In this document: piece after piece, positions 1 through 40,071 of the stretch
Position numbering within the stretch: position 1 is the stretch's first letter
Layout of the letters: every line of letters starts with the position of its first letter
Source: a virus
Length of the DNA stretch: 40,071 bases
Reading direction: 5' to 3' (one strand)
UHGV virus genome: UHGV-2079066
Notes under the pieces: model-generated
Databases searched by the model: none
Seen by the model: the letters and a program-made list of their open reading frames with translations, nothing else
What the model was told of the DNA's origin: nothing
Program-made: the position numbers and the translations under genes

Positions 1-73
1 ACGTAGCGCAGCCTGGTAGCGCACCGTCATGGGGTGTCGGGGGTCGGAGGTTCAAATCCTCTCGTGCCGACCA
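1..73 (+). tRNA. tRNA-Pro (anticodon GGG inferred); first ~4 nt cut off by window edge
   Basis: seen: D-arm GCGC/AGCCTGGTA/GCGC, anticodon loop A-T-GGG-G-T, T-arm GGAGG/TTCAAAT/CCTCT, acceptor 3' strand CGTGCCG then A-CCA ending at 73. known: pattern matches recalled enterobacterial tRNA-Pro. Anticodon stem has one U-U mismatch, so isotype is not certain. Confidence 0.75.
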
Positions 74-77
74 AAAA
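25..77. repeat. att core direct repeat, left copy (inside intact tRNA 3' half)
   Basis: seen: 53 bp identical to 39995-40047 (cgtcatggggtgtcgggggtcggaggttcaaatcctctcgtgccgaccaaaaa); identity breaks at 24 and 78. Confidence 0.85.
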
Positions 78-89
78 CTCCTTTAAGAA

Positions 90-113
90 CCAGCCTTTAT
101 GGCTGGTTTTTTT
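90..113 (+). terminator. rho-independent terminator after tRNA
   Basis: seen: stem ccagcc / ggctgg with loop tttat, followed by T7 run (107-113). Confidence 0.7.
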
Positions 114-203
114 ATGCCTGTTTTCTGAACGGGGAAGCAACGGGGAATAATCGGGGAAAAACCCCGACACAAAACATCGACTTTACCGTAAAGTTTCAAC
201 TAT

Positions 204-593
204 TCACATCACCGGGCAGTCATCAAACTCCGCGTTCCTGGCATCATTAATGATGTACGTGATCACCCCGAATATAGCGGGTGCAGAACTGTAACCGTCA
301 TCATCTACTGGCAACGCCTCCCTTCTCCCGTTCTCCAGATTAACCAGGTGGGGTTGAGGATGAGTCCGATATCGCTTGATCCTGAATTCCCCGTCTATCG
401 CACATATCAGCAGCGAGCCATCACAGGCTGAAAGTGAGGCATCAACAACAAGCAGCGCCCCCTGAATTATCCCTTCCCTGAAATGTGAACGCGATGCACG
501 CATGAAATAAGTCGCTGCGGGCTGGCTGATTAACTGCTGATCGAGGGAGATTCGTGTTTCAACATAATCTGCAGCAGGTGAAGGAAAGCCCAT
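204..593 (-). CDS. UmuD'-like protein (peptidase S24 fold, UmuD family), begins at the post-cleavage Gly
   Basis: seen: ATG at 593-591 preceded by AAGGAG gives M-GFPSPAADYVETRISLDQQLI...ATYF...ASRSHF...LLVVD...IDGEF, collinear with recalled E. coli UmuD from residue G25 onward. The track ORF extends 6 codons further to a GTG with no SD. Confidence 0.7.
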   Translation of the reverse strand: MGFPSPAADYVETRISLDQQLISQPAATYFMRASRSHFREGIIQGALLVVDASLSACDGSLLICAIDGEFRIKRYRTHPQPHLVNLENGRREALPVDDDGYSSAPAIFGVITYIINDARNAEFDDCPVM

Positions 594-685
594 GATCTGC
601 ACTCCTTTCACTGTTTTTATATACAGTAGTTTTAAAGGGGTTGCAGATCAATGAGGCGACACCTATCAATCTACGCCACCGGGGG

Positions 686-3049
686 TTATTTGAATTTACG
701 AATCAACAACTGAGTGATCCGCACCGTCCTGGCAATGTTTCTCGTTGCGTAAACTCCGCCAATAATCCCACCGCCGCAGAACTTCCCCTGCGTCCAGTCT
801 CCCGTATAGTTCAGGACAGGGGTGTCGATAGTCTCCCACCCGTCGTAGACCTTAACGGTCTGAGTTGTAGGCGAGGTTTTTTCGCAGCGGATGAGGAACT
901 TTCTTGCCCTATCGGTGGGACTATAAACATCGTCTATCCCGGCCTGGATCTGAGGATAGGGAGCGGAACCCTGGTATGGATAGCGCAGCTGTAGCAGGTT
1001 AAATGTTTTCGACGTGGCATACAAAAGCAGGCAATTATCCTCCTGATAATTATCTGCAGCTCCCGAGTTTCGGTTGAGGGACTTCCCGCCAAAGAAAAGA
1101 AAACCCGTATCCGTGTCGAAGAAGCCCTCAACCAGGATTTCAACTTTGTCACCTACCTGTCCAATATCAGCGCAGTTTGTGCCGTCAAACATCTCAGGAT
1201 TCATGAACGCCACGCGGTTATTTGTGGCATCCGCCTCGAAGCGGAAATCGAGAGGCCCGGTTTTCTCCAGCGCATTCACCTGAATATAATTTGGCGCGCC
1301 GTAGTTGTTCACGTAGCCAAAGGTGTCCCTGGCCTTCCAGAACGGATTGAACTCAAACCAGCCGCCCCAGAATGCCCCGAGAACTGTCGCCGATGGCGCG
1401 ATCACCTGGATACGGTTAAGCCCGTATTTCAACTTGGTAAGATAGAATGGACGGTCTGTCGCGTTGATGGCTGCTTCGTTCTCTCCGGTGTCCGGAAGCT
1501 CTTTATCGTAATAGGCGGAAGAGTTACCGAGTGAAAAGACCCTCACGCGCGGCAGCTGGTCGGCTGCATATGTAGATCCAATATTGCTGTTGCCAAAATT
1601 GCGGTATATCAGGGAATCCTGATTACCCTCGCTCCACACGAAGAAGTCAAAGATAACCTCGCTCGCCACATAGTCTGCGGCCTGGATGTACCAGATCCGC
1701 GGGAACCGCGAGTATTTATATCCCTCCGACCCCGTATCAGGAACCCAGCTGGAATTGTAGTCCTTCGAATATCGCATCCGGCTGTCCATCCAGCAGATAC
1801 GCTCAATATCAGTACCGTAGCAGCGAAGAATGTCAGGCATAAACGACTGAGCGACAAAGGACGCTTTCATCGCATGGCCAACGTCCCCCCAGTGCAGGCC
1901 GTCAGGCTGGAGTTCATACTGGTTGGAGTAATCGCTGTTTTTGGACATCCATGTTTTTTGCATGAAGTCCTGATCGATAATGGACACCCCCAGCACCTCC
2001 GCCATGTATTTTTTCGCGGCATCGATCTGGGCTGCAGCTTCTTCATTGTCACGCCCGGAAGTACCAGAGTTCCAGCCGTTGTAGGAGCGCCAGTTTGCAT
2101 CGCAGGTCGTTAGTACGGGTGTGGCGCCGGCTGCGATAACCTTCTTCATGACCTCGATTGTTTGCGCGATATGCTCGGTGATTTTATTTCCTGCGTCTGT
2201 AATATCGTTCAGCCCGAAGCTGATGATCACGATATCCGGGTTAGAAGGAATATAGGGGTTTTGCAGGACGATTTTATCAAAGTAATAATTTACCCAGCCG
2301 TTCTGCATTTGCTGGCCGGAATACCCAGCGTTATAAACGCTAATGTTGTTGTTACGATGGTACTGCCGAAGGATTGTCTGCAGTCTGGCACACCATGCAT
2401 TGGGCGCTTCTGCGTTATGGTCACTGTTGGCCAGAGGTGCAGTGGCCCACGGGAAGCCAGTTACAGGCGTGGTGGGGTTTGCCGTCCACCCCGTGGAGCC
2501 ATTACCATCACCGGTCGAATCGGCTATGCTGGTAATAATAACCGTCTCTCCGGCATGCATTTTTGCTGCCCAGTAATCCAGGGTTTTAATATGTCCCTGA
2601 AATAATGGTGCCGCAGCACTGAGAATTAACTGCCGAAGAGAGGCATCGCCTACGGAGACAAAATGGGAAGAGTCAGTTGTATCCCACGAAGTTTTTGTTG
2701 TCCCGGCTGTTTTATAAGGTGGTTTGGTACCAGCAGACAGCTTATAGAATTCACCGTCATAACGAATCAGCTCATTGTATTCAGAGACAGTAATTATGCC
2801 GTCTTCATAATCTCCAATTACGTCATAGCCCGCATTTTCAATAAAGGTGCGAAATCGCGTTTCCTGATCAGCTATCTGATTATTGAAGTCATATTCCATT
2901 CCACTCCACGATTTACGTATCCGACCCAGCCTGTCGGTCCATGTTTTGTTGGTAATTCCATTTACCGCCTGATCCAGGTTCTGAGCGTTATCACGTAAAT
3001 CGCGTGGGTCAGTTGAACCCGGCGGGTTAAGAGTGTTGCATGGTGCCAT
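686..3049 (-). CDS. tailspike / tail fiber with central SGNH-hydrolase (esterase) domain
   Basis: seen: 787 aa from ATG 3049 (SD GGAGA); SGNH blocks ADSTG (Ser), NAGYSG (Gly), GLND (Asn), DGLHWGD (Asp-His). Last gene of the tail operon. inference: N-terminal ~150 aa is the virion-attachment region. Confidence 0.75.
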   Translation of the reverse strand: MAPCNTLNPPGSTDPRDLRDNAQNLDQAVNGITNKTWTDRLGRIRKSWSGMEYDFNNQIADQETRFRTFIENAGYDVIGDYEDGIITVSEYNELIRYDGEFYKLSAGTKPPYKTAGTTKTSWDTTDSSHFVSVGDASLRQLILSAAAPLFQGHIKTLDYWAAKMHAGETVIITSIADSTGDGNGSTGWTANPTTPVTGFPWATAPLANSDHNAEAPNAWCARLQTILRQYHRNNNISVYNAGYSGQQMQNGWVNYYFDKIVLQNPYIPSNPDIVIISFGLNDITDAGNKITEHIAQTIEVMKKVIAAGATPVLTTCDANWRSYNGWNSGTSGRDNEEAAAQIDAAKKYMAEVLGVSIIDQDFMQKTWMSKNSDYSNQYELQPDGLHWGDVGHAMKASFVAQSFMPDILRCYGTDIERICWMDSRMRYSKDYNSSWVPDTGSEGYKYSRFPRIWYIQAADYVASEVIFDFFVWSEGNQDSLIYRNFGNSNIGSTYAADQLPRVRVFSLGNSSAYYDKELPDTGENEAAINATDRPFYLTKLKYGLNRIQVIAPSATVLGAFWGGWFEFNPFWKARDTFGYVNNYGAPNYIQVNALEKTGPLDFRFEADATNNRVAFMNPEMFDGTNCADIGQVGDKVEILVEGFFDTDTGFLFFGGKSLNRNSGAADNYQEDNCLLLYATSKTFNLLQLRYPYQGSAPYPQIQAGIDDVYSPTDRARKFLIRCEKTSPTTQTVKVYDGWETIDTPVLNYTGDWTQGKFCGGGIIGGVYATRNIARTVRITQLLIRKFK

Positions 3050-3063
3050 TGTATTTCTCCAGC

Positions 3064-3088
3064 ATAAAAAAACCCGCCGGAGCGGGTT
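3064..3088 (-). terminator. hairpin plus U-tract between J-like gene and tailspike
   Basis: seen: minus strand reads aacccgctccggcgggttttttt immediately before the tailspike SD. Confidence 0.5.
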
Positions 3089-3106
3089 ATGCAATTAAGG
3101 GTGTTT

Positions 3107-6100
3107 TCAGGAGACATCGCCGGGGTAGCTGGCGTCATCGTACTTATATTTATCGGGATGGTACTGAATGGCTGAAATACTGCTGGTCCCATCACCTCCG
3201 GGAGAAATCTCGCCAACCAGCGCGTCATACCCGACACGGGATGACGAACAGAACAGCAGGCGCGGCGGCTCAATGTACGGACTGTCCATCTCCCATTCTT
3301 CCGGTGCCAGCGCGGCGCTGTATGGAATACGCAGGGTGTAATCATCGATGCGCGTCGGAACCTGTAGCGGCGACGCCCGTCCGTCCTGGTGGCGGATCAC
3401 CACCCGCGGATTTGGAAAACTCCAGTCCGGCGGCTCGCTGACCGACATGATGATCGCTGTGCTGTCCCAGCTCATTTCAGTGATGAGGCAGCTCAGTGTC
3501 TGGTTACCGGGAATATCATCAGTGAGGATGATGCGGTCCATAAACTGGTAGCAGAGCGCGTCCATCTCCGTACTGGTCGTATGCTGCAGGCGCTGGAGCT
3601 GGTATCCGCGCAAGCGGCGCATGCCAATACGGTACGCCCGATCCTGATCCACAACCCCTTCCAGCCTGTAGTCTTCCACCTTCACTGGCGTGGAGTTTCC
3701 GGGCTGACGGCACTGTACGGTTTCTTCTGCCCAGGTCGTGCCGTTGATATACGTCACATCCACGCCGTCATAATCGTCCTGGCTCGGTGCCTTGAACGCG
3801 GTCTGAAGCTCTTCAGTAGTCTCCTGAGGGGTGATCATTCCGGTCCAGTTTTTCACGCCCTCCCGCCCGGCGGATACCAGTCCATCTGACAGCAGGAAAT
3901 ACCCCATCCCTGCGCCGGTAATAATTTTCAGCACCTCGAGTGCCGACTTACTGTCACCGGTGGCCCAGTCGAACGTTTCCCCGCGAGGGGTCCACCAGGT
4001 CTGCTCGAGGGCGTCAATCGCTGCGCGGTCAATTTGCTCAGGGCGGAAACCCAGAGATTCCAGAACGTGATACAGCGCCCCGCTGATACTGCGCGAAGCG
4101 TGTCCGTTATATAGCCGTGTGGGAGTGACGTTAACGCGGCGATCGGACTGGGCCGCCAGGCGGTTACCGGTCCGTACCGTCATCGCAAGGGTCGTCACAC
4201 CGGCATAGCTCCCCGGGCGTCTGCTTAACCGCGAGCGCATCGCCTGCCAGTAAAGATTGTTCACCGTCCTTGCGCCGCCAATTTTTGTCGTGCGCCGCAC
4301 GCGGACTTCATACTGTGCTGCCGCCAGCCCGCTGATGCGCCGGGTATAACCGTGGCCATCTGCGGTTTTGTTGGTGAAGTTATAAACCACCTGCGACCAG
4401 GCTCCCGCAGAGGCGGCATTGCGGTACTGAACCAGAACCCGCACGGTGTGCGACTGGGGATCTCCGTTCTTTTTGTACTGGATGTGGCCATTGGGGAAAA
4501 TGAAGTTATTCTCGATGGCAGTCGTGGTTTCTCCGTCCGGACAGGCAAGGAAGGGCCCCAGCCAGGCGTAATCATCATTCACGCCGGTGACCTGGGCATC
4601 GAGCAGCGTACGCTCGGTGAACCCCGGCCAGGTCGGGTCCACGGTGACAACATCATTACCACTGGTGTCCTGGGTGACGACCACCCGCTCAACCGTGATG
4701 GTCTGATCATCAATATCGGTAATGCGGAACTGGCCGTCGGCATAGCCGATACCGATCCGCTGTACGCCATCAGGGATGCCGGTGAAAGGCTTGCCTGTCG
4801 CACTGTCATACGCCAGCGTGATATTTGCCTCAACCGCCGCGGTACCGCCCGTCGAGGCCACCCCGGTAACATCTACCGTAGCGCTGCCGAATACGGAGAC
4901 CGGAAGAGCGCTGTGACTGATGGCCCCCCCGGCAAACGGGCTGCTTTCCTCGGCAATCTGCAGCCGGCCACCAGTATCGCGCGCGATCAGGCCGGAACCG
5001 GTGAGCTGGTTTGATATGGTATTAACCAGTCCGGACATCGTGACGTAACTGGTAATGAGTGAGATAGCATACGTCGTGCCTTTCCAGCCGATCGTGAACG
5101 TAACCGGCGTTGCCGTGAAATCGTACGTGGTGGGCGCGGCGCTGGCGGTAATGCTCGCTGTCGAACCACCCACCCCGGGCACCGCCGGAACGCCTGCTGC
5201 GTAACTGGCGATATACAGATCATAAGCCGACTCATTAAACGTCACCGAGACAGGCATGCCTGCAGCTGGCCGTAGCTCAGCAACATCACCATAAATCACG
5301 CTGTACCCGCCGGCATTGGCAACCCGGTAGGAGTTTGGTGCTACTACCGTGATTACTGTGCCAACAACCCAGGCCGCCGGGATCTCCGTTTCACCGTCGC
5401 TGGCCGTGGCCGCAATCAGGGAAAGAGTGTTACCGCTCACCAGAATGGCATCAGAGATGATACTGACCGTCTGCGGGCCGGTTGAGCCGAGGTCGAGGCC
5501 TGCGGTACCCGAAGTGGTATTCCCCACCTCGCCGCTGTTGAACCAGTTCTCGGAACGACTATCGGCCGCAACGCTGGCACCCGGTGGATAGATGGTGGCG
5601 CTGACATCACTGCCGAACGCGGATGCTGGCGTGGAGCCAATGCGTATCGCCGACGCGGGCAGTGCCATGTCGCCCACCCCCACGCATAAAAACATGCTGG
5701 TCACGTATTTTTTGGGATCGGCGGAATCGAAGCGCGAAACCGGCTGGACGACGTAATCCGGCCACACCTTATAGCGACCAAATATCTCCCGGATGGGATC
5801 GCCCAGTTTTGCCATATTGGCCTTTGCAGGGTTGAGCTCGAGTTGATCCCCGTTGCCGGGCTGGCTGGCGCCGCCGGTCTGCATGGTGCTCATCATGTAG
5901 ATGGAGTAGGCGGCAGAGGCGACGGCTATTGCCACTGCCGTCCAGACCAGCCAGGCTGGCGCCGCCGGGCCAAACGGAACGGGATACAGGCGTACATCAT
6001 CATCCGGTGCGATAATCTGCGCACTCCACTCATTCGGAGGGATAGACACACCATTCAACTCCAGCGCCACCGGGTGGGTCATGTCAGGCTGCCAGCCCTG

Positions 6101-6199
6101 CACGTTTCTGGTGAACCAGTCGGCAATGGTGGTGCTGGCGTGCTGATGCGACTCCAGCGGTTCGCCTTCGATTCGGGAGGGATAAATTCGGATCGTCAC
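3107..6199 (-). CDS. central tail fiber / host specificity protein (J-like) with gpI-like N-terminal domain
   Basis: seen: 1030 aa; N-terminus has a hydrophobic segment LVWTAVAIAVASAAYSIYMM and a ...NMAKLGDPIREIFGRYKV... stretch resembling recalled lambda gpI C-terminus, then ~850 aa of tip protein. Position after K-like gene. Confidence 0.75.
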   Translation of the reverse strand: MTIRIYPSRIEGEPLESHQHASTTIADWFTRNVQGWQPDMTHPVALELNGVSIPPNEWSAQIIAPDDDVRLYPVPFGPAAPAWLVWTAVAIAVASAAYSIYMMSTMQTGGASQPGNGDQLELNPAKANMAKLGDPIREIFGRYKVWPDYVVQPVSRFDSADPKKYVTSMFLCVGVGDMALPASAIRIGSTPASAFGSDVSATIYPPGASVAADSRSENWFNSGEVGNTTSGTAGLDLGSTGPQTVSIISDAILVSGNTLSLIAATASDGETEIPAAWVVGTVITVVAPNSYRVANAGGYSVIYGDVAELRPAAGMPVSVTFNESAYDLYIASYAAGVPAVPGVGGSTASITASAAPTTYDFTATPVTFTIGWKGTTYAISLITSYVTMSGLVNTISNQLTGSGLIARDTGGRLQIAEESSPFAGGAISHSALPVSVFGSATVDVTGVASTGGTAAVEANITLAYDSATGKPFTGIPDGVQRIGIGYADGQFRITDIDDQTITVERVVVTQDTSGNDVVTVDPTWPGFTERTLLDAQVTGVNDDYAWLGPFLACPDGETTTAIENNFIFPNGHIQYKKNGDPQSHTVRVLVQYRNAASAGAWSQVVYNFTNKTADGHGYTRRISGLAAAQYEVRVRRTTKIGGARTVNNLYWQAMRSRLSRRPGSYAGVTTLAMTVRTGNRLAAQSDRRVNVTPTRLYNGHASRSISGALYHVLESLGFRPEQIDRAAIDALEQTWWTPRGETFDWATGDSKSALEVLKIITGAGMGYFLLSDGLVSAGREGVKNWTGMITPQETTEELQTAFKAPSQDDYDGVDVTYINGTTWAEETVQCRQPGNSTPVKVEDYRLEGVVDQDRAYRIGMRRLRGYQLQRLQHTTSTEMDALCYQFMDRIILTDDIPGNQTLSCLITEMSWDSTAIIMSVSEPPDWSFPNPRVVIRHQDGRASPLQVPTRIDDYTLRIPYSAALAPEEWEMDSPYIEPPRLLFCSSSRVGYDALVGEISPGGDGTSSISAIQYHPDKYKYDDASYPGDVS

Positions 6200-6750
6200 T
6201 TATAGAACTCCACTTTGACGTACTGCCGGAGAAATCGGGCCAGAGGTAATATGGTCACGTTGCGTTTAGGGTTAGCCTCGAGGACGTGCAAAGCGCCATT
6301 AACGGTGACGGCGATTCCCAGATGCGTTACTAGTCCCGCGGTATAACACGCCGCTACCGCACCCTCTTCTGGCTCGCATTTTTCGATACTGCTGAGGAAG
6401 CCGTTGCAGGTGTCATTCATCTGAGAGCCTTCGTTAATAACACCCTCAAAAACAGGCCAGTCCGGCAGACCTAGATCGCGCCTCACCTCATGAATTACGC
6501 CATAACAGTCGAGAACCGGGTAATCGCGGCCGCCCATCTGCCATGTAACCGAGAGGTATTTTTCAGGATTAAACCGACCTTCTCTGGAGGATGAATTCAT
6601 TTTTGAGGCGTTTGATAAGCTCACCATTCGGCTCCTTAATCTCTTTTCTTCCTCTGCTCGTGTGATGAGATCAGGCTGGTCGTGACATTCATGGTGGATA
6701 TTACGAGGATTCTCTGACGGCAGCGGATTTCCGGTATTGTATTTAGCCAT
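6196..6750 (-). CDS. tail assembly/tip protein with NlpC/P60-like Cys-His motifs (gpK-like)
   Basis: seen: ...DCYGVIHEV... and ...GLVTHLGIAVTVNGALHV... resemble NlpC/P60 Cys and His motifs; lies between L-like and J-like genes. Confidence 0.5.
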   Translation of the reverse strand: MAKYNTGNPLPSENPRNIHHECHDQPDLITRAEEEKRLRSRMVSLSNASKMNSSSREGRFNPEKYLSVTWQMGGRDYPVLDCYGVIHEVRRDLGLPDWPVFEGVINEGSQMNDTCNGFLSSIEKCEPEEGAVAACYTAGLVTHLGIAVTVNGALHVLEANPKRNVTILPLARFLRQYVKVEFYK

Positions 6751-6759
6751 AATGATTTC

Positions 6760-7248
6760 CTACTGCAGGTAACGAAGTCCCGGGAAGTCCGGCAGCGTGT
6801 AACGGTAGCGCGGCCATGACGTATCGAGAATGTTCATGTAGCCGGCGGTGATCTGCACCTCCGTTGCTGTCCAGGAACCCTCTTTAATCGCGAGGGTGAA
6901 CGGGGGAGCTGCGGGTGCTGACAGATCGGTGGAGACGTACCGTCGAAAGGTCAGTGATGCATTGCTCAAATTGTCGAGCGCATTACGGATCGCCGTTGAT
7001 ACAATGCCGTCGATATTGCTGATGGCGAATTTTAGATCCTGCGTGCCGTCGGCGTTGCGCGCTGGCAGCGCCACATCAATGGCAGAACCGGTGAATGTCG
7101 CCTCGCTGCCCGTTTCCAGGGTAACAGTTATGTCATCCCATCCGCGGGTCAGCCAGTAATCCTGACCACCAACGGTGATTTGTAGCGTGTCCAGGATGAC
7201 CTCATCACCACCGGATGCGTAAAGCCGGTTGAGAACCGCACTGGTCAT
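6760..7248 (-). CDS. minor tail protein, gpL-like N-terminal domain
   Basis: seen: VILDTLQITVGGQDYWLT resembles recalled lambda L motif VVLWEIDLTEVGGERYFF. ATG at 7248 overlaps upstream stop (ATGA); the track start at 7260 is a GTG. Confidence 0.5.
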   Translation of the reverse strand: MTSAVLNRLYASGGDEVILDTLQITVGGQDYWLTRGWDDITVTLETGSEATFTGSAIDVALPARNADGTQDLKFAISNIDGIVSTAIRNALDNLSNASLTFRRYVSTDLSAPAAPPFTLAIKEGSWTATEVQITAGYMNILDTSWPRYRYTLPDFPGLRYLQ

Positions 7249-7706
7249 GCTTCGGGCCACTCCTTATTCAGCGCCAGATCGATAATGTCAGAACCAGCCA
7301 CCATCTCGGGAAATAATCCCCAACCTGGCGGCAATAGTGGCCGTTCCCACAATTCCAGCGTTGCGGTAAATTGCCAGAATTTACCGCTTGCCAAAATTGG
7401 GCCCTGATAAATATCTACAAAACGACACTTATAAGGTTGAATCCCCAAAGGAGTTTTAAGGCGCATATAAAACCAGGCAACACCATCTGTAAGAGCGTCC
7501 CGAAACCATGCCTCAAATAACTGGGCTTCATTATCTCTCTTAAATGACCATTTCACGCTCGCTTGCGTAGGAACCGAGCTATAAATTCGGCGTTGCCTGG
7601 AACGGCCTGAGGTTAATTTGGTACGAAGAAAAGGACTTATGGGCTCGAGCCCAAAACCATCTTTTAATGGGATCGGTAATTCTTTAGGGTAGAAAATATC
7701 AGCCAT
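7245..7706 (-). CDS. minor tail protein (gpM-like position)
   Basis: seen: 153 aa immediately after tape measure gene, start overlaps its stop. Weak theme similarity to lambda M; assignment is mostly positional. Confidence 0.45.
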   Translation of the reverse strand: MADIFYPKELPIPLKDGFGLEPISPFLRTKLTSGRSRQRRIYSSVPTQASVKWSFKRDNEAQLFEAWFRDALTDGVAWFYMRLKTPLGIQPYKCRFVDIYQGPILASGKFWQFTATLELWERPLLPPGWGLFPEMVAGSDIIDLALNKEWPEA

Positions 7707-10399
7707 TATCTAGCCTTCCTTTTTGCGTACATAACATTAACCGCGTCATGAACTTTCCCCTGCCCTTTCGACAAGCTATTTACGACCATGTCAAAGCCCT
7801 GGGTCGCCCCGCGTTTCACAGCCGCTTCCATCATCGCAATTGTACGTGCATCAGGATCACCATTAACCTGAATGGTTGGTGAATAATTGAATTGACCCTG
7901 CATTGCGTTATTTTCACGTTGTTTTTGAATATCGGTGAGAGTCGCATCCAATTTTGCTGAGGTATTAGACTTAACGACTCGCTCTCCTTGTTGAAGCAAC
8001 CAAGTCCCCGTCGCTGGAACCTTATCAAGACCATCGTGAGCCATACCCATCAGAGAGGCGGCTGATATGGCCGCAACCATTGGCGATGTTACTGCCGCAG
8101 CCGCAGCCATCGCAGCGGGTGCGAGCGCTGGCCCCACGATAGGGATCGCCGCAGTAGAAGCGTAGGCATTTAATTGGGCCATTAATGCACTGGCTGTGGC
8201 ATTGCTGGTCATTGCGGCTGCGGCTGAAGCTTGGGTGCCTTTACCAACCATTAGCTGAACAGCCTGGTAAACGAGCCATTGAGCAGCCATTTGCGACAGG
8301 GTCTGAATAACCGTCTCGCCCATGCTGGAGAACATATTCCCGAATGCATCACCGACAGATTTCGCTTGGGTGATAATTCCGCTAAAAGCATTAGCCATTG
8401 AATTAGTTGTTTGATTAAGTAACGAAGATGCTGCGTTAGCAGCCGTCAGGTTATAGTTAGAAGCTTCATCGGCGAAATTCGCCATGGATGTTAAGGCACC
8501 AGCCTGCCAGTTCTGCCTGATCGCATCCTGCTGACCGTAGTAATTCCTGAGCGCGGTCAACTCATTCTGATAGCCTTTATCGCTTTCATTGCCGCCCGAA
8601 TTTTTCCAGCCCTGAAGGAGTTGGGCCTCTTCAAGACGGCGCTGTGCCTGACGACTGCTCATGCCAGCACTATCGGCCAGCGCGCGGGTTTTCTCACCCA
8701 TCTGGGTCACATATTTCTGAGATGAGTCCTGCAGGCGGTTGAGGCGTTCCTGAATGACGATCTGATCTCCCAATCCGGCATTGATCTCCGCCTGGGCGAG
8801 CACCTTGTCTTTGCTGGCGAGCACTGATTTTTCATCATCAGTGAGTACGCGATTTTTCGCAGCTTGCTCGAGTACAGTGAATTTGGCCTGCTCTTTCCAT
8901 AACTGCTGCCGCTGCAGGCTGATCTTGTCGTTGATTCCAGTATGCTGCCGTAAAACCTCCAGTTGAGTTTGCAATTCCAGAGTCTGAGCACTGGTACTGT
9001 CGGTAAGCTTCGTTCCACCCGGCGTCCTGACTTTCGTCGGTTTCTTCAGCGAGTCCTCATATTCCTTTCTCGCCGCGGCCAGATTGATGTTGTAATCAGC
9101 CTGAAGGATCCTACCTTCTTTCAACGCTTTGTTCAGTTCGTTCTGGCGATCGGTGTACTTCTCCAGAGCCGTCTGCGATTTGCTGTAATTCGCCTGGGCC
9201 TGTTGCGCGTACTTGAGGCGATCGGCTTCCAGTCCTGCCTCACGGGTAGCGCTTTCCTGGGCGAGTTGAGAATTGCGTGCCTGTTGCTGCGCCATATCCA
9301 GCGCCTGGCGGGCTGTCTCACGGTCATTCCAGAAGCGGGCGCGCGCTTCATCGTTGACATAACGATCGCCCTTTCGCAAATCCCAGATTTCATCCGCCCG
9401 CCTGAAGGCCGCCTCTGCCTTGCTCAGCATTTCCTGAGAGGTATCCGGCCTGCCGATATCCAGCGCCGCATCCCACATGGATTTAAAGGCATTTTTCAGA
9501 GAGTCCGCAGCGGATTCAATCGAGCCCATGTTGTCGCGGATACTGGCAGTCTGCTTGTTGAACCCGGCGGTTGCTGCTTCGTTTGCCGCCTGTAGAGCCC
9601 CTGCTTCATTTCCTGAGCGCTGCAGAGCGGCAACATATTCAACCTGTTCAGCCGTGACATTGTGAAACTGCTGCGCCATCGCCAGCAGCCCTGACGCCGG
9701 ATCGTTGACCATGCGTCCAAATGCTTCGGCCACCTTATCGACCGGCAGACCGGATGCATCTGTGAATTTCGCAACCGAGATCGCAAGCCCTTCAAAGTTA
9801 GCACCCGCGCGAACGCCAGCGTTAACTAGTGCCGTCAATGCCTGACTGGTCTGATTGAAAGTTAATCCCGCTTTTTCGCCGGCTGCTGCAATAGTTTGCA
9901 TACGGACTGCAGTGAGCCCGGCAGTGTTCCCGGTGAGCACCAACGTTTTATTGAATTCGGATAATGTACTTGATCCCTGATAGTACGAGTACATCAGCGC
10001 CGCGGTGCCAGCGGTTAACGCACCAACGCCCAGCATTACAGGTGAGATTGAACTGGCAAGACCAACCAGCATTGGTCGAATCCCGCCAAACATGTCTTTT
10101 ACCTGCCCGCCCTGCTGGAGCAGAATCAGCCAGGGGTTCTGCCCCCCTGCTAACTGTGTGGCAACATCCGTAAACTGTGCAGGCAACATGCGCATAGCAT
10201 TGCTGTACTGCCCTACGGACAAGCCCGCTCTTTTTGCTGCTACTTCATGGCGGGTAAAGGACTTTTGGACCTGAAGGGCAGCGTCATTTGCGGCCTGACC
10301 AGTGCCTTTGAGCTGCTTATTTACACGATTAACCTGCTCCGTGAATTTAGTCGAATCAACATCCAGATTTACTATCAGGTCACCCACTGACTGGGCCAT
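7706..10399 (-). CDS. tail tape measure protein (gpH-like)
   Basis: seen: 897 aa, Ala/Gln-rich coiled-coil composition with a hydrophobic Ala/Met-rich stretch near the C-terminus; follows the G/G-T chaperone pair. Confidence 0.85.
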   Translation of the reverse strand: MAQSVGDLIVNLDVDSTKFTEQVNRVNKQLKGTGQAANDAALQVQKSFTRHEVAAKRAGLSVGQYSNAMRMLPAQFTDVATQLAGGQNPWLILLQQGGQVKDMFGGIRPMLVGLASSISPVMLGVGALTAGTAALMYSYYQGSSTLSEFNKTLVLTGNTAGLTAVRMQTIAAAGEKAGLTFNQTSQALTALVNAGVRAGANFEGLAISVAKFTDASGLPVDKVAEAFGRMVNDPASGLLAMAQQFHNVTAEQVEYVAALQRSGNEAGALQAANEAATAGFNKQTASIRDNMGSIESAADSLKNAFKSMWDAALDIGRPDTSQEMLSKAEAAFRRADEIWDLRKGDRYVNDEARARFWNDRETARQALDMAQQQARNSQLAQESATREAGLEADRLKYAQQAQANYSKSQTALEKYTDRQNELNKALKEGRILQADYNINLAAARKEYEDSLKKPTKVRTPGGTKLTDSTSAQTLELQTQLEVLRQHTGINDKISLQRQQLWKEQAKFTVLEQAAKNRVLTDDEKSVLASKDKVLAQAEINAGLGDQIVIQERLNRLQDSSQKYVTQMGEKTRALADSAGMSSRQAQRRLEEAQLLQGWKNSGGNESDKGYQNELTALRNYYGQQDAIRQNWQAGALTSMANFADEASNYNLTAANAASSLLNQTTNSMANAFSGIITQAKSVGDAFGNMFSSMGETVIQTLSQMAAQWLVYQAVQLMVGKGTQASAAAAMTSNATASALMAQLNAYASTAAIPIVGPALAPAAMAAAAAVTSPMVAAISAASLMGMAHDGLDKVPATGTWLLQQGERVVKSNTSAKLDATLTDIQKQRENNAMQGQFNYSPTIQVNGDPDARTIAMMEAAVKRGATQGFDMVVNSLSKGQGKVHDAVNVMYAKRKAR

Positions 10400-10721
10400 A
10401 GCGCACTCCTCCCAGGCTTTCCGCCGCAGACATCATCACATCGTCATCCATCGGTAAGGTATCCTGCTCAGGTGGGTTAAGCAGGCTAAAATCACGGGGC
10501 GTAAATTCGGCTTTTGAACACAGCATTGAAACCATAAGATGGCTGAGACGGGAGAAATGGGTGTCCAGAAGATCGCCTTCAAAATACTGCTGCTGATAGT
10601 AACGCCCCCATTCAGCCAGCTCGGACGATGACATGCCGGCAAGCATGACGCGCCAGTCGGGGCGCCGAAACTCGCGCGCCAGCTTCATTACAAAGCTCAG
10701 CTCACCGGCTAATGCTTTTCC
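10380..10721 (-). CDS. gpT-frame segment of a G-T fusion made by programmed -1 frameshift
   Basis: seen: ORF in the -1 frame relative to G stays open across the G stop; candidate slip site G-GAA-AAG at 10715-10721 (plus strand CTTTTCC). known: G/G-T frameshifting is conserved in lambda-like tail operons. Confidence 0.6.
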   Translation of the reverse strand, partial: GKALAGELSFVMKLAREFRRPDWRVMLAGMSSSELAEWGRYYQQQYFEGDLLDTHFSRLSHLMVSMLCSKAEFTPRDFSLLNPPEQDTLPMDDDVMMSAAESLGGVRYGPVSG

Positions 10722-11119
10722 GCGCTGATGGGCTCGTCTTCCGTCACTACGTCTGTACTTTTCTCTTCGTCCGCCGGTACCGGTTCCGATACAGGGATCA
10801 TGTCAGAAAGCGTTTTCACAAAAAGTTCGCCAGCGCCAATCATTCCCGGCGGCCAGCCGGACAGCACTTCATAATGCAGAGAATCGATCTCTTTAGAGGT
10901 GTCCCCCTGCCATAGCGATAACGCGATCACCATCGCGCCGCTCCGGAGATTGCTGCTAACCCGTAACGGGAGATATCCCTCATCACCTTCGTCTTTCGGC
11001 AATGTTTTTTCTTCCTTCGCCAGGTATTGCAGATATTCAATACGTTGCAGGCCAGACAACTCAAACAACTGGATGGTGCTGCCGTTATAGGTGAACGGCT
11101 CAGATTTCAGAAAGCTCAT
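10709..11119 (-). CDS. G: tail assembly chaperone gpG-like
   Basis: seen: MSFLKSEPFTYNGSTIQLFELSGLQRIEYL... resembles recalled lambda G; position between V and tape measure. Confidence 0.8.
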   Translation of the reverse strand: MSFLKSEPFTYNGSTIQLFELSGLQRIEYLQYLAKEEKTLPKDEGDEGYLPLRVSSNLRSGAMVIALSLWQGDTSKEIDSLHYEVLSGWPPGMIGAGELFVKTLSDMIPVSEPVPADEEKSTDVVTEDEPISAEKH

Positions 11120-11130
11120 GGAGTACTCCA

Positions 11131-11154
11131 GGAAAATGACGGGGCCAGCGCCCC
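11131..11154 (-). terminator. attenuator-like hairpin after major tail gene
   Basis: seen: minus strand GGGGCGCTGGCCCC followed by GUCAUUUUCC, then SD of G. Confidence 0.4.
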
Positions 11155-11159
11155 GCCTG

Positions 11160-11897
11160 TCAGGAAACGGTGACTTTGCAGATCGCGACTTTCAGCCCGT
11201 CGTTGGACATCACGATAATTTCAGCAGCGCCTGTGGCTACGCCGGTGATGGTCAGGACATCGCCGTTAGCAGTAACTGTCGCTTTCGCCGGATCAGAGGA
11301 GGCAACACGGAAAGATTTGTCTGTAGCGCCAGCAGGGTTGACAGTAACGTTAACGGTGTCAGACGCGCCGGCGGCAACAGTCAGGGTTGCTTTATCAATC
11401 GTCACACCGGTAACCGGCACGACAGGCGCGCGCGTTTCTTCCGCCAGCGATGGCTTGCCGTTGTTGCTGATCTTCACGCTGCGGGTAATGACTTCCTTCG
11501 CCGGGATGGTTTTACCGAGGCTGCTGACCCACCCCTTAAAGACGTCGATCGTCCCGTTCGGGTATTTAATTTTGTAGGCGCGCACGGCGCCGCTATAGAA
11601 CCAGTCCACCAGAGATTGCTGCCCTGATTCACCCGGCTTCCAGGCCAGGGTGAAACTGGCTTCACCGGCTGACTTCTCCCCCTGCGCTGTGTTTGCCCAG
11701 TCTGCATTCGGATCGTCAAGGTAGGTGTCGTCATAGGACTCTGCGGTCAGTTCACCTGGCGTCAGGTCTTTGATTTTGGCCGTACGGGTCCAGTCGGTGT
11801 CACTGGTCGGATTGGCATAAGGGTCGCCTGAGCCGTTGTAAATCCAGAACGTTGTGCCTGCCCCTTTTACGGGCTCAAGCGGGTTCGGTGTTGGCAT
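11160..11897 (-). CDS. V: major tail protein gpV-like with C-terminal Ig-like domain
   Basis: seen: [30 protein letters not shown]...[13 protein letters not shown]... near-collinear with recalled lambda V; C-terminal repeats of Thr/Val are Ig-like. Confidence 0.9.
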
Positions 11898-11904
11898 GTT
11901 TACC

Positions 11905-12303
11905 TCACATTACGTATGAAATTGAGTATTTGAGATCAGCCGATCCCCATGTCGCCATTTCGTCATCGCGCTGATAGTCATAGCCCTGAGCTGACATGGT
12001 TTCGATTAAGGGGAAAAGGCCGGGGAGTGCGTTAAGCTGGGGATAGATTTTGCTTTCCATCCAGGTATCCAGCGCTGTATCCGTTTCGCTCGCTTTCAGG
12101 AACACCTCGATATGAAGCGTGGCGCGCCAGATATCTTCGTCGATGGATTCCTCCGTGGACTGCGCGTCAGTGATATAGACGGCGACAGCAGGGAGATCTT
12201 CGGACTCAAGTACAGCGGGACGGCCATCAGACCACGTTACAGGATCGGTAATGCCAGCTTTCAACGCATCCAGAACCGCCAGGCGGATCAGTGGATGTTT
12301 CAT
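11905..12303 (-). CDS. U: tail terminator gpU-like
   Basis: seen: [14 protein letters not shown]...DGRPAV...PAVAVY...LHIEVFL...WMESKIYP...GYDYQRDD matches recalled lambda U throughout. Confidence 0.9.
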
Positions 12304-12854
12304 TTGGTCAGGATTATCCTCAGTTGATTGCGTAAGGCCGCTGAGAGCTCTTTCGGAAGATCCGTTGCCGTCAGGCGGGTGCTTTCCTGCTTGAATGCCT
12401 CCGTCAGCGGTACCGCCAGAGGAATGCTCACCACCTCGAGCGGGTAGCGGCTTTTGGTGGTTCTCCGTAGGACATGCCAGCGCCCGTTTTTGAGCTGCTG
12501 AATGAATCCGCCCGGGAAGCGAAACCGCCCGATGACCAGAACGCTTCGGACACCGGCCTTGTCACGTTTTCGCCGGGAAAGACGCACGCTGGCCACGCCC
12601 AGCTTGATCGCCGGGAGGTTGCCCCGGTTGACCCGAATAGTGGCCTGCGGTTTACGTACCGTGGCTTTCTTCAGGCGTGCACGCTGATTGACGAGTTTTC
12701 GCTGCACCCGGGTTTCCTTCGCAACCTGACGGGTGCTGCGGGAGATGGCCCGGGTGGCCACACGGTTCACCGCCTGAGAGGATGCACGTGGCACAGCGGT
12801 TTTGCTGATGCTTTCCAGGTTAGCGATCGCCTGTTCGAGCCCTTTAATGGACAT
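12300..12854 (-). CDS. Z: tail completion protein gpZ-like
   Basis: seen: from ATG 12854 (SD GGAGG) MSIKGLEQAIANLESISKTAVP...FIQQLKNGRWHV matches recalled lambda Z. The track ORF has a 58-codon upstream extension. Confidence 0.85.
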   Translation of the reverse strand: MSIKGLEQAIANLESISKTAVPRASSQAVNRVATRAISRSTRQVAKETRVQRKLVNQRARLKKATVRKPQATIRVNRGNLPAIKLGVASVRLSRRKRDKAGVRSVLVIGRFRFPGGFIQQLKNGRWHVLRRTTKSRYPLEVVSIPLAVPLTEAFKQESTRLTATDLPKELSAALRNQLRIILTK

Positions 12855-12864
12855 AGAGCCTCCA

Positions 12865-13140
12865 TTACTCAATCCAGATCTGTGGCTTACCGTTGAACAA
12901 CTGTTTGCGGGTAACGGTGTAGTCCTGGCCCTTCCAGTGAATGACATCGCCTTTGCGTGGCGACACTGCCGGGGAGAACACCACCAGTGACAGGCCATCC
13001 CCCACCAGCGGCCCCATTTCTGCGACAAACTGGCTTTCTACAGCATCAAAAATGACCCCGTTGATCGTGACTTTATCCGCCATCAGATTGACGGTGGCCG
13101 CGTCCATACGGGCCACCATCGCGTCGAAGGGATTAGCCAT
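12865..13140 (-). CDS. head-tail joining protein, FII-like
   Basis: seen: 91 aa from internal ATG; FDAMVARMDA and VINGVIFDAVE...SLVVFSP...RKGDVI resemble recalled lambda FII; position between gpD-like gene and Z. Confidence 0.6.
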   Translation of the reverse strand: MANPFDAMVARMDAATVNLMADKVTINGVIFDAVESQFVAEMGPLVGDGLSLVVFSPAVSPRKGDVIHWKGQDYTVTRKQLFNGKPQIWIE

Positions 13141-13456
13141 TAAGCTTAACCAGTACGGCGGCGGCGTTCGCACCGGCAGCCTGCCAGGCTTTCCCTGCGG
13201 GGGTCGCGCCGGTGGCCTCCAGTTGCACTTTCCCGCTTTTGAAGTAAACGGTCTTGCCCTGGGCGATATCATCCGCCGCCAGCTTCGGCAACTGGACTAC
13301 GCCACTGGTGAGGCCCGTACCAGTTTCGCCGACGGCAATATCAGCGATAGCGATCGCCAGAACATCCCCAACGGCAACCGGCGTGCCACTGGCAATCACC
13401 GCCGACCCCGAGTTGGTCAAATCGATAGTGTGACCATCCTGTACGAAATTCTTCAT
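13133..13456 (-). CDS. head decoration protein, gpD-like family
   Basis: seen: 107 aa from ATG 13456; GDVLAIAIADIA and TVYFKSGKV resemble recalled lambda D motifs GILAVAAD and TFYKSGTF. Sits after the capsid gene, not before as in lambda. Confidence 0.5.
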   Translation of the reverse strand: MKNFVQDGHTIDLTNSGSAVIASGTPVAVGDVLAIAIADIAVGETGTGLTSGVVQLPKLAADDIAQGKTVYFKSGKVQLEATGATPAGKAWQAAGANAAAVLVKLNG

Positions 13457-13498
13457 GAGCTCTCCGTATGGCCCCTGCCGGGGCCATGTTGCAGATAT

Positions 13499-13519
13499 AA
13501 AAAAAGCCCTTACGGGCCG
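13499..13519 (-). terminator. hairpin plus U-tract after capsid gene
   Basis: seen: minus strand ccggcccgtaagggcttttttat. A second GC hairpin (13470-13485) sits just upstream of the gpD-like SD. Confidence 0.5.
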
Positions 13520-13536
13520 GTTCAATGTCGGGGTGA

Positions 13537-15567
13537 TTACTTACCGGATGATTTCGCCAGGCCGCGATAATCCAGCGGCGCCACACCAGCATCGATGCGG
13601 ACTTTCGTCGCAACACCATCAGTGGTGAAACCTTCCTGCTGGTCGATGTACGGGGCATCAATGCCATTGAGGTACGCCACTTCGATGGTATCGGTGCCCT
13701 GTGCGGCAGCCAGATACCAGGCCGCCGGGTCGGCGTCATCCAGACGCGCTTCTGCGATCACTTCGGCAAAGTTCTGCAGCGGGTTCACCACGCCGGCATT
13801 GATATCAGCCCCTTTCACGCTTGCTGACTTAATGGTCTGGCTGGCTAATGTTTCCAGACCCACCGGAACCAGCATGTAGGCCGGACGAATGTTCAGGGCG
13901 CGCTCGCCCTCTTTCTGCTTGCGCATGTTCTGGCGGGCCTTATCCAGGCTGTCAACGCTGATGGCGCCAGCTGAAAGGTTGGCATGGTCAGCATGGAAGA
14001 GCGCCTTGCCATCTGAAAGTTTCCCGTTACCGGTCAGCACGGCGTAGACCAGGTCACCGATAGTGGCTTTTGCAGCGCGGCCCATCTTCATCGGAACGTC
14101 AGTCAGCTGGTTCAGGTCATCGTTGATAATGGCCTGGCGGGTGATGGAGAAGATCTCACCGTAAGTAGCCAGCGCGATGGTTTCACCCTTATCCTGCGTG
14201 GTGATGTACTTATACTCCGCGCCCTCTCGCACCTGACGCAGGGACGGGAAGCCCCCCATGCCGACGCGATGCGCCGTTTTGAAGTCAGAGAGCTGGCCTT
14301 TTTTGGTCCAGAGTTCAAAGGTCTCTGCCGCTTCATCCCAGCCCTGCAACAGCGCTTTGTTGGCGACATCGAGCAGGATATTGCCAAAATCGGAGGTGCT
14401 GTGCGTCAGCGCAAAACCGACCATCTGCATCGGGTTGTAACTGGAGACCCCGATGCCGCGCTCGGTCAAGGACATGCGGGCGTATTCGCGCAGCGTCATA
14501 CCGTTATAGACGTTGTCACGCTCAACATTTTCATAACCGGCACGCGCCATCAGCGCCTGGCGGATCCCGTCGCCAACAAAGTTACCGTTCCCGGCATACA
14601 CATGGGCCTGCCCCTGCGTAGTGGTGTTGGACGGCGTGGCATTTTTACCGAGCTCTGCCAGAAGAACATCTTTCGCCTGGCTGACCGAGCACTCTGGATC
14701 GGCAATACATTTAGCCTGCAGCTCCTGATGCTTTCCGCCGAACATGGCGAAGAGATCCTGAATACCGTTCACGCGTGCCTTTTGCTCCGCAATAACCTGC
14801 GCACGGATATCAGTTTCGCTGGCACCTGCCGCCGGAGCCGGCTGGGTGACAGTTGGCTGCTGTGTTTCGCGCGTAGCGGTATTGCGCGGCGGGGTGACCA
14901 TGTTGCGAATGCTGTTTGGCATCTTTTCAAATTCCTCAATACGTTTCGAATGGATGCAGGCCATTGCCTGCAAGGATGGTGTGACCTGGTCAGCGAAGCC
15001 CAGCTCCAGACATTCAGTGCTGGAGAGCCAGGTCTCTTCCTCCAGCATTGCCGCAATTTCTTCGGTGCTTTTTCCCGTCTTCTGCGCGTATGCCGGGATC
15101 AACACCGACTCCACTTTGTCGAGCAGGTCGGCGTAGTCGCGCATGTCATCAGCATCACCACCCGCAAAACCCCACGGCTTGTGGATCATCATCATGGTGT
15201 TTTCCGGCATGATGACCGGGTTTCCTACCATGGCGATGACTGATGCCATTGAGGCAGCCAGACCGTCGATATAAACGGTGATCGCCGCGCCGTGGAATTT
15301 CAGGGCATTAAAAATGGCGATACCGTCAAAGACATCGCCACCAGGGGAGTTGATATGCAGTTTGATGTGGGTGACATCGCCCAGCGCCTTAAGGTTTGCG
15401 ACGAACTGCTTCGCCGTTACCCCCCAGTAGCCGATCTCGTCGTAGATGTAGATTTCGGCTTCGTTTTCCGAACTGGCCTGCATACGGAACCAGCTATTTT
15501 TTGCCTGGGCTTTCGGGCGGTTCTTTACCCGGTTTTGCTTCCTGGACACGAGTGTCTCCTTTGTCAT
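13537..15567 (-). CDS. fused prohead protease (ClpP-like) - scaffold-like linker - HK97-fold major capsid protein
   Basis: seen: single 763-codon ORF; N-terminal ...NSWFRMQASSENEAEIYIYDEIGYWG...HINSPGGDVFDG... is ClpP/S14-like; C-terminal ~400 aa is capsid-like. Start taken at ATG 15567, which overlaps the portal 3' end by ~74 nt; an alternative ATG at 15483 cannot be excluded. Confidence 0.8.
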   Translation of the reverse strand: MTKETLVSRKQNRVKNRPKAQAKNSWFRMQASSENEAEIYIYDEIGYWGVTAKQFVANLKALGDVTHIKLHINSPGGDVFDGIAIFNALKFHGAAITVYIDGLAASMASVIAMVGNPVIMPENTMMMIHKPWGFAGGDADDMRDYADLLDKVESVLIPAYAQKTGKSTEEIAAMLEEETWLSSTECLELGFADQVTPSLQAMACIHSKRIEEFEKMPNSIRNMVTPPRNTATRETQQPTVTQPAPAAGASETDIRAQVIAEQKARVNGIQDLFAMFGGKHQELQAKCIADPECSVSQAKDVLLAELGKNATPSNTTTQGQAHVYAGNGNFVGDGIRQALMARAGYENVERDNVYNGMTLREYARMSLTERGIGVSSYNPMQMVGFALTHSTSDFGNILLDVANKALLQGWDEAAETFELWTKKGQLSDFKTAHRVGMGGFPSLRQVREGAEYKYITTQDKGETIALATYGEIFSITRQAIINDDLNQLTDVPMKMGRAAKATIGDLVYAVLTGNGKLSDGKALFHADHANLSAGAISVDSLDKARQNMRKQKEGERALNIRPAYMLVPVGLETLASQTIKSASVKGADINAGVVNPLQNFAEVIAEARLDDADPAAWYLAAAQGTDTIEVAYLNGIDAPYIDQQEGFTTDGVATKVRIDAGVAPLDYRGLAKSSGK

Positions 15568-16996
15568 TTGCCGGGTCGGTATCAAACACCAGCCCCTGTT
15601 TACGGTTCTCGTCAACCTCCGCCTTACGGCGGCGCTTAACATCATCAGGATTTGCGCCGCGGGCGCGCACCCATTCACTCTCTGTCGCAGCACCGCCACG
15701 CAGCAGAATTTTCCAGGCGTTCGCCTCTTTGACCGGGTCAATCCAGGGCATAACGGGCCCGGAGAACACGGCGCTAAAGAGCGTGGCTTTATCGACATTT
15801 TTCGGGACCGTGATCTCGCCTGAAGCAATCGCCATCCTGAGCCAGGCCCGGTACATAGGTCGTGTGATCGCCGCGATGAATGCGTCCTGAAGAATGAAAT
15901 AGCCTTCGGTTGACTCCACCAGCTCCTGGCGCTGCGCGCTGTATGTTCCGTCGTAGTTACGGGCGATACTTGAAAAGCTACCGCGCGAACCAGCGGCTAC
16001 AGCACGTAGCTGGCTATTACGGAAAGTTTCGAGGTTGGGATTTGGTCGGTCTGACTTGATCATGCCGATGTCTTCACCCGGGCGGAGATCGTCAAACAGC
16101 ATGCCGGGCTCGATGTTTAGCTCCCTTTGACCGCTGCTGCCTTCGTCATAAGTCTGGCCATCACCTTTTTTAATGAACATGCCCAGTGCCGCAGCAATGC
16201 GGGCAGCGGTCAGTTCGGCGTCCTCGTACTCCTTCAGCGCCGAAAGACGCATCAGCACCCCGGCAAGCAGTGAGTTACCCCGGATTTGATGCAGGCGGCG
16301 CATGAACTTCAGGTGAAGCATATTCTCCGCCTGAATATCCTTGGTATCTCCCTGGCGCATGCCTTCCGCCGGAAGGTTTTTGTAGACCATGTATCGGGTC
16401 GGGCGGCCCCAGTCATTCAGGTAAATGCCCTGGCATAACTTCTGACCCGGCTCTGTCCGCTCCATCGGCACAAAATCCGGTTCCAGAGCCTCAATCCAGA
16501 AAGGAATGTCTGCCACCGGCGACAGACCGTTCCCGGTGCCACTGACCAGCTGCGCGAACACCTCGCCGTCACGTAACCAGGTCCGGCACATCAGGCGCTC
16601 AAGCACTGGTCGGGTAAACTGCCCGGTAACATCGGGAGAAACGGACCACTCCGCCCATTTGGCGCGGATCTGTGTAGCAAGGTCAGTAGCGATGCCCCCG
16701 TTACTCATCAGGGGCTGCGGCTCCACGATGATGCCTTTTGCCCCCACAATGCGCTCTTCGAGTTTATCAAGGAGGCCGATCACCAGATCGTGGTTACAGT
16801 CAAGCCACCGGGCTTGTTCGCGCAGCGATCGCCCGCCGAATTGCGTCAACTGATTCGCGGAGCGGTTTTCGCGTTTTGCCCGGTGCGTCCGGGTAGGAAT
16901 GACAGCCTCATATGCCTGGATCATCAGGCGCGACTTCAGGCGCTCCGCTTTCCAGCCCGGGGAAAACATGCCTATCAGATTATCCAGGGCGCTCAT
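15494..16996 (-). CDS. portal protein (lambda B-like)
   Basis: seen: 500 aa between W-like gene and protease-capsid gene; motif recall of lambda-family portal. Confidence 0.85.
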   Translation of the reverse strand: MSALDNLIGMFSPGWKAERLKSRLMIQAYEAVIPTRTHRAKRENRSANQLTQFGGRSLREQARWLDCNHDLVIGLLDKLEERIVGAKGIIVEPQPLMSNGGIATDLATQIRAKWAEWSVSPDVTGQFTRPVLERLMCRTWLRDGEVFAQLVSGTGNGLSPVADIPFWIEALEPDFVPMERTEPGQKLCQGIYLNDWGRPTRYMVYKNLPAEGMRQGDTKDIQAENMLHLKFMRRLHQIRGNSLLAGVLMRLSALKEYEDAELTAARIAAALGMFIKKGDGQTYDEGSSGQRELNIEPGMLFDDLRPGEDIGMIKSDRPNPNLETFRNSQLRAVAAGSRGSFSSIARNYDGTYSAQRQELVESTEGYFILQDAFIAAITRPMYRAWLRMAIASGEITVPKNVDKATLFSAVFSGPVMPWIDPVKEANAWKILLRGGAATESEWVRARGANPDDVKRRRKAEVDENRKQGLVFDTDPANDKGDTRVQEAKPGKEPPESPGKK

Positions 16997-17214
16997 CGCG
17001 GGAACCTCGCCAGTTTAAAGGGGCCACCCCTGCCCGCTGCGGCAGCCACGGCAGCAGCCTGCTTTCGCTCCCACTCCTGGCGGCCCTTCCGGATCTCGCT
17101 CAGGTTCTCCATGGTCATCTGCTGACCGTTAAACGTAATGGACTTACCCTGCAGGATCGCCATTTCCGCTTCGGTATAGCGGCGAACCATGTCCTGAATA
17201 TCATTGAGATTCAC
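16993..17214 (-). CDS. head-tail joining protein gpW-like
   Basis: seen: GTG start preceded by AGGAGG and overlapping terL stop (GTGA); ~73 aa; position between terL and portal as in lambda. Confidence 0.6.
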   Translation of the reverse strand: MNLNDIQDMVRRYTEAEMAILQGKSITFNGQQMTMENLSEIRKGRQEWERKQAAAVAAAAGRGGPFKLARFPR

Positions 17215-19313
17215 ACCCAGCCTCCTGATGATGATGACCATGCCGATTCACGGGCTGGTTTCTTAGCCTTAGGCTCTGATACTGACGGTTTTGCAACCGG
17301 CTCCGGTGCCACTGCAGGCGCGTCTGGCGATGGCTCAACCACCAGATAACTCTCCCGGCGCGCCCACTCAGGGGCATCAGGCCACTTAATCTTTTCGTAA
17401 CCATGAAGAATGACCAGGGCATGTGCGTAAACCATAAGGTCAAACGCTTCGTTAGCCCCCTTACCAGGCTTCGTCCATTTCCCATCAGCTGATCGCTCCT
17501 CATAGGTCAGTTCGTCGTAAAACCACCCTCCCAGCCAGTCAGGGAAATGCACGAAGTTCGGCCCCGGCACATCGCGCCAAAGCGCGTTGTTGATCCGGTC
17601 TTTCAGTGCGTTGGTCTGGAGAAGGTAGAGAGGGACATCACCGGCGGCCTTCGCGCGCCGGGTAGAACGCCCGGTGTTATCCGGGTAGGTTTTGGTAATC
17701 AGCTTCGCCCTGGTCTGGCTGTCACCCTTGAACAGCCAGACTTTGCGCTGCAGACCGTCACGGCGACAGCGCCGCCAGAACTCATAGGCATTGTCGGTAA
17801 CGCCATCTTCACCACCGGAGTCGACGGCCATGGCCAGCAGACCCATTCGCTTGCCCGGTTCGCCATCAAGCGCCCAGGTTTTCTCCAGCACATCGGTGCG
17901 CAGCAGATCCCAGTCCTCCGGATAGCTGGCAGGATCGATGTGGTAGCTTTCGCCGTCAGGCGTGGTGCGCATCGACTGCATGATGTTGTACCGGTCAACC
18001 ACCCAACGCTCGCCGTGGGCGCCGTAGCCAACAACCTGCACCACAAATCGCCGGTTTTTACCGCCCTGAACATCGACGGTCGCCACCAGGAAGTTGACGC
18101 CAGCAGGCACGCGCCGGCGCTCAACAGGTTCGGCGCGCTGCTGCAGCTCCTCACCTTTACGTTGTTCAATGCTGGAGCGCGGGAGATACGGGAGTCCCCA
18201 GTCGGTGTTAATGACCGTCTTCAGCGTTTCTTCGCTGCCGGTCGCCTCGTACTCCTGTTCAGCGGTCAGCAGTTTGTAAACCAGTTGTGCCCAGGTCTGA
18301 TATGCAGCTGCCGGGCCTTCCATCCAGAACGACGCTATTCGCGACCGCCGTCCGGTGCCCGTTATTGTTCCGCTGCTGTCGATCTGCTGATCCTCACGCA
18401 GCCAGACACCTTTCATATTCAGGGAACGTTTCAGGTCGGCGGTGATCACCCCGGAGCAGGAAGGGCAATGGATACAGGCCGCTTCGCTGGCCTTTACCGG
18501 ATCGCTGATTTCCCGGTAACCGGTCATCGCCGTCATCTCTGGCTGGAAAAACTCACCACAATGCGGACATGGCCAGTACCAGCGGCGGCGGTCGCCGCGG
18601 TTGTACAGTGACAGAATGCCGGTTGTGGGTGGGGCTTCGTGCGCCGAGCTCCGGCGCCACTTCGTATCGCGAATGTCCCGGCCTGGCGAACTCTCAACCA
18701 GCGTCATGCCGGACGACATAAACGTGGTGGTACGCTTGGAGGCCAGGGAAAATGCATCACCTTCCCCGTCGATATCCTCCGGGAAGCGGTCATAATCTGT
18801 CAGGGCGACGCACTTGTAATCCGACGAGGACATGATATTGACCGACGGCCAGCCTATCTTGAGGTAGTTACCCGCCCTGAATGTCCTGTCGTAAACGTTG
18901 TTATCGTTCCTGCGGGGACTCAGGCGGGTTGCCACTTCCGGACTGCAACGGAATGTGCGATCCAGTCGTTTCTTCGAGTGCTCGCGGGCCTTTTCCTCTG
19001 TCATCTGAATAATCAGCATGTCAGACGGGTCGCAGACCACGTTATAAACCACCCACCCGTCAATCAGGCCGATTGTCTTCCCCGTTCGCGCCGGGCCGAC
19101 AAACACCACCGCGTCATACTCACGCGACGCCAGGCAGTTCATTGGCTCGAGTACATACGGAGCCAGGTTCGGATCCCAGGGAACGGAGTTACCGGCACCC
19201 ATTGGCACGCGCATAAATTTACTGACTGCATCGGCCACCAGCATGCGGCGTGGGGCACGAAGTATTCCAGGGACATCCTTTCGGATCCCCCGGGCAGATG
19301 CCCGCTTCGCCAT
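17211..19313 (-). CDS. terL: terminase large subunit (lambda gpA-like)
   Basis: seen: 700 aa with Walker-A-like VFVGPARTGKT; start overlaps terS stop. Confidence 0.9.
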   Translation of the reverse strand: MAKRASARGIRKDVPGILRAPRRMLVADAVSKFMRVPMGAGNSVPWDPNLAPYVLEPMNCLASREYDAVVFVGPARTGKTIGLIDGWVVYNVVCDPSDMLIIQMTEEKAREHSKKRLDRTFRCSPEVATRLSPRRNDNNVYDRTFRAGNYLKIGWPSVNIMSSSDYKCVALTDYDRFPEDIDGEGDAFSLASKRTTTFMSSGMTLVESSPGRDIRDTKWRRSSAHEAPPTTGILSLYNRGDRRRWYWPCPHCGEFFQPEMTAMTGYREISDPVKASEAACIHCPSCSGVITADLKRSLNMKGVWLREDQQIDSSGTITGTGRRSRIASFWMEGPAAAYQTWAQLVYKLLTAEQEYEATGSEETLKTVINTDWGLPYLPRSSIEQRKGEELQQRAEPVERRRVPAGVNFLVATVDVQGGKNRRFVVQVVGYGAHGERWVVDRYNIMQSMRTTPDGESYHIDPASYPEDWDLLRTDVLEKTWALDGEPGKRMGLLAMAVDSGGEDGVTDNAYEFWRRCRRDGLQRKVWLFKGDSQTRAKLITKTYPDNTGRSTRRAKAAGDVPLYLLQTNALKDRINNALWRDVPGPNFVHFPDWLGGWFYDELTYEERSADGKWTKPGKGANEAFDLMVYAHALVILHGYEKIKWPDAPEWARRESYLVVEPSPDAPAVAPEPVAKPSVSEPKAKKPARESAWSSSSGGWV

Positions 19314-19801
19314 CAGTCCTCCTCTGGCTCATCCTCCTCCGGTTCTGCGTCCAGCACGCGCTGCGCAATCTGGTCGCGAAGATCGTCAATCACACTCTGC
19401 ACGCGGCTGACAGCTGCGGGGTTCAGCGCGCAGTCACGCTCCAGAATGTCCGGTAACGTTTCCAGCACCTGCACCACAGCTTTTGCCATGACAGAAAATT
19501 CACGGGCCACCTCATCTGCCGGGATTAACTGGCCGGTATCCTGCTCAAATTTGAGCCGCTCGTTTTCCGCTTTCCAGTGGGCGAGCCTGTCCGAGGGCGT
19601 CATATCTTCGGCGCTGGACGCGACGACGGGCGCCATCAGTTCGGTGAGCACATCAGTGATGAGGTAGAGTTTGAGTTTGTTGTTGCTGCCCAGCGCAGGC
19701 TCGAGTTGCTTAAGCCTGGCGGCAACGGTCTGGCGATGAACGCCGGTGATCCCTGCCAGCTGATTGATGTTCAGCTTCAGGGTGGAAAGCTCCTGGTCCA
19801 T
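19313..19801 (-). CDS. terS: terminase small subunit (Nu1-like, N-terminal HTH)
   Basis: seen: LKLNINQLAGITGVHRQTVAARLKQ resembles recalled Nu1 HTH; acidic C-terminus. Start is ATG 19801 or GTG 19813; neither has a clear SD. Confidence 0.75.
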   Translation of the reverse strand: MDQELSTLKLNINQLAGITGVHRQTVAARLKQLEPALGSNNKLKLYLITDVLTELMAPVVASSAEDMTPSDRLAHWKAENERLKFEQDTGQLIPADEVAREFSVMAKAVVQVLETLPDILERDCALNPAAVSRVQSVIDDLRDQIAQRVLDAEPEEDEPEED

Positions 19802-19904
19802 GATGGTGAACACTTTTTGAACGATTCGACATCATTGCAAAACGTCACTGATAAAAATCATACAGTTATGCACATGATGATGATGACCCTGGATCACGAA
19901 AACT

Positions 19905-19940
19905 AGCCGTTTTCCGCGTGCCCGCCGCCTCGTGGCAGGC
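19905..19940 (-). other. candidate cos site (cosN-like)
   Basis: seen: minus strand GAGGCGGCGGGCACGCGGAAAACGGC ~115 bp upstream of terS resembles recalled lambda left end GGGCGGCGACCTCGCGGGTTTTCGC. Exact nick positions unknown. Confidence 0.4.
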
Positions 19941-20043
19941 CACCCCTCCGGGAGGACCCGTCCATATGAGAATGGTTATCAGTTGAGGTGGGGATCTGGC
20001 GGGGTTGCCCGGCTAGTCTGGGCGCTGGATGGGGCTGATGGTT

Positions 20044-20383
20044 AGAAGCCGAGGCGAACGCGACCCTCAGGGTCGTTTGCATTGGTGGTAATCCACGCAG
20101 TGCCTGCAACGGCGTTGTCATCAGTGCCATCCTTCGAGCTACTGGTCAACTTGCCATCTTTCGTCAGCCAGAGTCGGACCCCGCGCTGCTAGGTCTCAGC
20201 TGCAACCTTCGGCAAGACGAATACTCCGGTCATCATCAGAACACCATCACCGCTGGCGGCGATATCGTGCTGAGCGATACCGATGATCGCACCAACAATC
20301 ACCGGTTGACCTGACACCACATCTTTTGTGGTCCCGTTATGCCAGTCCATTGTATTGCCGTCCTGGTAGTAGTTTTTAGCCAT
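20044..20383 (-). pseudogene. second gpD-like paralog interrupted by in-frame TAG (stop at 20189-20191)
   Basis: seen: ATG 20383 with GAGG SD gives MAKNYYQDGNTMDWHNGTTKDVVSGQPVIVGAIIGIAQHDIA...LPKVAAET-TAG-QRGSDLWLTKDGKLTSS...; homology to the 13133-13456 paralog continues through the stop. Confidence 0.5.
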
Positions 20384-20536
20384 ATTGGGCCTCTGGTTAT
20401 GCCTGATAAGCAGGTTAAAAGAATAGGTATTACGTTCGTTGCGCCGGGTGCGCTGAGGGGTAATTGACATGAGCATGTGTCTTCACATGATGATGTTAAC
20501 TATCAGCCCCGCGAGAGCGAGGCTGCAAATAGCATG

Positions 20537-20836
20537 CTACGGTCTTGAAGTGCTCACGATGTATGAATCCACCACGCCGTCCTTATTTACTTTGACGACG
20601 AGCGATTTGCCCTGCCCCACGCTGAACGCTGTTGCATGAGCGTAGGTCCAACCATAAATCTTATTGCCCTCGGAATCGGCAGTTACTGAGGTTGGCTTAC
20701 CGAACTTCTGCAAAACAGCCTGCTCAGTCGTAACCCCCTTTTGGATTGAGGTGACATCTGCTTCCGAAAAGTCTTTACCCACCGTCGCGCAACCGACCAG
20801 ACCCAAAGCAATGACACCCAGAATTGTCTTTTTCAT
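20537..20836 (-). CDS. outer-membrane lipoprotein, SmpA/OmlA (BamE-like) family; moron
   Basis: seen: signal peptide plus lipobox LVGC; DVTSIQKGVTTEQAVLQKFGKP resembles recalled BamE motif; AAGGGA SD. Confidence 0.6.
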   Translation of the reverse strand: MKKTILGVIALGLVGCATVGKDFSEADVTSIQKGVTTEQAVLQKFGKPTSVTADSEGNKIYGWTYAHATAFSVGQGKSLVVKVNKDGVVDSYIVSTSRP

Positions 20837-20993
20837 TGATATATCCCTTATTTAAAAAGAGGATAATCCTACCACCGAGCCATCTGAAGCGCGAAGACTA
20901 CATGGCCTGCGGTAAAGTCTTTGTGATCAGCGCAGTAGCCTGAACGGTCCGTAGTCGTACCGGGACAACCTCTCTTGCGACATGCGCGAGGGA

Positions 20994-21227
20994 TTAACGC
21001 TGGCATGGTTCAATCCTCACAGAGCCGTGAAGCGTATGCCGCTTCACTTCACCGTTCTCTGTCGTCATATAACCACGCTCATCAGGAACGGCTGCGATTA
21101 CTTCGCCCTTCTCATCGTCAGCAGTGAAGACATGCTTAACCTCTATACCATCGAGAAAAACAGCGTATCGCTCTACACCGAGATTAATCTTCCTGCCGGG
21201 ATCGTCATCTAATACAGTTAGACGCAT
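20994..21227 (-). CDS. hypothetical small protein (77 aa)
   Basis: seen: ATG 21227 with AAGAGG SD; MRLTVLDDDPGRKINLGVERYAVFLDGIEVKHVF.... Track ORF starts 18 codons upstream without SD. Confidence 0.5.
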   Translation of the reverse strand: MRLTVLDDDPGRKINLGVERYAVFLDGIEVKHVFTADDEKGEVIAAVPDERGYMTTENGEVKRHTLHGSVRIEPCQR

Positions 21228-21372
21228 ATGACCTCTTGTTAGGTTCATTTTTGTGTTCGAAGTGGCATCAAATTGAGACATAACTCTAATAACTTAAACT
21301 TTCTCATTCTTTAGTATTGATATTGGCCTTAATGGCTCAATGTTTATTAACTCATCAATAAGAGGTTTAATT

Positions 21373-21813
21373 ATGAGCATCGACTATTTAGACGTCCGTA
21401 AGGTTATTAAGTGTGCAGAACACAAAAAGGCTTTAGATGAAAAAGCAATCAAACTTAAGAAAAACGTTATTGACTCATGCAAAGAAAGTTCTTTAACTTC
21501 TAACACCTTGATTTTCAATCAAGATGCAGAAAACAGACTAACCCTAGAACTTTCAACATATGGGTTAGAACTCGTTTTCAATGAGAAACTGGTAGTCATC
21601 AATGAAGCCCCTCTTTTGAAGTTCGTTGCAACTGACTCAACTGATGAAAATAACAAGGAAGTAATTAGCTTCTTTTTAGGTAAAAATGGGTTGGTTTACA
21701 TTGGGGAGTACAAACCTAATCCATCTTATGATTATGAAGATGTTGATCTATTTCTCGATATACTTGAAGCTACATTAAAAGCGCTCAAGTCTTCCGATAA
21801 AATATCCTATTAA
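21373..21813 (+). CDS. hypothetical acidic protein, AT-rich moron on the opposite strand
   Basis: seen: ATG 21373 with AGAGG SD; markedly AT-rich codon usage versus neighbours; convergent with 21859-22089; hairpin 21820-21845 downstream. Confidence 0.55.
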   Translation: MSIDYLDVRKVIKCAEHKKALDEKAIKLKKNVIDSCKESSLTSNTLIFNQDAENRLTLELSTYGLELVFNEKLVVINEAPLLKFVATDSTDENNKEVISFFLGKNGLVYIGEYKPNPSYDYEDVDLFLDILEATLKALKSSDKISY

Positions 21814-21858
21814 CTGATGGCAGGCACCTGATACGTGCCTGCTGTAATGCATGATAGT

Positions 21859-22089
21859 TTAAGAGAAGGAGAGGCCCAAATTAACCAGTACATCTTTTTT
21901 CTCCTCTATACGCCGATCAAGTTCATCCACTGCATGCGGGCGTATGGCATCAAGAAAGGCATTATCCTGATAGGTCGACTGGATTGTCACCCCAAGTCCG
22001 GCACCGCTTTCCAGTATGCCTTTCTGTCGCTGTAGCTCTTTCATCTCGTTATAGATGTAATGCGCGTCACTTAGGTTCTCTACGTTCAC
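21859..22089 (-). CDS. hypothetical small protein (76 aa)
   Basis: seen: GTG start preceded by GAAGGAG at 7 nt; overlaps 3' end of upstream lipoprotein ORF. Confidence 0.45.
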   Translation of the reverse strand: MNVENLSDAHYIYNEMKELQRQKGILESGAGLGVTIQSTYQDNAFLDAIRPHAVDELDRRIEEKKDVLVNLGLSFS

Positions 22090-22309
22090 GACCTGGCTCC
22101 TTCATGCAGTTAGCCTGCACTGATTTGTTGTGCGCCAATATGTCCCGCTTCGTCTGTTTATCCAGCACGGCAATATCGTGCTCAGTGAGGTAGATGATGC
22201 TCACCCAGTCACAGGCCGTGTCCGTTACTTCAGGTTTTGCGGGTAAATTTTTCGCGCAACTCGCGGTCAACATCGTCATCAGGAAGATGATTAACAGTCT
22301 GCTGTACAT
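22067..22309 (-). CDS. lipoprotein, candidate o-spanin (Rz1-like)
   Basis: seen: signal peptide plus lipobox LTASC; start lies inside the 3' part of the i-spanin-like ORF in another frame. inference: spanin pair from architecture. Confidence 0.5.
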   Translation of the reverse strand: MYSRLLIIFLMTMLTASCAKNLPAKPEVTDTACDWVSIIYLTEHDIAVLDKQTKRDILAHNKSVQANCMKEPGRERREPK

Positions 22310-22499
22310 CCCTGGCTCCTTTTGTTGTTTCTACCCGGCGTTCGGCTACCGCTTCTGTAGCTGCTGCACGCTCTTCAGTGCGTTGCTGGTCCGCTTTTGT
22401 TTCTGCGATACTGGTACCGCGAGATTTACCCAGACCAAAGGCACCTGCAATTGCTGCCAGCGCGGCAACAATCAGGCCGATAATCATTTCAAGTCCCAT
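22230..22499 (-). CDS. candidate i-spanin (Rz-like), N-terminal TM plus charged helix
   Basis: seen: MGLEMIIGLIVAALAAIAGAFGL then Glu/Arg/Ala-rich region; immediately downstream of endolysin. Shorter (89 aa) than typical Rz. Confidence 0.5.
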   Translation of the reverse strand: MGLEMIIGLIVAALAAIAGAFGLGKSRGTSIAETKADQQRTEERAAATEAVAERRVETTKGARDVQQTVNHLPDDDVDRELREKFTRKT

Positions 22500-22506
22500 A
22501 GTGACC

Positions 22507-23121
22507 TCACACCAGTGCGGCTTTAGCTTTGGCGTAACGTTCACGGCGGTCTTTAATGCCGTTCTGCCCGCCGTTAATAATCTGCGTGACGCGTTCCACA
22601 TCCCCCGAATAGAGGAGACAACCGCGTAACGTGAAGTACCATGCCGCCGAACGGGCCGCGTGTCGCTCTTGCGTCAATAGTTCCGGAGTGCTCACAAGGT
22701 CAAGCTTTAGCGCCGTACCGCATTTGGTGTAGTTCTCACGACCAGTGATTTGCAGCAGGCCACGACCGCGATATTTCCAGCCGTCACCCTGGCTGTTATT
22801 CCCCATGCGGTCACCGTAAACCAGATTGGCTATTTGTGGCTGGTGAGCGACCTGTTTACCATCAACACGCCCCAGCATTTCACACTGATACGATGTCAGG
22901 CGATTACCGAAGGTTTTCTTCAGCCCTTCAACCGAGTAGTTAAAACTCTCGGCCAACGAAGTAAAGCCAGCAGACTCATGCCCGACTTGTGCAATGAACA
23001 TAGCCTGATCATTAACCGCTGTAATTCCAAACTCTTTCATTGCCGCGTCAATGTGCGGAAACCAGCGTGCAGAAAGCCCGGCGCTGATACCAGCCGCCTG
23101 CTGAAATTGTGATTGGTTCAT
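22507..23121 (-). CDS. endolysin, glycoside hydrolase family 19 (chitinase-like lysozyme)
   Basis: seen: ...FIAQVGHESAGFTSL...GRGLLQITGRENY...; no N-terminal signal-anchor segment. Confidence 0.85.
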   Translation of the reverse strand: MNQSQFQQAAGISAGLSARWFPHIDAAMKEFGITAVNDQAMFIAQVGHESAGFTSLAESFNYSVEGLKKTFGNRLTSYQCEMLGRVDGKQVAHQPQIANLVYGDRMGNNSQGDGWKYRGRGLLQITGRENYTKCGTALKLDLVSTPELLTQERHAARSAAWYFTLRGCLLYSGDVERVTQIINGGQNGIKDRRERYAKAKAALV

Positions 23122-23402
23122 TATTGCCTCAGATGATCAACCAGGCGTGCCACGTTGCCTCTGACGGCGACCAGCACGGACAGGAAAATAATGTTGGCCC
23201 CGATAGTGGCCCACGATGAATAAGGGTAGATACCGCACAGATACGCCAGCGGTACGGCGCTATAAATGACCGTAAGCAGCCAGGCTAAGCGAGATATCCA
23301 CGGTCGATGTCTGGAGTCACCGCGACGGTAAAACATCAGGGTCAGCACTACCCCAGCGCAAAGAAGCGCATTGATTGTTGCCGATGGGTCATTTAGTACC
23401 AC
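23121..23402 (-). CDS. holin-like membrane protein (second holin or antiholin)
   Basis: seen: 93 aa with 2-3 hydrophobic segments, directly upstream of and overlapping the endolysin start. Confidence 0.55.
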   Translation of the reverse strand: MVLNDPSATINALLCAGVVLTLMFYRRGDSRHRPWISRLAWLLTVIYSAVPLAYLCGIYPYSSWATIGANIIFLSVLVAVRGNVARLVDHLRQ

Positions 23403-23775
23403 CTGAACCTCCCCGGCGCGTTATCAGCGCCACCAGCGAGCCGACATCCTGGTTGTTCAGGAACGTCAGGATTTTGACAGCTAAAGCCGAAACGATTACG
23501 GCACCGATGGCATCCAGAGGCTTATCACTGTAACCAGTCCAGTCAGCCAGCTTTGAACCCACCAGCCCTGAGCAGATGATCCCGGCGATGTAGGACACGA
23601 CAAAATACGCCAGCCGACGCGTTGCACTAAGGTCCGCAGCTGTTGCAATGTAAAATACAGCTCCGGCAAATGCGCCAAACACCACGCCGTAATCGGTTCC
23701 GGACAGAAATCCATAGACGCTAGCTCCCGTCAGGACACCACCAGCCAGCCCAGTACCGGAAATCGGATCGGACAT
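23389..23775 (-). CDS. holin
   Basis: seen: 128 aa, Gly/Ala-rich TM helices, first gene of lysis cassette downstream of a terminator. Confidence 0.6.
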   Translation of the reverse strand: MSDPISGTGLAGGVLTGASVYGFLSGTDYGVVFGAFAGAVFYIATAADLSATRRLAYFVVSYIAGIICSGLVGSKLADWTGYSDKPLDAIGAVIVSALAVKILTFLNNQDVGSLVALITRRGGSGGTK

Positions 23776-23820
23776 TTAGCCCCCTCTTTATTGCTGTGAG
23801 TCCTCTCAGAACGAGGGGAA

Positions 23821-23846
23821 TAAAAAAGGCCACCATCTGGTGACCT
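23821..23846. terminator. bidirectional hairpin terminator between moron and holin
   Basis: seen: ggccaccatctggtgacc flanked by A6 on one side and ttcgttaatttt on the other. Confidence 0.55.
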
Positions 23847-23863
23847 TCGTTAATTTTGAGTTG

Positions 23864-24400
23864 TTACAACGATCTAATCTCTTTCGATAAACAGTCCAAC
23901 ATTTTATTAGCCTCCTTATCAAAATTATGACCAGCGTTTAGAATTATATTCTTCGCCAATTTCTTATCGTCAACTTCACCTGACTGTATTTTGAAGAAAA
24001 CAGAATTGGCTGGTTTCAGCAATTTTCTAGATTCATCAAACATAACGCTAATCTCAGGAAAATAAACACCAGAGATTAAAATAATTCTATCACCAACTCC
24101 TTTATACTCAGGGTTTTTACTGAGAATTTCGTCTGATTTATCGCCAATGTCCTCAGATTTAAAACACCCATCAATACAATTTATCCAGCTCATATGATTG
24201 GCAAAAAGCAATTTTTTATAAAGTATTAATGCCTCATAAAGCTGTTCACCCTTTTCAATTTTCCTTCTATTTCTTTCTGAGCGCCACTCATGCGACTGCC
24301 TACTACTGTTCTGGAGGTAACTTGTAAGAGAAGTTATCAATGTACCCACAAAAATCCCCAAAGCAGCAATTAATGCAACATTTTCTTTAGTCAGTTCCAT
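23864..24400 (-). CDS. hypothetical single-pass membrane protein, AT-rich moron between Q and holin
   Basis: seen: ATG 24400 preceded by GGTGA; MELTKENVALIAALGIFVGTLITSLTSYL (TM) then ~150 aa soluble domain; low GC. Track ORF extends 38 codons upstream across a terminator hairpin. Confidence 0.55.
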   Translation of the reverse strand: MELTKENVALIAALGIFVGTLITSLTSYLQNSSRQSHEWRSERNRRKIEKGEQLYEALILYKKLLFANHMSWINCIDGCFKSEDIGDKSDEILSKNPEYKGVGDRIILISGVYFPEISVMFDESRKLLKPANSVFFKIQSGEVDDKKLAKNIILNAGHNFDKEANKMLDCLSKEIRSL

Positions 24401-24411
24401 ACTATCACCAT

Positions 24412-24434
24412 AAAAAAACCCCACCGAGGTGAGG
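24412..24434 (-). terminator. tR'-like intrinsic terminator downstream of candidate late promoter
   Basis: seen: minus strand CCUCACCUCGGUGGGG followed by U7. Confidence 0.5.
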
Positions 24435-24452
24435 TTATCATAGTGATCGATA

Positions 24453-24480
24453 GTTATACAAAGCCCATCATTGATGTCAA
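24453..24480 (-). promoter_or_regulatory. candidate late promoter (pR'-like): -35 TTGACA, 16-nt spacer, -10 TATAAC
   Basis: seen: TTGACA at 24480-24475 and TATAAC at 24458-24453 on minus strand, immediately downstream of Q. inference: Q-modified readthrough. Confidence 0.4.
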
Positions 24481-24523
24481 ATATACACAAATACGGCAAC
24501 ATTGCAAACATCATGACGCTAAA

Positions 24524-25354
24524 TTACGCGATATTTATCACATCTTCACTTTTAGTCACCCGATTCAGTTGAGAGCTTGAATAACTCTCCTCCTGGAAAC
24601 ATTTGGTCACCAGGCTTTCATAGAATGGTTTCCAGCTATAACGCCACGTTCGGTCAGGCAGACTCGGCAACTCAGAAAAAACACCTCGATAGGCAACCGA
24701 TGATTTTGGCCTGCTGTATCCCCGCCCTTCGCAGCGCTTACATTCTTTGTAAACTGGTACGCCCTGCAGTTCTGTCGCTTTACGGTCAACCGTCTTGCCA
24801 GTTCCGCCACACTGGCATCGCTTACTTAACTTTCCGGTACCATGGCATCGCGAACATAAACTTTGCTCGGAGTCAGTTACTTCTCGCTTTACCTCAAAGT
24901 CAGATGGTGACTGTCTCAGGTCTTTTGCCCATTGTGGCAATCGCATTGTGTAATGGCTTTTAGTCACGGTTTTAGTGGTTGTAAGCAACCCTTTACCACT
25001 ACATTTTGGGCATGCCACACAATCAGCTGCTGATGAGGAATAATCGTTATAGGCAAACCGGGCAAGGATACGCATGCAGAGGGGAAACTTTTTCCCTGAT
25101 GCTTTGCGAATGGCCATGGGCGCATGCTCTTTCGCGTACTCAGTTAGCCAGGTTATTGACGCCTCTCTGTCCTGGCTGCTGATACCAGCTTTACCTAAAA
25201 ACATTGCCAGCCCGATCCCCGCATCGGCCTGAGTCATCCCCAATGCAGCCATTACATCAGTAACCGTCAGTTGTTCACTGGCTGTCGCTCTACTGGTATC
25301 TGATATGTGCATGCCTTTAGGCGCAAAAAACTTTAAAACATTGTCCAGATTCAT
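24524..25354 (-). CDS. late antiterminator Q-like protein with four CxxCxGxG zinc-finger repeats
   Basis: seen: ATG 25354 with GGAG SD; CPKCSGKG, CSRCHGTGK, CQCGGTGK, CKRCEGRG; located just upstream of the late promoter and lysis genes. Confidence 0.55.
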   Translation of the reverse strand: MNLDNVLKFFAPKGMHISDTSRATASEQLTVTDVMAALGMTQADAGIGLAMFLGKAGISSQDREASITWLTEYAKEHAPMAIRKASGKKFPLCMRILARFAYNDYSSSAADCVACPKCSGKGLLTTTKTVTKSHYTMRLPQWAKDLRQSPSDFEVKREVTDSEQSLCSRCHGTGKLSKRCQCGGTGKTVDRKATELQGVPVYKECKRCEGRGYSRPKSSVAYRGVFSELPSLPDRTWRYSWKPFYESLVTKCFQEESYSSSQLNRVTKSEDVINIA

Positions 25355-25370
25355 ACGGTCTCCATACTTC

Positions 25371-26399
25371 TTAAGCTTTCGCAATTACGCCGATCGCCAG
25401 CGCCCGATCCATAAAACGCAGTAGCAGCTCAAGCTGCGTACCATGCTTCTGCTCGAATGCTGGTACATCGGCGTGTAACTCGTCGTGGCACTCTCTGCAC
25501 AGAGGGATCACGAAGAGGTCATGGGCTTTTGTTGCTGTACCACCCATACCGTGCCCTACGATATGGTGCGGATCATCTGCTGGCCGTCGGCAACACTCAC
25601 AGGGTTGTGTTTTAACCCAGCGGGTGTACGTCTCATTTATCCAGCGGCGACGTTTTGGCCTGAGCATAAAAGACTCTGGCGACTCCGGATCAACAGAGAG
25701 CGTGAGGATCTTCTTCGCCTTCTCCTGCACAAGTCTGGTTGCTGACGAGGAAGGCACTATGTCGCTTTCCCTCATGACAGAACGGATCTTCTCATCCGGA
25801 AGGCGCAACCCTTTGTGCGCAACGCTTTCCGGAATAACATCAGCCAGGTCGTTTCTGACCATCCACCAGCACAGTTCAGGAAGCGTCAGGATATGCGACT
25901 CGGGAAAACCAGAATCACGCCGAATGACTTCCAGAATCCAGGATACCAGGTTTCCGGCCGCTATACCTGCAAGCTGTTCGGTATGCTGCCCCGACAAAGT
26001 GTGATCGCAATGCCAGCACAGGCGAATACTTCCTGGTGGGTGCCGCATTGTTGTGAAGTTCTTGTCGTGCCACGTTGAATGTGGCCACTGGCATTCAAAC
26101 CGATTACTCAACCATTGCTCAAGGGAAGGAAGCCCACCGGCACGCTGAATAACCCTCTCATTCTCGAAGACCTGACGCATTACCGGATCATCAGCTAGCG
26201 GCTGAATGGCTGCCGGAACAGCCCCGGTACTGAATGACGCCATTTCTTCTGGTTCAGGCTCGAGCAGAACGCGACCACGCATGAAGAGGTGCATCAGTTC
26301 CGTACCGGGACGGAACAGCACAATCCCCATACGATGGGCGATCTCGGGGGTAAGCAGAGCTCTCACGCGACCTGCCCCCTGGCAATGTGTTCTGCCCAC
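25371..26399 (-). CDS. DUF968-like protein with C-terminal HNH-like Cys/His motif
   Basis: seen: ...CECCRRPADDPHHIVGHGMGG...CRECHDELH; 342-codon ORF. Start is uncertain (overlaps upstream gene). Confidence 0.55.
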   Translation of the reverse strand: MGRTHCQGAGRVRALLTPEIAHRMGIVLFRPGTELMHLFMRGRVLLEPEPEEMASFSTGAVPAAIQPLADDPVMRQVFENERVIQRAGGLPSLEQWLSNRFECQWPHSTWHDKNFTTMRHPPGSIRLCWHCDHTLSGQHTEQLAGIAAGNLVSWILEVIRRDSGFPESHILTLPELCWWMVRNDLADVIPESVAHKGLRLPDEKIRSVMRESDIVPSSSATRLVQEKAKKILTLSVDPESPESFMLRPKRRRWINETYTRWVKTQPCECCRRPADDPHHIVGHGMGGTATKAHDLFVIPLCRECHDELHADVPAFEQKHGTQLELLLRFMDRALAIGVIAKA

Positions 26400-27046
26400 A
26401 GTCCACCAATCCAGCGCACGCCTTTCGCCGTGAAACGTGCCTGGCTGAATGCATGATTTGAGGTTACGGATGTGCCGGTTTTCATTTCAAAACGGCCCGC
26501 ATCAATATGCTGATGCCGTGGGGTCATCGTTCCGCCAAGGCGATACATGATGTCGTTCTCAAGGAGGAATAACCGCAGATCTGGCTCTTTGGCCTTAAGC
26601 AGTTTTGCCACCTGGCGGAATGACATTGACCCACTGGCTGTACAGTACCGATCAACAAACGCTACCTTCGGCGCAGCGGCAGCCAGTTCGTTAGTCAACT
26701 GTTGTTTTTGTTCTGCAAGGTCAGCTGCAAGACGTAGGGCTTCAGAGAATGATTGAGGAATCGTCTGCTGCTGTGCCTGCTCAAGCTCCTGCCAGCGATC
26801 AACCAGACGCGCGGTAAACTCCGGCGACAGCTGCGCGACAACGATATAACTGTCCCGCTTCCCTATCAGATAAACCGATACCGACTGATTGAGGTGATTT
26901 TTAACTTCCCCCATTGGGGGGAGTTCAATAACACCGCGCTCTGCCAGGCGTTCAATGGACCGTTTAACATGGTCATGTCGTGATTCCACCAGCTCAGCAA
27001 TATCGCTGCTGGACATGGTTAATGCTGTTGTTGCTAATTGGCTCAT
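26363..27046 (-). CDS. phage antirepressor (Rha-like N-terminal, KilA-C-like C-terminal)
   Basis: seen: ATG 27046 with GGAG SD; SSSDIAELVESRHDHVKRSIERL is Rha-like; C-terminal ...VAFVDRYCTASGSMSFRQVAKLL... is KilAC-like. Confidence 0.65.
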   Translation of the reverse strand: MSQLATTALTMSSSDIAELVESRHDHVKRSIERLAERGVIELPPMGEVKNHLNQSVSVYLIGKRDSYIVVAQLSPEFTARLVDRWQELEQAQQQTIPQSFSEALRLAADLAEQKQQLTNELAAAAPKVAFVDRYCTASGSMSFRQVAKLLKAKEPDLRLFLLENDIMYRLGGTMTPRHQHIDAGRFEMKTGTSVTSNHAFSQARFTAKGVRWIGGLWAEHIARGQVA

Positions 27047-27059
27047 ACTTTTCTCCATA

Positions 27060-27446
27060 TCAGGCGGCTGCACCCGCCGGTTCATATCTGCTGATCGTTA
27101 TCTCTACCCGACCTTTCGGCACTACGGGTCCCCATTCCACCAGCATGCGCTTAATCTGGCTGTCGTCTTCCCAGACACCCGCATGCGTCAGCGCGTCAAA
27201 CAGGGCTTTGTTGTAATTATCGATATCCCGGCGGCGCGCATCTGGCGGGTACAGAGTGATTTCTACCGCAGCCAGTTCAGTCGATGGCTTCGGGAGACGT
27301 CGTAATTGCTCAATGATCGCCACGCAGGCAGCGCTCTGGTATTTACGGCCATCAGCGCTAATGAGGTGACGACCGGCCAGCGGCCCCTTGTTAGGGGCGC
27401 GCCAGTAAGTGTTCACGCTCGGAGGAAAAGGCAGGATCAGTTTCAC
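27060..27446 (-). CDS. rusA: Holliday-junction resolvase RusA
   Basis: seen: MKLILPFPPSVNTYWR...RRRDIDNYNKALFDALTHAGVWEDDSQI matches recalled RusA motifs. Confidence 0.85.
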   Translation of the reverse strand: MKLILPFPPSVNTYWRAPNKGPLAGRHLISADGRKYQSAACVAIIEQLRRLPKPSTELAAVEITLYPPDARRRDIDNYNKALFDALTHAGVWEDDSQIKRMLVEWGPVVPKGRVEITISRYEPAGAAA

Positions 27447-28762
27447 GCGGCCTCTCCCCGCATATTGCGAACAAGTTCAGAAGCGGCAGTAATGATTTCG
27501 CTGGTGGCCGTTCGTTCCAGCCAGAGTTGATTGATGTTGGCTTTCAGCTTGTTCTGCTGTGATTCATCCAACATGTCAGCGCCATCTACCTGGTTGAACA
27601 CAATCCCAACCTCCAGTGGCCAGATACGGGACTCGGGAAGCGGATCCGCTACTGGTTTAGCTTTCTCACGGATGTGCATGCGGATCTGGCGAATATTGGA
27701 CCATCTGGAAACATCCAGGCTTCCCATGGCTGCAATGAAATCAGTGCTGTTCATGCCATATTCACCGGATGCTTCAAGGGCAACAGTGCGAATACGTTCC
27801 GACATATCCAGGCGCACTGCAGCGTCATCGAATTCAATCGACAACAACCACTCATCCACACCGAACAAAATACTCTCACGAATAAGCAGCTTCGCTTTGT
27901 CGATCGTTAATGGTGATACCTGAGTGAATTCCGGTGCTTCAACAGAATCCGCCGCCCAGGTATGCCCAAACTTCGATTCACTGAATGTGTATTCTTCTTT
28001 ATCGCCAAACGCAGCTCTAACGCATGCCCACGCCTCGACGCCGCTGACATCAAAAATATCTTTCTGAGTGAGTGGCAACTCAGCTTCTGGCTTATCAGCT
28101 GCAGGAGGTGTGGCAGTTGCAGGTTGAGACTTGCTGGCAGCAAATTGCGCCAAAGTCATAAACGCCCGCCCTTTTGCCTCCAGTTCTGTGCGGTTGATAT
28201 AGCTGAACCGCTCACCACGCCACGACTTATCGAATACAGCTATGGCACCGGCAAAAAACGCGCTGGTGGGTTTCTGTTTTTCGTCAGCAGGTACAAACCA
28301 CACAGGCAGATCGAACCCAATACGACCACGAATGAATACAATGTGATCGGCATCTTCTGGCCACCACGTTTCACTCGGCGCGGCTTTTATCAGGAATACA
28401 TAGCGACCGCCCTTCTCGCGCTGGGCTGCTGCGTAGTTCATGATATGCGTCATGCCGGTGATCGCCTGCTTCTCGTGGTACTGCGAACGGCTATACGGAG
28501 GGTTGCCATAACCAGCGCCGCCCAGTTCTGCCAGACGTTCAGACCAGTGCTGTGTCAGCGCGTTATCTTCGGCGGTGTACCATGCTGGGCACTTCGCGTT
28601 GTCGTCGTCAGCAAACAAGTCCAGAACTAATGGACCAAATAGCGCGTTGATCCCCCAAAAAAGCAGATCCGGTGTCCGCCACTGATCGCCAACTTCTTTC
28701 AATTCGTGAGCTGGTTTGCTACGCAGTGCCGCCAGCACCTGGCAATATTTATTGGTCATCAT
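27443..28762 (-). CDS. phage-type DNA N6-adenine methyltransferase (Dam) fused to ~225-aa uncharacterised C-terminal domain
   Basis: seen: DQWRTPDLLF...LDLFAD...GYGNPPYS in the first ~215 aa; the remainder has no motif I recognise. Start overlaps stop of replication gene (ATGA). Confidence 0.75.
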   Translation of the reverse strand: MMTNKYCQVLAALRSKPAHELKEVGDQWRTPDLLFWGINALFGPLVLDLFADDDNAKCPAWYTAEDNALTQHWSERLAELGGAGYGNPPYSRSQYHEKQAITGMTHIMNYAAAQREKGGRYVFLIKAAPSETWWPEDADHIVFIRGRIGFDLPVWFVPADEKQKPTSAFFAGAIAVFDKSWRGERFSYINRTELEAKGRAFMTLAQFAASKSQPATATPPAADKPEAELPLTQKDIFDVSGVEAWACVRAAFGDKEEYTFSESKFGHTWAADSVEAPEFTQVSPLTIDKAKLLIRESILFGVDEWLLSIEFDDAAVRLDMSERIRTVALEASGEYGMNSTDFIAAMGSLDVSRWSNIRQIRMHIREKAKPVADPLPESRIWPLEVGIVFNQVDGADMLDESQQNKLKANINQLWLERTATSEIITAASELVRNMRGEAA

Positions 28763-29625
28763 GAACGGAACCCCGAATTTTCTGGCAGTGAGTAATCAAC
28801 ACTCTGGAAGTTTGCGCGGCTGGCTGAGTTAGTCTCCCATTTGCCGTTAACGCGTTCAGGCCGGCCAGCACTGGACCATTTGGTCGCGCTTTGCAGGTAA
28901 CCAGGGAAGTTTTTTGGAATGAACAGAGTTGCCGGGCGGAGGTATTGCGCCTGCTCGCTATCACGCCAATCGGCATTTTTGTAATCCACTACCAGGCACA
29001 GGTCATCAACCGTGAATTGTTCCCGAAGACGGGCGCGAATATTCTCCAGCGACGTACTGCATACCTGGTAGCGTGAGCCAGTTGTCTGGTTCAGGTAAGA
29101 CAAGACCTGTCTGGCCTGATCAGTAATCACAACCTCAGGGTCGGGTTGCGCCGCAACCGGACAAGAGGGTTTTGAAGTTACTTGTGGATCTTGTTTTGAT
29201 TTTACTGACGGATCCCCGCCAGATTCTGACGGGTCAAAACCATCGTTTTTGCCAGATTTCGACGGGTCAGTTTTTGAGGCGTCAAATTTTGATGCGTCAG
29301 ATTTTGACGTGTCAGAATCTGACAGTTGAGAAAATGCGGCAGTCTGAAGTTTCGCCACATTCAGCCGATACACGTTCGAAGCATTACGGTTACCATTACG
29401 GCGCTGTGTACGTGTGAGCCAGCCATCTTTTTCAAGCTTTGCGATTGCCGTTCTGATAGTGCTCGGGCCTGCGCCAAGCTGGCGAGCAATAGTTTCAATT
29501 GACGGCCAGCACACACCTTCATCGCTGCTGAAGTCAGCAAGGCGAGCCATGATCGCAACACTGGACAACTTCATGCCCGACGCTGCGCAACCATCCCATA
29601 CGTAGCCGGTTAATTTAGTGCTCAT
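28759..29625 (-). CDS. replication initiation protein (N-terminal HTH, repeat linker, conserved phage C-terminal domain)
   Basis: seen: N-terminal ...WPSIETIARQLGAGPSTIRTAIAKLEKDGWL...; Ser/Asp/Lys repeat linker encoded by the iteron DNA; position after cro/CII as for lambda O. Confidence 0.7.
   Translation of the reverse strand: MSTKLTGYVWDGCAASGMKLSSVAIMARLADFSSDEGVCWPSIETIARQLGAGPSTIRTAIAKLEKDGWLTRTQRRNGNRNASNVYRLNVAKLQTAAFSQLSDSDTSKSDASKFDASKTDPSKSGKNDGFDPSESGGDPSVKSKQDPQVTSKPSCPVAAQPDPEVVITDQARQVLSYLNQTTGSRYQVCSTSLENIRARLREQFTVDDLCLVVDYKNADWRDSEQAQYLRPATLFIPKNFPGYLQSATKWSSAGRPERVNGKWETNSASRANFQSVDYSLPENSGFRS
29201..29328. repeat. iteron array (candidate origin of replication) inside the replication gene
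   Basis: seen: 6-7 copies of tGAcG-N-GTCA-like units, e.g. ctgacgggtca, tcgacgggtca, ttttgaggcgtcaaat / ttttgatgcgtcagat / ttttgacgtgtcagaa at 16-nt spacing. Confidence 0.55.
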
Positions 29626-29634
29626 GATCGTCCG

Positions 29635-29961
29635 TTATCTCCCTGAACTTTTGCCTGAAATGCTCAAGTGGGCTGAAGCATTCGTGTGGATAGCCATCTC
29701 GCAGGTAGATAACGCGCTGTGTTTCTGGCTCCCAGCGGATAACACGGACTGGCACTCCGCGGTGATCTTTGAACCTTCGGTTAAGTTCGCGCACAGGCGT
29801 TTTGCCCTCCGATAGTAGACCCCCACAATTACGGCAGCCTGGCTGTGGTTACATGACACCCAGCGATTTGATACTTTGCATTCATACCGAAACAGCGGAA
29901 GACCCGGCACCGGGATCATTCGTAGTTGCGGTAAGTGAGGATTTACGATTAAATTGCTCAT
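29635..29961 (-). CDS. hypothetical protein (low-confidence ORF between CII-like gene and replication gene)
   Basis: seen: 108 codons from ATG 29961; Cys-rich, odd composition. An antisense 65-codon ORF (29618-29815) is an alternative; neither is convincing. Confidence 0.3.
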   Translation of the reverse strand: MSNLIVNPHLPQLRMIPVPGLPLFRYECKVSNRWVSCNHSQAAVIVGVYYRRAKRLCANLTEGSKITAECQSVLSAGSQKHSALSTCEMAIHTNASAHLSISGKSSGR

Positions 29962-29966
29962 GCGGA

Positions 29967-30518
29967 TTATTTCTCCATACTCGAAGAGTTGTTCGCCAAG
30001 GCGCCCGGAGCTGCACACTCGCGGGCGTCACTCTTTTCAGCGACACAAAAAACTCGGTAAAGCAGCGTGACGTGCTCCTGAAACTTCGCGATCACCTGGT
30101 AGCTGTTCTCCTCTATCTGAGCACGCTCATCTGCGTCAATCACCCCATCAGCAGTAGCCTTTCGCACAAAGGTAGAATGACGACCAATCCATTCAATGGA
30201 CTCCATCAGGCGCTGGTTAATATCGGCGTTATCCAAATCATCAACATCTGCCAGCGGTACGAATACGCCTTGAGAATGGCGCGCAACGGCATCAGCAATA
30301 TGAGTCGAACCACCAGCACGCTGTAGAACCATCGCCCAACCCAACGGGAATATCTGATCGCCCTCAGTGCGGAGACGGTTGAACAACCCGTTCTCTGAAG
30401 TTCCTAACCATTCCGCGGCCTCGGCATACCCACCAGGAAGGTCGGTAATGGTTTTTTTTATTGCGACCACCAGCCAGGCTGGCTGACGTTCGACTTTCCA
30501 ACTAGGTTCATTACCCAC
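29967..30518 (-). CDS. CII-like lysogeny-establishment regulator (large ~180-aa type)
   Basis: seen: GTG start with AAGGGGG SD 23 nt after the cro stop; ...YAEAAEWLGTSENGLFNRLR... is HTH-like. Family name is recalled, not verified. Confidence 0.45.
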   Translation of the reverse strand: MGNEPSWKVERQPAWLVVAIKKTITDLPGGYAEAAEWLGTSENGLFNRLRTEGDQIFPLGWAMVLQRAGGSTHIADAVARHSQGVFVPLADVDDLDNADINQRLMESIEWIGRHSTFVRKATADGVIDADERAQIEENSYQVIAKFQEHVTLLYRVFCVAEKSDARECAAPGALANNSSSMEK

Positions 30519-30541
30519 GGCTAACCCCCTTGTCTCTGTGG

Positions 30542-30745
30542 TTACTGCTTGTGTTGAGAATTGTTAAGTTTGCTGTAGAGAGAAGCGTCGTATTTCAACT
30601 TCCCGTTCGTAATTCTTTCAATGTAAAGAGCCTGTTTTTCTGGGATTACTTCACCCCATTGACATACGGCACTGTGAGTTACCCCTAAGGCAACTGCGGT
30701 TTTAGAAATGCCGCCGTAGTAGTCGACGACTGTCCCTTTATGCAT
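30542..30745 (-). CDS. cro: Cro-like repressor (YdaS/Cro-type HTH)
   Basis: seen: 67 aa, GGISKTAVALGVTHSAVCQWGEVIP HTH; divergent from cI across an operator region. Confidence 0.75.
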   Translation of the reverse strand: MHKGTVVDYYGGISKTAVALGVTHSAVCQWGEVIPEKQALYIERITNGKLKYDASLYSKLNNSQHKQ

Positions 30746-30845
30746 GGTTTGAATCCTCTTTAGTTAGCATTCTTACATCGTATATGGACAGCATACTTAC
30801 GTCAATAAAATGTAAGATTGCTAACGTACATTCCGAGGAGATTTT
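30746..30845. promoter_or_regulatory. OR region: divergent pR/pRM promoters with dyad operators GT(A/T)AG-N4-CT(A/T)AC
   Basis: seen: gttagcattcttac (30763-30776) and gtaagattgctaac (30812-30825); TTGACG and TATA-like hexamers on the cro strand; GAGGAG SD for cI. Confidence 0.6.
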
Positions 30846-31478
30846 ATGGATACCGTTGGCAGCAGACTGAGATTTAGAAGAAAGCAGAAAAAACTTACCC
30901 AGCGCGATGTGGCTGAGTGGGCAGGAGTAAGCGCGTCTGCTGTGACCCAGTGGGAAAGTGATTTAACAAAACTTTCTGGTGAGAACTTGATATTGGTGTG
31001 TAAATGCCTTCAGTGCTCGCCAGAATGGTTGGTTTTTGGTTCAGGCGATATCGAAAATGGCATTAACATCAACTTGATGTCTGCCAGAGAGGTCCCTCTC
31101 ATATCATGGGTGCAAGCTGGTAATTGGACGGAAGTAATTGGAAATCCTAATAATGAACAAGTGAAAACCACTCGAAAACTTTCTGATTCCGCCTTTGCTT
31201 TGAGGGTTAAGGGAGATTCAATGACTTCTAGCCAGGAGTTGAGTATTCCTGAAGGTTCTATTGTTATTGTTGAACCAGAGTTCGGCTTCGTGGATGAGGC
31301 AAACGGTAAAATTGTCGTTGCTCAAACGGTATCTGGTGGTGAGGCAACTTTAAAAAAGCTGGCGATAGACCCACCGTTTTCGTACCTAATCCCACTGAAT
31401 CCTGCGTTTAAACCCATTGAGGTGAATCAAGAGACCAATCTAATTGGGATAGTTAAACAAATTATCATTGACCTTTAG
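30846..31478 (+). CDS. cI: CI-like repressor (HTH_XRE plus LexA-type S24 autopeptidase domain)
   Basis: seen: N-terminal LTQRDVAEWAGVSASAVTQWE; Ala-Gly in VQAGNW; Ser in KGDSM and downstream Lys. Confidence 0.9.
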   Translation: MDTVGSRLRFRRKQKKLTQRDVAEWAGVSASAVTQWESDLTKLSGENLILVCKCLQCSPEWLVFGSGDIENGININLMSAREVPLISWVQAGNWTEVIGNPNNEQVKTTRKLSDSAFALRVKGDSMTSSQELSIPEGSIVIVEPEFGFVDEANGKIVVAQTVSGGEATLKKLAIDPPFSYLIPLNPAFKPIEVNQETNLIGIVKQIIIDL

Positions 31479-31495
31479 CCCCTCTGGTTCCTACA

Positions 31496-31522
31496 AGCCC
31501 GCTGATCATGCGGGCTTTTTTA
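31496..31522 (+). terminator. rho-independent terminator after cI
   Basis: seen: agcccgc-tgatcat-gcgggct followed by T6. Confidence 0.7.
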
Positions 31523-31538
31523 TGCCTGTGAAAATATA

Positions 31539-31589
31539 GTAAGCAAACTTACAAAATAGACTTGACTGTAAATGTAAGATGTCTAATAT
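31539..31589 (+). promoter_or_regulatory. pL-like promoter with OL operator: -35 TTGACT (31562-31567), -10 TAATAT (31584-31589)
   Basis: seen: 16-nt spacer; perfect 14-bp palindrome GTAAGcaaaCTTAC (31539-31552) matches the OR operator motif; further gtaag half-sites in the spacer. Confidence 0.5.
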
Positions 31590-31625
31590 TAAATCCATCA
31601 GCAACGAACATTGTGGGCATCAGGA

Positions 31626-31829
31626 ATGAAGATAGAGTTGGTTGTTAACGGGAAAATTACTGCTGAGTGCAGTGATGAATCGGAGTTTCTGGCATTCAAT
31701 GCTGCCGTTTTTAGCGCTCTATCGGACATGCAACTTACCCTTCATTCCGAACGAAGGGCTCGTTCAAAATCTAAAATGGCGGCCTTCAATGAGAAGTTTT
31801 TTAAAACGGATCCCACGGGTCGCAATTAA
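31626..31829 (+). CDS. hypothetical small protein, first ORF after pL (not N-like)
   Basis: seen: 67 aa from ATG 31626; weak SD; no arginine-rich N-terminus. Confidence 0.4.
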   Translation: MKIELVVNGKITAECSDESEFLAFNAAVFSALSDMQLTLHSERRARSKSKMAAFNEKFFKTDPTGRN

Positions 31830-32034
31830 GAGAATCAAGAAGCTTAATGGTTTGATAGGTGATGGCTTCCTGTTTAACAGTGTTTTCTGGGCTTGACAGT
31901 TGATCGCGCAATAATTGTATTTGGTTATGCAGGTCATCTGATAGTGGGCCCTCATTAGCACATATTGCAGCTGAAATGGTCTTAATCGCAGCTTCAATAG
32001 CAGTGAGTCTTAACTCAATAATATCGTTATTCAT
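31801..32034 (-). CDS. hypothetical small acidic helical protein, antisense to the early-left operon
   Basis: seen: 77 aa MNNDIIELRLTAIEAAIKTISAAICANEGPLSDDLHNQIQLLRDQL...; 3' end overlaps 31626-31829 by 29 nt; weak SD. Confidence 0.35.
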   Translation of the reverse strand: MNNDIIELRLTAIEAAIKTISAAICANEGPLSDDLHNQIQLLRDQLSSPENTVKQEAITYQTIKLLDSLNCDPWDPF

Positions 32035-32645
32035 AGGTTTATCTTCTTGGCTGTGTGAGAACTCCAAGAATACCACTGAGCCTGATGTGGTGAAAAGACA
32101 GGCAGCAGTTGCAGTACGGCATATGGCACATGTGCCGCAGCAGTCCGGGGATTCCTTGCAAGACATATCCAGATCCAGCGGGTAGCCGGAATATGCAAGC
32201 CAGGCGTGTACGGCAGCCAGAGACGTTTCACCAGCGTGGCGATCAGGTGTGACACCTCGGAAGAGACGAGTCCATAACCAAAAGAGCGCTGGCATGCAAA
32301 AAACATCTCGCAGCCGTTGCAGTACCAAAAGCCAGGATGGGGCGGCAGAACGCGGTAGTGCTCTTTTTGATGTGGTAAACCCGTAGTAGCTGTACCAGAT
32401 GCTGTGTGTAGTCTTGGCGGTACCAGGGTCTTCAACCTTATGCAAGGGGGACGAAGATAATGTTCTACCTCGGTACCGCCCTTTTTACACAACAGACAAG
32501 GGCATCACCGGGCGACGGGCTCATAACCCAATCCACCCGGGCAAAAAGAAAGCGGTCTCTCAAGCCGCCAACCAATGCAGGTGCCCTTCTCTGTTGTGTA
32601 TGGAGAAAGTTCGGCGGTGGCAGCCGCCTTAACGAGGGTAAAACC

Positions 32646-33017
32646 ATGAGTAATGACCGCATGACCGTAGTGCCAGATTTTCTTGGCGAACTGGATGCCG
32701 GCGTGTTCATGAACAAAATCGCGGCAGCACTTAATACCACCGCGCTTGGCGTTCTGAACAACGGCAACAAAGGCAAAGTAGTCCTCACCTTTGATTTTGA
32801 GCGCATGGGTAATTCCGTTGAAGAGAAGCGCGTGAAGATCAAGCACAAGCTGAACTACAGCACCCCGACACCTCGTGGTAAAGCCTCCGAAGAGGACACA
32901 ACCGAAACCCCTATGTGGGTCAACAAAGGCGGGAAGCTCACCATACTGCAGGAAGATCAGGGGCAACTATTCGGGATCACCGGCGCGGTGGATGGAAAGC
33001 TTAAAGCGGCTCAGTGA
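32646..33017 (+). CDS. hypothetical early protein (124 aa)
   Basis: seen: ATG 32646 with GAGGG SD; the track ORF has a 62-codon upstream extension of poor composition. Confidence 0.6.
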   Translation: MSNDRMTVVPDFLGELDAGVFMNKIAAALNTTALGVLNNGNKGKVVLTFDFERMGNSVEEKRVKIKHKLNYSTPTPRGKASEEDTTETPMWVNKGGKLTILQEDQGQLFGITGAVDGKLKAAQ

Positions 33018-33073
33018 TCCGCAGCAACAAACTCACTGATACCACTTCGAACATCAGCAATTAAGGAATTTTT

Positions 33074-33901
33074 ATGTCTCAGTTAGACAGCGGCACCTTC
33101 AAGCAGGTCAAAGACCTGGTTCTTTCCGGTTATCACCTGGATGATATTCAGGACCTGGCTTGCCCGACCGCATTACTGCCAGAGGGTACTGGCGTTGAAA
33201 GCCTCGAGCGTTTTTCTCTGGAGCGTTTCCGCTTTCGTGGCGCAATGACCACAACCAGTATTGACGACTTCGCCCGTTATTCTAAAGGTTATGCCAGCGC
33301 CAGCGAGCCAGCTCGTTGCTTCATTGACGCTGACAACATGACCGCCCGTTCAGTGTTCAACATCGGCACCCTGGATAATCCAGGTCACGCCGATAACGTT
33401 GCTTCAATCACCCTGAAGAAAACCGCCCCGTTCCGAGCGTTACTGCAGATCGATGGTCAACGCCTGAAGCAAAAGCAAATCGCGGAATGGCTGGAAGACT
33501 GGAGCGATTACCTGCTGGCGTTTGATGCTGATGGCAATACGATGCAGATTTCACAGGCGGCTCAGGCTGTGCGTCGTATCACTATTCAGCAAGCAACACA
33601 GCAGGACCATGAAACTGGTGATTTCGCTGGTAAAAAATCTCTGATGCAAAGCGTTGAAGCAAGCAGCAAAGACGTAATGCCTGTGGCGTTCGAGTTCAAA
33701 TGTGTGCCGTATGAAGGTCTGGGTGAACGCCGCTTTAGCTTGCGTAACAGCCTGCTGACCAGCGATGAACCCTGCTTTGTTCTGCGCATCGTCCAACTTG
33801 AAGCCCAGGAAGAAGAGATCGCCAACGAATTCCGCGATTTGCTGATCAGCAAGTTCGAAGGTGAATCAGTGGAAACTTTCATCGGTAACTTTAAAGCCTA
33901 A
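33074..33901 (+). CDS. DUF2303 (YfdQ-like) protein
   Basis: seen: 275 aa, AAGGA SD. The family assignment is recalled from memory of CPS-53-type early regions and is unverified. Confidence 0.6.
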   Translation: MSQLDSGTFKQVKDLVLSGYHLDDIQDLACPTALLPEGTGVESLERFSLERFRFRGAMTTTSIDDFARYSKGYASASEPARCFIDADNMTARSVFNIGTLDNPGHADNVASITLKKTAPFRALLQIDGQRLKQKQIAEWLEDWSDYLLAFDADGNTMQISQAAQAVRRITIQQATQQDHETGDFAGKKSLMQSVEASSKDVMPVAFEFKCVPYEGLGERRFSLRNSLLTSDEPCFVLRIVQLEAQEEEIANEFRDLLISKFEGESVETFIGNFKA

Positions 33902-33913
33902 TTGCTCTGCATT

Positions 33914-33937
33914 AAATCCCCGGCGCCGCGGGGATTT
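33914..33937 (+). terminator. GC-rich hairpin (attenuator-like) after DUF2303 gene
   Basis: seen: aaatccccggcgccgcggggattt then TATT; weak U-tract. Confidence 0.4.
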
Positions 33938-34029
33938 ATTGAAGCGTAATTCCATTAATTATCGCCAACCGGCGAGGGATTCGTACAACCAAAATCTGCG
34001 CGGTGCAGCGCGCCAATATGGGGAAAACC

Positions 34030-34569
34030 ATGAGCTACATTCAGACATTATCCGGCAAACATTTTAATTACCTCGATATCCAACAGGACGATATCGTGAT
34101 CGAGGATATTGCTACCGCTTTGTCTCATATCTGCCGTTTTGCAGGGCATCTTCCTGAGTTTTATAGCGTCGGCCAGCATAGCGTTTTAACCAGCCACCTC
34201 GTTCCGCAGGAGTTTGCATTAGAAGCACTGCTTCATGATGCCGCCGAAGCCTACCTGCAGGATATCCCCTCGCCTCTTAAGCGCCTGCTACCGGATTACC
34301 AGGCGATCGAAGCTCGCGTAGACGCTGCTATTCGCCAGAAATTTGGCCTACCGACGGAACAACACCCAACTGTGAAATATGCCGACCTGGTGATGCTTGC
34401 CAGCGAACGCCGAGATTTTGAGATTGACGAAGGTTCCATTTGGCCATGCCTCGAGGGAGTTGTCCCAACGGATTTATTCATTATCAACCCAGTTCGTCCT
34501 GGCCAGTCATACGGCATGTTCATCAATCGCTTTAACGAGTTGATGGAGCAGCGCCAATGCGCCGCATGA
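34030..34569 (+). CDS. HD-domain phosphohydrolase (YfdR-like)
   Basis: seen: ...ALSHICRFAGH...LLHDAAEAY...; ATG 34030 with GGGGA SD. Track start 34003 is a GTG. Confidence 0.75.
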   Translation: MSYIQTLSGKHFNYLDIQQDDIVIEDIATALSHICRFAGHLPEFYSVGQHSVLTSHLVPQEFALEALLHDAAEAYLQDIPSPLKRLLPDYQAIEARVDAAIRQKFGLPTEQHPTVKYADLVMLASERRDFEIDEGSIWPCLEGVVPTDLFIINPVRPGQSYGMFINRFNELMEQRQCAA

Positions 34570-34733
34570 AGGTAAAAGAACTCGTAGCGGAGGCGTTTGC
34601 CTCCGTTGCTGAATTGCCACCAAAACATGCGCCGCTTATGCGCGAAGTCGCCACCAGACTGGACGCTACGTTCGCAGCATTAAAAGAGTCTCTGGTGCAA
34701 CTGGAACAGGAACGTAAAGGTAAAACGCCATGA
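34557..34733 (+). CDS. small ORF (58 aa) translationally coupled on both sides
   Basis: seen: ATG 34557 overlaps the HD gene end; stop overlaps next ATG (ATGA at 34730-34733); GGAG at -9. Below the track cutoff. Confidence 0.35.
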   Translation: MRRMKVKELVAEAFASVAELPPKHAPLMREVATRLDATFAALKESLVQLEQERKGKTP

Positions 34734-34984
34734 CCGTATTTGAATATCTCCAGGCTCATCCGAATACCACCAGCGGTGAAATCGCCAAAGGTATGAACAA
34801 AAAGACACCCGCGGTCGCCGGAGCATTATCTCAGCTCTATGGCACCGGCCGGATCGTGAAGTCTGGTGTTCGCAAGGGCATTCCAACATACCGCATTAAC
34901 GATATGCCGTTTGGTTGCAGTAACAGCCTAACCATGATGTTTAACCAGCTATTGAATAGGGCCAGACAGGGAGCAGCCCAATGA
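34730..34984 (+). CDS. small DNA-binding-like protein (winged-helix type)
   Basis: seen: 84 aa; ...TSGEIAKGMNKKTPAVAGALSQLYGTGRIVK... is HTH-like. Confidence 0.55.
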   Translation: MTVFEYLQAHPNTTSGEIAKGMNKKTPAVAGALSQLYGTGRIVKSGVRKGIPTYRINDMPFGCSNSLTMMFNQLLNRARQGAAQ

Positions 34985-35457
34985 CAGCACTCAACAAACA
35001 GGCGCTGCGTGAAGCGGCGCAGGAAGAAATAATGCTCCGCTCTGTCAGTGATACCTCTGACGCCTGGCAGGATGAAGCAAGCCCGGAAGCTGTGCTGGCG
35101 CTGCTGGATGAGTTGGAAACCGCAGAGAAGCGAAACGCTGAATTACAAAGTGAGAATGCATACATCCGCAACCGGAACAAAGAACTGGACCTGTTAATTG
35201 GGAAAAACATTCTGGTCATGCAGGCTGCAATTATCGAATGGCAGGCAACTGGCGACGCTAAGAATGGGCTGGCATGGATTTATAACACGCTGTTTGGACC
35301 TGGCGAATTGCCTGACGAATCTGAGAAAGATGCTCAGGCCTACTTTGACCGCAAATATGCACCGATTGACGAAGAGCTTATGGCGCTTCACAAGTGGTTT
35401 TGGGAACAAAGTGAGGCCGAACGTGCCGCCGCTGGCATTGGCGTAAAGGGGGAATGA
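34981..35457 (+). CDS. Ead/Ea22-like protein
   Basis: seen: MTALNKQALREAAQEE..., coiled-coil acidic; ATGA overlap with upstream gene; GGGAG SD. Confidence 0.65.
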   Translation: MTALNKQALREAAQEEIMLRSVSDTSDAWQDEASPEAVLALLDELETAEKRNAELQSENAYIRNRNKELDLLIGKNILVMQAAIIEWQATGDAKNGLAWIYNTLFGPGELPDESEKDAQAYFDRKYAPIDEELMALHKWFWEQSEAERAAAGIGVKGE

Positions 35458-35458
35458 G

Positions 35459-36163
35459 ATGGATAAATTTACGAAAGAGCAACAGGTGCAAGCAGTTTAC
35501 GATTTAAAGGTTGGTTACACCCTGGGGCATGCTGATATTGCAATGCTGAAATCAATGGCCCGCCAACTACTCGCCAGCATGGAGCAGGAGCCTATGGCTT
35601 GGGTGACTATGCAGAAGGAATTTTGCGATGATGAACGCACGGCAATAACCAATCGGGTTGACGCAGATCGCTACAGCATTAGTTGCTATGATCTGACGCC
35701 ACTCTACGCAGCACCACAGTTACCGCATCCAGCGGTACCGGATGAAATTGACGTTAATGACCCTGCACTCGACACGCATAGAAAATGGATGGCAGAGGGC
35801 TGGAATCGTTGCCGCGCCGCCATGCTTCAGGGTAGCCAACCTGTAAGTAAGCGCGAACAGGTTCGCCGTGAACACGCTGAATGGTCAGATAAGACTTTCG
35901 GCGATGTTGGTCCCGTTGGCCCGTTTAAACACCTGTCGAAAGAGGCGCTGGAAGCTGCCGCAGAACCTGACGACCTCAGCGAGTGGGCTGACATGCAGTT
36001 CCTGTTATGGGACGCCCAGCGGCGCGCCGGTATCAGTGACGGTGAAATCACAGCTGCGATGGAAGAAAAGCTGAAAGTGAACATGGCGCGCCAGTGGCCT
36101 GAGCCGAAAGACGGGGAACCTCGATTGCATATCAAAGAACAGTCAGAGCAGGAGAAAAAATAA
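35459..36163 (+). CDS. protein with C-terminal dATP/dGTP pyrophosphohydrolase-like (DUF550, MazG-like) domain
   Basis: seen: ...EHAEWSDKTFGDVGPVGPFKHLSKEALEAAAEPDDLSEWADMQFLLWDAQRRAGISDGEI.... Confidence 0.7.
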   Translation: MDKFTKEQQVQAVYDLKVGYTLGHADIAMLKSMARQLLASMEQEPMAWVTMQKEFCDDERTAITNRVDADRYSISCYDLTPLYAAPQLPHPAVPDEIDVNDPALDTHRKWMAEGWNRCRAAMLQGSQPVSKREQVRREHAEWSDKTFGDVGPVGPFKHLSKEALEAAAEPDDLSEWADMQFLLWDAQRRAGISDGEITAAMEEKLKVNMARQWPEPKDGEPRLHIKEQSEQEKK

Positions 36164-36165
36164 GA

Positions 36166-36420
36166 ATGTTTAGCCTGATTCGGCGCGGTCAAATCTACAC
36201 GGACAGTAGCAACTGGCCCGTAATTATCCATAGCTGTAGCGATCACTCGGTCCGAATCAAACGCAATGATGGCGGGCTGAGAACGATTAGCATCAAACGC
36301 TTTAACGAAGATTTTGAACGAGTGGAACATGATGAGTATCGCAAAATATGTGCCGAAATAGAGCAGGAAACAAACCTGAAAAACCTACGTGCGATGCGTC
36401 GCGGCAAGATTACTGAATAG
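36166..36420 (+). CDS. hypothetical small protein
   Basis: seen: 84 aa, AGGAG SD, tightly packed in operon. Confidence 0.6.
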   Translation: MFSLIRRGQIYTDSSNWPVIIHSCSDHSVRIKRNDGGLRTISIKRFNEDFERVEHDEYRKICAEIEQETNLKNLRAMRRGKITE

Positions 36421-36441
36421 CCAAACAGGAGAATATTTAAC

Positions 36442-37005
36442 GTGAACAACTTAATGATCGACCTTGAAACTATGGGCAAAAAGTCGAATGCCCCTATTGT
36501 CTCCATTGGTGCCGTGTTCTTCGATCCGCAAAGCGGTGAACTGGGTCAGGAGTTTTACACCGCCGTTAACCTTGAAAGCGCTATGGAGCAGGGAGCGGTG
36601 CCAGATGGTGACACTATTCTGTGGTGGTTAAGACAAAGCTCAGAAGCACGATCAGCAATCTGTGTTGATGATGCGATGCCGATATCGTCTGCCCTATCTG
36701 AACTGAGCCATTTCATTAACCGACATTCTGATAACCCGAAATATTTAAAAGTTTGGGGCAATGGAGCTACTTTCGACAACGTTATATTGCGCGGCGCATA
36801 TGAGCGCGCCGGCCAGGTTTGCCCGTGGCAATTTTGGAACGATCACGACGTCAGAACCATCGTCACATTAGGCAGAGTTGTGGGTTTCGATCCTAAGCGA
36901 GATATGCCATTCGATGGGGTTGCACATAACGCACTGGCCGATGCCCGCCACCAGGCCAAATACGTTTCAGCAATTTGGCAACGTCTACTGCCCCACCAGC
37001 AATAA
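36442..37005 (+). CDS. DnaQ-like 3'-5' exonuclease (DEDDh type)
   Basis: seen: MIDLETMG (Asp-x-Glu), ...VWGNGATFDN..., ...HNALADA...; GTG start with AGGAG SD. Confidence 0.75.
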   Translation: MNNLMIDLETMGKKSNAPIVSIGAVFFDPQSGELGQEFYTAVNLESAMEQGAVPDGDTILWWLRQSSEARSAICVDDAMPISSALSELSHFINRHSDNPKYLKVWGNGATFDNVILRGAYERAGQVCPWQFWNDHDVRTIVTLGRVVGFDPKRDMPFDGVAHNALADARHQAKYVSAIWQRLLPHQQ

Positions 37006-37055
37006 TTTATAAATATGAAAGCCCGGGTGCAGCCGGGCTGTATGGAGAATCTGTC

Positions 37056-37265
37056 ATGGCAAAACTAATGAAGGCGAGTCAGTGGGGTAAACGCGAATTT
37101 ACCAAAGACTCGATCCCGGATAATCGAACCATTAAACGTTGGGTTGAAAACGGACTTCTCACAGGCAAAATCGTAGACGGATCTGTTTGGGTCTGCGAGT
37201 CTGAAAAATGGGGGGTCGACTCAATGGTTAATCATACGGTTCGCCAGCTTATCAGTGAGGGTTAA
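37056..37265 (+). CDS. xis: excisionase-like protein
   Basis: seen: 69 aa from ATG 37056 (GGAGA SD); stop 2 nt before int ATG. inference from position and size; motif recall is weak. Confidence 0.55.
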   Translation: MAKLMKASQWGKREFTKDSIPDNRTIKRWVENGLLTGKIVDGSVWVCESEKWGVDSMVNHTVRQLISEG

Positions 37266-37267
37266 CC

Positions 37268-38446
37268 ATGGCAGCCAGGCCAAGAAAAAGAGAATACCGC
37301 CATCTACCCGAATATCTAATATTCGATAAAGATCGCGGCGTTTATAAATTTACGCTTATAACTGGGAAAAAAAAGAATATCGGTAAAGACAGGGCTGTAG
37401 CGATCGCTATAGCCCGTGAATACAACCTCAGAATGAGGCCTACAAATGTACCATCAGTAGAAATACTTGTCCGTGAATCTGGCGGTGTAACGGGGGAGGC
37501 AAAACCATTTGCTGAACACGTAGATCATATTATGGAGCGGGCGATTGAGAATGAGCGCCCTTCACAGAATACACTCGACGATTGGAACAACGATGCTCTG
37601 AGGGTAAAAGAATTCTTCATCAGCATACCAGCTTGCGATATTGAGCTGGAGCATGTGAACGCCTATATAAACCACTACCATGCCGAAGCATCAGCAAACG
37701 TACAAAACAGGAAAGTCAGCTTTCTTAAAAAATTATTCTCCTATGCGGTCGATGAATCGCTAATGTTCGATAACCCGGCAACCCGTAAAAAAATGCGTAG
37801 GATAGAAGAGAAGAAACGCCAGCGCCTCTCACTTGATAACTTTAAAGCTATCAGGCGCGCAGCTGAACCATGGTTACGGACCGCGATGGATTTGGCATTG
37901 CAGACAACACACGCACGATTGGAGGTTTCACGGATCCGTTACTCCATAAGAGAGCCTAAAGACGGCATCTGCGGGTGTCTATGGTTAGCACAACCAGAAA
38001 ACGGTATTTATGGGACGCTATACATCCACAGGCAGAAAGTGCAAAAAAAAGAGGCATCTCACGTTGCAATCCCGATTGGGGAAGAGTTGAAGCGGATAAT
38101 TGACGATAGTCGAGATAATGTTGCCAGTCCGTTTGTCGTTCACAGAATCCCAGAACGGCAGGTTAAACGCAGCAAAGAGGTTTCACACCCTACTCAAGTT
38201 GCACCGGATTATTTAAGTCGGTCGTTTTCAGCTACGCGTGACATGCTAGGTTTATGCGACCATCTACCGATGGACGAAAGACCAACCTTTCACGAAATCA
38301 GAGCGCTGGCTGCGCATCTTTTCGATCAGCAGGGTATCGATCCACAAGGGCGAATGGCACATAGCGATGCGAAATCAACAAAGATCTACACGCAAAACCA
38401 TATCGACTGGGTAGTAGTTCCTCATGGCGAGATTCAGACAGCATAA
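37268..38446 (+). CDS. int: tyrosine integrase
   Basis: seen: 392 aa; C-terminal HEIRALAAHLF...KIYTQNH carries the His-x-x-Arg and catalytic Tyr of the R-H-R-Y family; adjacent to att. Confidence 0.9.
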   Translation: MAARPRKREYRHLPEYLIFDKDRGVYKFTLITGKKKNIGKDRAVAIAIAREYNLRMRPTNVPSVEILVRESGGVTGEAKPFAEHVDHIMERAIENERPSQNTLDDWNNDALRVKEFFISIPACDIELEHVNAYINHYHAEASANVQNRKVSFLKKLFSYAVDESLMFDNPATRKKMRRIEEKKRQRLSLDNFKAIRRAAEPWLRTAMDLALQTTHARLEVSRIRYSIREPKDGICGCLWLAQPENGIYGTLYIHRQKVQKKEASHVAIPIGEELKRIIDDSRDNVASPFVVHRIPERQVKRSKEVSHPTQVAPDYLSRSFSATRDMLGLCDHLPMDERPTFHEIRALAAHLFDQQGIDPQGRMAHSDAKSTKIYTQNHIDWVVVPHGEIQTA

Positions 38447-38451
38447 AAAAG

Positions 38452-38479
38452 GCACCAGTAGGTGCCTTTGTGATTTGCT
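38452..38479 (+). terminator. rho-independent terminator after int
   Basis: seen: aggcacc-agta-ggtgcct followed by ttgtgattt. Confidence 0.65.
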
Positions 38480-38531
38480 CTCTTAGCAACGAACTAAGAA
38501 AGCCCAAGCCTCGTAGCCATATTCATGTGCA

Positions 38532-38636
38532 TCAAGGACTTTTTGAGAGTTTCCACGAACCTTGCGGTAACGACAGAAGACCCAGCGAAACCCTTTCGGA
38601 GCCGCTTTTGAAACAATTGACTTCAAACCCATTCAT
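38532..38636 (-). CDS. candidate micro-ORF (34 aa) with near-consensus SD
   Basis: seen: TAAGGAGGTG 5 nt upstream of ATG; MNGFEVNCFKSGSERVSLGLLSLPQGSWKLSKSP; not hydrophobic. Confidence 0.3.
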   Translation of the reverse strand: MNGFEVNCFKSGSERVSLGLLSLPQGSWKLSKSP

Positions 38637-38753
38637 AAACACCTCCTTACCGAGAGAGATTTTTTCCTTGAACCAACTCTCCCGAAGTGTTATTTTCGGG
38701 CTGCGTATTGAGAAGTTCACGGTGACGATGCCTCTTGGTTTCATCGCCTAGTT

Positions 38754-38792
38754 AAACCCTGATGGTTGGCGCCGTCAGGGTTTTTACTTTTT
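38754..38792. terminator. hairpin terminator (stronger on plus strand) just past the ImmA-like stop
   Basis: seen: aaaccctgatggttggcgccgtcagggttt followed by ttactttttt on plus strand. Confidence 0.45.
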
Positions 38793-39311
38793 TAACAACT
38801 GCTTTTGATAATCAGCTGCATGTGCGGATACCCCGCATGCTTCAGCAATTTCTTCTACCGACATGTTCCGCAACAATGCTGAATGGCTATATGGCACGAG
38901 CAATTCCCCACTAAAACACTTTGCTTGCCACTCGCTACTTTCAAAAGCTCTAATTTCAACTCCTGGAGCAGCGCGAGCAAAAGCAATATTCTTATGCATC
39001 AGAAGATGCCCTATTTCATGGGCAACCGTCATACGGTCACGGCCATTTCCAGCATGGGCACCTTCATATACATCTTCGCGTAGAATAATTAGTGATTCCT
39101 GAGGCATAGTTAGCCCATGAGTGCCACCCATCTCCTTTTCAGAAGCTGTTTCAAACGAAAAGTTGGGTAAGATCTGCGGTAACGCGAACTCAAGCATTTC
39201 AATCACAGGAAAATACAAATCATGTATCTTCAGCATCGAGCGTAAATTATTAGTTAAACCGCGAACCGCGCTGCGGCTTAAAGGTGGCACTCGATAATCT
39301 TGTCCGCTCAA
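38784..39311 (-). CDS. ImmA/IrrE-family zinc metallopeptidase
   Basis: seen: HEXXH as AHEIGHLLMH; 175 aa; directly downstream of an XRE HTH gene. Confidence 0.8.
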   Translation of the reverse strand: MSGQDYRVPPLSRSAVRGLTNNLRSMLKIHDLYFPVIEMLEFALPQILPNFSFETASEKEMGGTHGLTMPQESLIILREDVYEGAHAGNGRDRMTVAHEIGHLLMHKNIAFARAAPGVEIRAFESSEWQAKCFSGELLVPYSHSALLRNMSVEEIAEACGVSAHAADYQKQLLKK

Positions 39312-39325
39312 ACAGAGCCTCCTAC

Positions 39326-39685
39326 TTATTGTTTTTTAGTTAACAATTCACGTAGACGTTTAAACTCATCATCACTTAGCTCATCAAAGTTGCGTGCAAA
39401 TGCCATCGCTACTTCACGAGCATTTTGATTCTTACCCGAAAGATTAATCTCAACAGATTGTTGAGAATCACGAGCTGCTTTCGCTAACTCATCCCCAGCA
39501 TGAACGCCTTCATTAGTGAAATAATTAATGATGCTTTTCAATACAGGGTCAGTAACAGCCCGCTTTCCTGTTTCAATTGCTGAGAGGTAAGACGAGGTCA
39601 CGCCCATAGCATCAGCCATGCTTTTCAGCGTGACACCGACGTCTATTCGTAATTTCCTAACTTTCTTACCAAACGGCGTTAACAT
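39326..39685 (-). CDS. XRE-family HTH transcriptional regulator
   Basis: seen: KKVRKLRIDVGVTLKSMADAMGVTSSYLSAIETGKR; GAGAGG SD. Confidence 0.8.
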   Translation of the reverse strand: MLTPFGKKVRKLRIDVGVTLKSMADAMGVTSSYLSAIETGKRAVTDPVLKSIINYFTNEGVHAGDELAKAARDSQQSVEINLSGKNQNAREVAMAFARNFDELSDDEFKRLRELLTKKQ

Positions 39686-39752
39686 ATTTTTGCCTCTCTA
39701 ATGTGCGTGAGAGCCGGATGTACTCGACTCTGGGAGCAAGATAACAAACCAC

Positions 39753-39790
39753 AGACGATAAATCAACTAAATTTTGTTGATTTATCGTCT
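39753..39790. promoter_or_regulatory. perfect 15-bp inverted repeat (operator- or terminator-like) upstream of the XRE gene
   Basis: seen: AGACGATAAATCAAC-taaatttt-GTTGATTTATCGTCT, ~70 bp upstream of the XRE start codon. Confidence 0.5.
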
Positions 39791-39994
39791 TTTAAAAGTT
39801 CATGCCTTTATACTTATAGTAGTTCATTTTCTTCTTACAAGATTGCCAGTTTATGCTGAAATGAATGGGGAGAAACCACCACCTAAGCCATTGAAGTATA
39901 TAGAGCAGATTATGTCGAAAAAGCACTGTTTGTTTATACATGCAAATGGTACTTTGAACCAGCAATAGCGCGGCTCTCAGCGTTTTACAAGCGG

Positions 39995-40047
39995 CGTCAT
40001 GGGGTGTCGGGGGTCGGAGGTTCAAATCCTCTCGTGCCGACCAAAAA
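39995..40047. repeat. att core direct repeat, right copy (displaced tRNA 3' fragment)
   Basis: seen: identical to 25-77; upstream flank is not tRNA-like, so this copy is partial. Confidence 0.85.
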
Positions 40048-40071
40048 TCCCAAGAAAAAACCAACCCTTAC

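Follow-up and report, generated by a model that had tools for sequence, protein, structure and literature searches.

The gene at 204-593 on the minus strand of the window (the whole 40,071-nucleotide stretch that was analysed, UHGV virus genome UHGV-2079066) very probably encodes a phage-borne, genetically pre-truncated counterpart of UmuD', carried as cargo by a ~40-kb lambdoid prophage inserted in a tRNA-Pro gene; we put the probability of this reading at about 0.8. The gene is a member of the already described HumD family, and as such it is ordinary and already named. The original prediction, which had been made from the letters of the sequence alone, implied that the gene was new. This was not borne out, since identical and near-identical proteins already carry the name HumD in RefSeq. 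Its central proposal, a ready-made UmuD' that skips RecA-stimulated cleavage and travels as cargo without umuC, is supported: it corresponds to the published description of P1 HumD, and the window protein matches the HumD family over its full length. The coordinates of the features are collected in Table 1.

Table 1. Features of the humD-like locus and of the ends of the prophage (positions in the window).
Feature	Position	Strand	Details	Basis
Left att core	25..77	+	Covers the tRNA-Pro 3' part and 4 nt more; same sequence as the right core	
humD-like CDS	204..593	minus	129 codons at 207-593, stop at 204-206	ORF translation, NCBIfam match, P1 HumD identity, dN/dS
Shine-Dalgarno AAAGGAG	602..608	minus	8-nt spacer to the ATG at 593	Direct reading
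Predicted LexA operator (SOS box), TACTGTATATAAAAACAGTG	609..628	minus	Core CTGT-N8-ACAG at 611-626	
Putative sigma-70 promoter	623..651	minus	-35 TTGATC at 646-651, 17-nt spacer, -10 TACTGT at 623-628	
Tail fibre gene	686..3094	minus	Last structural gene, immediately upstream of humD	PHROGs tail fibre families, Pfam Lipase_GDSL_2
Right att core	39995..40047	+	53-nt perfect direct repeat of 25-77	

The 129-residue product opens M-GFPSPAADYVE from an ATG at 593-591 on the minus strand. In BLASTP, the product and E. coli UmuD were 40% identical from UmuD Gly25 onwards, across the full UmuD' core. Met1-Gly2 of the product fall on Cys24-Gly25 of E. coli UmuD and, in a phmmer search against solved structures, Gly2 paired with residue 1 of crystallised UmuD' (1umu). 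Both a start codon supported by a Shine-Dalgarno sequence and a product beginning at the post-cleavage glycine had been predicted, and the analysis confirmed the two points. The open reading frame as a whole (204-611, minus strand) translates as VKGVQI-MGFPSPAADYVETR..., or in a longer reading as VKGVQI-MGFPSPAADYVETRISLDQQLISQPAATYFMRASRSHFREGIIQGALLVVD...GEFRIKRYR...NDARNAEFDDCPVM. The GTG at 611 was considered as an alternative start and rejected: a start there would lengthen the product by no more than six residues, and this GTG sits on the margin of the LexA operator and lacks a ribosome-binding site. In-frame stops are present 17 codons 5' of the ATG. With these stops, and a GTG that gives only six residues, no 24-residue arm can be encoded.

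The same start was found across the family. Of the 120 clusters of homologues, 97 have MGFPSPA at residue 1. When species-representative genomes were scanned, 39 loci were obtained, 27 of them with full-length copies, spread over Citrobacter, Kluyvera, Enterobacter, Scandinavium, Yokenella, Klebsiella, Kosakonia, Lelliottia and Erwinia. All 27 full-length loci have the ATG-GFPSP start, and the sequence 5' of the ATG is not conserved. The survey of homologues thus showed the truncated start to be shared (97/120 clusters, 27/27 loci), and no homologue was found to carry a conserved N-terminal arm, a possibility that the original prediction had raised for the upstream GTG. Longer entries of 148-223 aa do occur in databases. 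They keep the same internal Met, and their extensions are unrelated to each other, which indicates that they are gene-calling artefacts. These forms were rejected as evidence for an arm, their N-termini running through the operator or through an upstream 80-aa ORF. Such over-extended calls are plentiful in public databases (P0001, P0002, P0015, P0016, P0019, P0080), one cluster containing 1430 members, and they could mislead searches for an N-terminal arm. Several frameshifted or partial copies were also seen in E. coli, Citrobacter, Kluyvera and Salmonella (L003 4160-4665; L021 5001-5388; L038, L044-L052), some of which adjoin the same tRNA-Pro site as prophage remnants.

Profile searches placed the product in the HumD family. 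The NCBIfam equivalog model NF051876 ("HumD family translesion DNA polymerase") matched all of it (residues 1-129 of 129) with 224.2 bits for a cutoff of 120. The score with the NCBIfam UmuD model NF007621 was 92.2 bits, under the cutoff of 110, and that with the NCBIfam LexA model 33 bits against a cutoff of 111. Pfam PF00717 (Peptidase_S24) scored 34.8 bits against a gathering score of 23.3, and PHROGs returned a 'UmuD-like' protein (E=5e-51). The Peptidase_S24 and HumD models, both above their cutoffs, are in line with the UmuD-family assignment of the original prediction. The latter had also envisaged that the domain might align better to the C-terminal domains of phage repressors. On examination the product was far closer to UmuD (HumD 224, UmuD 92 and LexA 33 bits), and among solved structures UmuD' (1umu) came top in phmmer with E=3e-23, LexA chains reaching ~1e-4 to 7e-3. 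No HTH or other N-terminal DNA-binding domain was detected in the product, and BLASTP against the prophage's own CI (30846-31478) gave no alignment. An AlphaFold2 model computed from a 42-sequence HumD alignment had a mean pLDDT of 49.5, too low for use.

Many close relatives of the protein already bear the name HumD. In tblastn searches against phage records, the HumD proteins of P1 and P7 were 72% identical over all 129 residues, followed by those of D6, RCS47, HK140, HK639, phiKO2 (gp23) and N15 (gp26) at 67-71%. The nearest database proteins, at 93-98% identity, are from the Citrobacter freundii complex, Salmonella and E. coli, and many of them are named HumD. One 93%-identical gene lies in E. 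coli Nissle 1917, where recent RefSeq annotation labels it HumD. In the assembly collection, 52 blocks contained an identical protein, which was distributed over at least two kinds of prophage context. The literature was also searched for UmuD-like prophage genes lacking umuC, and no paper on them came up.

The att repeats bound a prophage of ~40 kb. Rfam places a tRNA at 1-70, with its 5' end beyond the edge of the window; ARAGORN found no tRNA in the window because this edge removes the 5' end. The gene set comprises a lambda-like terminase, portal, tape measure and J-like tail, a fibre with an SGNH esterase domain and an integrase, and the CI-type repressor carries an S24 domain of its own. 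A P22-like classification was rejected, as head and tail genes are lambda-like. Since humD, the first gene inside the left att core, lies between this core and the tail fibre gene, it is a cargo gene of the prophage, at the position that had been proposed for it. At the loci encoding the identical protein, the host flank is yejM-side chromosomal DNA. The identical protein also occurs in a second prophage type, adjoining dinI (L007, L010 5438-6390). The host of the prophage is probably from the Citrobacter freundii complex.

Other features of the prophage were noted in passing. The tail fibre protein (802 aa) has an SGNH/GDSL esterase domain at about residues 190-410, and only its N-terminal 160 residues match common tail-fibre families; it may be a receptor-modifying fibre of the polysaccharide deacetylase type. 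At the opposite cargo position (38784-39685, minus strand), between the integrase gene (37268-38446) and the right att core, genes for an M78/IrrE-like metalloprotease (38784-39311) and an HTH_3 regulator (39326-39685) form an ImmA/ImmR-like pair. Just inside the prophage past the left att core, a hairpin, CCAGCC-TTTAT-GGCTGG followed by seven T (90-113, plus strand), was not flagged by the terminator scan; by its sequence it looks like a terminator supplied by the phage for the reconstituted tRNA-Pro.

Upstream of the gene, the CTGT-N8-ACAG core of the predicted LexA box lies 33 nt 5' of the ATG, is the sole copy of this pattern in the 40-kb window and belongs to a box that overlaps the TACTGT of the -10. 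The window and the E. coli umuDC operator agree at every position of a 21-nt stretch, ACTACTGTATATAAAAACAGT. The alignment further showed the same -35 and -10 hexamers, with the same spacing, 5' of E. coli umuDC, the -35 region TTGATCTGC being common to the two and lying 17 nt from the TACTGT -10. Within 609-680, the window and E. coli umuDC (L001 180-260) have in common ATTGATAG, this -35, the 17-nt spacer and the 21-nt operator. The 5' region of the humD-like gene is unlike that of P1 humD. Its homology to umuDC and its difference from P1 suggest that the humD module was derived from, or has recombined with, a umuDC operon. A consensus scan of 1-900 for promoters and terminators flagged nothing; the putative sigma-70 promoter was missed because it scores 8/12, under the threshold of the scan, and we infer that 623-651 is a promoter with a weak match to consensus. 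LexA-like boxes were found 5' of 26 of 27 family loci, either ~35-60 nt from humD or, where the 80-aa ORF intervenes, ~280-300 nt from it.

We also searched for a polymerase partner. In tblastn, E. coli UmuC gave nothing better than E=3 in the window, in agreement with the predicted absence of a umuC-like ORF, and no UmuC match was obtained within 5 kb of the 39 related loci. Of 5426 complete E. coli genomes, 5423 contain umuC, and a host partner is therefore normally available in this species. It is plausible that the humD-like product uses a host UmuC.

Information on function comes from phage P1. In the GenBank record of P1, humD carries the annotation "DNA repair; functionally complements E. 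coli UmuD'", and a LexA binding site is marked 20 nt upstream. According to PMC7092418, P1 HumD is a short, already activated form of UmuD, and PMC9603915 counts humD among the SOS genes under LexA control. In PMC7092418 and the GenBank annotation, complementation of UmuD', dimerisation and binding of UmuC and RecA filaments are reported for P1 HumD only, and we infer a similar function for the window protein by transfer, from its 72% identity. The following scheme can then be proposed. Host LexA bound to the operator, which overlaps the -10, would keep humD off in the lysogen. Upon DNA damage, activated RecA would promote LexA self-cleavage and humD would be transcribed. The product begins right after the position of the UmuD Cys24-Gly25 bond, so that it needs no RecA-mediated self-cleavage. 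Nor is the protease dyad required for this UmuD'-like role. By homology to P1 HumD, its dimer would bind host-encoded UmuC and RecA filaments, and a Pol V-like translesion polymerase would be formed before, or independently of, the processing of host UmuD. P1 HumD was reportedly first characterised by McLenigan et al. in 1999 (J Bacteriol 181:7005), and its complementation is said to have been strong only from a high-copy plasmid, so that the natural role of HumD may not be mutagenesis. A prophage supplying UmuD' without the RecA-dependent activation delay could shift both the timing and the strength of mutagenesis in the lysogen under DNA damage, antibiotics included.

Instead of activating Pol V, HumD might chiefly modulate or antagonise the SOS machinery of the host. 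It could titrate UmuC, pair with host UmuD or UmuD' in heterodimers and so change their proteolysis or checkpoint function, or attach to RecA filaments and thereby damp recombination or induction. The company of DinI, a RecA-filament modulator, which often accompanies humD, points in this direction, as do two features absent from UmuD: the EFDDCPVM tail and a [ST]-H-[FY]-R-E-G motif, conserved in the HumD family where UmuD has its protease motif. In addition, a CRISPRi screen showed humD to be dispensable for the lytic growth of P1 (PMC10695390). However, the region aligned with UmuD' is well conserved, with its 40% identity extending across the core, and P1 HumD is annotated and cited as functionally complementing UmuD'. 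We thus consider a predominantly modulatory role rather unlikely.

The tail just mentioned, NDAR-x-x-E-F-D-D-C-P-V-M, occupies residues 116-129 (window 204-245) and is specific to HumD. Close homologues conserve it to 85-99%, and it can still be made out at 52% identity; it is missing from UmuD and from the UmuD homologues of plasmids. The tail has no role in the ready-made UmuD' model. When the two are anchored at the C-terminus, EFDDCPVM bears a faint likeness to the tip of E. coli SSB (MDFDDDIPF), with three identities and one conservative replacement over eight residues. Conceivably, the tail lets phage HumD make a contact not open to UmuD', such as docking on binding partners of the SSB tip, although on so faint a likeness we regard this as a long shot. 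If true, it would recruit, or misdirect, translesion synthesis at phage replication forks.

We next consider the protease dyad, whose Ser and Lys the original prediction took to be retained. This holds for the Lys, and probably for the Ser. Every alignment puts Lys73 (window 373-375) on UmuD Lys97, and 99 of the 101 close homologues have a Lys here. The position of the Ser varies with that of a one-residue gap. BLASTP, hmmsearch with the HumD profile and hhalign set the gap before Ser36, which then falls on UmuD Ser60, while phmmer and MAFFT set it later and put His37 on UmuD Ser60. Three of five alignments thus give Ser36 = Ser60. Whichever alignment is used, the S-G-D-S-M context is replaced by S-R-S-H-F (window 483-500, residues 32-37). 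Among the 101 close homologues, position 36 is Ser in 74, Thr in 26 and Ala in 1, and position 37 is His in 95, Tyr in 5 and Cys in 1. Distant HumD members have TY, TC or TI as motif, some with Arg, Ser or Met in place of Lys73. From these alignments, the dyad appears to be drifting across a family free of self-cleavage, and the loss of S-G-D-S-M together with this drift is consistent with a protein that has given up self-cleavage. The motif found HumD-wide in place of SGDSM is x-x-[ST]-[HYCI]-[FYWL]-R-[EAC]-G.

The same data bear on the idea that HumD is an active S24 protease working in trans, for instance on host UmuD, LexA or the prophage CI, and that the dyad has been kept for this purpose. 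The Lys73 of 99/101 close homologues would suit such an activity, and so would the three of five alignments that place Ser36 and Lys73 on UmuD Ser60 and Lys97. On the other hand, S-G-D-S-M has disappeared, Thr occupies position 36 in 26/101 close homologues and in the majority of distant ones, any of H, Y, C and I may stand at position 37, several distant members have Arg, Ser or Met at Lys73, and neither phmmer nor MAFFT puts a Ser on UmuD Ser60, all of which makes a protease in trans very improbable. Finally, a promoter and operator homologous to those of chromosomal umuDC and the frameshifted or partial state of some E. coli and Citrobacter copies might be taken to mean that the gene is a functionless, decaying remnant of a umuDC operon acquired by a phage, but this reading, the least credible of all, is already contradicted by purifying selection on the gene (dN/dS of 0.03-0.12 against homologues, where dS is measurable), by the precise start codon conserved in 27/27 full-length loci from many genera, by the occurrence of the identical protein in 52 assembly blocks and at least two prophage contexts, and by the conservation of the family-specific C-terminal tail.

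As P1 HumD has been in the literature since 1999 and a curated NCBI model exists for the family, the interest of the window lies in another well-delimited example of a pre-truncated UmuD' counterpart: a lone gene with its own putative promoter and a umuDC-type operator, beside att. At the level of the family, the survey brings out the apparent drift of the protease dyad and the conserved C-terminal tail. Like the window gene, P1 and P7 humD encode proteins of 129 aa with the MGFPSPAADYVE start, 72% identical to the window protein from end to end, and with the same tail, EFDDCPV[MI]. P1 humD also has a LexA box about 35 nt upstream and no cognate umuC. Whereas P1 humD is carried on a plasmid-prophage beside phd-doc, the window gene belongs to an integrated lambdoid prophage and lies beside att. 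The operator is of the E. coli umuDC type in the window and has its own, different sequence in P1, and the motif ASRSHF of the window protein corresponds to AADSHH in P1 HumD.

HK140_028, the 'UmuD' of HK639, N15 gp26 and phiKO2 gp23 are 67-70% identical to the window protein and have the same truncated start. HK140 resembles the window in having its humD-like gene in the interval from the tail fibre gene to attP, the order being tail fibre, dinI, 80-aa ORF, humD-like gene, attP and int. In HK140 and other prophages, humD is second in an operon behind the 80-aa ORF, divergent from dinI, with the box ~280-300 nt upstream; in contrast, humD of the window stands alone with its own box. This alternative module, with dinI on the opposite strand followed by the 80-aa ORF and humD, was seen in HK140 (L004 2410-3390) and in the second prophage type (L007, L010 5438-6390). 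Its 80-aa ORF has no Pfam match, and the stop codon of this ORF abuts the ATG of humD.

E. coli UmuD' (1umu, 1i4v, 1ay9) shares with the window protein 40% identity, the same glycine start, the equivalent of Lys97 and a umuDC-like promoter and operator. Unlike UmuD', the window protein is made directly and not by cleavage. It lacks the 24-residue arm, GDSM and a downstream umuC, and has an additional conserved tail of ~10 residues. The N-terminal arm of UmuD, with its Cys/Ala-Gly self-cleavage site, is absent from the window protein, and whereas umuD is the first gene of the umuC operon, the window gene is not part of such an operon. The UmuD homologues of IncI and IncF plasmids (MucA/ImpA/SamA/RumA class), which belong to operons with a Y-family polymerase, have the S24 fold and GFPSPA after the cleavage site, with 37-39% identity to the window protein, and the IncF homologue carries the same CTGTATATAAAAACAG box. 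Unlike the window protein, they have full N-terminal arms ending in Ala-Gly, keep G-[DE]-S-M and lack the HumD tail; in the IncI case the polymerase gene comes next.

A further arm-less protein was found on IncX3 plasmids (pNDM5_EBJ001, L011 2259-2857). It is a 118-aa 'S24 family peptidase' with the MGFPSPA start, no arm and no umuC, 43-46% identical to the window protein and without the HumD C-terminal tail. No LexA box was found within 450 nt of this S24 gene. It is preceded by an 80-aa ORF whose size and position are as in the prophage variants, and the ends of the two ORFs look alike in nucleotide sequence. On the IncX3 NDM plasmid, the 80-aa ORF and the S24 gene are flanked by ISKox3 and IS26.

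Follow-up and report, generated by a model that had tools for sequence, protein, structure and literature searches.

A predicted SGNH esterase tailspike with an exchangeable anchor in an Escherichia coli siphovirus-type prophage

We propose that the terminal tail gene of this prophage encodes a side tailspike built from an exchangeable anchor, an SGNH esterase and a lectin-like body. The spike would deacetylate an O-acetylated surface polysaccharide of the host, most probably the O-antigen. We put the probability of this reading at about three in four.

The last gene of the tail module

The tailspike gene lies at 686..3049 of the window, by which we mean the whole stretch of 40,071 nucleotides analysed here. 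The original prediction gave no strand; the minus strand is the coding strand. The coordinates come from the list of open reading frames, and the checked translation comprises 787 amino acids plus a stop codon, with an ATG at 3049. A length of 787 aa was also called independently for this gene on an identical public contig in ENA.

As originally proposed, this is the terminal tail gene: it is the last of the tail module and stands directly after the gpJ-like gene (3107..6199, minus strand). The gpJ-like tail-tip protein (1030 aa; phrog_469, E=1e-233; PF24801 FNIII-A_GpJ, E=1.4e-12) is probably the central fibre or hub. At the left end of the window the genes follow each other in the order tRNA, umuD-like gene (204..611), tailspike, gpJ-like gene, three small tail proteins and tape measure. 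Between the tape measure and gpJ-like genes, proteins of 153, 166 (DUF1833) and 184 aa are encoded. The tailspike and the 184-aa tail-tip protein, whose gene immediately precedes gpJ, share a peptide of about 18 residues at their N-termini.

A GGAG ribosome-binding site (3057..3060, minus strand), read from the sequence, lies 7 nt upstream of the ATG. A consensus scan also marks a terminator-like hairpin with a T-run (3066..3088, minus strand; hairpin 3088-3071) between the end of the gpJ-like reading frame and the ATG of the tailspike. This putative terminator has a 7-bp stem with five G-C pairs, and the count of terminator-like sites in the region falls inside the range obtained by shuffling. 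An alternative start, a TTG at 3094, would give a protein of 802 aa. The TTG is located 6 nt upstream of the hairpin, so that the longer reading would enclose it, and the GGAG Shine-Dalgarno sequence precedes the ATG instead. For these two reasons we consider the TTG start unlikely.

The window is one complete prophage, and the two copies of a 53-bp direct repeat (25-77 and 39995-40047) mark its bounds. A tRNA, truncated by the window edge, occupies bases 1-70. The source phage is a temperate siphovirus-type prophage of about 40 kb, with a long-tail gene set and a gpJ-like tip, integrated at a tRNA gene of E. coli. The host follows from a public contig with the identical protein, where the flank yejM-yejL-yejK-rplY-radD is 100% identical to E. 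coli genomes. From the K-12 map we take the integration site to be presumably proL.

No close copy of the gene was found in 5,426 complete E. coli genomes, where the best matches reach 79% nucleotide identity over about 80% of the gene, in five genomes. Megablast of a phage genome collection returned no match to the gene, and the best tblastn match in that collection has 27.7% identity (Aeromonas phage ZPAH34). A search of NCBIfam with the tailspike gave no meaningful match.

The SGNH domain and the beta-sandwiches behind it

The original prediction named four SGNH blocks, and each of these motifs is present exactly once in the 787-aa protein. They lie in an esterase domain of approximately residues 155-405 (1835..2587, minus strand), which the Pfam GDSL models recognise above their cutoffs: PF13472 with E=2.6e-11 and 44.8 bits (cutoff 32.9), and PF00657 with E=1.5e-7 and 32.3 bits (cutoff 23.6). 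Block I (ADSTG, residues 176-180, 2510..2524) holds the predicted nucleophile Ser178 at nucleotides 2516-2518. Predicted oxyanion-hole residues are Gly242 in Block II (NAGYSG, residues 240-245, 2315..2332) and Asn281 in Block III (GLND, residues 279-282, 2204..2215). Block V (DGLHWGD, residues 383-389, 1883..1903) supplies Asp383 and His386 of the predicted triad. All four blocks are on the minus strand.

Among 5.8 billion proteins searched, 89 relatives were found. Conservation was assessed in an alignment of 28 homologues that cover the esterase region at 20-95% identity. Residues D177, S178, G182, N240, G242, G279, N281, D282, D383 and H386 are invariant in 28/28, as are Y243, S244 and G245 of Block II. 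Conservation of the catalytic serine and histidine had been suggested as a check on the claim, and both S178 and H386 are in this invariant set. Since the Pfam models score above cutoff and these residues are invariant across 28 homologues, the four motifs are not a chance occurrence.

The sole departure from the textbook SGNH pattern is residue 176, which is Ala here and in the closest relatives (ADS) and Gly in most other homologues (GDS). The position is not catalytic, and the change is probably harmless. Ala for Gly in Block I might nevertheless be read as a sign that the SGNH domain binds but has lost catalysis, and that the protein is a non-enzymatic tail fibre. Such a reading is highly improbable, given that all catalytic and oxyanion-hole residues are invariant down to 20% identity, which is the pattern of an active enzyme under selection.

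Structure prediction had been named as a second check, and it returns an SGNH fold with high confidence (pLDDT about 90). In the AlphaFold2 monomer model, built from the family alignment, residues 155-787 are confident, with most blocks at pLDDT 85-96, and residues 1-152 are of low confidence. The poor score of residues 1-152 is expected because a trimeric anchor was modelled as a monomer. Blocks I, II, III and V, the family models and the predicted alpha/beta/alpha fold are all present; by these signs the protein is a member of the SGNH/GDSL superfamily.

On the predicted model, the nearest solved structures are phage tailspikes, not generic lipases. Foldseek against the PDB places 4QNL, gp63.1 of phage G7C, first (E=1.2e-20, TM 0.57/0.54 over 714 columns) and 9D81, gp82 of Shigella phage Moo19, second (E=1.2e-13). 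Generic SGNH enzymes such as TesA and Axe2 appear at lower ranks; the target-normalised TM is 0.75-0.81 for TesA, EstA and others. A viral model library yields, as one of its best matches, the PP99 tail spike (Pectobacterium phage; E=1.9e-20), and an unnamed viral protein (A0A345BQW8) is 65% identical. With gp63.1 and gp82 as nearest solved structures, the model favours the original interpretation of an esterase-type tailspike.

The sequence profile of the 28 homologues finds 4qnl_A as its best PDB sequence (E=2.1e-7, profile positions 216-547), and the alignment pairs GDSxTDG, NxxxSG and GxND (Blocks I-III). The single full-length sequence has no match among PDB sequences at E<=1. The relationship to gp63.1 is thus remote: the link needs a profile or a structure comparison.

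The generic SGNH matches include TesA/lysophospholipase L1, and one source names one homologue a 'lysophospholipase L1-like esterase'. One could hence imagine a lipase or lysophospholipase that acts on outer-membrane lipids or acyl chains instead of polysaccharide. The best whole-body matches, however, are polysaccharide-deacetylating tailspikes, and lectin/CBM-like domains come after the SGNH domain, which makes a lipase extremely improbable.

Behind the predicted esterase, residues 406-787 (689..1834, minus strand) form an all-beta region of lectin/ConA-like beta-sandwiches shared with G7C gp63.1. The SGNH domain is here fused to a C-terminal beta-sandwich body of the gp63.1 type. This beta-sandwich family is small, with 42 cluster representatives in 1.84 billion proteins. 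A GDSL domain lies upstream of the beta-sandwiches in 29 of 34 remote members; three of the five without it are short (243-352 aa), match within the beta-sandwich region only and are probably fragments. Because the two so regularly occur together (29/34), esterase and beta-sandwiches behave as one unit.

ConA-like domains could in principle form a second, depolymerising site of the GH16 or PL7 kind, so that the spike would both deacetylate and cut. The higher-ranking C-terminal matches are non-catalytic lectins and CBMs, and the top match, gp63.1, leaves the backbone intact. In the C-terminal region only Gly residues are invariant, nearly invariant positions hold Trp, Leu, Asp and Gly, and such a set is unlike an acid/base catalytic one. 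We therefore think a second active site very improbable.

The anchor module and the exchange of bodies

A tail-fibre-type N-terminus had been part of the original prediction, and the 'tail fiber protein' family phrog_17635 indeed matches residues 4-135 (E=1.3e-21). We assign residues 1-140 (2630..3049, minus strand) to a virion-anchor module on the basis of this match and of homology to gp13 of Sf11. The Sf11 tailspike gp13 (PDB 9OCC_G) matches the first 164 residues with E=7.9e-10, where residues 2-142 align to 2-130, and the family profile with E=4.7e-28. More than 50 proteins carry the anchor module before other bodies, and their BLASTP alignments stop at residue 140-150 or thereabouts. Residues 1-140 recur at 40-57% identity ahead of beta-helix (PF12708, PF13229) and S74-chaperone (PF13884) bodies.

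In the cryo-EM structure of Sf11, six gp13 trimers decorate the tail tip, and three gp13 chains contribute their N-terminal helices to a bundle with the adaptor helix of the distal tail protein (PMC12724387). Both gp13 and the present tailspike are encoded by the terminal gene of a siphovirus tail module, after the hub protein. Their bodies differ: that of gp13 is a P22/Sf6-like beta-helix endorhamnosidase, whereas the body here is a predicted esterase. The Sf11 anchor also docks on a long distal tail protein (457 aa) with an adaptor helix; a protein of such length was not found here, and the putative counterpart is short, with 153 aa.

By sequence, the 153-, 166- and 184-aa proteins and the gpJ-like protein (1030 aa) have no match to solved chains. 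Klebsiella phage ZCKP8 has the same anchor type and the same gene layout of short proteins; in a comparison of the tail tips, its gpJ-like protein is weakly similar and nothing else is. The N-terminal peptide of about 18 residues that the tailspike shares may be a common docking peptide, plugging different proteins into one tail-tip socket, but we hold this idea to be rather doubtful.

The body has a distribution of its own. In BLASTP alignments with relatives, similarity breaks sharply at about residue 140. Proteins of 886 aa under the labels E. coli and Enterobacter (cloacae) carry the body (140-787) at 89-92% identity, and one of them is encoded beside lysis genes in an epsilon15-like prophage of E. 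coli. A 77% identical body stands behind a P22 head-binding N-terminus; the annotated tailspike of a P22-like E. coli prophage is built in the same way. The body is also found behind T7-fibre (PF03906) and TSP1/Gp66 (PF18668) N-termini, and it is 66-73% identical in proteins labelled Pseudomonas. Going by these alignments, one putative esterase body passes between anchors of siphoviruses and podoviruses. Its exchange between unrelated phage types lends indirect support to the role in host range that was predicted for the protein.

The probable substrate

Esterase tailspikes have been known since 2017, when G7C gp63.1 was described. This protein removes the O-acetyl groups of the E. coli 4s O-antigen but does not cut the backbone; deacetylation is essential for G7C infection, and acetylation-deficient mutants are resistant (PMC10743462). 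The tailspike here shares the same SGNH plus beta-sandwich body, although the sequence identity is only about 13-14%. G7C is a lytic N4-like podovirus, in contrast to the temperate siphovirus-type prophage studied here. The attachment differs too: the N-terminus of gp63.1 binds the podovirus protein gp66, whereas our tailspike has a siphovirus anchor of the Sf11 gp13 type.

Two further relatives have been characterised. Moo19 gp82 hydrolyses 4-nitrophenyl acetate, and Moo19 cannot enter a mutant in which the gtr locus and OacD, an O-acetyltransferase, are both missing (PMC11654681). PP99 gp55, the named counterpart of the tail spike matched in the viral model library, removes acetyl groups from 6-deoxytalose in the side chain of the host O-polysaccharide (PMC6989608). 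Both proteins have the same overall topology as the tailspike here at low identity (about 14%). Both phages are podoviruses (Moo19 is N4-like, PP99 T7-like), with anchors unlike the one here.

Among the receptor-binding proteins of Klebsiella prophages, SGNH is reported as one of the commonest enzymatic domains (PLoS Biol 2026, PMC13123978). Two such tail fibres, 164_08-KL2 and 174_38-KL55, are active esterases, and SGNH receptor-binding proteins have been proposed as a common alternative to depolymerases (PMC13123978). Compared by description only, these fibres resemble our tailspike in that they carry an SGNH domain and serve temperate enterobacterial phages in receptor binding, and differ from it in a brush-like architecture with a C-terminal SGNH domain and in their association with capsule loci.

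P22-type and epsilon15-type phages use the O-antigen. We favour the O-antigen as the substrate because the same body occurs on tailspikes of these two podovirus types and because all three characterised structural relatives (G7C, Moo19 and PP99) act on or depend on the O-antigen. Both observations argue against the main alternative, which keeps the architecture and the chemistry but directs the enzyme at another O-acetylated glycan: group 1/4 capsule, colanic acid, ECA or an exopolysaccharide. We consider this alternative unlikely. The association of Klebsiella prophage SGNH receptor-binding proteins with capsule loci speaks for it (PMC13123978), and by annotation the E. coli colanic-acid cluster encodes the acetyltransferases WcaB and WcaF. 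Similar bodies under E. coli and Enterobacter cloacae labels (89-92%) and even under Pseudomonas labels (66-73%) would also suit a conserved glycan.

The lysogens give a further point in its favour. Related bodies occur in five complete E. coli genomes; one of these, strain 980-2, has an O-antigen gene cluster of the O1 family. In this cluster, the one typed among the lysogens, no acetyltransferase is annotated. It therefore does not strengthen the case for an acetylated O-antigen target. The other four lysogens are not among the 60 of 95 O1-search genomes listed, and the O-antigen locus of strain TCM3e1, whose genome is rearranged, was not located by map position.

A narrower version of this alternative is that the esterase body targets a widely conserved glycan and not a serotype-specific O-antigen. 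The target may then be a conserved O-acetylated glycan such as ECA, colanic acid or a similar 'key polysaccharide'. Such a target could explain why 66-92% identical bodies occur on at least five anchor types and under several genus labels. We consider it, like the docking peptide above, a rather doubtful proposition.

Returning to the O-antigen as the most probable substrate, we infer the following course of adsorption, and with it catalysis, the glycan acted on, trimer formation, the place of docking and the succession of the steps. Residues 1-140 would fix the spike, probably a trimer, to the tail tip; going by homology to Sf11 gp13, the link would be a helical bundle that the N-terminus forms with a tail-tip adaptor. 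Residues 155-405 would provide the active site, with Ser178, His386 and Asp383 as the triad and Gly242 and Asn281 in the oxyanion hole. The lectin-like beta-sandwiches of residues 406-787 would complete the spike body and probably hold the polysaccharide, as in gp63.1. When the spike meets a cell, its lectin-like domains and esterase cleft would bind the O-acetylated surface polysaccharide, and acetyl groups would be removed while the backbone stays uncut. Deacetylation would make attachment specific, reversible and possibly processive, and would place the gpJ-like tip at the outer membrane. Which strains can be infected would thus depend on the body module.

Esterase tailspikes are a well-described type, and the original finding is correct but ordinary. 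What is new is an example from an E. coli siphovirus-type prophage. The tailspike body would predict the set of E. coli strains open to infection by this temperate phage, and the protein is a candidate enzyme for stripping O-acetyl groups from bacterial surface polysaccharide. If its predicted activity holds, it adds to the documented picture in which deacetylation, besides depolymerisation, is a common strategy of phage entry.

A tail-tip ORF that begins like the tailspike anchor

Just upstream of the gpJ-like gene lies a 184-aa ORF (6196..6750, minus strand). Its first ~18 residues (MAKYNTGNPLPSENPRN) match, Met to Met, the start of the family to which the N-terminal anchor of the SGNH-esterase tailspike belongs (E=1.6e-4; 348 window ORFs searched). 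The ORF could carry a docking peptide common to it and the tailspike. Alternatively, the same peptide could be a relic of a tailspike gene 5' end left behind by recombination. Most homologues of the ORF are 126 aa long and do not contain the 58-residue N-terminal extension, and a third explanation could be that the start codon has been over-called. A full-length homologue does exist: one cluster of 184 aa (Citrobacter, 92% identity). Many NCBI homologues go under the name 'nitrite transporter'; this label seems to be a misannotation, given to a tail protein.

The tailspike module and its viral relative

A terminator-like hairpin (3066..3088, minus strand; 7-bp stem with 5 G-C pairs, T-run) sits between the tailspike RBS and the stop codon of the gpJ-like gene, precisely at the module boundary. 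Outside the window, the tailspike has a viral relative of 758 aa in BFVD (A0A345BQW8), with 65% identity and a TM of 0.80. Despite this similarity, the closest match to the tailspike in the GenBank phage collection reaches only 27.7% identity.

Prophage ends and candidate morons

Both prophage ends are marked by a 53-bp direct repeat (25..77 and 39995..40047). Rfam places a tRNA, cut by the window edge, at bases 1-70 (41 bits); ARAGORN does not detect it. At the integrase end, a metalloprotease/regulator-like ORF (38784..39311) lies farther out than the integrase itself (37268..38446).

Four stretches (~21000-22000, 24000-25000, 31000-32000 and 39000-40000) have a G+C content of 0.40-0.42, compared to ~0.55 in the remaining window. 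These stretches may be morons. A 157-aa ORF (21340..21813, plus strand) has no match in the PHROG search.

At the left end of the prophage, a umuD-like gene (Peptidase_S24; phrog_811, E=1.7e-51) occupies, together with its upstream palindrome, 204..626 on the minus strand. The gene is an orphan, and no umuC partner is visible downstream. The palindrome, TACTGTATATAAAAACAGT, resembles a LexA box (CTGT-N8-ACAG at 611-626) and precedes the gene. The umuD-like gene looks like a moron under SOS regulation.

What the first reader, a model, noticed from the sequence alone, without database searches (positions are those of the whole stretch)
20044..20383. Second gpD-like paralog outside the head operon, interrupted by an in-frame amber codon
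This ORF has its own SD and ATG and is homologous to the 13133-13456 gene on both sides of a TAG at 20189-20191 (LPKVAAET-stop-QRGSDLWLTKDGKLT against LPKLAADDIAQGKTVYFKSGKVQL). It is either a recent nonsense pseudogene, a 64-aa truncated product, or a gene dependent on stop-codon readthrough. Its location between cos and the lysis-side morons is unusual for a capsid accessory gene.
Basis: seen in the sequence. Interest (0 to 1): 0.5.

Follow-up and report, generated by a model that had tools for sequence, protein, structure and literature searches.

The report
Recently amber-broken second capsid cement gene
A lambda-like prophage carries a second capsid "cement" gene just before its DNA packaging site, and in this copy one very recent G-to-A change at a known methylation hotspot turned a conserved tryptophan codon into a stop, so it is an ordinary fresh pseudogene and not a recoded gene.

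Summary
On the minus strand, 20383..20042 is a 113-codon gene with an SD, an ATG and an in-frame TAG at codon 65 (20189-20191). It belongs to Pfam PF09956 (Phage_cement_2, formerly DUF2190), as does the head-operon gene 13456..13133 (40% identity). It is not lambda gpD.

The sequence after the stop is homologous. It adds 18 bits to the Pfam score and matches an intact 113-aa protein exactly.

Codon 65 is Trp (TGG) in every full-length homologue and in all 30 related DNA loci. A metagenome contig 99.86% identical to the window over 10.9 kb has TGG. Within the gene it differs only at window base 20190.

The ancestral sequence there is CCAGG, a Dcm site, and the window has CTAGG. This is the classic 5-methylcytosine deamination change.

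The TAG allele occurs in at least two independently sequenced samples, so it is not a sequencing error. It is rare: 5 contigs against 142 for the intact allele.

TAG ends three other genes of the prophage, and the window has no tRNA. Readthrough is therefore not supported.

The intact gene family always sits about 110 bp upstream of cos and is under strong purifying selection (dN/dS about 0.06). Interest is low.

The parts
20042..20383 (-). Disrupted cos-proximal capsid cement gene (PF09956, formerly DUF2190): 113 codons plus TAA, with an amber codon at position 65
   Evidence: Translation. Pfam 68.6 bits against a cut-off of 24. PHROG 122 'head decoration'. Intact 113-aa homologues reach 88% identity. 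P0039 matches exactly apart from the restored W65.
20192..20383 (-). Codons 1-64, the only part translated up to the amber codon (64-aa product P0040)
   Evidence: The exact 64-aa product is called on 5-7 contigs.
20189..20191 (-). Amber codon TAG, derived from Trp codon TGG by a G-to-A change on the coding strand (C-to-T at 20190 on the + strand)
   Evidence: All five genome relatives have TGG. So do 22 of 22 viral contigs and 3 of 3 JGI metagenome contigs. L042 differs from the window only at 20190 within the gene.
20189..20193 (.). Former Dcm site: ancestral CCAGG, now CTAGG. The mutated base is the inner, methylated cytosine.
   Evidence: Sequence context of the L042/window SNP. Dcm and VSP repair biology from PMC2715241.
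20042..20188 (-). Untranslated remainder: codons 66-113 plus TAA. It is still in frame and carries no further damage.
   Evidence: 100% amino-acid identity to intact P0039. dN/dS after the stop is about 0.05, the same as before it.
20390..20393 (-). Shine-Dalgarno GAGG, six bases upstream of the ATG
   Evidence: Read directly from the sequence.
19919..19930 (-). Inferred cosN 12-nt cohesive-end sequence (AGGCGGCGGGCA on the minus strand), 111 bp downstream of the gene's stop codon
   Evidence: Alignment to the annotated cohesive end GGGCGGCGCGCT of Escherichia phage LLS. The position is inferred by homology and was not tested.
19313..19801 (-). Terminase small subunit (DUF1441, Nu1-like), the first gene after cos
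   Evidence: Pfam label on the identical contig L007. Its distance from the cement gene is conserved in all loci that reach it.
13133..13456 (-). Head-operon cement paralogue (107 aa), intact, directly after the ClpP-major capsid fusion gene
   Evidence: Pfam PF09956 at 80.7 bits. PHROG 122. Named 'capsid cement protein' in NCBI records.
13537..15549 (-). ClpP protease-major capsid protein fusion gene (670 aa), the presumed binding partner of the cement proteins
   Evidence: Pfam labels PF00574 and PF25209 on the identical contig L007. 56% identity to the Hafnia phage yong2 homologue.

Best explanation
The locus is a very recent loss-of-function allele of a conserved accessory gene. The intact gene encodes a 113-aa capsid cement (decoration) protein of family PF09956. 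It is the last gene before cos in a lambda-like prophage lineage of Enterobacteriaceae, and exact copies of its proteins are recorded from E. coli.

The gene is probably transcribed with the late operon, which would run from the lysis genes across cos into the head genes. This is inferred.

By homology, its product should bind as an oligomer to the outside of the HK97-fold capsid lattice and stabilise it. The closest solved structure is a trimer. It would act alongside the 107-aa head-operon cement protein. This too is inferred.

In this prophage the inner cytosine of a Dcm site (CCAGG, + strand 20189-20193) changed to T. That converted the nearly invariant Trp65 codon TGG to TAG on the coding strand. 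The sequence change is shown. Its cause, deamination of 5-methylcytosine that escaped very-short-patch repair, is inferred.

Translation now stops after 64 residues. The fragment lacks the last three of nine predicted beta strands and the conserved C-terminus, so it is most likely non-functional. Any full-length protein would come only from unprogrammed leakage at the UAG.
For: 1. Trp65 is invariant in 30 full-length homologues. It is TGG in all 5 genome loci, 22 viral contigs and 3 metagenome contigs.
2. L042 is 99.863% identical to the window over 10,939 bp, with 15 SNPs. Within the gene it differs only at 20190, where it has TGG.
3. The ancestral context is CCAGG and the window has CTAGG. 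Of the four Trp codons in the gene, only codon 65 lies in a CCTGG context. T:G mismatches from 5-methylcytosine deamination at CCWGG are the target of VSP repair (PMC2715241).
4. The TAG allele is on contigs from different sources, and these are 100.000% identical to the window: ENA ERZ1303386 over 20 kb and Logan SRR29027556 over 10.5 kb. The exact intact protein is on 142 contigs and the truncated one on 5.
5. There is no other damage. The 48 residues after the stop are identical to the intact protein. dN/dS against relatives is about 0.05 after the stop and about 0.06 before it.
6. The intact family is under strong purifying selection, with a median pairwise dN/dS of 0.06 among 23 distinct alleles. 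It is always about 565 bp upstream of the Nu1 start.
8. TAG ends three other genes of the prophage, and the window holds no tRNA.
Against: No raw reads were available, so the allele frequency within any one sample is unknown. Contig L009, a 99.7%-identical relative, ends one base before the TAG, which could indicate polymorphism at that site.

The host's dcm/vsr status was not examined, so the deamination mechanism rests on sequence context alone. It is a single event, and about 1% of positions in this region are inner C/G positions of CCWGG sites.

The capsid-binding function of the intact protein is inferred from family, fold and gene expression context, not shown. This copy is not next to the capsid gene.

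Low-level UAG readthrough cannot be excluded.
Confidence: 0.87

Rival explanations
1. The TAG is a sequencing or assembly error, and the gene is really intact in this genome.
For: It is a single-base difference from a 99.86%-identical relative. The intact allele is far more common, on 142 contigs against 5.
Against: The same TAG sits in contigs assembled from different runs and pipelines: ENA ERZ1303386 (that contig seen in 3 samples), Logan SRR29027556, and a JGI/IMG record. All compared contigs are 100% identical to the window over 10-20 kb. A substitution at a non-homopolymer site is not a typical assembly artefact.
Confidence: 0.03
2. The gene depends on amber suppression or programmed readthrough. 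Full-length protein would be made at a reduced, regulated level, by leaky termination at UAG-C or by a host suppressor tRNA.
For: The frame after the stop is perfectly preserved. The stop is followed by C, which from my own knowledge is a weak termination context in E. coli. Some leakage is therefore likely.
Against: TAG at this codon is absent from all 30 related loci, and the pattern scan found none in JGI metagenomes. A near-identical prophage has TGG, so the preserved frame is explained by recency. TAG terminates the portal, tail-chaperone and lipoprotein genes of the same prophage. The window has no tRNA gene. The downstream sequence is the same as in TGG relatives, so there is no dedicated signal.
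Confidence: 0.04
3. The truncation is adaptive. Either the 64-aa N-terminal fragment has its own function, or loss of the gene is favoured in the lysogen.
For: The allele has spread to several samples. Other sporadic broken alleles exist: P0048 is frameshifted after W72, and P0035 is also frameshifted. This shows that loss is tolerated.
Against: All TAG contigs compared are 100% identical over 10-20 kb, which means one clone and not recurrent selection. The intact allele predominates. The family is under strong purifying selection along its whole length, including codons 66-113. The fragment lacks the conserved residues G94, W97, V109, R110, L111 and G112.
Confidence: 0.05

Closest known systems
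Pfam PF09956 Phage_cement_2 (formerly DUF2190) / PHROG 122 'head decoration' proteins, for example the head-operon genes of phages mEp043 and mEp213 and of Hafnia phage yong2
   Same: The HMM match is well above the cut-off and PHROG 122 matches. Size and conserved residues agree. Identity to the yong2 'capsid fiber protein' is 63%. All residues invariant in true head-operon members are kept, except the mutated W65.
   Different: The gene is not next to the major capsid gene. It lies on the other side of cos, as the last gene of the right arm. It coexists with a second family member in the head operon. In this window it carries a nonsense codon.
Solved capsid decoration/cement proteins with the same fold: phiCD508 gp48, the HFTV1 capsid stabilisation protein and cyanophage Pam3 cement protein
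   Different: Sequence identity is only 13-17%. Oligomeric state and binding site on this phage's capsid are unknown. None of those phages was checked here for two paralogous copies.
Lambda gpD / phage 21 SHP head decoration protein
   Same: The expected role is analogous: a small accessory protein stabilising a lambda-like capsid. The prophage also has a lambda-like packaging module (Nu1/A terminase, cos).
Nonsense mutations at Dcm (CCWGG) 5-methylcytosine hotspots in E. coli, as in the classic lacI amber hotspots. The lacI example is from my own knowledge; VSP repair context is from PMC2715241.
   Same: CCAGG changed to CTAGG at the inner cytosine and created TAG.
   Different: The amber here arises on the complementary strand (TGG to TAG), not from CAG to TAG. 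Methylation at this site and the host's dcm status were not tested.

Membership tests
PF09956 Phage_cement_2 (DUF2190) capsid cement proteins | Match to the family HMM above the curated cut-off over the full domain | tested here: met
   68.6 bits against a cut-off of 24, covering profile positions 2-103 of 103 for the joined sequence. The N-terminal half alone scores 50.3 bits.
PF09956 Phage_cement_2 (DUF2190) capsid cement proteins | All-beta fold shared with solved capsid cement/decoration proteins | tested here: met
PF09956 Phage_cement_2 (DUF2190) capsid cement proteins | Gene placed immediately downstream of the major capsid protein gene | tested here: not met
   This copy lies upstream of cos, 6.9 kb from the head-operon copy, which does sit after the ClpP-MCP gene. 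Gene position is typical of the family but does not define it.
PF09956 Phage_cement_2 (DUF2190) capsid cement proteins | Protein present on the virion capsid | not testable with these tools
   Needs virion proteomics or cryo-EM.
Lambda gpD head decoration family | Sequence-family match to gpD/SHP | tested here: not met
   No gpD family among the Pfam hits at E <= 1.
Lambda gpD head decoration family | gpD fold over the whole protein | tested here: not met
Programmed stop-codon readthrough or stop-codon recoding | The in-frame stop is conserved among homologues | tested here: not met
   TGG in 5 of 5 genome loci, 22 of 22 viral contigs and 3 of 3 metagenome contigs. The pattern scan found no TAG in JGI metagenomes.
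Programmed stop-codon readthrough or stop-codon recoding | The stop codon is not used as a terminator elsewhere, or a suppressor tRNA is present | tested here: not met
   TAG ends three other genes among 28 gene calls. ARAGORN finds no tRNA in the window. The host genome outside the window was not available.
Recent nonsense pseudogene | A single-base difference from an intact, otherwise identical allele, with no secondary damage | tested here: met
   L042 differs from the window only at 20190 within the gene. The exact W65 protein P0039 is on 142 contigs. dN/dS after the stop is about 0.05.
Recent nonsense pseudogene | The mutation is real and not an error | tested here: met
   The TAG is identical in assemblies from different sources. 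Raw reads were not available.
Dcm-site 5-methylcytosine deamination mutation | C-to-T at the inner C of CCWGG | tested here: met
   Ancestral GCTGCCAGGTC against GCTGCTAGGTC in the window.
Dcm-site 5-methylcytosine deamination mutation | The host methylates CCWGG (dcm present) | not tested
   No host chromosome is in the window. Exact copies of the prophage proteins are recorded from E. coli, which from my own knowledge normally carries dcm.

The most novel reading that the evidence does not exclude
The intact cos-proximal gene may not be a redundant spare. It could be a second, non-equivalent capsid protein captured from cos-myoviruses. It might occupy sites different from those of the head-operon cement protein, form mixed oligomers with it, or act as a decoy against related superinfecting phages. 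This lambda-like lineage keeps it at the extreme right end of the chromosome. On this reading, the amber allele in the window is a natural knockout that would make the question directly testable.
Probability: 0.2. Interest if true: 0.45.

Novelty: new member of a known kind. Interest (0 to 1): 0.2.

Why it matters
The amber codon matters little. It is a textbook fresh nonsense mutation in an accessory prophage gene. Annotators should mark the gene as a pseudogene and not as a recoded gene.

A minor point of interest is the architecture the finding drew attention to. A lambda-like prophage lineage in Enterobacteriaceae keeps two PF09956 cement genes. One is fixed about 110 bp upstream of cos, under strong purifying selection, and is closer to the cement genes of cos-myoviruses than to its own genome's head-operon copy. 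No cultured phage in the searched collection showed two copies.

The naturally occurring TAG/TGG pair of near-identical prophages would be a ready-made experiment on whether the second cement protein contributes to capsid stability.

Tried and rejected
- Complete RefSeq E. coli genomes, megablast with 601 bp and then 2 kb: no match to the gene, only terminase at about 77% identity. No PGAP annotation of this locus could be consulted.
- tRNA scan of the window: no tRNA or suppressor.
- Promoter and terminator scan of 19700-22700: nothing on the minus strand next to the gene, and counts were at shuffle level. There is therefore no evidence for independent, moron-like transcription.
- PDB sequence-profile search: only a marginal hit to Pam3 cement at E = 0.17. 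The fold search was needed instead.
- JGI metagenome scan with a degenerate pattern carrying TAG: zero hits. The TGG control gave three.
- Literature searches for DUF2190, PF09956 and amber/decoration protein/prophage: nothing on a cos-proximal second cement gene.
- Local duplication as the origin of the paralogue: rejected. The copy is 63% identical to the yong2 head-operon gene but only 40% to its own genome's copy, while the two capsid proteins are 56% identical.
- TAG reassignment: rejected on stop-codon usage.

Full report
**What is there**

The feature is on the minus strand. An ATG at 20383-20381 is preceded by GAGG (20393-20390) six bases upstream. The frame runs for 113 codons to a TAA at 20044-20042. 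Codon 65 is TAG (20189-20191). The finding's coordinates are essentially right, but 20044 is the first base of the stop codon.

**Is the similarity real on both sides of the stop?**

Yes.
- BLASTP of the joined translation against the head-operon gene 13456..13133 (107 aa) gives 40% identity over 77 residues, E = 2e-16, and the alignment crosses the stop.
- Pfam PF09956 (Phage_cement_2, formerly DUF2190) matches residues 7-111, covering the whole profile at 68.6 bits. The first 64 residues alone give 50.3 bits.
- PHROG 122, 'head decoration', matches both paralogues.
- The protein database holds many intact 113-aa homologues at up to 88% identity.
- An exact-sequence look-up finds a protein (P0039) identical to the window's translation at every residue except Trp in place of the stop.

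**What the stop replaces**

In an alignment of 30 full-length homologues, position 65 is an invariant Trp. At the DNA level the codon is TGG in all five loci from species-representative genomes: Leclercia, and two prophages each in Buttiauxella gaviniae and B. massiliensis. A degenerate pattern allowing TAG or TGG found 22 IMG/VR viral contigs. All have TGG and an intact 113-codon frame. In JGI metagenomes the TAG version of the pattern found nothing and the TGG version found three contigs.

One of these, L042 (OIWN01002867.1), is 99.863% identical to the window over 10,939 bp, with 15 SNPs. Within the gene it differs only at window base 20190, where it gives TGG. The ancestral intact allele therefore exists in an almost identical prophage, and the nonsense change is a single, very recent transition.

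**How the mutation probably arose**

On the + strand the ancestor reads GCTGCCAGGTC and the window reads GCTGCTAGGTC. The changed base is the inner cytosine of a CCWGG Dcm site. Of the gene's four Trp codons, only codon 65 lies in a CCTGG context. Deamination of 5-methylcytosine at CCWGG gives the T:G mismatches that very-short-patch repair exists to correct (PMC2715241). The classic lacI amber hotspots have the same origin (my own knowledge). This step is inferred from sequence context, because the host's dcm status was not available.

**Real or artefact?**

The exact 64-aa product is called on contigs from different sources. L007 (ENA ERZ1303386) is 100.000% identical to the window over 20,195 bp. 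L008 (Logan SRR29027556) is 100.000% identical over 10,558 bp. Both contain the TAG. The collection records the truncated protein on 5 contigs (JGI/IMG, Logan, ENA) and the intact one on 142 contigs, many from E. coli draft genomes. The mutation is therefore real, belongs to one clone, and is rare. Raw reads could not be examined.

**Recoding or readthrough?**

This is not supported.
- TAG is not conserved at this codon in any relative.
- TAG is the ordinary terminator of three other genes in the prophage: the lipoprotein, the portal and the tail assembly chaperone.
- There is no tRNA gene in the window.
- The intact frame after the stop is explained by recency.
- Against relatives, dN/dS is about 0.05 after the stop and about 0.06 before it, so the lineage has spent almost none of its divergence time as a pseudogene.
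- The base after the stop is C, a weak context in E. coli from my own knowledge. A trace of unprogrammed leakage is possible.

**What the intact gene is**

An AlphaFold2 model of the 88%-identical homologue P0001 is confident, with mean pLDDT 91.8 and nine beta strands. Its best structural matches are all capsid accessory proteins:

The amber fragment keeps six strands. It loses the last three strands and the conserved G94, W97 and V109-G112. I infer that it is non-functional.

**Context and evolution of the family**

The surrounding gene order on the minus strand is:
- holins
- endolysin
- small variable genes
- a 99-aa lipoprotein gene
- this cement gene
- cos
- Nu1-like small terminase
- gpA-like large terminase
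- W-like protein
- portal
- ClpP-major capsid fusion
- the 107-aa cement gene
- tail genes

By alignment with the annotated cohesive end of phage LLS, cosN corresponds to 19919-19930. That is 111 bp beyond the gene's stop codon. In every related locus that extends far enough, the gene sits 536-577 bp upstream of the Nu1 start. The 107-aa-type paralogue is about 6.9 kb further on in each of the six related loci where it was detected (67-100% identity). The upstream neighbour varies. The two-copy arrangement is thus a fixed trait of this prophage lineage, seen in Leclercia, Buttiauxella and Atlantibacter contigs and, by the names database records give exact or near-exact proteins, in E. coli, Enterobacter and Kluyvera.

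More distant homologues are the single, canonical cement gene directly after the ClpP-capsid gene in prophages and phages with contractile tails. These include P0028 (64%), P0033 (55%) and the Hafnia phage yong2 gene (63%). The window's capsid protein is 56% identical to yong2's. Its own head-operon cement protein is only 36% identical to yong2's. The cos-proximal copy is therefore best read as captured from that other lineage and not as a local duplicate.

Among 23 distinct intact alleles, the median pairwise dN/dS is 0.06 with near-saturated dS. The gene is a divergence island at 75-92% nucleotide identity, next to terminase genes at 94-98% (L001 excepted, where the terminase genes are only 85-87%). 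In the cultured-phage collection, each of 49 matching records has a single copy, and each copy whose position I compared with the terminase or cos lies in the head operon. Complete RefSeq E. coli genomes lack the gene.

No sigma-70-like promoter or terminator was found next to it on the coding strand. This fits co-transcription with the late operon across cos, but that remains an inference.

**Verdict**

The feature is an ordinary, fresh TGG-to-TAG mutation at a Dcm site in a conserved accessory capsid cement gene. The only mildly novel aspect is the conserved second, cos-proximal cement gene itself, whose specific role is unknown. The natural TAG/TGG pair would allow a direct test of that role.

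Noticed in passing
window 20042-20383 compared with L018-L039 and L001: The cos-proximal cement gene is a divergence island. It shows 75-92% nucleotide identity to relatives whose adjacent Nu1 and gpA genes are 94-98% identical (L001 excepted), yet dN/dS is only about 0.06. This looks like old alleles shuffled by recombination, with cos as a mosaic boundary.
   Followed up: partly
L002 (6458 bp), L003 (6300 bp) and L021: Contigs from Buttiauxella gaviniae ATCC 51604 end 116 bp after the cement gene's stop codon, which is at the inferred cos site. This suggests assembly breaks where two prophages begin to share their terminase modules, or reads from linear virion DNA.
   Followed up: no
L009 (ENA ERZ28574855 scaffold, 2167 bp): A 99.72%-identical relative whose contig ends one base before the TAG position. 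Its allele cannot be read. The break may reflect a C/T polymorphism in that sample's assembly graph.
   Followed up: no
L015-L017 (Atlantibacter prophages), e.g. L015 7877-8875: A 332-aa gene with a Phage_Tail_Tip (PF09327, gpJ C-terminal-like) domain sits directly upstream of the cos-proximal cement gene. This is a second structural-type gene in the right-arm accessory region.
   Followed up: no
window 20537-20836 (-): A 99-aa predicted lipoprotein gene (signal peptide with a Cys lipobox; PHROG 3135; weak Cor superinfection-exclusion hit at E = 0.0012) lies just upstream of the cement gene. It is present in only a subset of related prophages.
   Followed up: partly
window 21373-21813 (+): An opposite-strand ORF of 146 aa (157 aa from the upstream ATG at 21340) lies between the lysis genes and cos and has no PHROG match. 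The Leclercia relative L001 carries a different 150-aa gene on the opposite strand at the same place. This appears to be an exchangeable moron slot.
   Followed up: no
window 9827-20765 compared with L042: Apart from the nonsense change, 13 coding SNPs separate the two near-identical prophages: 7 synonymous and 6 non-synonymous. One is gpA W219 in the window against R in L042, where the Leclercia homologue has W. This ratio is much less constrained than the long-term dN/dS and is typical of very recent divergence.
   Followed up: partly
window 10380-11119 (-): Tail assembly chaperone pair (PF06894, then PF06223), laid out like lambda G/GT. The first ORF ends in TAG. This is presumably the usual programmed -1 frameshift.
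   Followed up: no
cluster members P0048, P0035 and P0045: Other sporadic damaged or shortened versions of the same cos-proximal gene exist in public data, including frameshifts after W72 and after L71. Some may be sequencing errors in long-read or metagenome assemblies.
   Followed up: no

Follow-up and report, generated by a model that had tools for sequence, protein, structure and literature searches.

A probable moron reversed in the late operon of a lambdoid prophage, with a possible role in phage conflict

The window (the whole stretch of DNA analysed, 40,071 nucleotides of the UHGV virus genome UHGV-2079066) is a lambdoid prophage whose late operon lies on the minus strand. Reversed within this operon is a ~620-bp AT-rich cassette, consisting of an upstream region, a Shine-Dalgarno (SD) sequence, a gene for a 146-aa protein and a hairpin. 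It is very probably a moron as Hendrix and Juhala used the term, because the two genes on either side of it are direct neighbours in a related prophage. The 146-aa gene is an uncharacterised instance of this well-known kind. As to its function, our overall reading, to which we give an even chance, is that it encodes an accessory binding protein which is transcribed independently and serves in phage conflict.

Insertion between two late-operon genes

The features of the region are these (positions in the window):
20994-21227, minus strand: orf77, conserved late-operon gene, 77 aa, predicted all-beta, SD AAGAGG 4 nt before the ATG
21236-21858, no strand: inserted or replaced segment, ~620 bp, 34% GC, delimited by alignment with the SZQ1 prophage
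21273-21300, plus strand: weak promoter-like candidate TTGAGA-16-TAAACT, 9/12 hexamer matches
21360-21365, plus strand: SD AAGAGG of the 146-aa gene, 7 nt 5' of the ATG
21373-21813, plus strand: moron gene, ATG to TAA, 146-aa soluble protein
21817-21845, no strand: hairpin between the convergent moron gene and orf76, starting 4 nt 3' of the stop codon
21859-22089, minus strand: orf76, conserved late-operon gene, 76 aa, GTG start, SD AAGGAG 7 nt upstream

When the region was compared by megablast with 5,426 complete E. coli genomes, one near-identical copy was returned, in ARL09/232 (99.8%), and in the same search the SZQ1 prophage matched both flanks at 92%, without the middle part. At the protein level, the flanks of SZQ1 are 92% and 83% identical to those of the window. 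The homologues of orf77 and orf76 are adjacent in SZQ1 (annotated 19 bp apart), with 11 bp from the stop codon of the 76-aa gene to the SD of the 77-aa gene, and the cassette is absent. In a three-way alignment, homology stops at position 21235 and restarts at 21859, leaving ~620 bp here against 11 bp in SZQ1. The proposal of an earlier, sequence-only reading that the plus-strand gene is foreign cargo is therefore borne out by a related prophage that lacks it between adjacent flanking genes. The composition of the segment is also unlike that of the surrounding phage genome, and the gene is far richer in AT than its surroundings, as had been noticed before (34% against ~52% GC; 34.2% for the gene, with a GC3 of 33%, and 34.4% for the insert, compared with 51.8% and 52.7% for the flanks and 52.3% for the window).

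Edges taken from loci L008 and L009 and from copies of the S88 type place the part of the cassette common to independent contexts at ~21248-21848. Homology with L008 and L009 stops just past the hairpin, and homology with the S88 type covers 21248-21813, where the gene and the 125 nt upstream of it are 72% identical in nucleotides. Neither terminal direct or inverted repeats nor a target duplication were found at the insert, and a transposon-like origin of the cassette was rejected for this reason.

Morons of lambdoid and HK97-like phages were reportedly described by Juhala et al. and by Hendrix et al., both in 2000. Like them, the present cassette is a single gene with flanking control elements, is AT-rich, sits between genes adjacent in a relative and is dispensable. 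The last point follows from two IMG/VR copies (L013 and L014) that appear to be frameshifted. It differs in that its promoter is only putative and its hairpin lacks the U-tract of a canonical terminator.

The 146-aa gene and its signals

The gene runs on the plus strand against the late operon exactly where the earlier reading had placed it, and both the SD and the downstream hairpin attributed to it there are present. The SD is also kept in L004, L008 and L009. An alternative in-frame ATG at 21340 would give a 157-aa form, and homologue conservation begins at M1 of the 146-aa form instead of at this upstream start. The hairpin has the core GCAGGCAC-N7-GTGCCTGC at 21820-21842 and is stable as RNA (dG -20.4 kcal/mol, z = -3.7, with equal or better folding in 0 of 200 shuffles); among L004, L008 and L009 its stem is conserved and its loop is variable. 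No U-tract accompanies this hairpin, and on neither strand was it scored as an intrinsic terminator. Terminator-like hairpins of a different kind are found 3' of the homologues in L003 and L016. A scan of the region against Rfam gave no RNA family.

The candidate promoter falls in the upstream region that travels with the gene, of which ~125 nt are ~72% conserved in S88-type copies. The number of sigma-70-like sites upstream of the gene, here and in the homologous loci, is not above that in shuffles. Nevertheless, a gene that runs against the late operon would require a promoter of its own, and this orientation makes independent, non-late expression somewhat the better bet. Such a promoter would drive the gene in opposition to Q-dependent late transcription. 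Late Q-modified read-through to orf77 and beyond would cross the gene antisense and shut it down in lytic growth, so that expression may be confined to the lysogen, or to the moments immediately after DNA entry, rather than occurring late.

The flanking genes and the prophage

The other features of the prophage are:
17211-19313: lambda-type large terminase, followed by the portal gene
19313-19813: lambda-type small terminase
20869-21006, minus strand: HNH endonuclease gene remnant, 45 aa, matching phrog_144 at positions 17-48 of 175
22067-23775, minus strand: lysis cassette, from PHROG 1275 and 1026 and the RefSeq annotation of the near-identical L001
22067-22309, minus strand: o-spanin
22230-22601, minus strand: i-spanin
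22507-23121, minus strand: GH19 endolysin
23121-23402 and 23389-23775, minus strand: two holins
24524-25384: Q antiterminator
30846-31478, plus strand: CI-like repressor
37268-38446: integrase

According to PHROG matches and annotation, the gene order is CI-like, CII-like, O-like replication, methyltransferase, Ant, DUF968/HNH, Q, holins, endolysin and spanins. In related HK97-type prophages a full HNH gene comes after the 77-aa ORF. In this window the HNH gene is cut to 45 codons (tblastn covers 30 of the 45 residues, and the alignment to L001 and L002 ends near 20933) and the HK97-type terminase has been swapped for a lambda-type one, with the cassette intact. The host of the prophage was probably Citrobacter or a close relative, because the best homologues of the flanking genes are those of Citrobacter freundii.

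Both minus-strand ORFs beside the moron gene, for which good SDs had been noted, do possess them (AAGAGG and AAGGAG) and are real genes. The product of orf76 matches phrog_5415 over its full length (positions 1-76 of 76, E = 1.9e-38) and has 316 homologue clusters; nearly all of the 120 that were listed have a length of 76 aa, with identities of 80-96%, and homologues among those listed come from Citrobacter, Klebsiella, Salmonella, Kluyvera and E. coli (Enterobacteriaceae). That of orf77 matches phrog_3540 (positions 17-70 of 76, E = 2.8e-10) and has 258 clusters, mostly of 75-78 aa, from the same genera plus Enterobacter, Cronobacter and Atlantibacter. Both PHROG families are annotated as 'unknown function'. 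A mechanical 95-aa version of orf77 starting at 21281 was discarded as an artefact running into the insert, since the homologues are mostly shorter. An antisense shadow ORF annotated by RefSeq at this place in ARL09/232 was likewise rejected, because substitutions between orf77 homologues favour third codon positions of the minus-strand 77-aa frame (10/17 and 20/31). A suspected resemblance of orf77 to DUF3297 had no match in Pfam and is not claimed.

Overlaps of 23 nt between the o-spanin end and the GTG start of orf76, and of 13 nt between the orf77 stop and the HNH start, make both genes appear translationally coupled to their neighbours. Their GC content is normal for the phage (47-49%), they are co-directional with the late operon, and hundreds of prophages from Citrobacter, Klebsiella, Salmonella, Enterobacter and E. 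coli have them, whether the insert is present or absent. These properties together mark orf76 and orf77 as conserved late-operon genes and not as cargo. The sequence-only reading had taken the three small genes as one cargo cluster, and this has to be given up, only the middle gene being inserted. It had also made itself depend on the conservation of the ORFs in related prophages, and all three genes are conserved there.

The predicted protein

The 146-aa protein had been described as acidic, which holds for its pI (4.88) and needs qualification otherwise: with 25 D+E against 19 K+R it is only mildly acidic overall (net charge -6), and the charge is bipolar, the lysine-rich residues 1-40, which include the N-terminal helix, being net +3 and residues 41-146 net -9. 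A DNA-mimic role of the Ocr/ArdA type was rejected on account of the small net charge and the basic N-terminal helix. The sequence (GRAVY -0.23) contains no hydrophobic stretch, membrane segment or lipobox.

An AF2 model built from a 10-sequence alignment is of medium confidence (pLDDT 73, pTM 0.67) and places a 31-residue helix at 8-38, six antiparallel beta strands and a C-terminal helix at 124-140. The predicted fold is thus a sandwich of helix, six-strand sheet and helix that is weakly similar to frataxin. Structural matches of the model are generic, and as far as the model goes the frataxin-like similarity is a resemblance at the fold level only, because the matched folds are all small alpha/beta sandwiches working by partner binding. 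Membership of the Frataxin/CyaY family finds no Pfam Frataxin_Cyay match and no PDB sequence match. The only significant match among viral models is A0A873WDE3 of Burkholderia phage Mana (TM 0.74/0.72, E = 1.6e-5), which we take to be CPT_Mana_015, an assignment made only because that gene is the sole 151-aa CDS of the record. It too is an uncharacterised protein of a temperate phage, and an annotated terminator follows its gene; in contrast to the 146-aa gene, it lies between tail-completion and V genes, on the same strand as the operon, in a P2-like phage. An hhalign comparison of the 146-aa family with phage Mana gp15 gave a probability of 0.1%, indicating no sequence relationship.

Scans of Pfam, PHROG, NCBIfam and PADLOC yielded no credible family for the protein and its distant members. 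In Pfam at E <= 0.1, neither the window protein nor four distant members had a match, the DUF2829 domain (PF11195) included in the case of the 146-aa protein, and a PDB sequence-profile search with the protein returned nothing. PADLOC-DB v2 gave no significant defence model; its only match was PDC-M24A (E = 0.009, 14 bits, 2 of 13 family members). This match and those to DNA_pol3_delta, DivIVA and DUF1062 were rejected as weak, below cut-offs and not family-wide. A paper on defence in a Gifsy prophage (PMC12724215) was dropped as a lead, as it concerns an unrelated ATPase. Close relatives of the protein share the polar motifs YLDV..V.KCAEHK and E.K.NPSY.YE and a C-terminal ISY, and distant members keep only hydrophobic core positions, which argues against a conserved catalytic site. 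The product would be small, soluble and non-enzymatic, an alpha/beta sandwich whose action lies in partner binding.

Homologues, distribution and selection

Homologues were drawn from a search of 5.8 billion proteins (12 clusters) and from IMG/VR (10 loci), and an exhaustive profile search gave 8 clusters at 50% identity out of 1.84 billion. One match of the profile search, the 1037-aa P0016, is a repeat-protein artefact. In all contexts long enough to judge, the gene is opposite the late operon, at the boundary between the lysis cassette and an HNH/terminase block. The block beyond it is made of HNH, P27-family small terminase and large terminase and belongs to an HK97-type head module. This slot and orientation are shared by at least seven diverged variants, namely ARL09/232, S88, Pectobacterium wasabiae, IMG/VR contigs and the P0013 and P0014 lineages (52% identity to the 146-aa protein for Pectobacterium wasabiae, 39% for P0013 and 32% for P0014), and a Logan contig at 80% identity also has the gene in the same slot and opposite orientation. 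For the most distant member, P0017 (17% identity), the slot cannot be judged, as its 1.2-kb contig carries only two unannotated divergent neighbours.

The surroundings of the gene differ among these loci. The lysis cassette of L008 and S88, and the small gene next to it, bear no relation to their counterparts in the window, and the AT-rich cassette therefore moves as a unit. S88, Pectobacterium, L010 and L018/L019 lack orf77, and there HNH is the direct neighbour of the gene. The GC content of the gene is 30-38% against 48-56% for the flanks in all nine loci examined. Pairwise dN/dS values in the family of 0.20-0.42 show purifying selection, and a length of 143-148 aa is retained down to 17% identity.

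Among the 5,426 complete E. coli genomes, 106 carry the gene (~2%), and 105 of these have the S88-type variant, which is 63% identical. Carriers of this type include S88, the type strain DSM 30083 / ATCC 11775 and several ExPEC isolates, and the variant is found on at least 1,000 contigs. Under the annotation 'MULTISPECIES [Enterobacteriaceae]', the exact 146-aa protein is recorded on 399 contigs of Salmonella, Citrobacter and E. coli; Salmonella Emek and Citrobacter freundii are also among the carriers of the gene, which extends over four genera. Although the family is of small sequence diversity, its gene is not a rare one. Among 50,697 GenBank phage records none matched the cassette, distant mode included. 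A scan of genome contigs from GTDB representative genomes gave no confirmed locus, and these genomes are evidently without the prophage. A literature search for WP_057107373, WP_000026993 and ECS88_2890 found no paper.

The variable slot

Comparing related prophages anchored by orf76 or by orf77/HNH, we found that the slot of the moron gene is variable in content. It is empty in SZQ1, holds a 187-aa protein without assigned family in F9792, and in CAU16175 is occupied by a YfbU-family gene (PF03887, E = 2e-10) on the opposite strand, like the 146-aa gene. In a prophage of E. coli EC2001 (L021) it carries a Tad2-like gene (PF11195, E = 5e-26). Tad2/DUF2829 proteins sequester the Thoeris signal gcADPR (bioRxiv 10.1101/2023.05.01.538930). 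The Tad2-like gene of EC2001 resembles the 146-aa gene in sharing the slot between the lysis cassette and orf77/HNH and in encoding a small soluble binder; it differs in lying on the late-operon strand, and the two proteins have no similarity of sequence or fold. Because the occupants vary and include a Tad2-like gene, the lysis/packaging boundary of these prophages is a hotspot for cargo, in which at least one of the families is a recognised anti-defence family. The suggestion that this is a typical spot for cargo thus agrees with what the slot holds elsewhere.

Proposed role and alternatives

The role that we prefer for the product is that of a cytoplasmic factor, expressed in the lysogen, which would bind and block a protein of a superinfecting phage or of a competing mobile element. 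A defence or exclusion role of the 146-aa protein is a tentative proposal, which we consider rather less probable than its independent expression. The protein has no link to any known defence family, which counts against such a role. Superinfection exclusion by a single gene is mostly known from membrane proteins or lipoproteins, and the 146-aa protein is neither, which counts against exclusion in particular; the traits of SieA/SieB, Imm, Cor, Sim and Bor-like proteins (transmembrane segment, signal peptide, lipobox) are absent from it. A specific assignment to superinfection exclusion, abortive infection or anti-defence, the kinds of cargo named in the sequence-only reading, is thus not supported for the protein, given that it has no PADLOC model, membrane segment, lipobox or known domain. 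The closest positional parallel is lambda bor, an opposite-strand gene just downstream of Rz/Rz1 that is expressed in lysogens. As with bor, the slot comes after the spanins and before cos and terminase, and holds a single reversed gene. Bor is a secreted lipoprotein, whereas the 146-aa protein is cytoplasmic, lacks a signal peptide and has no sequence similarity to it.

The gene might instead serve the phage itself against host immunity, being transcribed from its own promoter on DNA entry, with a product that neutralises a host immune protein or signal. This is unlikely, and still the strongest of the alternatives. The Tad2-like gene in the same slot of the EC2001 prophage speaks for it, as does the small, soluble and non-enzymatic character of the protein, which many anti-defence proteins share; moreover, dN/dS of 0.2-0.4 combined with fast divergence suits a conflict gene. 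The gene is always beside HNH and cos, and in HK97-type order, the ancestral one, ~0.6-1 kb separates the cassette from the right cos end. In lambda this end is injected first, so that the promoter and then the gene would enter early. However, injection of the lambda type is fast and a first-in position brings little benefit, the Tad2-like gene is not reversed, and the 146-aa protein has no similarity to known anti-defence proteins in PDB or BFVD. The reversed gene with its downstream hairpin is, moreover, the classical signature of morons expressed in the lysogen. A benefit to the lysogen of another kind, somewhat less probable again, would be lysogenic conversion by a factor acting on host physiology and not on phages, for instance on a host regulator, a chaperone or an Fe-S/stress pathway in the manner of YbjN-like or frataxin-like proteins. 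The match in position and orientation to lambda bor and the fixation of the S88-type variant in many ExPEC ST95-like genomes are consistent with it, yet Pfam gives no Frataxin_Cyay or YbjN match, the first helix is lysine-rich where frataxin has an acidic ridge, and the distribution tracks prophages and not host lineages.

Two further readings leave conflict and conversion aside. The invariant location at the lysis/packaging boundary beside HNH and the hairpin between convergent genes could mean that the protein, or the convergent unit with its hairpin, tunes read-through into HNH/terminase or the timing of lysis versus packaging. We regard this as improbable, because close relatives are without the cassette (SZQ1) or have unrelated genes in the slot, because the cassette is still intact here with HNH destroyed and the terminase replaced by the lambda type, and because selection on the protein sequence implies more than a transcriptional roadblock. 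Least probable of all is a functionless passenger, a hitch-hiking ORF kept by linkage only. It would fit the lack of a known domain, the two frameshifted copies and the absence of the gene from most related prophages, but dN/dS is well below 1, length and core are kept down to 17% identity, and copies of the gene are found in four genera and between unrelated flanks.

Implications

The broadest form of the proposal, which we regard as doubtful, is that the 146-aa protein founds a new family of cytoplasmic single-protein phage-conflict factors, acting as exclusion proteins or as anti-defence binders of a previously undescribed target; in that case a general hotspot would lie at the lysis/HNH-terminase boundary of HK97-type enterobacterial prophages. 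For a gene present in about 2% of complete E. coli genomes, we found no Pfam, PHROG or NCBIfam model and no literature. Should the gene have no phenotype, it would simply be another hypothetical moron. If it is a conflict factor, it would be an easily testable single-gene candidate, for which a matched empty-site prophage (SZQ1) and tractable carrier strains exist. In that event the boundary could be mined for the 146-aa family and for Tad2-like, backwards YfbU-like, 187-aa and 119/134-aa genes, and the slot could guide searches for further defence or anti-defence cargo.

Other genes at the junction and the terminase replacement

The junction between the lysis cassette and orf77, the conserved minus-strand 77-aa gene of the late operon, is occupied by other genes in related E. 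coli prophages:

3892-4362 of locus L021 (EC2001 prophage), minus strand: 156-aa protein with a Tad2-like (PF11195) Thoeris anti-defence domain at its C-terminus
2917-3456 of locus L023 (CAU16175 prophage), plus strand: YfbU-family gene (PF03887, E = 2e-10)

The Tad2-like gene lies between the lysis cassette and orf77/HNH, the same slot as that of the 146-aa gene, the AT-rich plus-strand moron of the window. The YfbU-family gene, which also gives a weak Cfr10I/Bse634I-like match, shares both this slot and the opposite-strand orientation, and is a second backwards moron at the junction, unrelated to the 146-aa gene.

Window 19814-20993 is a recombination scar, a lambda-type terminase having taken the place of the HK97-type HNH/TerS/TerL module found in relatives. 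The following genes are found here:

20189-20476: head-decoration gene fragment (phrog_122, positions 1-63 of 109)
20537-20836: intact lipoprotein gene (lipobox LVGC; phrog_3135), with weak Cor/BamE-like matches
20869-21006: truncated HNH gene, 45 aa left

For orf77 itself, the RefSeq/PGAP annotation of the near-identical E. coli ARL09/232 locus leaves out the minus-strand gene and calls an antisense shadow ORF instead:

6104-6280 of locus L001 (window 21036-21212), plus strand: shadow ORF

The minus-strand gene is supported over this call, because of its codon-position bias and 258 homologue clusters.

Further features of the window

23864-24514, minus strand: 216-aa gene, 35% GC, flanked by the Q antiterminator and holins
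1-70, plus strand: partial tRNA gene, truncated at the window boundary (41-bit match to Rfam RF00005)

The 216-aa gene is a second AT-rich gene of the window and lies in the classical pR' moron slot. Its product has one hydrophobic segment in the N-terminal part and no family match in Pfam, PHROG, PADLOC or NCBIfam, and the gene is absent from related loci L001-L014; we regard it as a separate defence or membrane-protein candidate. The partial tRNA gene is possibly the prophage attachment site, though the integrase (37268-38446) lies at the opposite end of the window.

Variants of the 146-aa gene

5124-5564 of locus L024 (E. coli S88): 63%-identical variant (ECS88_2890 / WP_000026993.1)

Alignments of the IMG/VR copies in L013 and L014 (about 6001-6437) are spread over two frames, with an apparent frameshift near codon 51, and these copies may be pseudogenes or sequencing errors. 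The S88-type variant occurs in 105 of the 5,426 complete genomes of E. coli. Its carriers include S88 itself, several ExPEC isolates and the type strain ATCC 11775, all of them convenient for experimental work.

Follow-up and report, generated by a model that had tools for sequence, protein, structure and literature searches.

Organization of the locus

The 40,071-nt viral genome UHGV-2079066, hereafter the window, carries on its minus strand a lambdoid late region in which a short AT-rich gene, here called the cargo gene, is inserted between the antiterminator Q and the lysis genes. Read along that strand, the order is Q, a terminator (24436-24412), the cargo ORF (23864-24400), a second terminator (23848-23819), and the holin. 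The genes are as follows:

24524..25354, minus strand: Q, the late-gene antiterminator (PF03589, Antiterm, E 3e-46), with a DnaJ-like CXXCXGXG zinc motif
23864..24400, minus strand: the cargo gene, 178 aa, encoding a single-pass inner-membrane protein of an uncharacterized family
22507..23775, minus strand: the lysis cassette as a whole, downstream of the cargo gene
23389-23775, minus strand: holin of the Phage_holin_8 family (Pfam E 2e-34)
23121-23402, minus strand: Phage_holin_3_7 protein (Pfam E 8e-20)
22507-23121, minus strand: GH19 endolysin (Pfam E 5.5e-08)

The Q coordinates follow the RefSeq equivalent (24524-25354), the mechanically called ORF reaching back to a TTG at 25384; an identical Q gene in NZ_LR536430 bears the RefSeq name "antitermination protein." Beyond the endolysin, we read two overlapping ORFs, one membrane-anchored and one lipoprotein-like, as a spanin pair. 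In relatives, the slot between Q and the holin is filled by a NucC-like PD-(D/E)xK nuclease (DUF6602), by methyltransferases, or by other hypothetical proteins, and moron and defense genes have been reported at this position, ahead of the packaging module (PMC11364771). The initial annotation had described an accessory gene in this slot, flanked by two terminators and occupying the position that stx uses in Stx phages, and this description is borne out. The slot itself is thus of an ordinary, known kind; it is the uncharacterized protein family that constitutes the new cargo.

The cargo ORF is a gene under purifying selection

Purifying selection shows the cargo ORF to be a real gene: its alleles at six loci (33-36% GC) are each 537 nt long, contain no indels or stop codons, and display dN/dS ratios of 0.07-0.21, with dS saturated, while differing at up to 38% of residues. 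Its GC content is 34%, whereas Q and the lysis genes have 52-54%. One could read the frame as accidental, or as what is left of a decaying gene in AT-rich filler DNA, and the lack of family matches and the disagreement among public gene calls about the start (216, 186, or 178 aa) would sit well with such an origin. Constant length at a dN/dS of around 0.1, the motifs EKGEEL, YFP, and LKPAN that homologs down to 20% identity hold in common, and a confident predicted structure leave this reading a vanishingly small chance, and we consider it effectively refuted. Residues K50, G51, E52, Y113, F114, and P115 are invariant. As to the start, the 216-aa version (ATG at 24514) is rejected and the 178-aa call is correct, because relatives have not conserved the extension as an open frame, and it crosses both promoter and terminator; both the 216- and the 186-aa public calls read across these elements, and the gene start is corrected here. 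The initial description of an AT-rich gene (34% GC versus about 53% in the flanks) encoding 178 aa with a single membrane pass therefore holds in all three respects, the last of them discussed below.

A predicted membrane-anchored helical bundle

The sole hydrophobic helix of the cargo protein comprises residues 8-27. In the AlphaFold2 model (pLDDT 93.7) this N-terminal membrane helix runs on into a confidently predicted four-helix bundle of generic type. Among 45 homologs, lysines and arginines flanking the membrane helix average 0.5 on the N-terminal and 4.4 on the C-terminal side; because of this charge bias, we predict an N-out/C-in topology in which the bundle is cytoplasmic. In the opposite orientation, N-in/C-out, the bundle would resemble in its placement the four-helix ligand-binding domain found behind a chemoreceptor's first membrane helix, and the protein would act from the periplasmic side, for example by blocking entry of superinfecting-phage DNA. 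The same charge distribution contradicts this orientation, as does the lack of a match to Pfam 4HB_MCP, and we consider it very unlikely.

Searches of Pfam, NCBIfam, PHROGs, and PADLOC with the cargo protein and 22 homologs returned no match above threshold. PHROGs of unknown function were matched at an E of about 0.01 only, no defense family in PADLOC-DB v2 was matched at E <= 1, and a sequence-profile search of the PDB gave no family, only Vip3 at E 0.14. Direct profile comparison gave hhalign probabilities of 0.6%, 0.2%, and 0.4% for P22 SieA, P22 SieB, and HK97 gp15, respectively, and of 0.1% for the P22 Rz-like protein; the holin and spanin families of Pfam and the PHROG lysis category were also unmatched. 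The protein had not been recognized initially, and every library tried has likewise failed to give it an identity. An identical protein is listed in RefSeq as "HemY N-terminal domain-containing protein," a label that we find unfounded: the PF07219 (HemY_N) match scores 17.5 bits against a gathering cutoff of 31, is restricted to residues 8-50, that is, to the membrane helix and the charged stretch behind it, and recurs in only 2 of the 22 homologs.

The late promoter and the flanking terminators

The following promoter-like elements lie between Q and the cargo gene:

24480..24507, minus strand: pR'-like late promoter, with a -35 element TTGCAA (24507-24502), a 16-nt spacer, and a -10 element TATATT (24485-24480)
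24464..24472, minus strand: pause element AATGATGGG, a -10-like sigma70 pause element with GGG
24453..24480, minus strand: hexamers TTGACA (24480-24475) and TATAAC (24458-24453), 16 nt apart, judged not to be a functional promoter

The promoter boxes, which were found in a consensus scan, align column for column with those of lambda pR' and of seven Q relatives and match the annotated "P late or P R'" of P22. Downstream, AA(C/T)GATGGG is unchanged in all nine aligned sequences, lambda included; the lambda pR' region contains a -10-like pause-inducing sequence with an associated GGG discriminator at +7 to +9 (PMC5001585). We predict that late transcription starts at A24472; the P22 late RNA is annotated as beginning with the first A of AACGAT. 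The TTGACA/TATAAC pair had originally been named a candidate late promoter, an assignment that the nine-sequence alignment and P22 P late overturn, placing the conserved promoter about 25 bp upstream. The supposed -35 element is the conserved TTGAC that trails the -10 box in lambda and P22, and TATAAC lacks the final T demanded by the promoter scan. Neither hexamer is conserved: both are gone in one relative (L016, TTTTCC / TCTAAC) and the first is gone in another (L014, TTGTAT). The late-promoter assignment is hereby corrected for phages with a Q of this kind.

Two terminators bracket the cargo gene:

24412..24436, minus strand: first terminator, the tR' equivalent, AACCUCACCUCGGUGGGGUU followed by U7, with an 8-bp stem and a CUCG loop
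23819..23848, minus strand: second terminator, a 10-bp stem (23848-23825) followed by T6, -15.2 kcal/mol, directly upstream of the holin leader

By its placement, the first terminator corresponds to tR': counted from the late transcription start, P22 tR' extends from +31 to +59 and the hairpin and U-tract here from about +37 to +61; relatives without the cargo gene have a terminator at an equal distance from the promoter. The notion of a leaky tR', unusually weak and permitting expression in the lysogen, was rejected, since the hairpin energy of -11.8 kcal/mol falls within the range of the relatives' tR' hairpins (-10.6 to -21.7). At one locus, L041, the tR' stem is altered on both arms (ACUCAC/GUGAGU). 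The second terminator precedes the same holin whatever the cargo (L022, L023, and L024), its stem varying in sequence with pairing kept, and it is thus a feature of the slot no less than of the cargo gene. Terminator-like sites are overrepresented in the interval 23300-25000 (7 sites, against 1.6 +/- 1.4 after shuffling), with the two terminators on either side of the cargo gene ranking best. The claim of two terminators thus stands, both being competent intrinsic terminators at or near the places originally given.

A predicted extended hairpin in the cargo leader

Only 17 nt separate the U-tract of tR' from the cargo ATG, and a scan of these revealed no promoter-like sites; in a variant with a lambda-type Q (L010), where tR' and the gene are 170 nt apart, a scan of this interval also yielded zero. 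The leader is predicted to fold into a larger structure:

24404..24447, minus strand: extended hairpin whose lower stem, AUCACUAUGA/UUAUGGUGAU, encloses tR' (RNAalifold consensus)

The ribosome-binding site GGUGAU (24409-24404) is predicted to be paired in the base of this hairpin. The minimum free energy of the leader is -27 kcal/mol (z -4.0), and in seven of eight leaders the ribosome-binding site is paired with a mean probability of 0.83-0.99. For three leader types, only 3-7 of 300 shuffles of the upstream sequence reach this degree of pairing; no excess is seen in L040, where the difference is not significant, or in L041, where the pairing is absent. All 18 pairs of the extended hairpin are kept in five loci, one A-U to U-A swap included; as covariation, this amounts to a single compensatory pair among five sequences, too little variation for statistics, and the result is equaled by 54 of 500 shuffles. 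The segment TCACTATGATA is unchanged in six leaders, and the synonymous sites of the gene itself are saturated.

Distribution of the family

The cargo gene was found in 2 of the 5426 E. coli genomes searched. The initial annotation had named absence or disruption of the ORF in close relatives as grounds for rejecting its interpretation. Of 182 E. coli genomes that share the holin 5' region, 180 lack the gene, which is what would be expected of an add-on gene, and wherever the gene is present it is undisrupted. A tblastn search of 50,697 phage genomes produced no family member, its sole match having an E of 0.8, and for this reason the family is not the phi80 Tai/Ati system, which has its slot in common with the distant clade described below. 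Two scans of 185,579 species-representative genomes gave zero relatives. In all, the family amounts to about 60 clusters among 5.8 billion and is confined to lambdoid prophages of Enterobacterales.

Two clades can be distinguished. In all nine locus types of the window's clade, the gene has Q before it, directly so except in L043, and the lysis genes after it, and it is found with two Q families, three endolysin types, and at least four unrelated holin families. The holin partners of the gene are of the Phage_holin_8/3_7, 3_1, 3_3, and 2_1/2_3 families, and co-inheritance with one particular holin family was not found. In the distant clade, the gene directly follows the spanins (19/19 loci); a -10-like box ends 27-33 nt before the ATG in three of six loci by scan and in five of six by eye, and a terminator directly follows the stop codon in three or four of the six. 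Across the about 28 loci examined, the family gene always adjoins the lysis cassette, on the late-operon strand.

Expression and possible roles

Our working interpretation, which we hold tentatively, is that the cargo gene is a horizontally acquired accessory ("moron") gene directly behind the tR' of a lambdoid prophage late operon and that its product interferes with competitors. The parts of this interpretation differ in strength. A Q-dependent regulatory architecture is, on the sequence evidence, probable. With only 17 nt between the U-tract and the ATG, transcripts would have to come via tR', and Q-dependent read-through would be the most economical route to cargo expression. We posit that in a lysogen the cargo gene would be essentially off, with transcription halted at tR', and that modification of RNA polymerase by Q at the conserved pR'/pause site would permit read-through, so that the cargo protein would be made first from the late transcript; its translation would then be damped because the ribosome-binding site is paired at the base of the extended tR' hairpin. 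If this wiring is right, the locus is a compact natural example of a promoterless cargo that depends on Q antitermination and has a translational brake built from a terminator.

The role of the protein is more doubtful. Of the roles considered, we rank highest that of a nonessential accessory which acts at the membrane and interferes with competitors, such as other infecting phages or satellites, without regarding it as probable. The protein is not needed for lysis, because the window already has two holin-family genes, an endolysin, and a putative spanin pair, and we favor, with low confidence, exclusion or interference over regulation of lysis. A defensive role is disfavored by the lack of similarity to PADLOC models, P22 SieA and SieB, or HK97 gp15. 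In addition, prophage-encoded defense normally protects the lysogen, so that a lysogen-silent gene would be atypical, which also counts against interference. The most specific proposal, a single-gene, membrane-anchored phage-versus-phage system that acts by exclusion or lysis interference and is wired to Q by fusion to tR', with its ribosome-binding site hidden, is speculative and quite unlikely; were it true, the protein would be made only after commitment to lysis, and then sparingly, rendering it "induction-armed" rather than lysogen-protecting. As the family is an unannotated orphan, a simple phenotype screen could give a function to all of its members.

The constant company of lysis genes invites a different view, in which the cargo protein is an inner-membrane accessory made together with the holins that delays or sharpens their triggering, as an antiholin would, with its dose set by low, structure-limited translation. 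That in all of the about 28 loci the gene immediately precedes or follows the lysis cassette, in the orientation of the late operon, and that the product is a membrane protein are consistent with this view, and the lack of a separate promoter and the paired ribosome-binding site in the clade of the window would fit tight translational control; translation of lambda S is controlled by RNA structure, which the paired cargo site recalls. Antiholins, however, are normally holin-specific, whereas this gene is partnered by three types of endolysin and by holins of four or more unrelated families and, among the 182 E. coli genomes that have this holin 5' region, is carried by just two. Moreover, both of its positions, after Q and after the spanins, are also general cargo slots of lambdoid phages, and the protein neither matches holin or spanin families nor is related to the P22 Rz-like protein. 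We therefore think a part in lysis timing unlikely.

Similarly improbable, in our judgment, is that the gene acts in conversion or exclusion and is switched on in the lysogen, through a weak promoter or leakage at tR'. The conserved TATGAT at 24442-24437 could serve as a -10 element; transcription would then begin near 24430, within the 5' arm of the tR' hairpin, and yield an RNA subject neither to termination nor to sequestration of its ribosome-binding site by pairing. The invariance of TCACTATGATA in six leaders despite saturated synonymous sites argues for such an element; those distant family members with a -10-like box and a downstream terminator have the classic self-contained moron layout; and the second terminator would gain a role in keeping these transcripts off the holin. 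Yet upstream of TATGAT the sequence reads neither as a -35 match nor as an extended -10, the same bases are accounted for by ribosome-binding-site pairing and give way to other pairing strands in L041 and L042, the stability of tR' matches that of its counterparts in relatives, and the second terminator is constant in the leader of this holin regardless of cargo. Expression through Q remains the reading that we prefer.

Comparison with known systems

The likeness of the cargo protein to the 4HB_MCP-type sensor domains of chemoreceptors and histidine kinases is one of fold only: identity is 5-12%, there is no Pfam match, the cargo protein has neither a second membrane helix nor a signaling module, and its bundle is predicted to lie on the opposite, cytoplasmic side. 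The bundle resembles the 4HB_MCP type no better than it does designed bundles. With HK97 gp15-type morons, which mediate superinfection exclusion at the inner membrane, the cargo has in common an AT-rich composition, sporadic occurrence, a small membrane protein as its product, and a terminator behind the gene; in contrast, there is no sequence relation (hhalign probability 0.4%) and no room for a promoter of its own downstream of tR'.

The late regions of P22 and lambda align with the window at the -35 and -10 elements, the TTGAC behind the -10 box, and AACGATGG at +1, and P22 tR' (+31 to +59 by annotation) lies at a distance similar to that in the window (about +37 to +61). The window differs from both in its Q, which is of the PF03589 family, and in the -35/-10 spacer, where lambda Q binds; from P22 it differs also in that nothing is encoded directly behind P22 tR'. 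In Shiga-toxin lambdoid phages, the toxin genes are placed behind pR'/tR'. There, stx is likewise a foreign cargo in the same slot, after Q, the late promoter, and tR' and before the holin, on the late-operon strand, and high expression would be expected only after Q antitermination; a link between stx and Q has been noted (PMC3430580). Unlike stx, the cargo gene encodes a small membrane-anchored helical protein rather than a secreted AB5 toxin, has no separate promoter or tRNA genes, and starts just 17 nt past the tR' U-tract, its ribosome-binding site lying within the extended hairpin.

Gene order and reality of the cargo gene

The window is clearly a lambdoid prophage, and within it an ORF of 34% GC, against 52-54% for its neighbors, separates the late antiterminator gene Q from the holin genes. 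Its two flanking terminator-like sites (hairpin energies of -11.8 and -15.2 kcal/mol for the first and second, respectively) rank highest among the region's seven; shuffled sequences yield 1.6 +/- 1.4.

Gene order in the window
Left of the cargo-gene region: tail and head genes
Downstream of the Phage_holin_8 gene, minus: Phage_holin_3_7 gene, then GH19 endolysin gene (Pfam)
23389-23775, minus: Phage_holin_8 gene (Pfam)
23848-23819, minus: hairpin and T-run, the second terminator
23864-24400, minus: cargo gene, a 178-codon ORF
Between cargo gene and Q, minus: intergenic region of 123 nt
24524-25384, minus: Q ORF, RefSeq-equivalent start at 25354 (Pfam PF03589, E 3e-46)
Near 30.8 kb: cI/cro region
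37.3-38.4 kb: integrase gene

The cargo ORF is a real gene. Homologs with 62-90% identity occur in six independent locus types, each exactly 537 nt long with zero indels, and the alleles show dN/dS values of 0.07-0.21, synonymous sites being saturated in most pairs. The 178-aa start is correct, and the RefSeq pipeline calls this length too; frames of 216 or 186 aa traverse the terminator and the promoter and are not conserved as ORFs. Such upstream starts are found in the public calls for four cargo-family proteins (P0001, P0002, P0004, and P0006; window 23864-24514, minus), which translate the terminator U-tract as FFYG. The RefSeq name, [quoted passage not shown] reflects a sub-threshold match (17.5 bits vs a cut-off of 31).

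Several neighboring features were also noted. Downstream of the endolysin gene, a membrane-anchored, charged ORF (22230-22601, minus; likely true start MGLEMII...) overlaps a lipoprotein-like ORF with an LTASC lipobox (22067-22309, minus); the two look like a spanin pair, although their only hit is a sub-threshold one to DUF6779 and no spanin family is matched. A second AT-rich ORF (21340-21813, plus; 157 aa, region 31-37% GC) between the lysis cassette and terminase has nothing significant in Pfam, PHROGs, NCBIfam, or PADLOC and resembles a further unannotated cargo gene in the post-lysis slot; the same cargo region holds a 99-aa ORF with a lipoprotein-type N-terminus (20537-20836, minus; MKKTILGVIALGLVGC...). 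An E. coli locus with identical Q, cargo, and lysis module (L001; NZ_LR536430, 866623-907623) has this module abutting a second antiterminator, three tRNA genes, and a second holin/lysozyme set, a pattern suggestive of a recombinant or tandem prophage; E. coli strain FAM21845 shows the second-Q junction as well.

A late promoter and terminator upstream of the cargo gene

Nine spacers were aligned: those of the window, four gene-carrying loci, three gene-less relatives with a PF03589-type Q (Klebsiella phage Kp4866-6, HK225, and locus L018), and lambda. The motif AA(C/T)GATGGG does not vary among them, and the lambda -35 and -10 boxes align onto TTGCAA (24507-24502) and TATATT (24485-24480). 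In P22, the curated late promoter, RNA 5' nucleotide, and tR' (+31 to +59) are arranged as in the window, the 5' nucleotide being the first A of AACGAT. Homology would place the start of the late transcript near A24472, and would make the hairpin with its U7 run at 24436-24412 (+37 to +61) tR'. The late-promoter core (24464-24507, minus) can be aligned with pR' of both lambda and P22 through the -10 box, TTGAC, and AACGATGG, differing only in the -35/-10 spacer; the Q proteins of these two phages belong to a family different from that of the window's Q. Lambda pR' carries a -10-like pause-inducing sequence with a GGG discriminator at +7 to +9 (PMC5001585), and AATGATGGG (24472-24464) is its putative counterpart, a σ70 pause element and Q loading site.

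The initial annotation described a moron behind a tR'-like terminator, served by a candidate late promoter with TTGACA and TATAAC hexamers. Every element that it listed is in the window and its outline is right; the promoter, however, is placed at TTGCAA/TATATT by the alignment with lambda, P22, and the Q relatives. Its TTGACA contains the TTGAC that lambda and P22 also have 3' of their -10 boxes and is not conserved (TTGTAT in L014, TTTTCC in L016); TATAAC, which lacks the final T, reads TCTAAC in L016.

Gene-carrying and gene-less Q relatives are homologous up to a point just past GGGCTTTGTAT, and in all of them a terminator lies 35-60 nt from the start. The cargo ATG, preceded by GGUGAU, follows the U-tract by 17 nt. 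A scan finds no promoter between tR' and the gene, and the space is too short for one; by hairpin energy, tR' is not unusually weak among its relatives. The second terminator is a constant feature of this holin's leader, whatever the cargo, with a stem that varies in sequence and retains pairing. Only polymerases that pass tR', Q-modified after induction, would transcribe the gene. We infer from this anatomy that it is probably a Q-dependent late cargo, the most economical reading and one that agrees with the initial annotation.

An extended hairpin (24404-24447, minus; RNAalifold, RNAfold) surrounds tR' and pairs the cargo ribosome-binding site: AUCACUAUGA (24447-24438) and UUAUGGUGAU (24413-24404) form a lower stem that buries GGUGAU, and the leader has an MFE of -27 kcal/mol (z -4.0). 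Five loci keep all 18 pairs, with one A-U pair switched to U-A and three changes that wobble pairing tolerates, and the unpaired stretch directly 5' varies freely; 54 of 500 shuffles equal this pair conservation, five loci being too small a sample. Relatives at 34-42% protein identity use other pairing strands and registers; in one (L042), the site still pairs, here with UGUUCACCGU, which precedes a different hairpin by 30 nt. Averaged over the site, the pairing probability is 0.83-0.99 in seven of eight leaders. In three leader types it beats shuffled upstream sequence except in 3-7 of 300 shuffles; L040 does not exceed its shuffles and L041 lacks the pairing. These data are suggestive of damped translation, and a ribosome-binding site embedded in a terminator, an unusual arrangement, is only suggestively supported.

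The same hairpin accommodates a rival. A -10-like TATGAT (24442-24437) falls within the conserved bases of its 5' strand, and a transcript begun ~7 nt past it would carry neither the terminator 5' arm nor the pairing strand, permitting expression in the lysogen. This start lacks both a -35 box and an extended -10, however, and we therefore rank it as an unlikely rival to Q-dependent expression.

Protein and family

The curated libraries (Pfam, NCBIfam, PHROGs, PADLOC; PDB profile) do not recognize the protein, in keeping with the initial annotation. HMMER, run exhaustively over 1.84 billion representatives, gave 19 relatives; profile searches of 5.8 billion clusters gave at least 36 matches per listing, with no Pfam domain or informative name among the matches listed. 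Of 5426 complete E. coli genomes, 2 carry the gene, which was not found in the phage genome collection or the species-representative genomes.

Gene context was resolved for ~28 locus types. In the window's clade, marked by the N-terminus MELTKEN, the gene is found downstream of Q in 9/9 locus types, directly so in all except L043, and accompanies PF03589 or lambda-type Q and holins of the Phage_holin_8/3_7, 3_1, 3_3, or 2_1 types. A distant clade (20-28% identity) directly follows the spanins and precedes terminase in 19/19 loci. Family genes are co-oriented with the late operon in all loci examined and AT-rich (33-39% GC, 16 loci measured). In distant members, a -10-like box often ends 27-33 nt 5' of the ATG and a strong terminator often lies directly past the stop codon, a classic self-contained moron layout.

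An AlphaFold2 model from a 36-sequence alignment (pLDDT 93.7) has a first helix (residues 5-76) containing hydrophobic segment 8-27, packed with four others (82-95, 102-113, 115-140, and 146-177) into an up-down bundle of the four-helix type. Each of 45 homologs has a single hydrophobic segment, flanked on average by 0.5 K+R on the N-side vs 4.4 on the C-side; an N-out/C-in topology with a cytoplasmic bundle is therefore predicted. The product is probably a cytoplasm-facing, membrane-anchored helical protein. K50, G51, and E52 (motif EKGEEL) and Y113, F114, and P115 are invariant or nearly so, as is LKPAN within the near clade.

Possible function

Several observations speak against the gene having a core function in lysis: of 182 E. 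coli loci that share the holin 5' region, 180 lack it, it shows no preference for one holin or endolysin family, and the window has its own holin-family genes, endolysin, and putative spanin pair. Modulation of the lysis clock, a main rival alongside lysogen expression, seems improbable to us. An accessory, competitor-directed role is favored by the gene's composition and rarity, by neighboring cargo types in these slots, by the moron layout of distant relatives, and by analogy with small inner-membrane proteins that act in exclusion. Counting against it are the absence of similarity to PADLOC models, SieA, SieB, or gp15 and a wiring that seems designed for silence in the lysogen. We tentatively consider a dispensable factor that acts at the membrane level in interference or exclusion, a possibility to which we give modest weight.

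A cargo slot in related prophages

In other E. coli prophages with the same holin, the stretch from tR' to the second terminator is filled by different cargo, including unrelated hypothetical proteins 249 and 261 aa long.

Slot contents in relatives
L022 3615-4463 (E. coli B27): DUF6602 protein, NucC-like PD-(D/E)xK nuclease models (E 2e-30)
L020 4383-5462 (Klebsiella phage Kp4866-6): DNA methyltransferase in the Q-to-holin slot
L019 2287-3327 (Pantoea prophage): DNA methyltransferase in the Q-to-holin slot

This variety marks the slot as a general cargo site with a terminator on each side. Morons and defense genes are known to occupy the region upstream of the packaging module (PMC11364771), and the gene described here is a new, uncharacterized cargo in a slot of a well-known kind.

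Follow-up and report, generated by a model that had tools for sequence, protein, structure and literature searches.

Organization of the locus

The window analyzed here is the whole 40,071-nucleotide stretch of the virus genome UHGV-2079066, and the gene under study lies on its minus strand, between genes for a replication initiator and a RusA resolvase (Table 1). The first-pass annotation placed this gene after the initiator, and the HTH_36 and Phg_2220_C domains of the upstream product, together with the overlap of the two reading frames, bear this out. The 1320-nt ORF is intact in 24 complete Escherichia coli genomes (96-99.7% nucleotide identity), including that of strain Nissle 1917 (WP_001704140.1), as well as in phages Eeyore, Flotzy and Phi06_2987, which excludes a sequencing artefact; nowhere among these genomes does the ORF split into two genes, the outcome that the first-pass annotation had named as grounds for abandoning the fusion.

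Table 1. Features of the composite methyltransferase gene and its neighbors in the window
Feature	Coordinates	Strand	Remarks
Upstream replication initiator (HTH_36 + Phg_2220_C; PHROG replication initiation/primosomal)	28759..29625	-	stop overlaps Dam start by 4 nt (ATGA)
Composite Dam methyltransferase, whole ORF	27443..28762	-	439 aa + stop; ATG start; no internal stop
Dam (predicted N6-adenine methyltransferase) catalytic domain, residues 1-209	28136..28762	-	C-terminal helix ELEAKGRAFMTLAQFAA
Linker 1, Pro/Ala/Ser-rich, residues 210-226, SKSQPATATPPAADKPE	28085..28135	-	hypervariable; pLDDT <50
Middle module, sub-part A, residues 227-282	27917..28084	-	near-invariant motif; pLDDT 66-78
Middle module, sub-part B, residues 283-368	27659..27916	-	five-helix unit; conserved W.NIR.LR helix at end
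Linker 2, KPVADPLPE, residues 369-377	27632..27658	-	dN/dS 0.93 vs Eeyore; pLDDT <50
Tail, three helices, residues 378-439	27446..27631	-	PHROG 16025 homologue; pLDDT 81-93
Downstream RusA resolvase	27060..27446	-	GTG start overlaps Dam stop (GTGA)

The protein almost certainly consists of three evolutionarily independent units, namely, Dam, the middle module and the tail, strung on flexible linkers. A C-terminal extension of ~225 aa starting near residue 215 had been noticed at first pass; the extension is real, but the boundary of the Dam domain lies near residue 209, which leaves 230 aa divided into two linkers and either two or three folded units. Furthermore, what had been taken for one domain contains at least two evolutionarily independent units.

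The Dam domain

Judged by its sequence, the first unit is a complete N6-adenine DNA methyltransferase of the phage Dam type, in agreement with the original assignment. It matches the PF05869 model (residues 19-199, E=4.5e-42, 144 bits vs the Pfam cut-off of 28.1) and the TIGR01712 phage_N6A_met equivalog model (residues 16-197, 203.8 bits vs the NCBIfam cut-off of 97.05), and both the DxWxTP motif (DQWRTP, residues 26-31) and the catalytic motif IV, (D/N)PPY (NPPY, residues 87-90), are intact. Both motifs are conserved in the alignment with M.EcoVT2Dam, a PF05869 member that is only 33% identical to the window protein and is reported to target GATC (PMC6602927). Family membership predicts GATC on phage and host DNA as the most likely target of the Dam unit; the window contains 188 GATC sites vs 156 expected, neither depleted nor clustered. 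The dN/dS values of the domain are 0.044-0.047.

Single-domain members of the family span ~170-220 aa (217 aa in SfV Dam and 175 aa in VT2-Sakai Dam), so that the fusion and unusual length described at first pass hold for the 439-aa protein. The whole protein is an extended variant of phage Dam, with a catalytic domain that belongs to the family. A literature search yielded nothing usable that would characterize the extension, the Nissle prophage methyltransferase, or the activity of the ST64B Sb44 or SfV Dam. In many phage records, this Dam family is labelled 'phosphoadenosine phosphosulfate reductase', an annotation error.

The tail

Sequence comparison identifies the tail as a copy of the small protein PHROG 16025, which elsewhere stands alone, its gene translationally coupled to that of a large C5-cytosine methyltransferase. 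The tail matches PHROG 16025 (residues 380-434, E=7e-13), PHROG 111 (E=1.8e-21), a 297-aa PADLOC methyltransferase profile (the last 62 aa) and, by BLASTP, the standalone 85-aa protein (41% identity over 59 aa, E=4e-17). Hence the first-pass statement that the extension resembles nothing recognizable holds for its middle ~140 aa, the only stretch that family models leave unmatched, but not for the last 62 aa. A known Dam-associated domain in this place had been listed there as a reason to dismiss the observation, and this is half the case: the tail is a recurrent, albeit uncharacterized, Dam-associated unit, and the middle module is undescribed wherever it was searched for.

The free-standing tail family comprises at least 921 clusters. 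The standalone protein is encoded immediately upstream of a C5 methylase in 10 of the 10 loci examined, across three replication-module types, and overlaps the methylase start by 4 nt in all 9 places displayed; in the phage 5 LV-2017 locus (L118), it directly precedes the C5 methylase. A fused Dam-tail protein followed by the same C5 methylase family is found in Eeyore, Kp4866-6, the L008 locus and 19 IMG/VR loci. In the window, the last 62 aa of the Dam ORF make up the tail, which is not a free-standing ORF of ~85 aa; a C5 methylase (PF00145) is absent, and RusA follows. The tail dN/dS is 0.08-0.11.

The middle module

The middle module (residues 227-368) is all-helical, acidic and consists of two parts. 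Sub-part A carries the motif lPL..I..SG.E.WAC..AaFGdK..Y..ESK..HTWAADS..P. The two signatures that define the A/B family are both present in the window protein: SG.E.WAC..AAFG.K.EY.F.ESK..HTWAADS at residues 240-274, followed by W.NIR.LR at residues 354-361, at the end of the helical sub-part B. In the family alignment (24 representatives at 90% identity, drawn from 103 loci), sub-part A is near-invariant across representatives that are otherwise 35-40% identical, which we count as a sign of a specific partner.

Searches with the module returned no Pfam, NCBIfam, PDB or BFVD match. For the whole extension and its pieces, only the Dam+tail profiles were detected in Pfam (E<=10), NCBIfam (E<=1) and PADLOC (E<=1), and neither the whole protein nor the module profile had a credible match among PDB sequences, the best hit being a phosphoribosyl-ATP pyrophosphatase (E=0.015). 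The module is rare, with 19 clusters among 1.84 billion proteins, all from Enterobacterales prophages.

The architecture census is dominated by Dam+A+B+tail (83 loci, 8 representatives at 90% identity), followed by ParB+A+B (11), Dam+A+B (4) and ParB+A (3). The module, without the tail, is fused to ParB-like proteins in P0075, P0123, P0126, P0128 and AH07 gp48; sub-part A follows Dam without sub-part B in P0144, and a free-standing sub-part B ORF lies right behind an initiator in L136. Two unrelated DNA-acting proteins of one phage slot have each acquired the module independently. Among the other candidates for separate forms, P0012, which resembled a standalone module+tail protein, is an artefact of Ns in the scaffold, and longer proteins underlie P0003-5 and P0137-P0143, which are C-terminal pieces or calls from an internal start.

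The module also moves as a cassette. Homologues fall into three length classes in the alignment, and P0013 encodes Dam and the tail without the module, with flanks 96.5% and 97.9% identical in DNA to the window gene; loss or gain of the module is a clean swap of 503 nt in the window for 62 nt in P0013, and the right-hand boundary of the 503-nt cassette is linker 2. In L008 and P0121, the module has diverged to ~46-50% identity and is still in frame. Fully intact relatives lack one or both of the module and the tail, so these units are accessory and not required.

Where the gene upstream of the module-bearing one is recognizable, it encodes a homologous initiator in 83 of 89 loci of the Dam type and 9 of 10 of the ParB type. 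The same initiator also stands beside module-less Dam+tail genes in the P0013 and P0053 loci, on which grounds we rejected the idea that the module and the Phg_2220_C initiator are obligate partners.

Selection, structure and charge

Purifying selection acts on all folded parts of the protein and not on the linkers: dN/dS ranges from 0.044 to 0.23 in the folded parts (0.13 for sub-part A, compared with Nissle, and 0.055-0.23 for sub-part B) vs 0.93 in linker 2. Linker 1 is hypervariable, with lengths of 17-45 aa among the 24 representatives and only 24% amino acid identity to Eeyore vs 86% for the Dam domain. Structure modelling (pTM 0.46) assigns pLDDT values of 66-96 to the units of the extension (86-96 to sub-part B) and below 50 to the linkers. 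The full-length AF2 model is poor for the Dam part due to a shallow alignment, so that contacts between domains are unreadable.

The extension has a net charge of -14 over 213 aa (-6.6 per 100 aa) and a pI of 4.6, and every sub-part is acidic (pI 4.25-5.04). We count this acidity as a non-DNA-binding character.

Possible roles of the accessory units

Going by the architecture, we favor, albeit with low confidence, a role of the add-ons as adaptors that bind proteins, lack catalytic activity and serve the DNA-modification enzymes of phages. Under this scenario, the middle module and the tail would tether or assemble Dam, the C5 methylase and the ParB-like proteins (with or without DpdA), either mutually or with the replication machinery, and such tethering would allow efficient modification of newly made phage DNA. 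Taken as a whole, the statement that the protein is a composite in which the module and the tail serve as adaptors is plausible but falls somewhat short of being probable. Several observations count against the adaptor role. The module is dispensable beside the very same initiator (P0013, P0053); the position next to the initiator might reflect no more than linkage within a mosaic hot spot; and the tail is kept under selection with no C5 methylase in the window, which implies either a C5-independent role or a selection signal inherited through recombination.

Alternatively, the extension could be a fusion of convenience, whereby the module and the tail perform functions unrelated to methylation, for example, as a regulator or an anti-defense factor, and are merely carried by Dam. 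In a recombination hot spot with tightly packed, overlapping genes, the loss of an intervening stop codon comes easily, and the genes of this region overlap by 4-8 nt. The existence of the units apart from Dam (the tail and sub-part B as standalone proteins, the module on ParB-like proteins), the activity of short natural Dam forms that possess neither unit, and the optional presence of the module in an otherwise identical context all fit this explanation. However, the fusions are old and stable, being found in 83 loci and remaining in frame at ~46-50% module identity, and all known hosts and neighbors of the units are DNA-modification or DNA-handling enzymes (Dam, C5 methylase, ParB-like proteins, DpdA), which is unexpected for an unrelated function; we consider a fusion of convenience unlikely. 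The probability that the ORF is an artefact, be it two or three genes run together by frameshifts in sequencing or assembly or a pseudogene in decay, is negligible: some entries are indeed split or truncated (P0003-P0012, L040, L053), those of P0012 and L008 by scaffold Ns, but the intact ORF in complete genomes and independent phage isolates, the strong purifying selection on all folded parts, and the frame conserved in modules only 46-50% identical argue against it.

The module could also act like the C-terminal dimerization domain of ParB, turning Dam and the ParB-like protein into dimers or multimers and so altering processivity or the handling of hemimethylated sites. ParB dimerization domains sit C-terminal to the HTH, the module occupies this very position in the ParB-like proteins, and the high pLDDT values are consistent with compact helical bundles; no structural likeness to solved ParB C-terminal dimerization domains was found, and we view oligomerization as rather improbable. 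A DNA-binding, processivity or target-recognition module that changes where or how Dam methylates, close to the specificity module suggested at first pass, seems slightly more doubtful still. Both host proteins, Dam and ParB-like, act on DNA, sub-part B closes with a conserved basic helix (W.NIR.LR..IRE, with invariant N and R), and some other methyltransferases are known to bind DNA through C-terminal extensions. Against this stand the acidity of every sub-part, the lack of a match to HTH or any other DNA-binding family or fold, the family members of 175-217 aa that do without any extension, and the near-identical genes, such as Dam+tail, from which the module is missing. In a further alternative, also envisaged at first pass, the extension would be a helicase loader or initiator partner and would make up for the absence of a lambda P or DnaC-like gene from the phage; this is very unlikely, given that searches of Pfam, PHROG, NCBIfam, PDB sequences and folds connect it with none of the lambda P, DnaC, DnaT or DnaD-type loaders, and that it shows no sequence or fold similarity to IstB-like and other replicative helicase loader families. 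The remaining early suggestion, an anti-restriction domain, finds no backing either: the extension has neither a match to an anti-restriction family such as ArdA, Ocr or KlcA (none in Pfam at E<=10) nor a strongly acidic DNA-mimic composition. Its acidity is moderate and well below that of known DNA mimics.

If the add-ons are adaptors, they would show how temperate phages organize the modification of their own DNA, which matters for restriction evasion and for the epigenetic consequences in lysogens. As an enzyme, the Dam is unremarkable; it is the add-ons that are undescribed in the domain libraries searched. A bolder version of the adaptor scenario, which we consider improbable, is that the A/B module and the PHROG 16025 tail are docking domains of a previously unrecognized phage 'modification hub' that couples Dam, the C5 methylase and ParB-like proteins acting together with DpdA-type transglycosylases to the initiator or the host replisome. 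In such a hub, nascent phage DNA would be modified at the fork before host restriction acts, and bacterial viruses would have a counterpart to the coupling of maintenance methyltransferases to replication in eukaryotes. The gene resides in a prophage of E. coli Nissle 1917, a probiotic and engineering chassis, and so is easily tested and relevant to the methylome of this strain.

Relationships with known systems

The single-domain Dams of the PF05869/TIGR01712 family (SfV, M.EcoVT2Dam) correspond to residues 1-209 of the window protein, which match the same profiles and share DxWxTP and NPPY; SfV Dam is 75% identical to the window Dam domain. These enzymes are encoded in the same location, the early-right (nin-like) region of lambdoid prophages, but lack the 230 extra residues that make up the two linkers and two accessory units.

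Another related group is formed by the 'medium' Dams of the ST64B Sb44 type (292-317 aa; PADLOC PDLC03332, PHROG 111), with a Dam domain ~77-80% identical to that of the window. They share with the window protein the Pro/Ala linker type, the 62-aa tail and the place before RusA, but lack the 142-aa middle module, with a linker of ~60 nt where the window has the 503-nt cassette. The homologues of the tail in PHROG 16025, annotated as 'hypothetical protein' in Klebsiella, Raoultella and Enterobacter prophages (85 aa), are encoded by a separate gene, carry ~25 extra N-terminal residues and precede a C5 methylase of 620-660 aa, whereas in the window the tail is fused to Dam and RusA comes next.

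The counterparts of the module are the ParB-like proteins of Pantoea and Erwinia prophages (PHROG 1033; AH07 gp48), in which the same A/B module is C-terminal and follows a variable linker. Their genes occupy the same slot, between the Phg_2220_C initiator and RusA/DUF968/Q, but their N-terminus is of the ParB type (DGHHRY motif, HTH_ParB) in place of Dam, and the tail is absent from all of them. A DpdA-type transglycosylase is encoded just downstream in two ParB-type loci (AH07, L035) and near the Dam-type locus L027. In published work (PMC10164549), DpdB carries a DGQQR motif and ends in an SspE-like domain. An identity of the ParB-like partner with DpdB is no more than a tentative lead, given that the published protein differs in both the motif and the C-terminal domain and that only these two ParB-type loci have DpdA downstream.

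Architecture of the Dam-type protein

The window protein joins a phage Dam methyltransferase to a C-terminal extension. Residues 19-199 match PF05869 (Dam; Pfam, E=4.5e-42), its score of 203.8 bits for the NCBIfam equivalog TIGR01712 (phage N-6-adenine-methyltransferase) exceeds the cut-off of 97, and the DQWRTP and NPPY motifs by which the first-pass annotation had recognized a phage Dam lie at residues 26-31 and 87-90. The Dam domain is complete and, judged at the level of the family, very probably active on GATC. This is the reported target of M.EcoVT2Dam (PMC6602927), a PF05869 member only 33% identical to the window Dam domain. SfV Dam is 75% identical to this domain; a literature search for SfV Dam activity found no paper documenting it.

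As already noted from the sequence, the gene follows the replication initiator, whose stop overlaps the Dam start as ATGA; the next gene downstream, RusA, begins at a GTG that overlaps the Dam stop. The first-pass annotation had also taken the gene for a genuine fusion rather than two genes, and so it proves: 24 complete E. coli genomes (96-99.7% identity) carry the 1320-nt ORF uninterrupted, among them Nissle 1917, where RefSeq names it 'phage N-6-adenine-methyltransferase', as do phages Eeyore, Flotzy and Phi06_2987 (73-75% protein identity to the window), which refutes a sequencing artifact as the source of the 439-aa ORF.

The layout of the protein was derived by aligning long and short relatives and then computing exact residue positions. 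An extension, previously placed from about residue 215 with a length of about 225 aa, does exist; it is not a single domain but, from residue 210, two linkers, a middle module and a tail. The relatives fall into a short class of ~175-217 aa consisting of Dam only (SfV, Stx phages, VT2-Sakai), a medium class of 292-317 aa with Dam, linker and tail (ST64B Sb44, Kp4866-6 and the relative P0013), and a long class of 439-448 aa, rarely up to 481, with Dam, middle module and tail. The composite architecture of the window protein leaves very little room for doubt.

Features of the window and of the Dam-type protein (dN/dS by Nei-Gojobori, window gene vs the Nissle and Eeyore copies)
Feature	Position	Strand	Description	dN/dS
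Composite Dam ORF	27443-28762	minus	439 aa, ATG start, single ORF	
Dam domain	residues 1-209			0.044-0.047
Linker 1	residues 210-226		Pro/Ala-rich linker	
Middle module	residues 227-368			
Sub-A	residues 227-282		part of middle module	0.13
Sub-B	residues 283-368		part of middle module	0.055-0.23
Linker 2	residues 369-377		short linker	0.93
Tail	residues 378-439			0.08-0.11
Replication initiator	28759-29625	minus	HTH_36 and Phg_2220_C domains; upstream of Dam gene	
216-aa ORF	23864-24514	minus	no Pfam match; between Q antiterminator gene and lysis region	
DUF2303	33074-33898	plus	early-left region (33074-37002)	
dATP/dGTP pyrophosphohydrolase domain protein	35459-36160	plus	early-left region	
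Rv2179c-like 3'-5' exoribonuclease	36442-37002	plus	early-left region	
Integrase	37268-38443		after early-left region	

Modeled on their own with AlphaFold2, residues 222-439 are confidently all-helical, with a pTM of only 0.46 (in a separate full-length model the Dam part was poor); pLDDT is 66-78 for sub-A (230-275), 86-96 for sub-B (284-367), 81-93 for the tail (383-434) and below 50 in both linkers. As modeled, the extension consists of independent units on flexible tethers, in agreement with the dN/dS pattern. The linkers vary among relatives in sequence and length (17-45 aa). The extension is acidic overall (pI 4.6, net charge -14 over 213 aa), close relatives can dispense with it, and no catalytic or DNA-binding signature was detected in it.

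The middle module

The middle module is an optional cassette. The 292-aa relatives P0013 and P0053, whose genes have the same 288-aa initiator on one side and RusA on the other, are without it; they share 96.5% DNA identity with the first part of the window gene (nt 1-625) and 97.9% with its last part (nt 1129-1320), and the 503 nt between these flanks in the window are replaced by an unrelated 62-nt linker.

The module matched nothing in Pfam, NCBIfam, PADLOC or PDB sequences, and structure searches gave no credible relatives; none of the described families searched includes it. Few proteins carry it, and these come from a narrow range of taxa. When 1.84 billion representative proteins were searched exhaustively with HMMER, only 19 clusters emerged (11 at E <1e-10). 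Of 50,697 phage records, 4 have the module, as does none of the plasmid records searched; scanning a single genome from each of 185,579 species for the sequence pattern yielded 23 loci, essentially all Enterobacterales and mostly Pantoea, and IMG/VR gave 328 matches.

Nor is the module Dam-specific: in Pantoea, Erwinia and related prophages, ParB-like proteins (DGHHRY motif, HTH_ParB, PHROG 1033 match) end in it. Among 103 fetched loci, typed by BLAST against a small hand-made reference protein set and, with the closest 80 as their IMG/VR part, over-representing genes closely related to that of the window, the counts by architecture were Dam+A+B+tail (83), ParB+A+B (11), Dam+A+B (4) and ParB+A (3); none had the tail on a ParB-like protein. 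Where the upstream gene was recognized, a Phg_2220_C initiator homolog precedes the module gene in 83 of 89 Dam-type and 9 of 10 ParB-type loci, and on one 2.9-kb contig a free-standing 122-aa sub-B-only protein directly follows such an initiator. On a 3.1-kb metagenome scaffold (L137, 231-1351), a sub-B-only ORF (P0133) is convergent to and overlaps an opposite-strand 293-aa Dam gene, probably an assembly artifact. Sub-A carries a nearly invariant motif, lPL..I..SG.E.WAC..AaFGdK..Y..ESK..HTWAADS..P, kept among representatives otherwise only 35-40% identical, which speaks for a partner or ligand that is both specific and conserved.

The tail and its free-standing homologs

The tail region matches PHROG 111 and a 297-aa PADLOC profile, both of which model Dam+tail proteins, as well as PHROG 16025 (85 positions, E=7e-13). 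The latter consists of free-standing 85-98-aa 'hypothetical proteins' of Klebsiella, Raoultella and Enterobacter prophages and is large, comprising no fewer than 921 clusters at 90% identity; one free-standing protein shares 41% identity with the window tail across 59 aa. In each of 9 places inspected, there is a 4-nt overlap between the standalone gene and the start of a 620-660-aa C5-cytosine methylase (PF00145), and in Klebsiella phage 5 LV-2017 it directly precedes a 715-aa C5 methylase. The pairing spans three different replication modules, and the gene pair (10 of 10 loci examined) appears to be uncharacterized. The paired methylases (L127-L135 and the LV-2017 locus) have a large insert between conserved PF00145 blocks.

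A member of this C5 methylase family (PHROGs 23072, 116, 29443) also comes immediately after the fused Dam-tail gene in Eeyore, Kp4866-6, locus L008 and 19 IMG/VR loci. A C5 methylase is absent from the window, Nissle and ST64B, where RusA comes next; the window tail is under purifying selection despite this absence.

Possible roles of the extension

All carriers and neighbors of the module and tail are DNA-modification or DNA-handling proteins: Dam, C5 methylase, ParB-like proteins and a DpdA-type transglycosylase, which accompanies module genes in three loci (phage AH07, L035, L027). The analysis directly shows the architecture, the independence of its units, the selection acting on them and their gene contexts. 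Given this company and an acidic, dispensable extension free of catalytic or DNA-binding signatures, the reading we tentatively favor is that both units could be tethered, non-catalytic protein-binding adaptors for phage DNA-modification enzymes, which they may connect with each other or with the replication machinery. A fusion of convenience, with module and tail functions unrelated to Dam, would fit the occurrence of standalone forms and the way in which the genes overlap, but the fusions are old and stable and modification enzymes consistently accompany the units, which leaves it a minor possibility. That the module is a putative oligomerization domain is rather unlikely: it is placed where the ParB dimerization domain would be, yet no structural similarity to that domain was found.

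The first-pass annotation had suggested a specificity module or a helicase loader, and neither idea fares well. A DNA-binding, processivity or specificity role, to which a conserved basic helix in sub-B might point, is quite improbable considering that the units are acidic, match no DNA-binding fold and are dispensed with by short Dam-only forms that suffice. Highly improbable is a helicase loader or replication helper, for although the gene's position and translational coupling with the initiator would suit one, that initiator is also found where the module is missing, and similarity to loaders is absent.

Other features of the locus and the window

The DpdA-type tRNA-guanine transglycosylase homolog of Pantoea phage AH07 (gp49, L009 5444-6196; PHROG 887, E=7.6e-97) shares the initiator-to-RusA slot. 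Such homologs adjoin the ParB-like+module gene in AH07 and L035 (Erwinia persicina) and the Dam+module gene in L027 (Pantoea dispersa), a hint that the DNA of these temperate phages may carry 7-deazaguanine modification. Every architecture in the slot shares a G-E/T-A-A protein ending (the window protein and relatives P0075, P0144, P0145, P0127 and P0132). The DNA coding for it in the window (27443-27460), GAGGCCGCGTGA, contains the GTG start and probably also the ribosome-binding site of the downstream gene; the proteins likely share this ending because the gene junction is conserved, and not for reasons of protein function.

The Dam genes of NC_004313 (ST64B sb44), NC_003444 (SfV dam), NC_021857, NC_031940, PP925821 (Eeyore) and PP925827 (Flotzy) are labeled 'phosphoadenosine phosphosulfate reductase'. 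The label appears to stem from PHROG 33262, of whose 495 positions the window protein matches only 283-492, suggesting a PHROG built on a PAPS-reductase+Dam fusion and a spreading annotation error.

Inside the initiator gene (29253-29316, minus strand), 4.3 tandem copies of the 15-bp unit CAGATTTTGACGCGT (79% matches) encode a repetitive peptide stretch of the initiator. These repeats look like iterons, so that the phage replication origin probably lies within the initiator gene; the lambda origin is located within gene O in the same manner. The 216-aa ORF lies where the GC content of the late region is lowest (0.41 for 24001-25000), and its position is one in which morons or accessory genes are typically found. 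In Nissle, the DUF968/HNH gene downstream of the Dam copy (L001 8397-9393) is annotated as frameshifted; the window copy (25371-26399) is intact. An N6_N4 methyltransferase follows Q in Nissle and some relatives (L126) and was not found in the scanned parts of the window.

Comparison with known families

A literature search on the extension, module and tail found no paper. That a phage methyltransferase accretes extra domains will not surprise the specialist; what is new is that the module is portable, occurring with both Dam and ParB-like proteins, and that the tail is tied to a small protein coupled to a C5 methylase. Nissle 1917 is one strain in which both points lend themselves to testing. 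Compared with the phage Dam family, the window protein has a member catalytic domain but as a whole is not single-domain, and thus represents an extended variant. Its tail is homologous to PHROG 16025 but, unlike that family, is neither free-standing nor coupled to a C5 methylase.

Follow-up and report, generated by a model that had tools for sequence, protein, structure and literature searches.

In the present study, we identified a structured RNA of approximately 160 nt, hereafter called the core, on the plus strand of the temperate phage genome UHGV-2079066. As judged by comparative sequence analysis, it is a member of a well-supported family. This family is widespread and is not catalogued in Rfam 15 or in the searchable literature. 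The window, by which we mean the whole stretch of DNA analyzed (40,071 nt), carries a single copy of the core in a search with the covariance model R1. The core is located in approximately 600 bp that probably represent the untranslated leader of a repressor-controlled early-left operon, built of RNA modules and presumably transcribed from the promoter pL. A sequence-only reading had treated these 600 bp as one region and had proposed a decayed gene, a structured or regulatory RNA (for example, a cis-acting antitermination element), or a gene that could not be recognized. The strand-specific covariation found in a conserved family supports the RNA option. However, the region is not a single entity: it contains at least five separate modules, one of which is an RprA-like module of the sRNA type with a terminator. 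The coordinates of all features are listed in Table 1.

A tRNA fragment at 1-70 adjoins the temperate phage and is the sole match in the window at an Rfam gathering threshold. The sigma70-like promoter downstream of the repressor gene holds a copy of the operator AAATGTAAGATGTCTAA between its hexamers (31570-31586). The same operator is present at 30808-30824 and, as an inverted copy, at 30763-30783, both in the cro-cI intergenic region. Since the operator in the promoter repeats the cro-cI motif, we infer that the repressor controls this promoter, which is probably the early-left promoter pL. The core lies 520 nt downstream of this operator-bearing promoter; in the window and a few relatives, the two are separated by ORF67, ORF77, and a conserved 70-nt segment. 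ORF67 and ORF77 had been described as a convergently overlapping pair consisting of a 67-aa plus-strand ORF and an acidic 77-aa minus-strand ORF, and this description was accurate: both ORFs exist and overlap by 29 nt. ORF67 includes the Arg-rich stretch SERRARSKSK and was not assigned to any family in Pfam and PHROG scans. It is intact (67 aa) in a related contig (L113), and the product is closely similar. The ORF77 counterpart in Escherichia coli VREC0761 is the hypothetical protein WP_001058060.1. The conserved 70-nt segment contains the hairpin UUCUUGG...CCAAGAA at 32044-32070 and adjoins differing minus-strand ORF starts among loci. A minus-strand promoter for ORF77 (TTTTCA-18-TGgTATTCT, complement of 32096-32067), which was read by eye and is absent from the calls of the promoter scan, may be located in this segment. 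The GC content increases at 32000 from about 0.40-0.45 to 0.51-0.54. At the other end of the leader, the alignment of the YfdP-like product to phrog_204 begins at the Met of 32646.

Table 1. Coordinates of the features in and around the putative early-left leader of the window.
Feature	Position	Strand	Description and basis
cro-like gene	30542-30745	-	
LexA/cI-type repressor gene	30846-31478	+	
Terminator after the repressor gene	31495-31517		
Putative promoter pL	31562-31590	+	sigma70-like, TTGACT-16-TAATAT; promoter scan
ORF67	31626-31829	+	67 aa, first gene after pL; ORF list
ORF77	31801-32034	-	77 aa, acidic; phrog_28250, full length, E 3e-39
Conserved 70-nt segment adjoining the ORF77 start	32040-32111	not assigned	89-100% identity in 22 loaded loci
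Core structured RNA	32112-32274	+	~160 nt, five helices and a pseudoknot; covariance model R1
P1	32117-32137	+	CGGCAUAUG-GCA-CAUGUGCCG
P2	32144-32182	+	variable hairpin closed by UCCG/CGGG, loop begins UUCCUU
P3	32193-32196 with 32208-32211	+	GUGC/GCAC
P4	32223-32226 with 32234-32237	+	ACGU/GCGU, invariant loop UUCACCA
Pseudoknot	32229-32232 with 32246-32249	+	CACC (P4 loop) with GGUG
P6	32255-32259 with 32267-32271	+	CCUCG-GAAGAGA-CGAGG, loop GAAGAGA
M1 hairpin	32275-32375	+	long stem AACCAAAAGAGCGCUG with GUAGUGCUCUUUUUGAUG, branched insert; fold of 32262-32500, z -2.5
T1, RprA-like module	32376-32486	+	RprA 3' motif UGCUGUGUGUAGUCUU and intrinsic terminator
T1 terminator stem	32416-32424 with 32472-32480	+	GGCGGUACC with GGUACCGCC, then CUUUUU at 32481-32486
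M2 hairpin	32486-32600	+	ACACAACAGACAAGGGCA with UGCCCUUCUCUGUUGUGU, branched insert; fold
Small hairpin	32613-32628	+	GGCGGUGGCAGCCGCC, within 32613-32645; fold
Shine-Dalgarno sequence	32634-32638	+	GAGGG, before the YfdP-like start codon at 32646; sequence
YfdP-like gene	32646-33017	+	first coding gene after the leader; phrog_204, E 1e-41; homologue of ST64B sb37

The window copy of the core scored 147.8 bits with R1 (E 6e-43). Distinct copies of the core, 91 in number, align over approximately 155-165 nt with sharp ends and long invariant blocks. Comparative alignment, which the sequence-only reading had suggested as a check, gave strong support for the fold. In a MAFFT alignment, 97.8% of the cells paired and 10 pairs showed changes on both sides; none of 500 shuffles reached the observed paired fraction, the number of double changes, or the covariation score. 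Controls with slid partners showed 21-55% pairing. In a model-fitted alignment that included more distant members, and that is biased toward the model, 98.0% of the cells paired and 13 pairs were double-changed. The core helices contain abundant G-U pairs, which are consistent with the plus strand only. Since these pairs would read C-A on the opposite strand, the core RNA was assigned to the plus strand. RNAalifold missed P2 on the MAFFT alignment because this variable hairpin is misaligned; P2 was recovered by folding the variants separately, and it folds in nearly all of 60 distinct variants, the inner-stem sequences of which differ. The pseudoknot is supported by one CG-to-AU double change, present in mEp460 and Stx2a_1447. 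The single-sequence fold energy of the core was indistinguishable from that of shuffles (z -0.01 for the plus strand and +0.96 for the minus strand); therefore, the case for the core RNA rests on covariation. The window copy deviates at three near-invariant positions, and two of these deviations weaken the closing pairs of P3 and P6.

Downstream of the core, M1 is conserved at 95-97% in 14 loci, and M1-type modules elsewhere have other stem sequences with the same CAAC...GUUG base. Both M1 and M2 are long hairpins of this recurring CAAC...GUUG type. The fold of 32480-32660, which covers M2, has an energy of -69.6 kcal/mol (z -4.46), and none of 200 shuffles was as good. The 5' half of M2 shows 77-93% identity in SfV, ST64B, mEp460, and an Stx2 phage. 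CAAC...GUUG hairpins in other phages bear T-arm-like loops or abut tRNA-like or STnc100-like modules.

T1 carries the motif UGCUGUGUGUAGUCUUGGC at 32400-32418, which shares 16 consecutive nt with E. coli K-12 rprA, agrees with it at 18 of 19 positions, and fits the Rfam RprA consensus. T1 thus shares with RprA (RF00034) its most conserved 3' block, UUGCUGUGUGUAGUCUUUGCC, and a Rho-independent (intrinsic) terminator directly 3' of it. In the loaded loci, there were 62 occurrences of the motif, and the accompanying terminator stems, which covary and are internally complementary, were of at least seven kinds. In 36 of 76 contexts (47%), the core was followed at a distance of 118-815 nt by a T1-type module on its own strand; such a module was never upstream of the core or inverted in these 76 contexts. 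According to the terminator scan, T1 is the only strong plus-strand terminator from pL to the post-integrase terminator at 38754, where the operon ends. Relatives scored 48.8-50.2 bits against RF00034, and the window T1 had no RprA match at E values up to 10. Since these scores are below the gathering score of 70 bits, T1 is regarded as RprA-like and not as a curated member. T1 differs from RprA in lying within a phage pL leader and in its upstream sequence, which is unlike the 5' domain of K-12 RprA in a comparison by eye; in contrast, host RprA, an Hfq-dependent sRNA with a 5' domain that pairs with the rpoS leader, has its own envelope-stress promoter. DicF is an sRNA from the repressor-controlled, early-left-type dicB operon of the lambdoid prophage Qin (dicA-dicC-dicB locus). 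T1 has a similar terminator (UUGGCGG...CCGCCC); however, its conserved motif is RprA-like, not DicF-like, and T1 is not a DicF member because it scored 16.6 bits (E 0.31-1.5) against RF00039, the gathering score of which is 48.

No family in Rfam 15 matched the core at the gathering threshold. When E values up to 10 were allowed over 32112-32274, nothing was found but a chance match to mir-344, and the 600-bp region gave a weak DicF match, a Trp-leader-like terminator, and chance matches, with nothing more. The identity of the window modules as tRNA or tmRNA was rejected, as ARAGORN detected none. Literature searches with conserved core strings and with the topic found no description. A 20-nt pattern from the most conserved block located the core block in at least 120 IMG/VR viral contigs. 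BLAST detected the core in 119 of 5426 complete E. coli genomes, one of which is EPEC E2348/69, and it is unannotated in each. Among the matches listed, true matches in species-representative genomes came from Kosakonia, Citrobacter, Phytobacter, Kluyvera, Erwinia, Klebsiella, Superficieibacter, and Escherichia, and all 12 genome matches with listed titles were Enterobacterales. The genome-wide variable-gap pattern was loose (14 of the first 100 loci listed were true and the remainder were chance); therefore, the support for the host range is weak. The restriction to Enterobacterales, together with blocks that are both invariant and unpaired, points to a host partner that is itself conserved. 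With BLAST, individual pieces of the 600 bp were detected at 72-97% identity in very different temperate phages, including lambdoid phages of Klebsiella and E. coli, mEp390, mEp460, SfV, SfII, ST64B, Stx2 phages, and epsilon15-like podophages; they are also present in phages deposited as Stenotrophomonas phages. In lambdoid phages, the pieces are nearly always in unannotated DNA just past the repressor gene. E. coli VREC0761 carries the same prophage with most of the core deleted.

In annotated lambdoid phages with unrelated repressors, the core is 150-240 nt past the repressor gene on the same strand, and the early-left genes downstream are varied. Under strict criteria, a promoter-like site was found within 130 nt upstream of the core in 37 of 108 distinct contexts versus 12, 1, and 3 in controls. 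The distance from the -10 hexamer to the core was 7-55 nt in these 37 contexts. Many upstream regions have a TTGAC-type promoter with flanking operator-like palindromes. The core itself is a sharply bounded unit, with at least 23 different sequences after P6. Several phages have a coding gene approximately 30-40 nt past the core, with no terminator between them. In the P1-like phage D6, the core starts approximately 10 nt after a tRNA, within an operon. In epsilon15-like phages, it is flanked by the terminase and portal genes and lies on the opposite strand; it follows an operator-like palindrome and heads a short unit that holds a tRNA or tRNA-like module or small accessory genes; epsilon15 itself retains P1 and half of P2 only. 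The core is followed by tRNA-Arg in SPN1S, by a pseudo-tRNA called by PGAP in EPEC E2348/69, by a tRNA in a Phytobacter prophage, and by an STnc100-like module (45.7 bits versus a gathering score of 47) in locus L082. Locus L017 contains two tandem core copies. A crude scan revealed no terminator enrichment downstream of the core (37/83 contexts versus 23-54/83 in controls), and the early impression of a terminator after every core was abandoned.

The closest known counterparts by position are the put RNAs. In HK022, putL closely follows pL, and the put RNAs act alone on the zinc-binding domain of the RNA polymerase beta' subunit (PMC9378689). The HK639 record annotates one putL-like antiterminator RNA of 126 nt approximately 75 nt after pL, without a right-hand copy. 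Like the put RNAs of HK022 and HK639, the core is on the putative early-left transcript, downstream of a repressor-controlled promoter and on the transcribed strand. Both are folded RNAs with invariant nucleotides, put being nascent-RNA antiterminators, and both occur in enterobacterial phages only, with no lambda-type N/nut site at that position. Furthermore, the P1 base of some core variants (A-CGGCG...CGUCG-N-AGCG) is similar to the lower helix of put stem I, which is CGGCG/CGUCG flanked by A and AGCG; this likeness is local only. However, the core has five helices and a pseudoknot in approximately 160 nt, whereas put has two stems in approximately 70 nt (126 nt annotated in HK639). The R1 search gave no match at HK022 putL or the HK639 putL-like RNA, and a core HMM (nhmmer) did not match the put RNA of HK022 or HK639. 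At the position equivalent to put G35, which is essential in HK022, the core has C or A. The core was rejected as a put family member because the covariance model and nhmmer were negative and the two-stem form of that size was not found. The window has no second core copy downstream of pR that would correspond to putR; such a copy is not universal since HK639 is also without an annotated putR. A lambda-type nut site (boxA YGCUCUUUA with an N-like gene) was also rejected. Of 122 contexts, 2 had a strict boxA after the core; in the window, the leader contains GCUCUU once, inside the M1 stem; and Pfam and PHROG scans revealed no N-like family.

Other phage RNAs show more partial similarities. STnc100 and PasD have been described as prophage sRNAs near Q and lysis genes (bioRxiv 10.64898/2026.05.13.724894). 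Leader sRNAs of the STnc100/PasD/StxS type are, like the window modules, structured modules of lambdoid prophages between a promoter and an operon. However, they belong to the late (Q/pR') region, whereas the window modules follow pL, and STnc100 had no match in the window. The T4 'species 1 and 2' RNAs are stable RNAs that are co-transcribed with the phage tRNA cluster. The core copies of D6, SPN1S, and E2348/69 are comparable in that they are RNAs amid tRNA or tRNA-like genes, presumably freed by tRNA-processing enzymes; however, most lambdoid core contexts are without a true adjacent tRNA. Phages of the mEp collection were described as Nus-dependent in a study that does not mention mEp390 and mEp460 (PMC11893012). 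These two phages, the names of which belong to the mEp collection, carry the core.

We tentatively favor a model in which the core acts in cis to render RNA polymerase resistant to the leader terminator, while terminated transcripts yield an RprA-like sRNA; this model is possible rather than probable. After prophage induction or infection, transcription from pL would cross ORF67, and ORF77 in antisense, and would then pass through the core, M1, T1, M2, and the early-left genes YfdP-YfdQ-YfdR, in this order. The nascent core would fold and stay bound to the transcribing RNA polymerase, as put RNAs do. The polymerase modified by the core would read through T1 and the long structured untranslated leader into the early-left genes. 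RNAs terminated at T1 would become an Hfq-type sRNA with the conserved RprA 3' motif, which may act on host RprA targets. We infer all three elements of this model, namely, transcription from pL, the effect on termination, and the activity of the sRNA. The cis-acting antitermination element that the sequence-only reading had offered as an example is compatible with the position just downstream of pL and with the precedent of HK022 and HK639.

Several points favor the cis model. The map position of the core is that of nutL/putL, and HK022 and HK639 provide put precedents at pL. The order of the core followed by T1 is strict, and the family is restricted to Enterobacterales with invariant unpaired blocks. 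Moreover, the core-bearing mEp390 and mEp460 have names that belong to a collection described as Nus-dependent, and the P1 base locally resembles the lower helix of put stem I. On the other hand, the cis model is weakened by the lack of detectable put homology, including the C or A at the G35 equivalent, by the absence of a second core copy downstream of pR in the window, and by the lack of terminator enrichment past the core in the crude scan. It is also weakened because the tRNA-linked contexts (D6 and epsilon15-like phages) look like a processed RNA gene, because a coding gene directly follows the core in some phages, because the otherwise identical VREC0761 prophage has lost most of the core, and because the window copy deviates at three near-invariant positions.

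Ranking close behind and almost as likely is the possibility that the core is a stable, processed early RNA acting in trans, for example in host takeover, in anti-defence, or as a protein-binding decoy. In this case, the leader would be an RNA gene cluster, and the flanking hairpins, tRNA-like modules, and terminator would serve to free the core from the pL transcript. Consistent with this are the sharp boundaries of the core, which always moves as one unit and has at least 23 different 3' flanks, the tRNA immediately upstream in D6, the downstream tRNA-Arg of SPN1S, tRNA of the Phytobacter prophage, and pseudo-tRNA of E2348/69, the STnc100-like module that is next in L082, the RprA-like module that is next in 47% of contexts, and the two tandem copies in L017. 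However, the core is a plain 5' UTR with no obvious processing signal or terminator in several phages, and a trans-acting RNA does not require the enrichment of the core just past repressor-controlled promoters. The other explanations are less likely than the cis and trans-RNA models. The invariant junction and loop nucleotides, the variable peripheral P2 and P3, and the pseudoknot resemble the architecture of an aptamer or ribozyme, and the core may, as part of the early leader, be a riboswitch that senses a ligand or a ribozyme that cleaves itself. We consider this improbable: there is no conserved expression platform, since at least 23 unrelated sequences are found 3' of P6, and there is no helix closing the whole core domain, no match to such a family in Rfam 15 even at an E value of 10, and no apparent association with metabolic genes.

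Conservation of the DNA itself, either as a site bound by a protein or as a recombination linker where the immunity and early-left modules of mosaic phages join, is very unlikely. The region is strongly mosaic with module boundaries common to unrelated phages, and GGCACATGTGCC inside P1 is a perfect DNA palindrome. However, the compensatory changes and strand-specific G-U pairs indicate selection on the RNA fold, and a U to C change within the palindrome, found in 18 sequences, leaves the P1 pair intact and abolishes the pairing of the palindrome. A decayed or unrecognized protein-coding gene in 32040-32645 is scarcely credible. Mechanical ORFs of 47-214 aa span the stretch, and hypothetical CDSs cover it in some phage records, such as mEp390_036; however, the mEp390_036 product is Cys-rich and implausible. 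A scan of all ORFs of the stretch gave zero Pfam matches and a single PHROG match, which was marginal (phrog_36251, E 0.0016, for a 153-aa minus-strand ORF). For any given frame of either strand, at most 45% of the 91 homologues of the central 160 nt were free of stops, the variability showed no codon periodicity, and the lengths of the variable spacers were not multiples of three. RefSeq annotates no CDS between the ORF77 homologue and rdgC in a 99%-identical E. coli prophage. The six-frame assessment of coding potential that the sequence-only reading had recommended therefore gave no coding signal across homologues, and its observation of no convincing coding frame at approximately 32040-32640 was confirmed, with no credible gene until the YfdP-like start at 32646. 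The stretch is coding-free as described, and its limits need a small correction, namely, ORF77 ends at 32034 and 32040-32111 is the conserved 70-nt segment. With no conserved frame and no protein family, the options of a decayed gene and of an unrecognizable gene were both abandoned.

To our knowledge, there are very few natural examples of the control of transcription elongation by RNA only, namely, the put RNAs of HK022 and HK639. We speculate that the core may constitute a third class of nascent-RNA processive antiterminator, structurally unrelated to put; it would reprogram enterobacterial RNA polymerase where the early-left operon begins and would be coupled to the release of an RprA-mimic sRNA, although we regard this proposal as doubtful. 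The evidence is equally compatible with an early phage RNA of a new kind that is catalytic or active in anti-defence. If the proposal is true, the third class would be distributed over many temperate phages, with Stx2-converting phages and an EPEC prophage among them. The core is conserved and roughly double the size of put, its fold has covariation support, and it occupies the same map position as put in more than 100 contigs of temperate enterobacterial phages; its carriers include Stx2, SfV-type, and mEp-type phages, epsilon15-like podophages, and a P1-like phage. The RprA-like module linked to the core suggests the copying, by phages, of a motif from an envelope-stress sRNA of the host. 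A covariance model would also correct the spurious Cys-rich 'hypothetical proteins' that lie over the core in several phage records. Even without antitermination, the core is a well-defined, unannotated structured RNA with a pseudoknot, at what is probably the site of the earliest lytic transcription. Moreover, it makes testable the question of how lambdoid phages without N pass early terminators.

The prophage of E. coli VREC0761 is 99% identical, and the first ~145 nt of its core (the ~160-nt structured RNA) have been exchanged for a tail. This tail is that of the variant 3' end, AGCCCAGACGATATCTGAGTGGCT..., which follows GGUGAC in ~17 other contigs. VREC0761 thus carries a natural core-deletion allele. 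In epsilon15, the core is reduced to P1 and half of P2; a terminator and a small gene come next. The hairpin adjoining this remnant carries the depositors' label of an opposite-strand RNase III site. One viral contig carries a tandem pair of cores in identical orientation, spaced ~650 nt apart. Several deposited phage genomes have hypothetical proteins called over the core or in its flanking sequence, probably as annotation artefacts; the product of mEp390_036 is Cys-rich and implausible. The coordinates of the features are summarized in the table.

Coordinates of features at the core and related loci (L-numbered loci are numbered internally)
Feature	Locus	Position	Strand	Remark
Hypothetical protein over core/flanks	L008 (mEp390)	2077-2319		
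Same	L134 (mEp460)	2363-2731	-	
Same	L004	2566-3084		
Core directly linked to tRNA/tRNA-like gene	L136 (phage D6)	2333-2600		
Same	L258 (EPEC E2348/69)	3005-3347		
Same	L003 (SPN1S)	2499-2865		
Same	L161	2214-2886		
Module starting with UGGUGAAU	L082	4039-4255	-	3' of core
Same	L007, L098, L042			3' of core
Counterpart of core region	L002 (VREC0761)	3605-3662		compared with window 32104-32270
Two core copies	L017	3997-4157; 4804-4962	-	
Core remnant region	L001 (epsilon15)	2409-2508; 2502-2575		
ORF67 (67 aa)	window	31626-31829	+	directly 3' of pL
ORF77 (77 aa)	window	31801-32034	-	phrog_28250
put RNA compared with P1	L133 (HK022)	780-800	-	
Same	L260 (HK639)	34288-34312	-	
C4 antisense RNA + isrK	L137 (Stx2a_1447)	128-316	-	83.6 bits (C4), 67 bits (isrK)
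5'-truncated tRNA	window	1-70	+	41.4 bits, at window edge
Integrase-like ORF	window	37268-38446		

ORF67, next to the early-left promoter pL, contains an Arg-rich stretch (SERRARSKSK), matches neither a Pfam nor a PHROG family, and has an intact counterpart with a closely similar product in one contig (L113). Upstream of ORF77, we noted a candidate promoter, TTTTCA-18-TGgTATTCT, on the minus strand (complement of 32096-32067). Judged from this motif, ORF77 may be driven by its own promoter, which, if real, would produce RNA antisense to that made from pL. Segment 32040-32111 (70 nt) is retained in other phages, in which it adjoins the starts of different minus-strand ORFs.

At the 5' end, A-CGGCG...CAUGCGUCG-(N)-AGCG, in which the third pair is a G-U, is common to some core variants and the antiterminator RNAs HK022 putL and HK639 putL-like RNA. 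Neither a covariance model nor an HMM found the likeness of P1 to these put RNAs significant; it could reflect remote homology or chance. In Stx2a_1447, the C4 antisense RNA and isrK adjoin an antirepressor gene, in an immunity region shared with the core.

The truncated tRNA in the window is probably the prophage attachment site. Other tRNAs lie beside the core itself. The 3' end of a tRNA is located ~10 nt upstream of it in phage D6, tRNA-Arg(UCU) is found downstream in SPN1S, and EPEC E2348/69 has a downstream 113-nt pseudo-tRNA with the acceptor stem UUGUGGU/ACCACAA followed by CCCA. In four loci, modules starting with UGGUGAAU and ending with CACCACAACCCA follow the hairpin modules (long hairpins with a CAAC...GUUG base); one scored 45.7 bits against Rfam STnc100, for which the gathering score is 47. 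Because their ends resemble a tRNA acceptor stem plus CCA, the sequences suggest a tRNA origin for these prophage sRNA modules.
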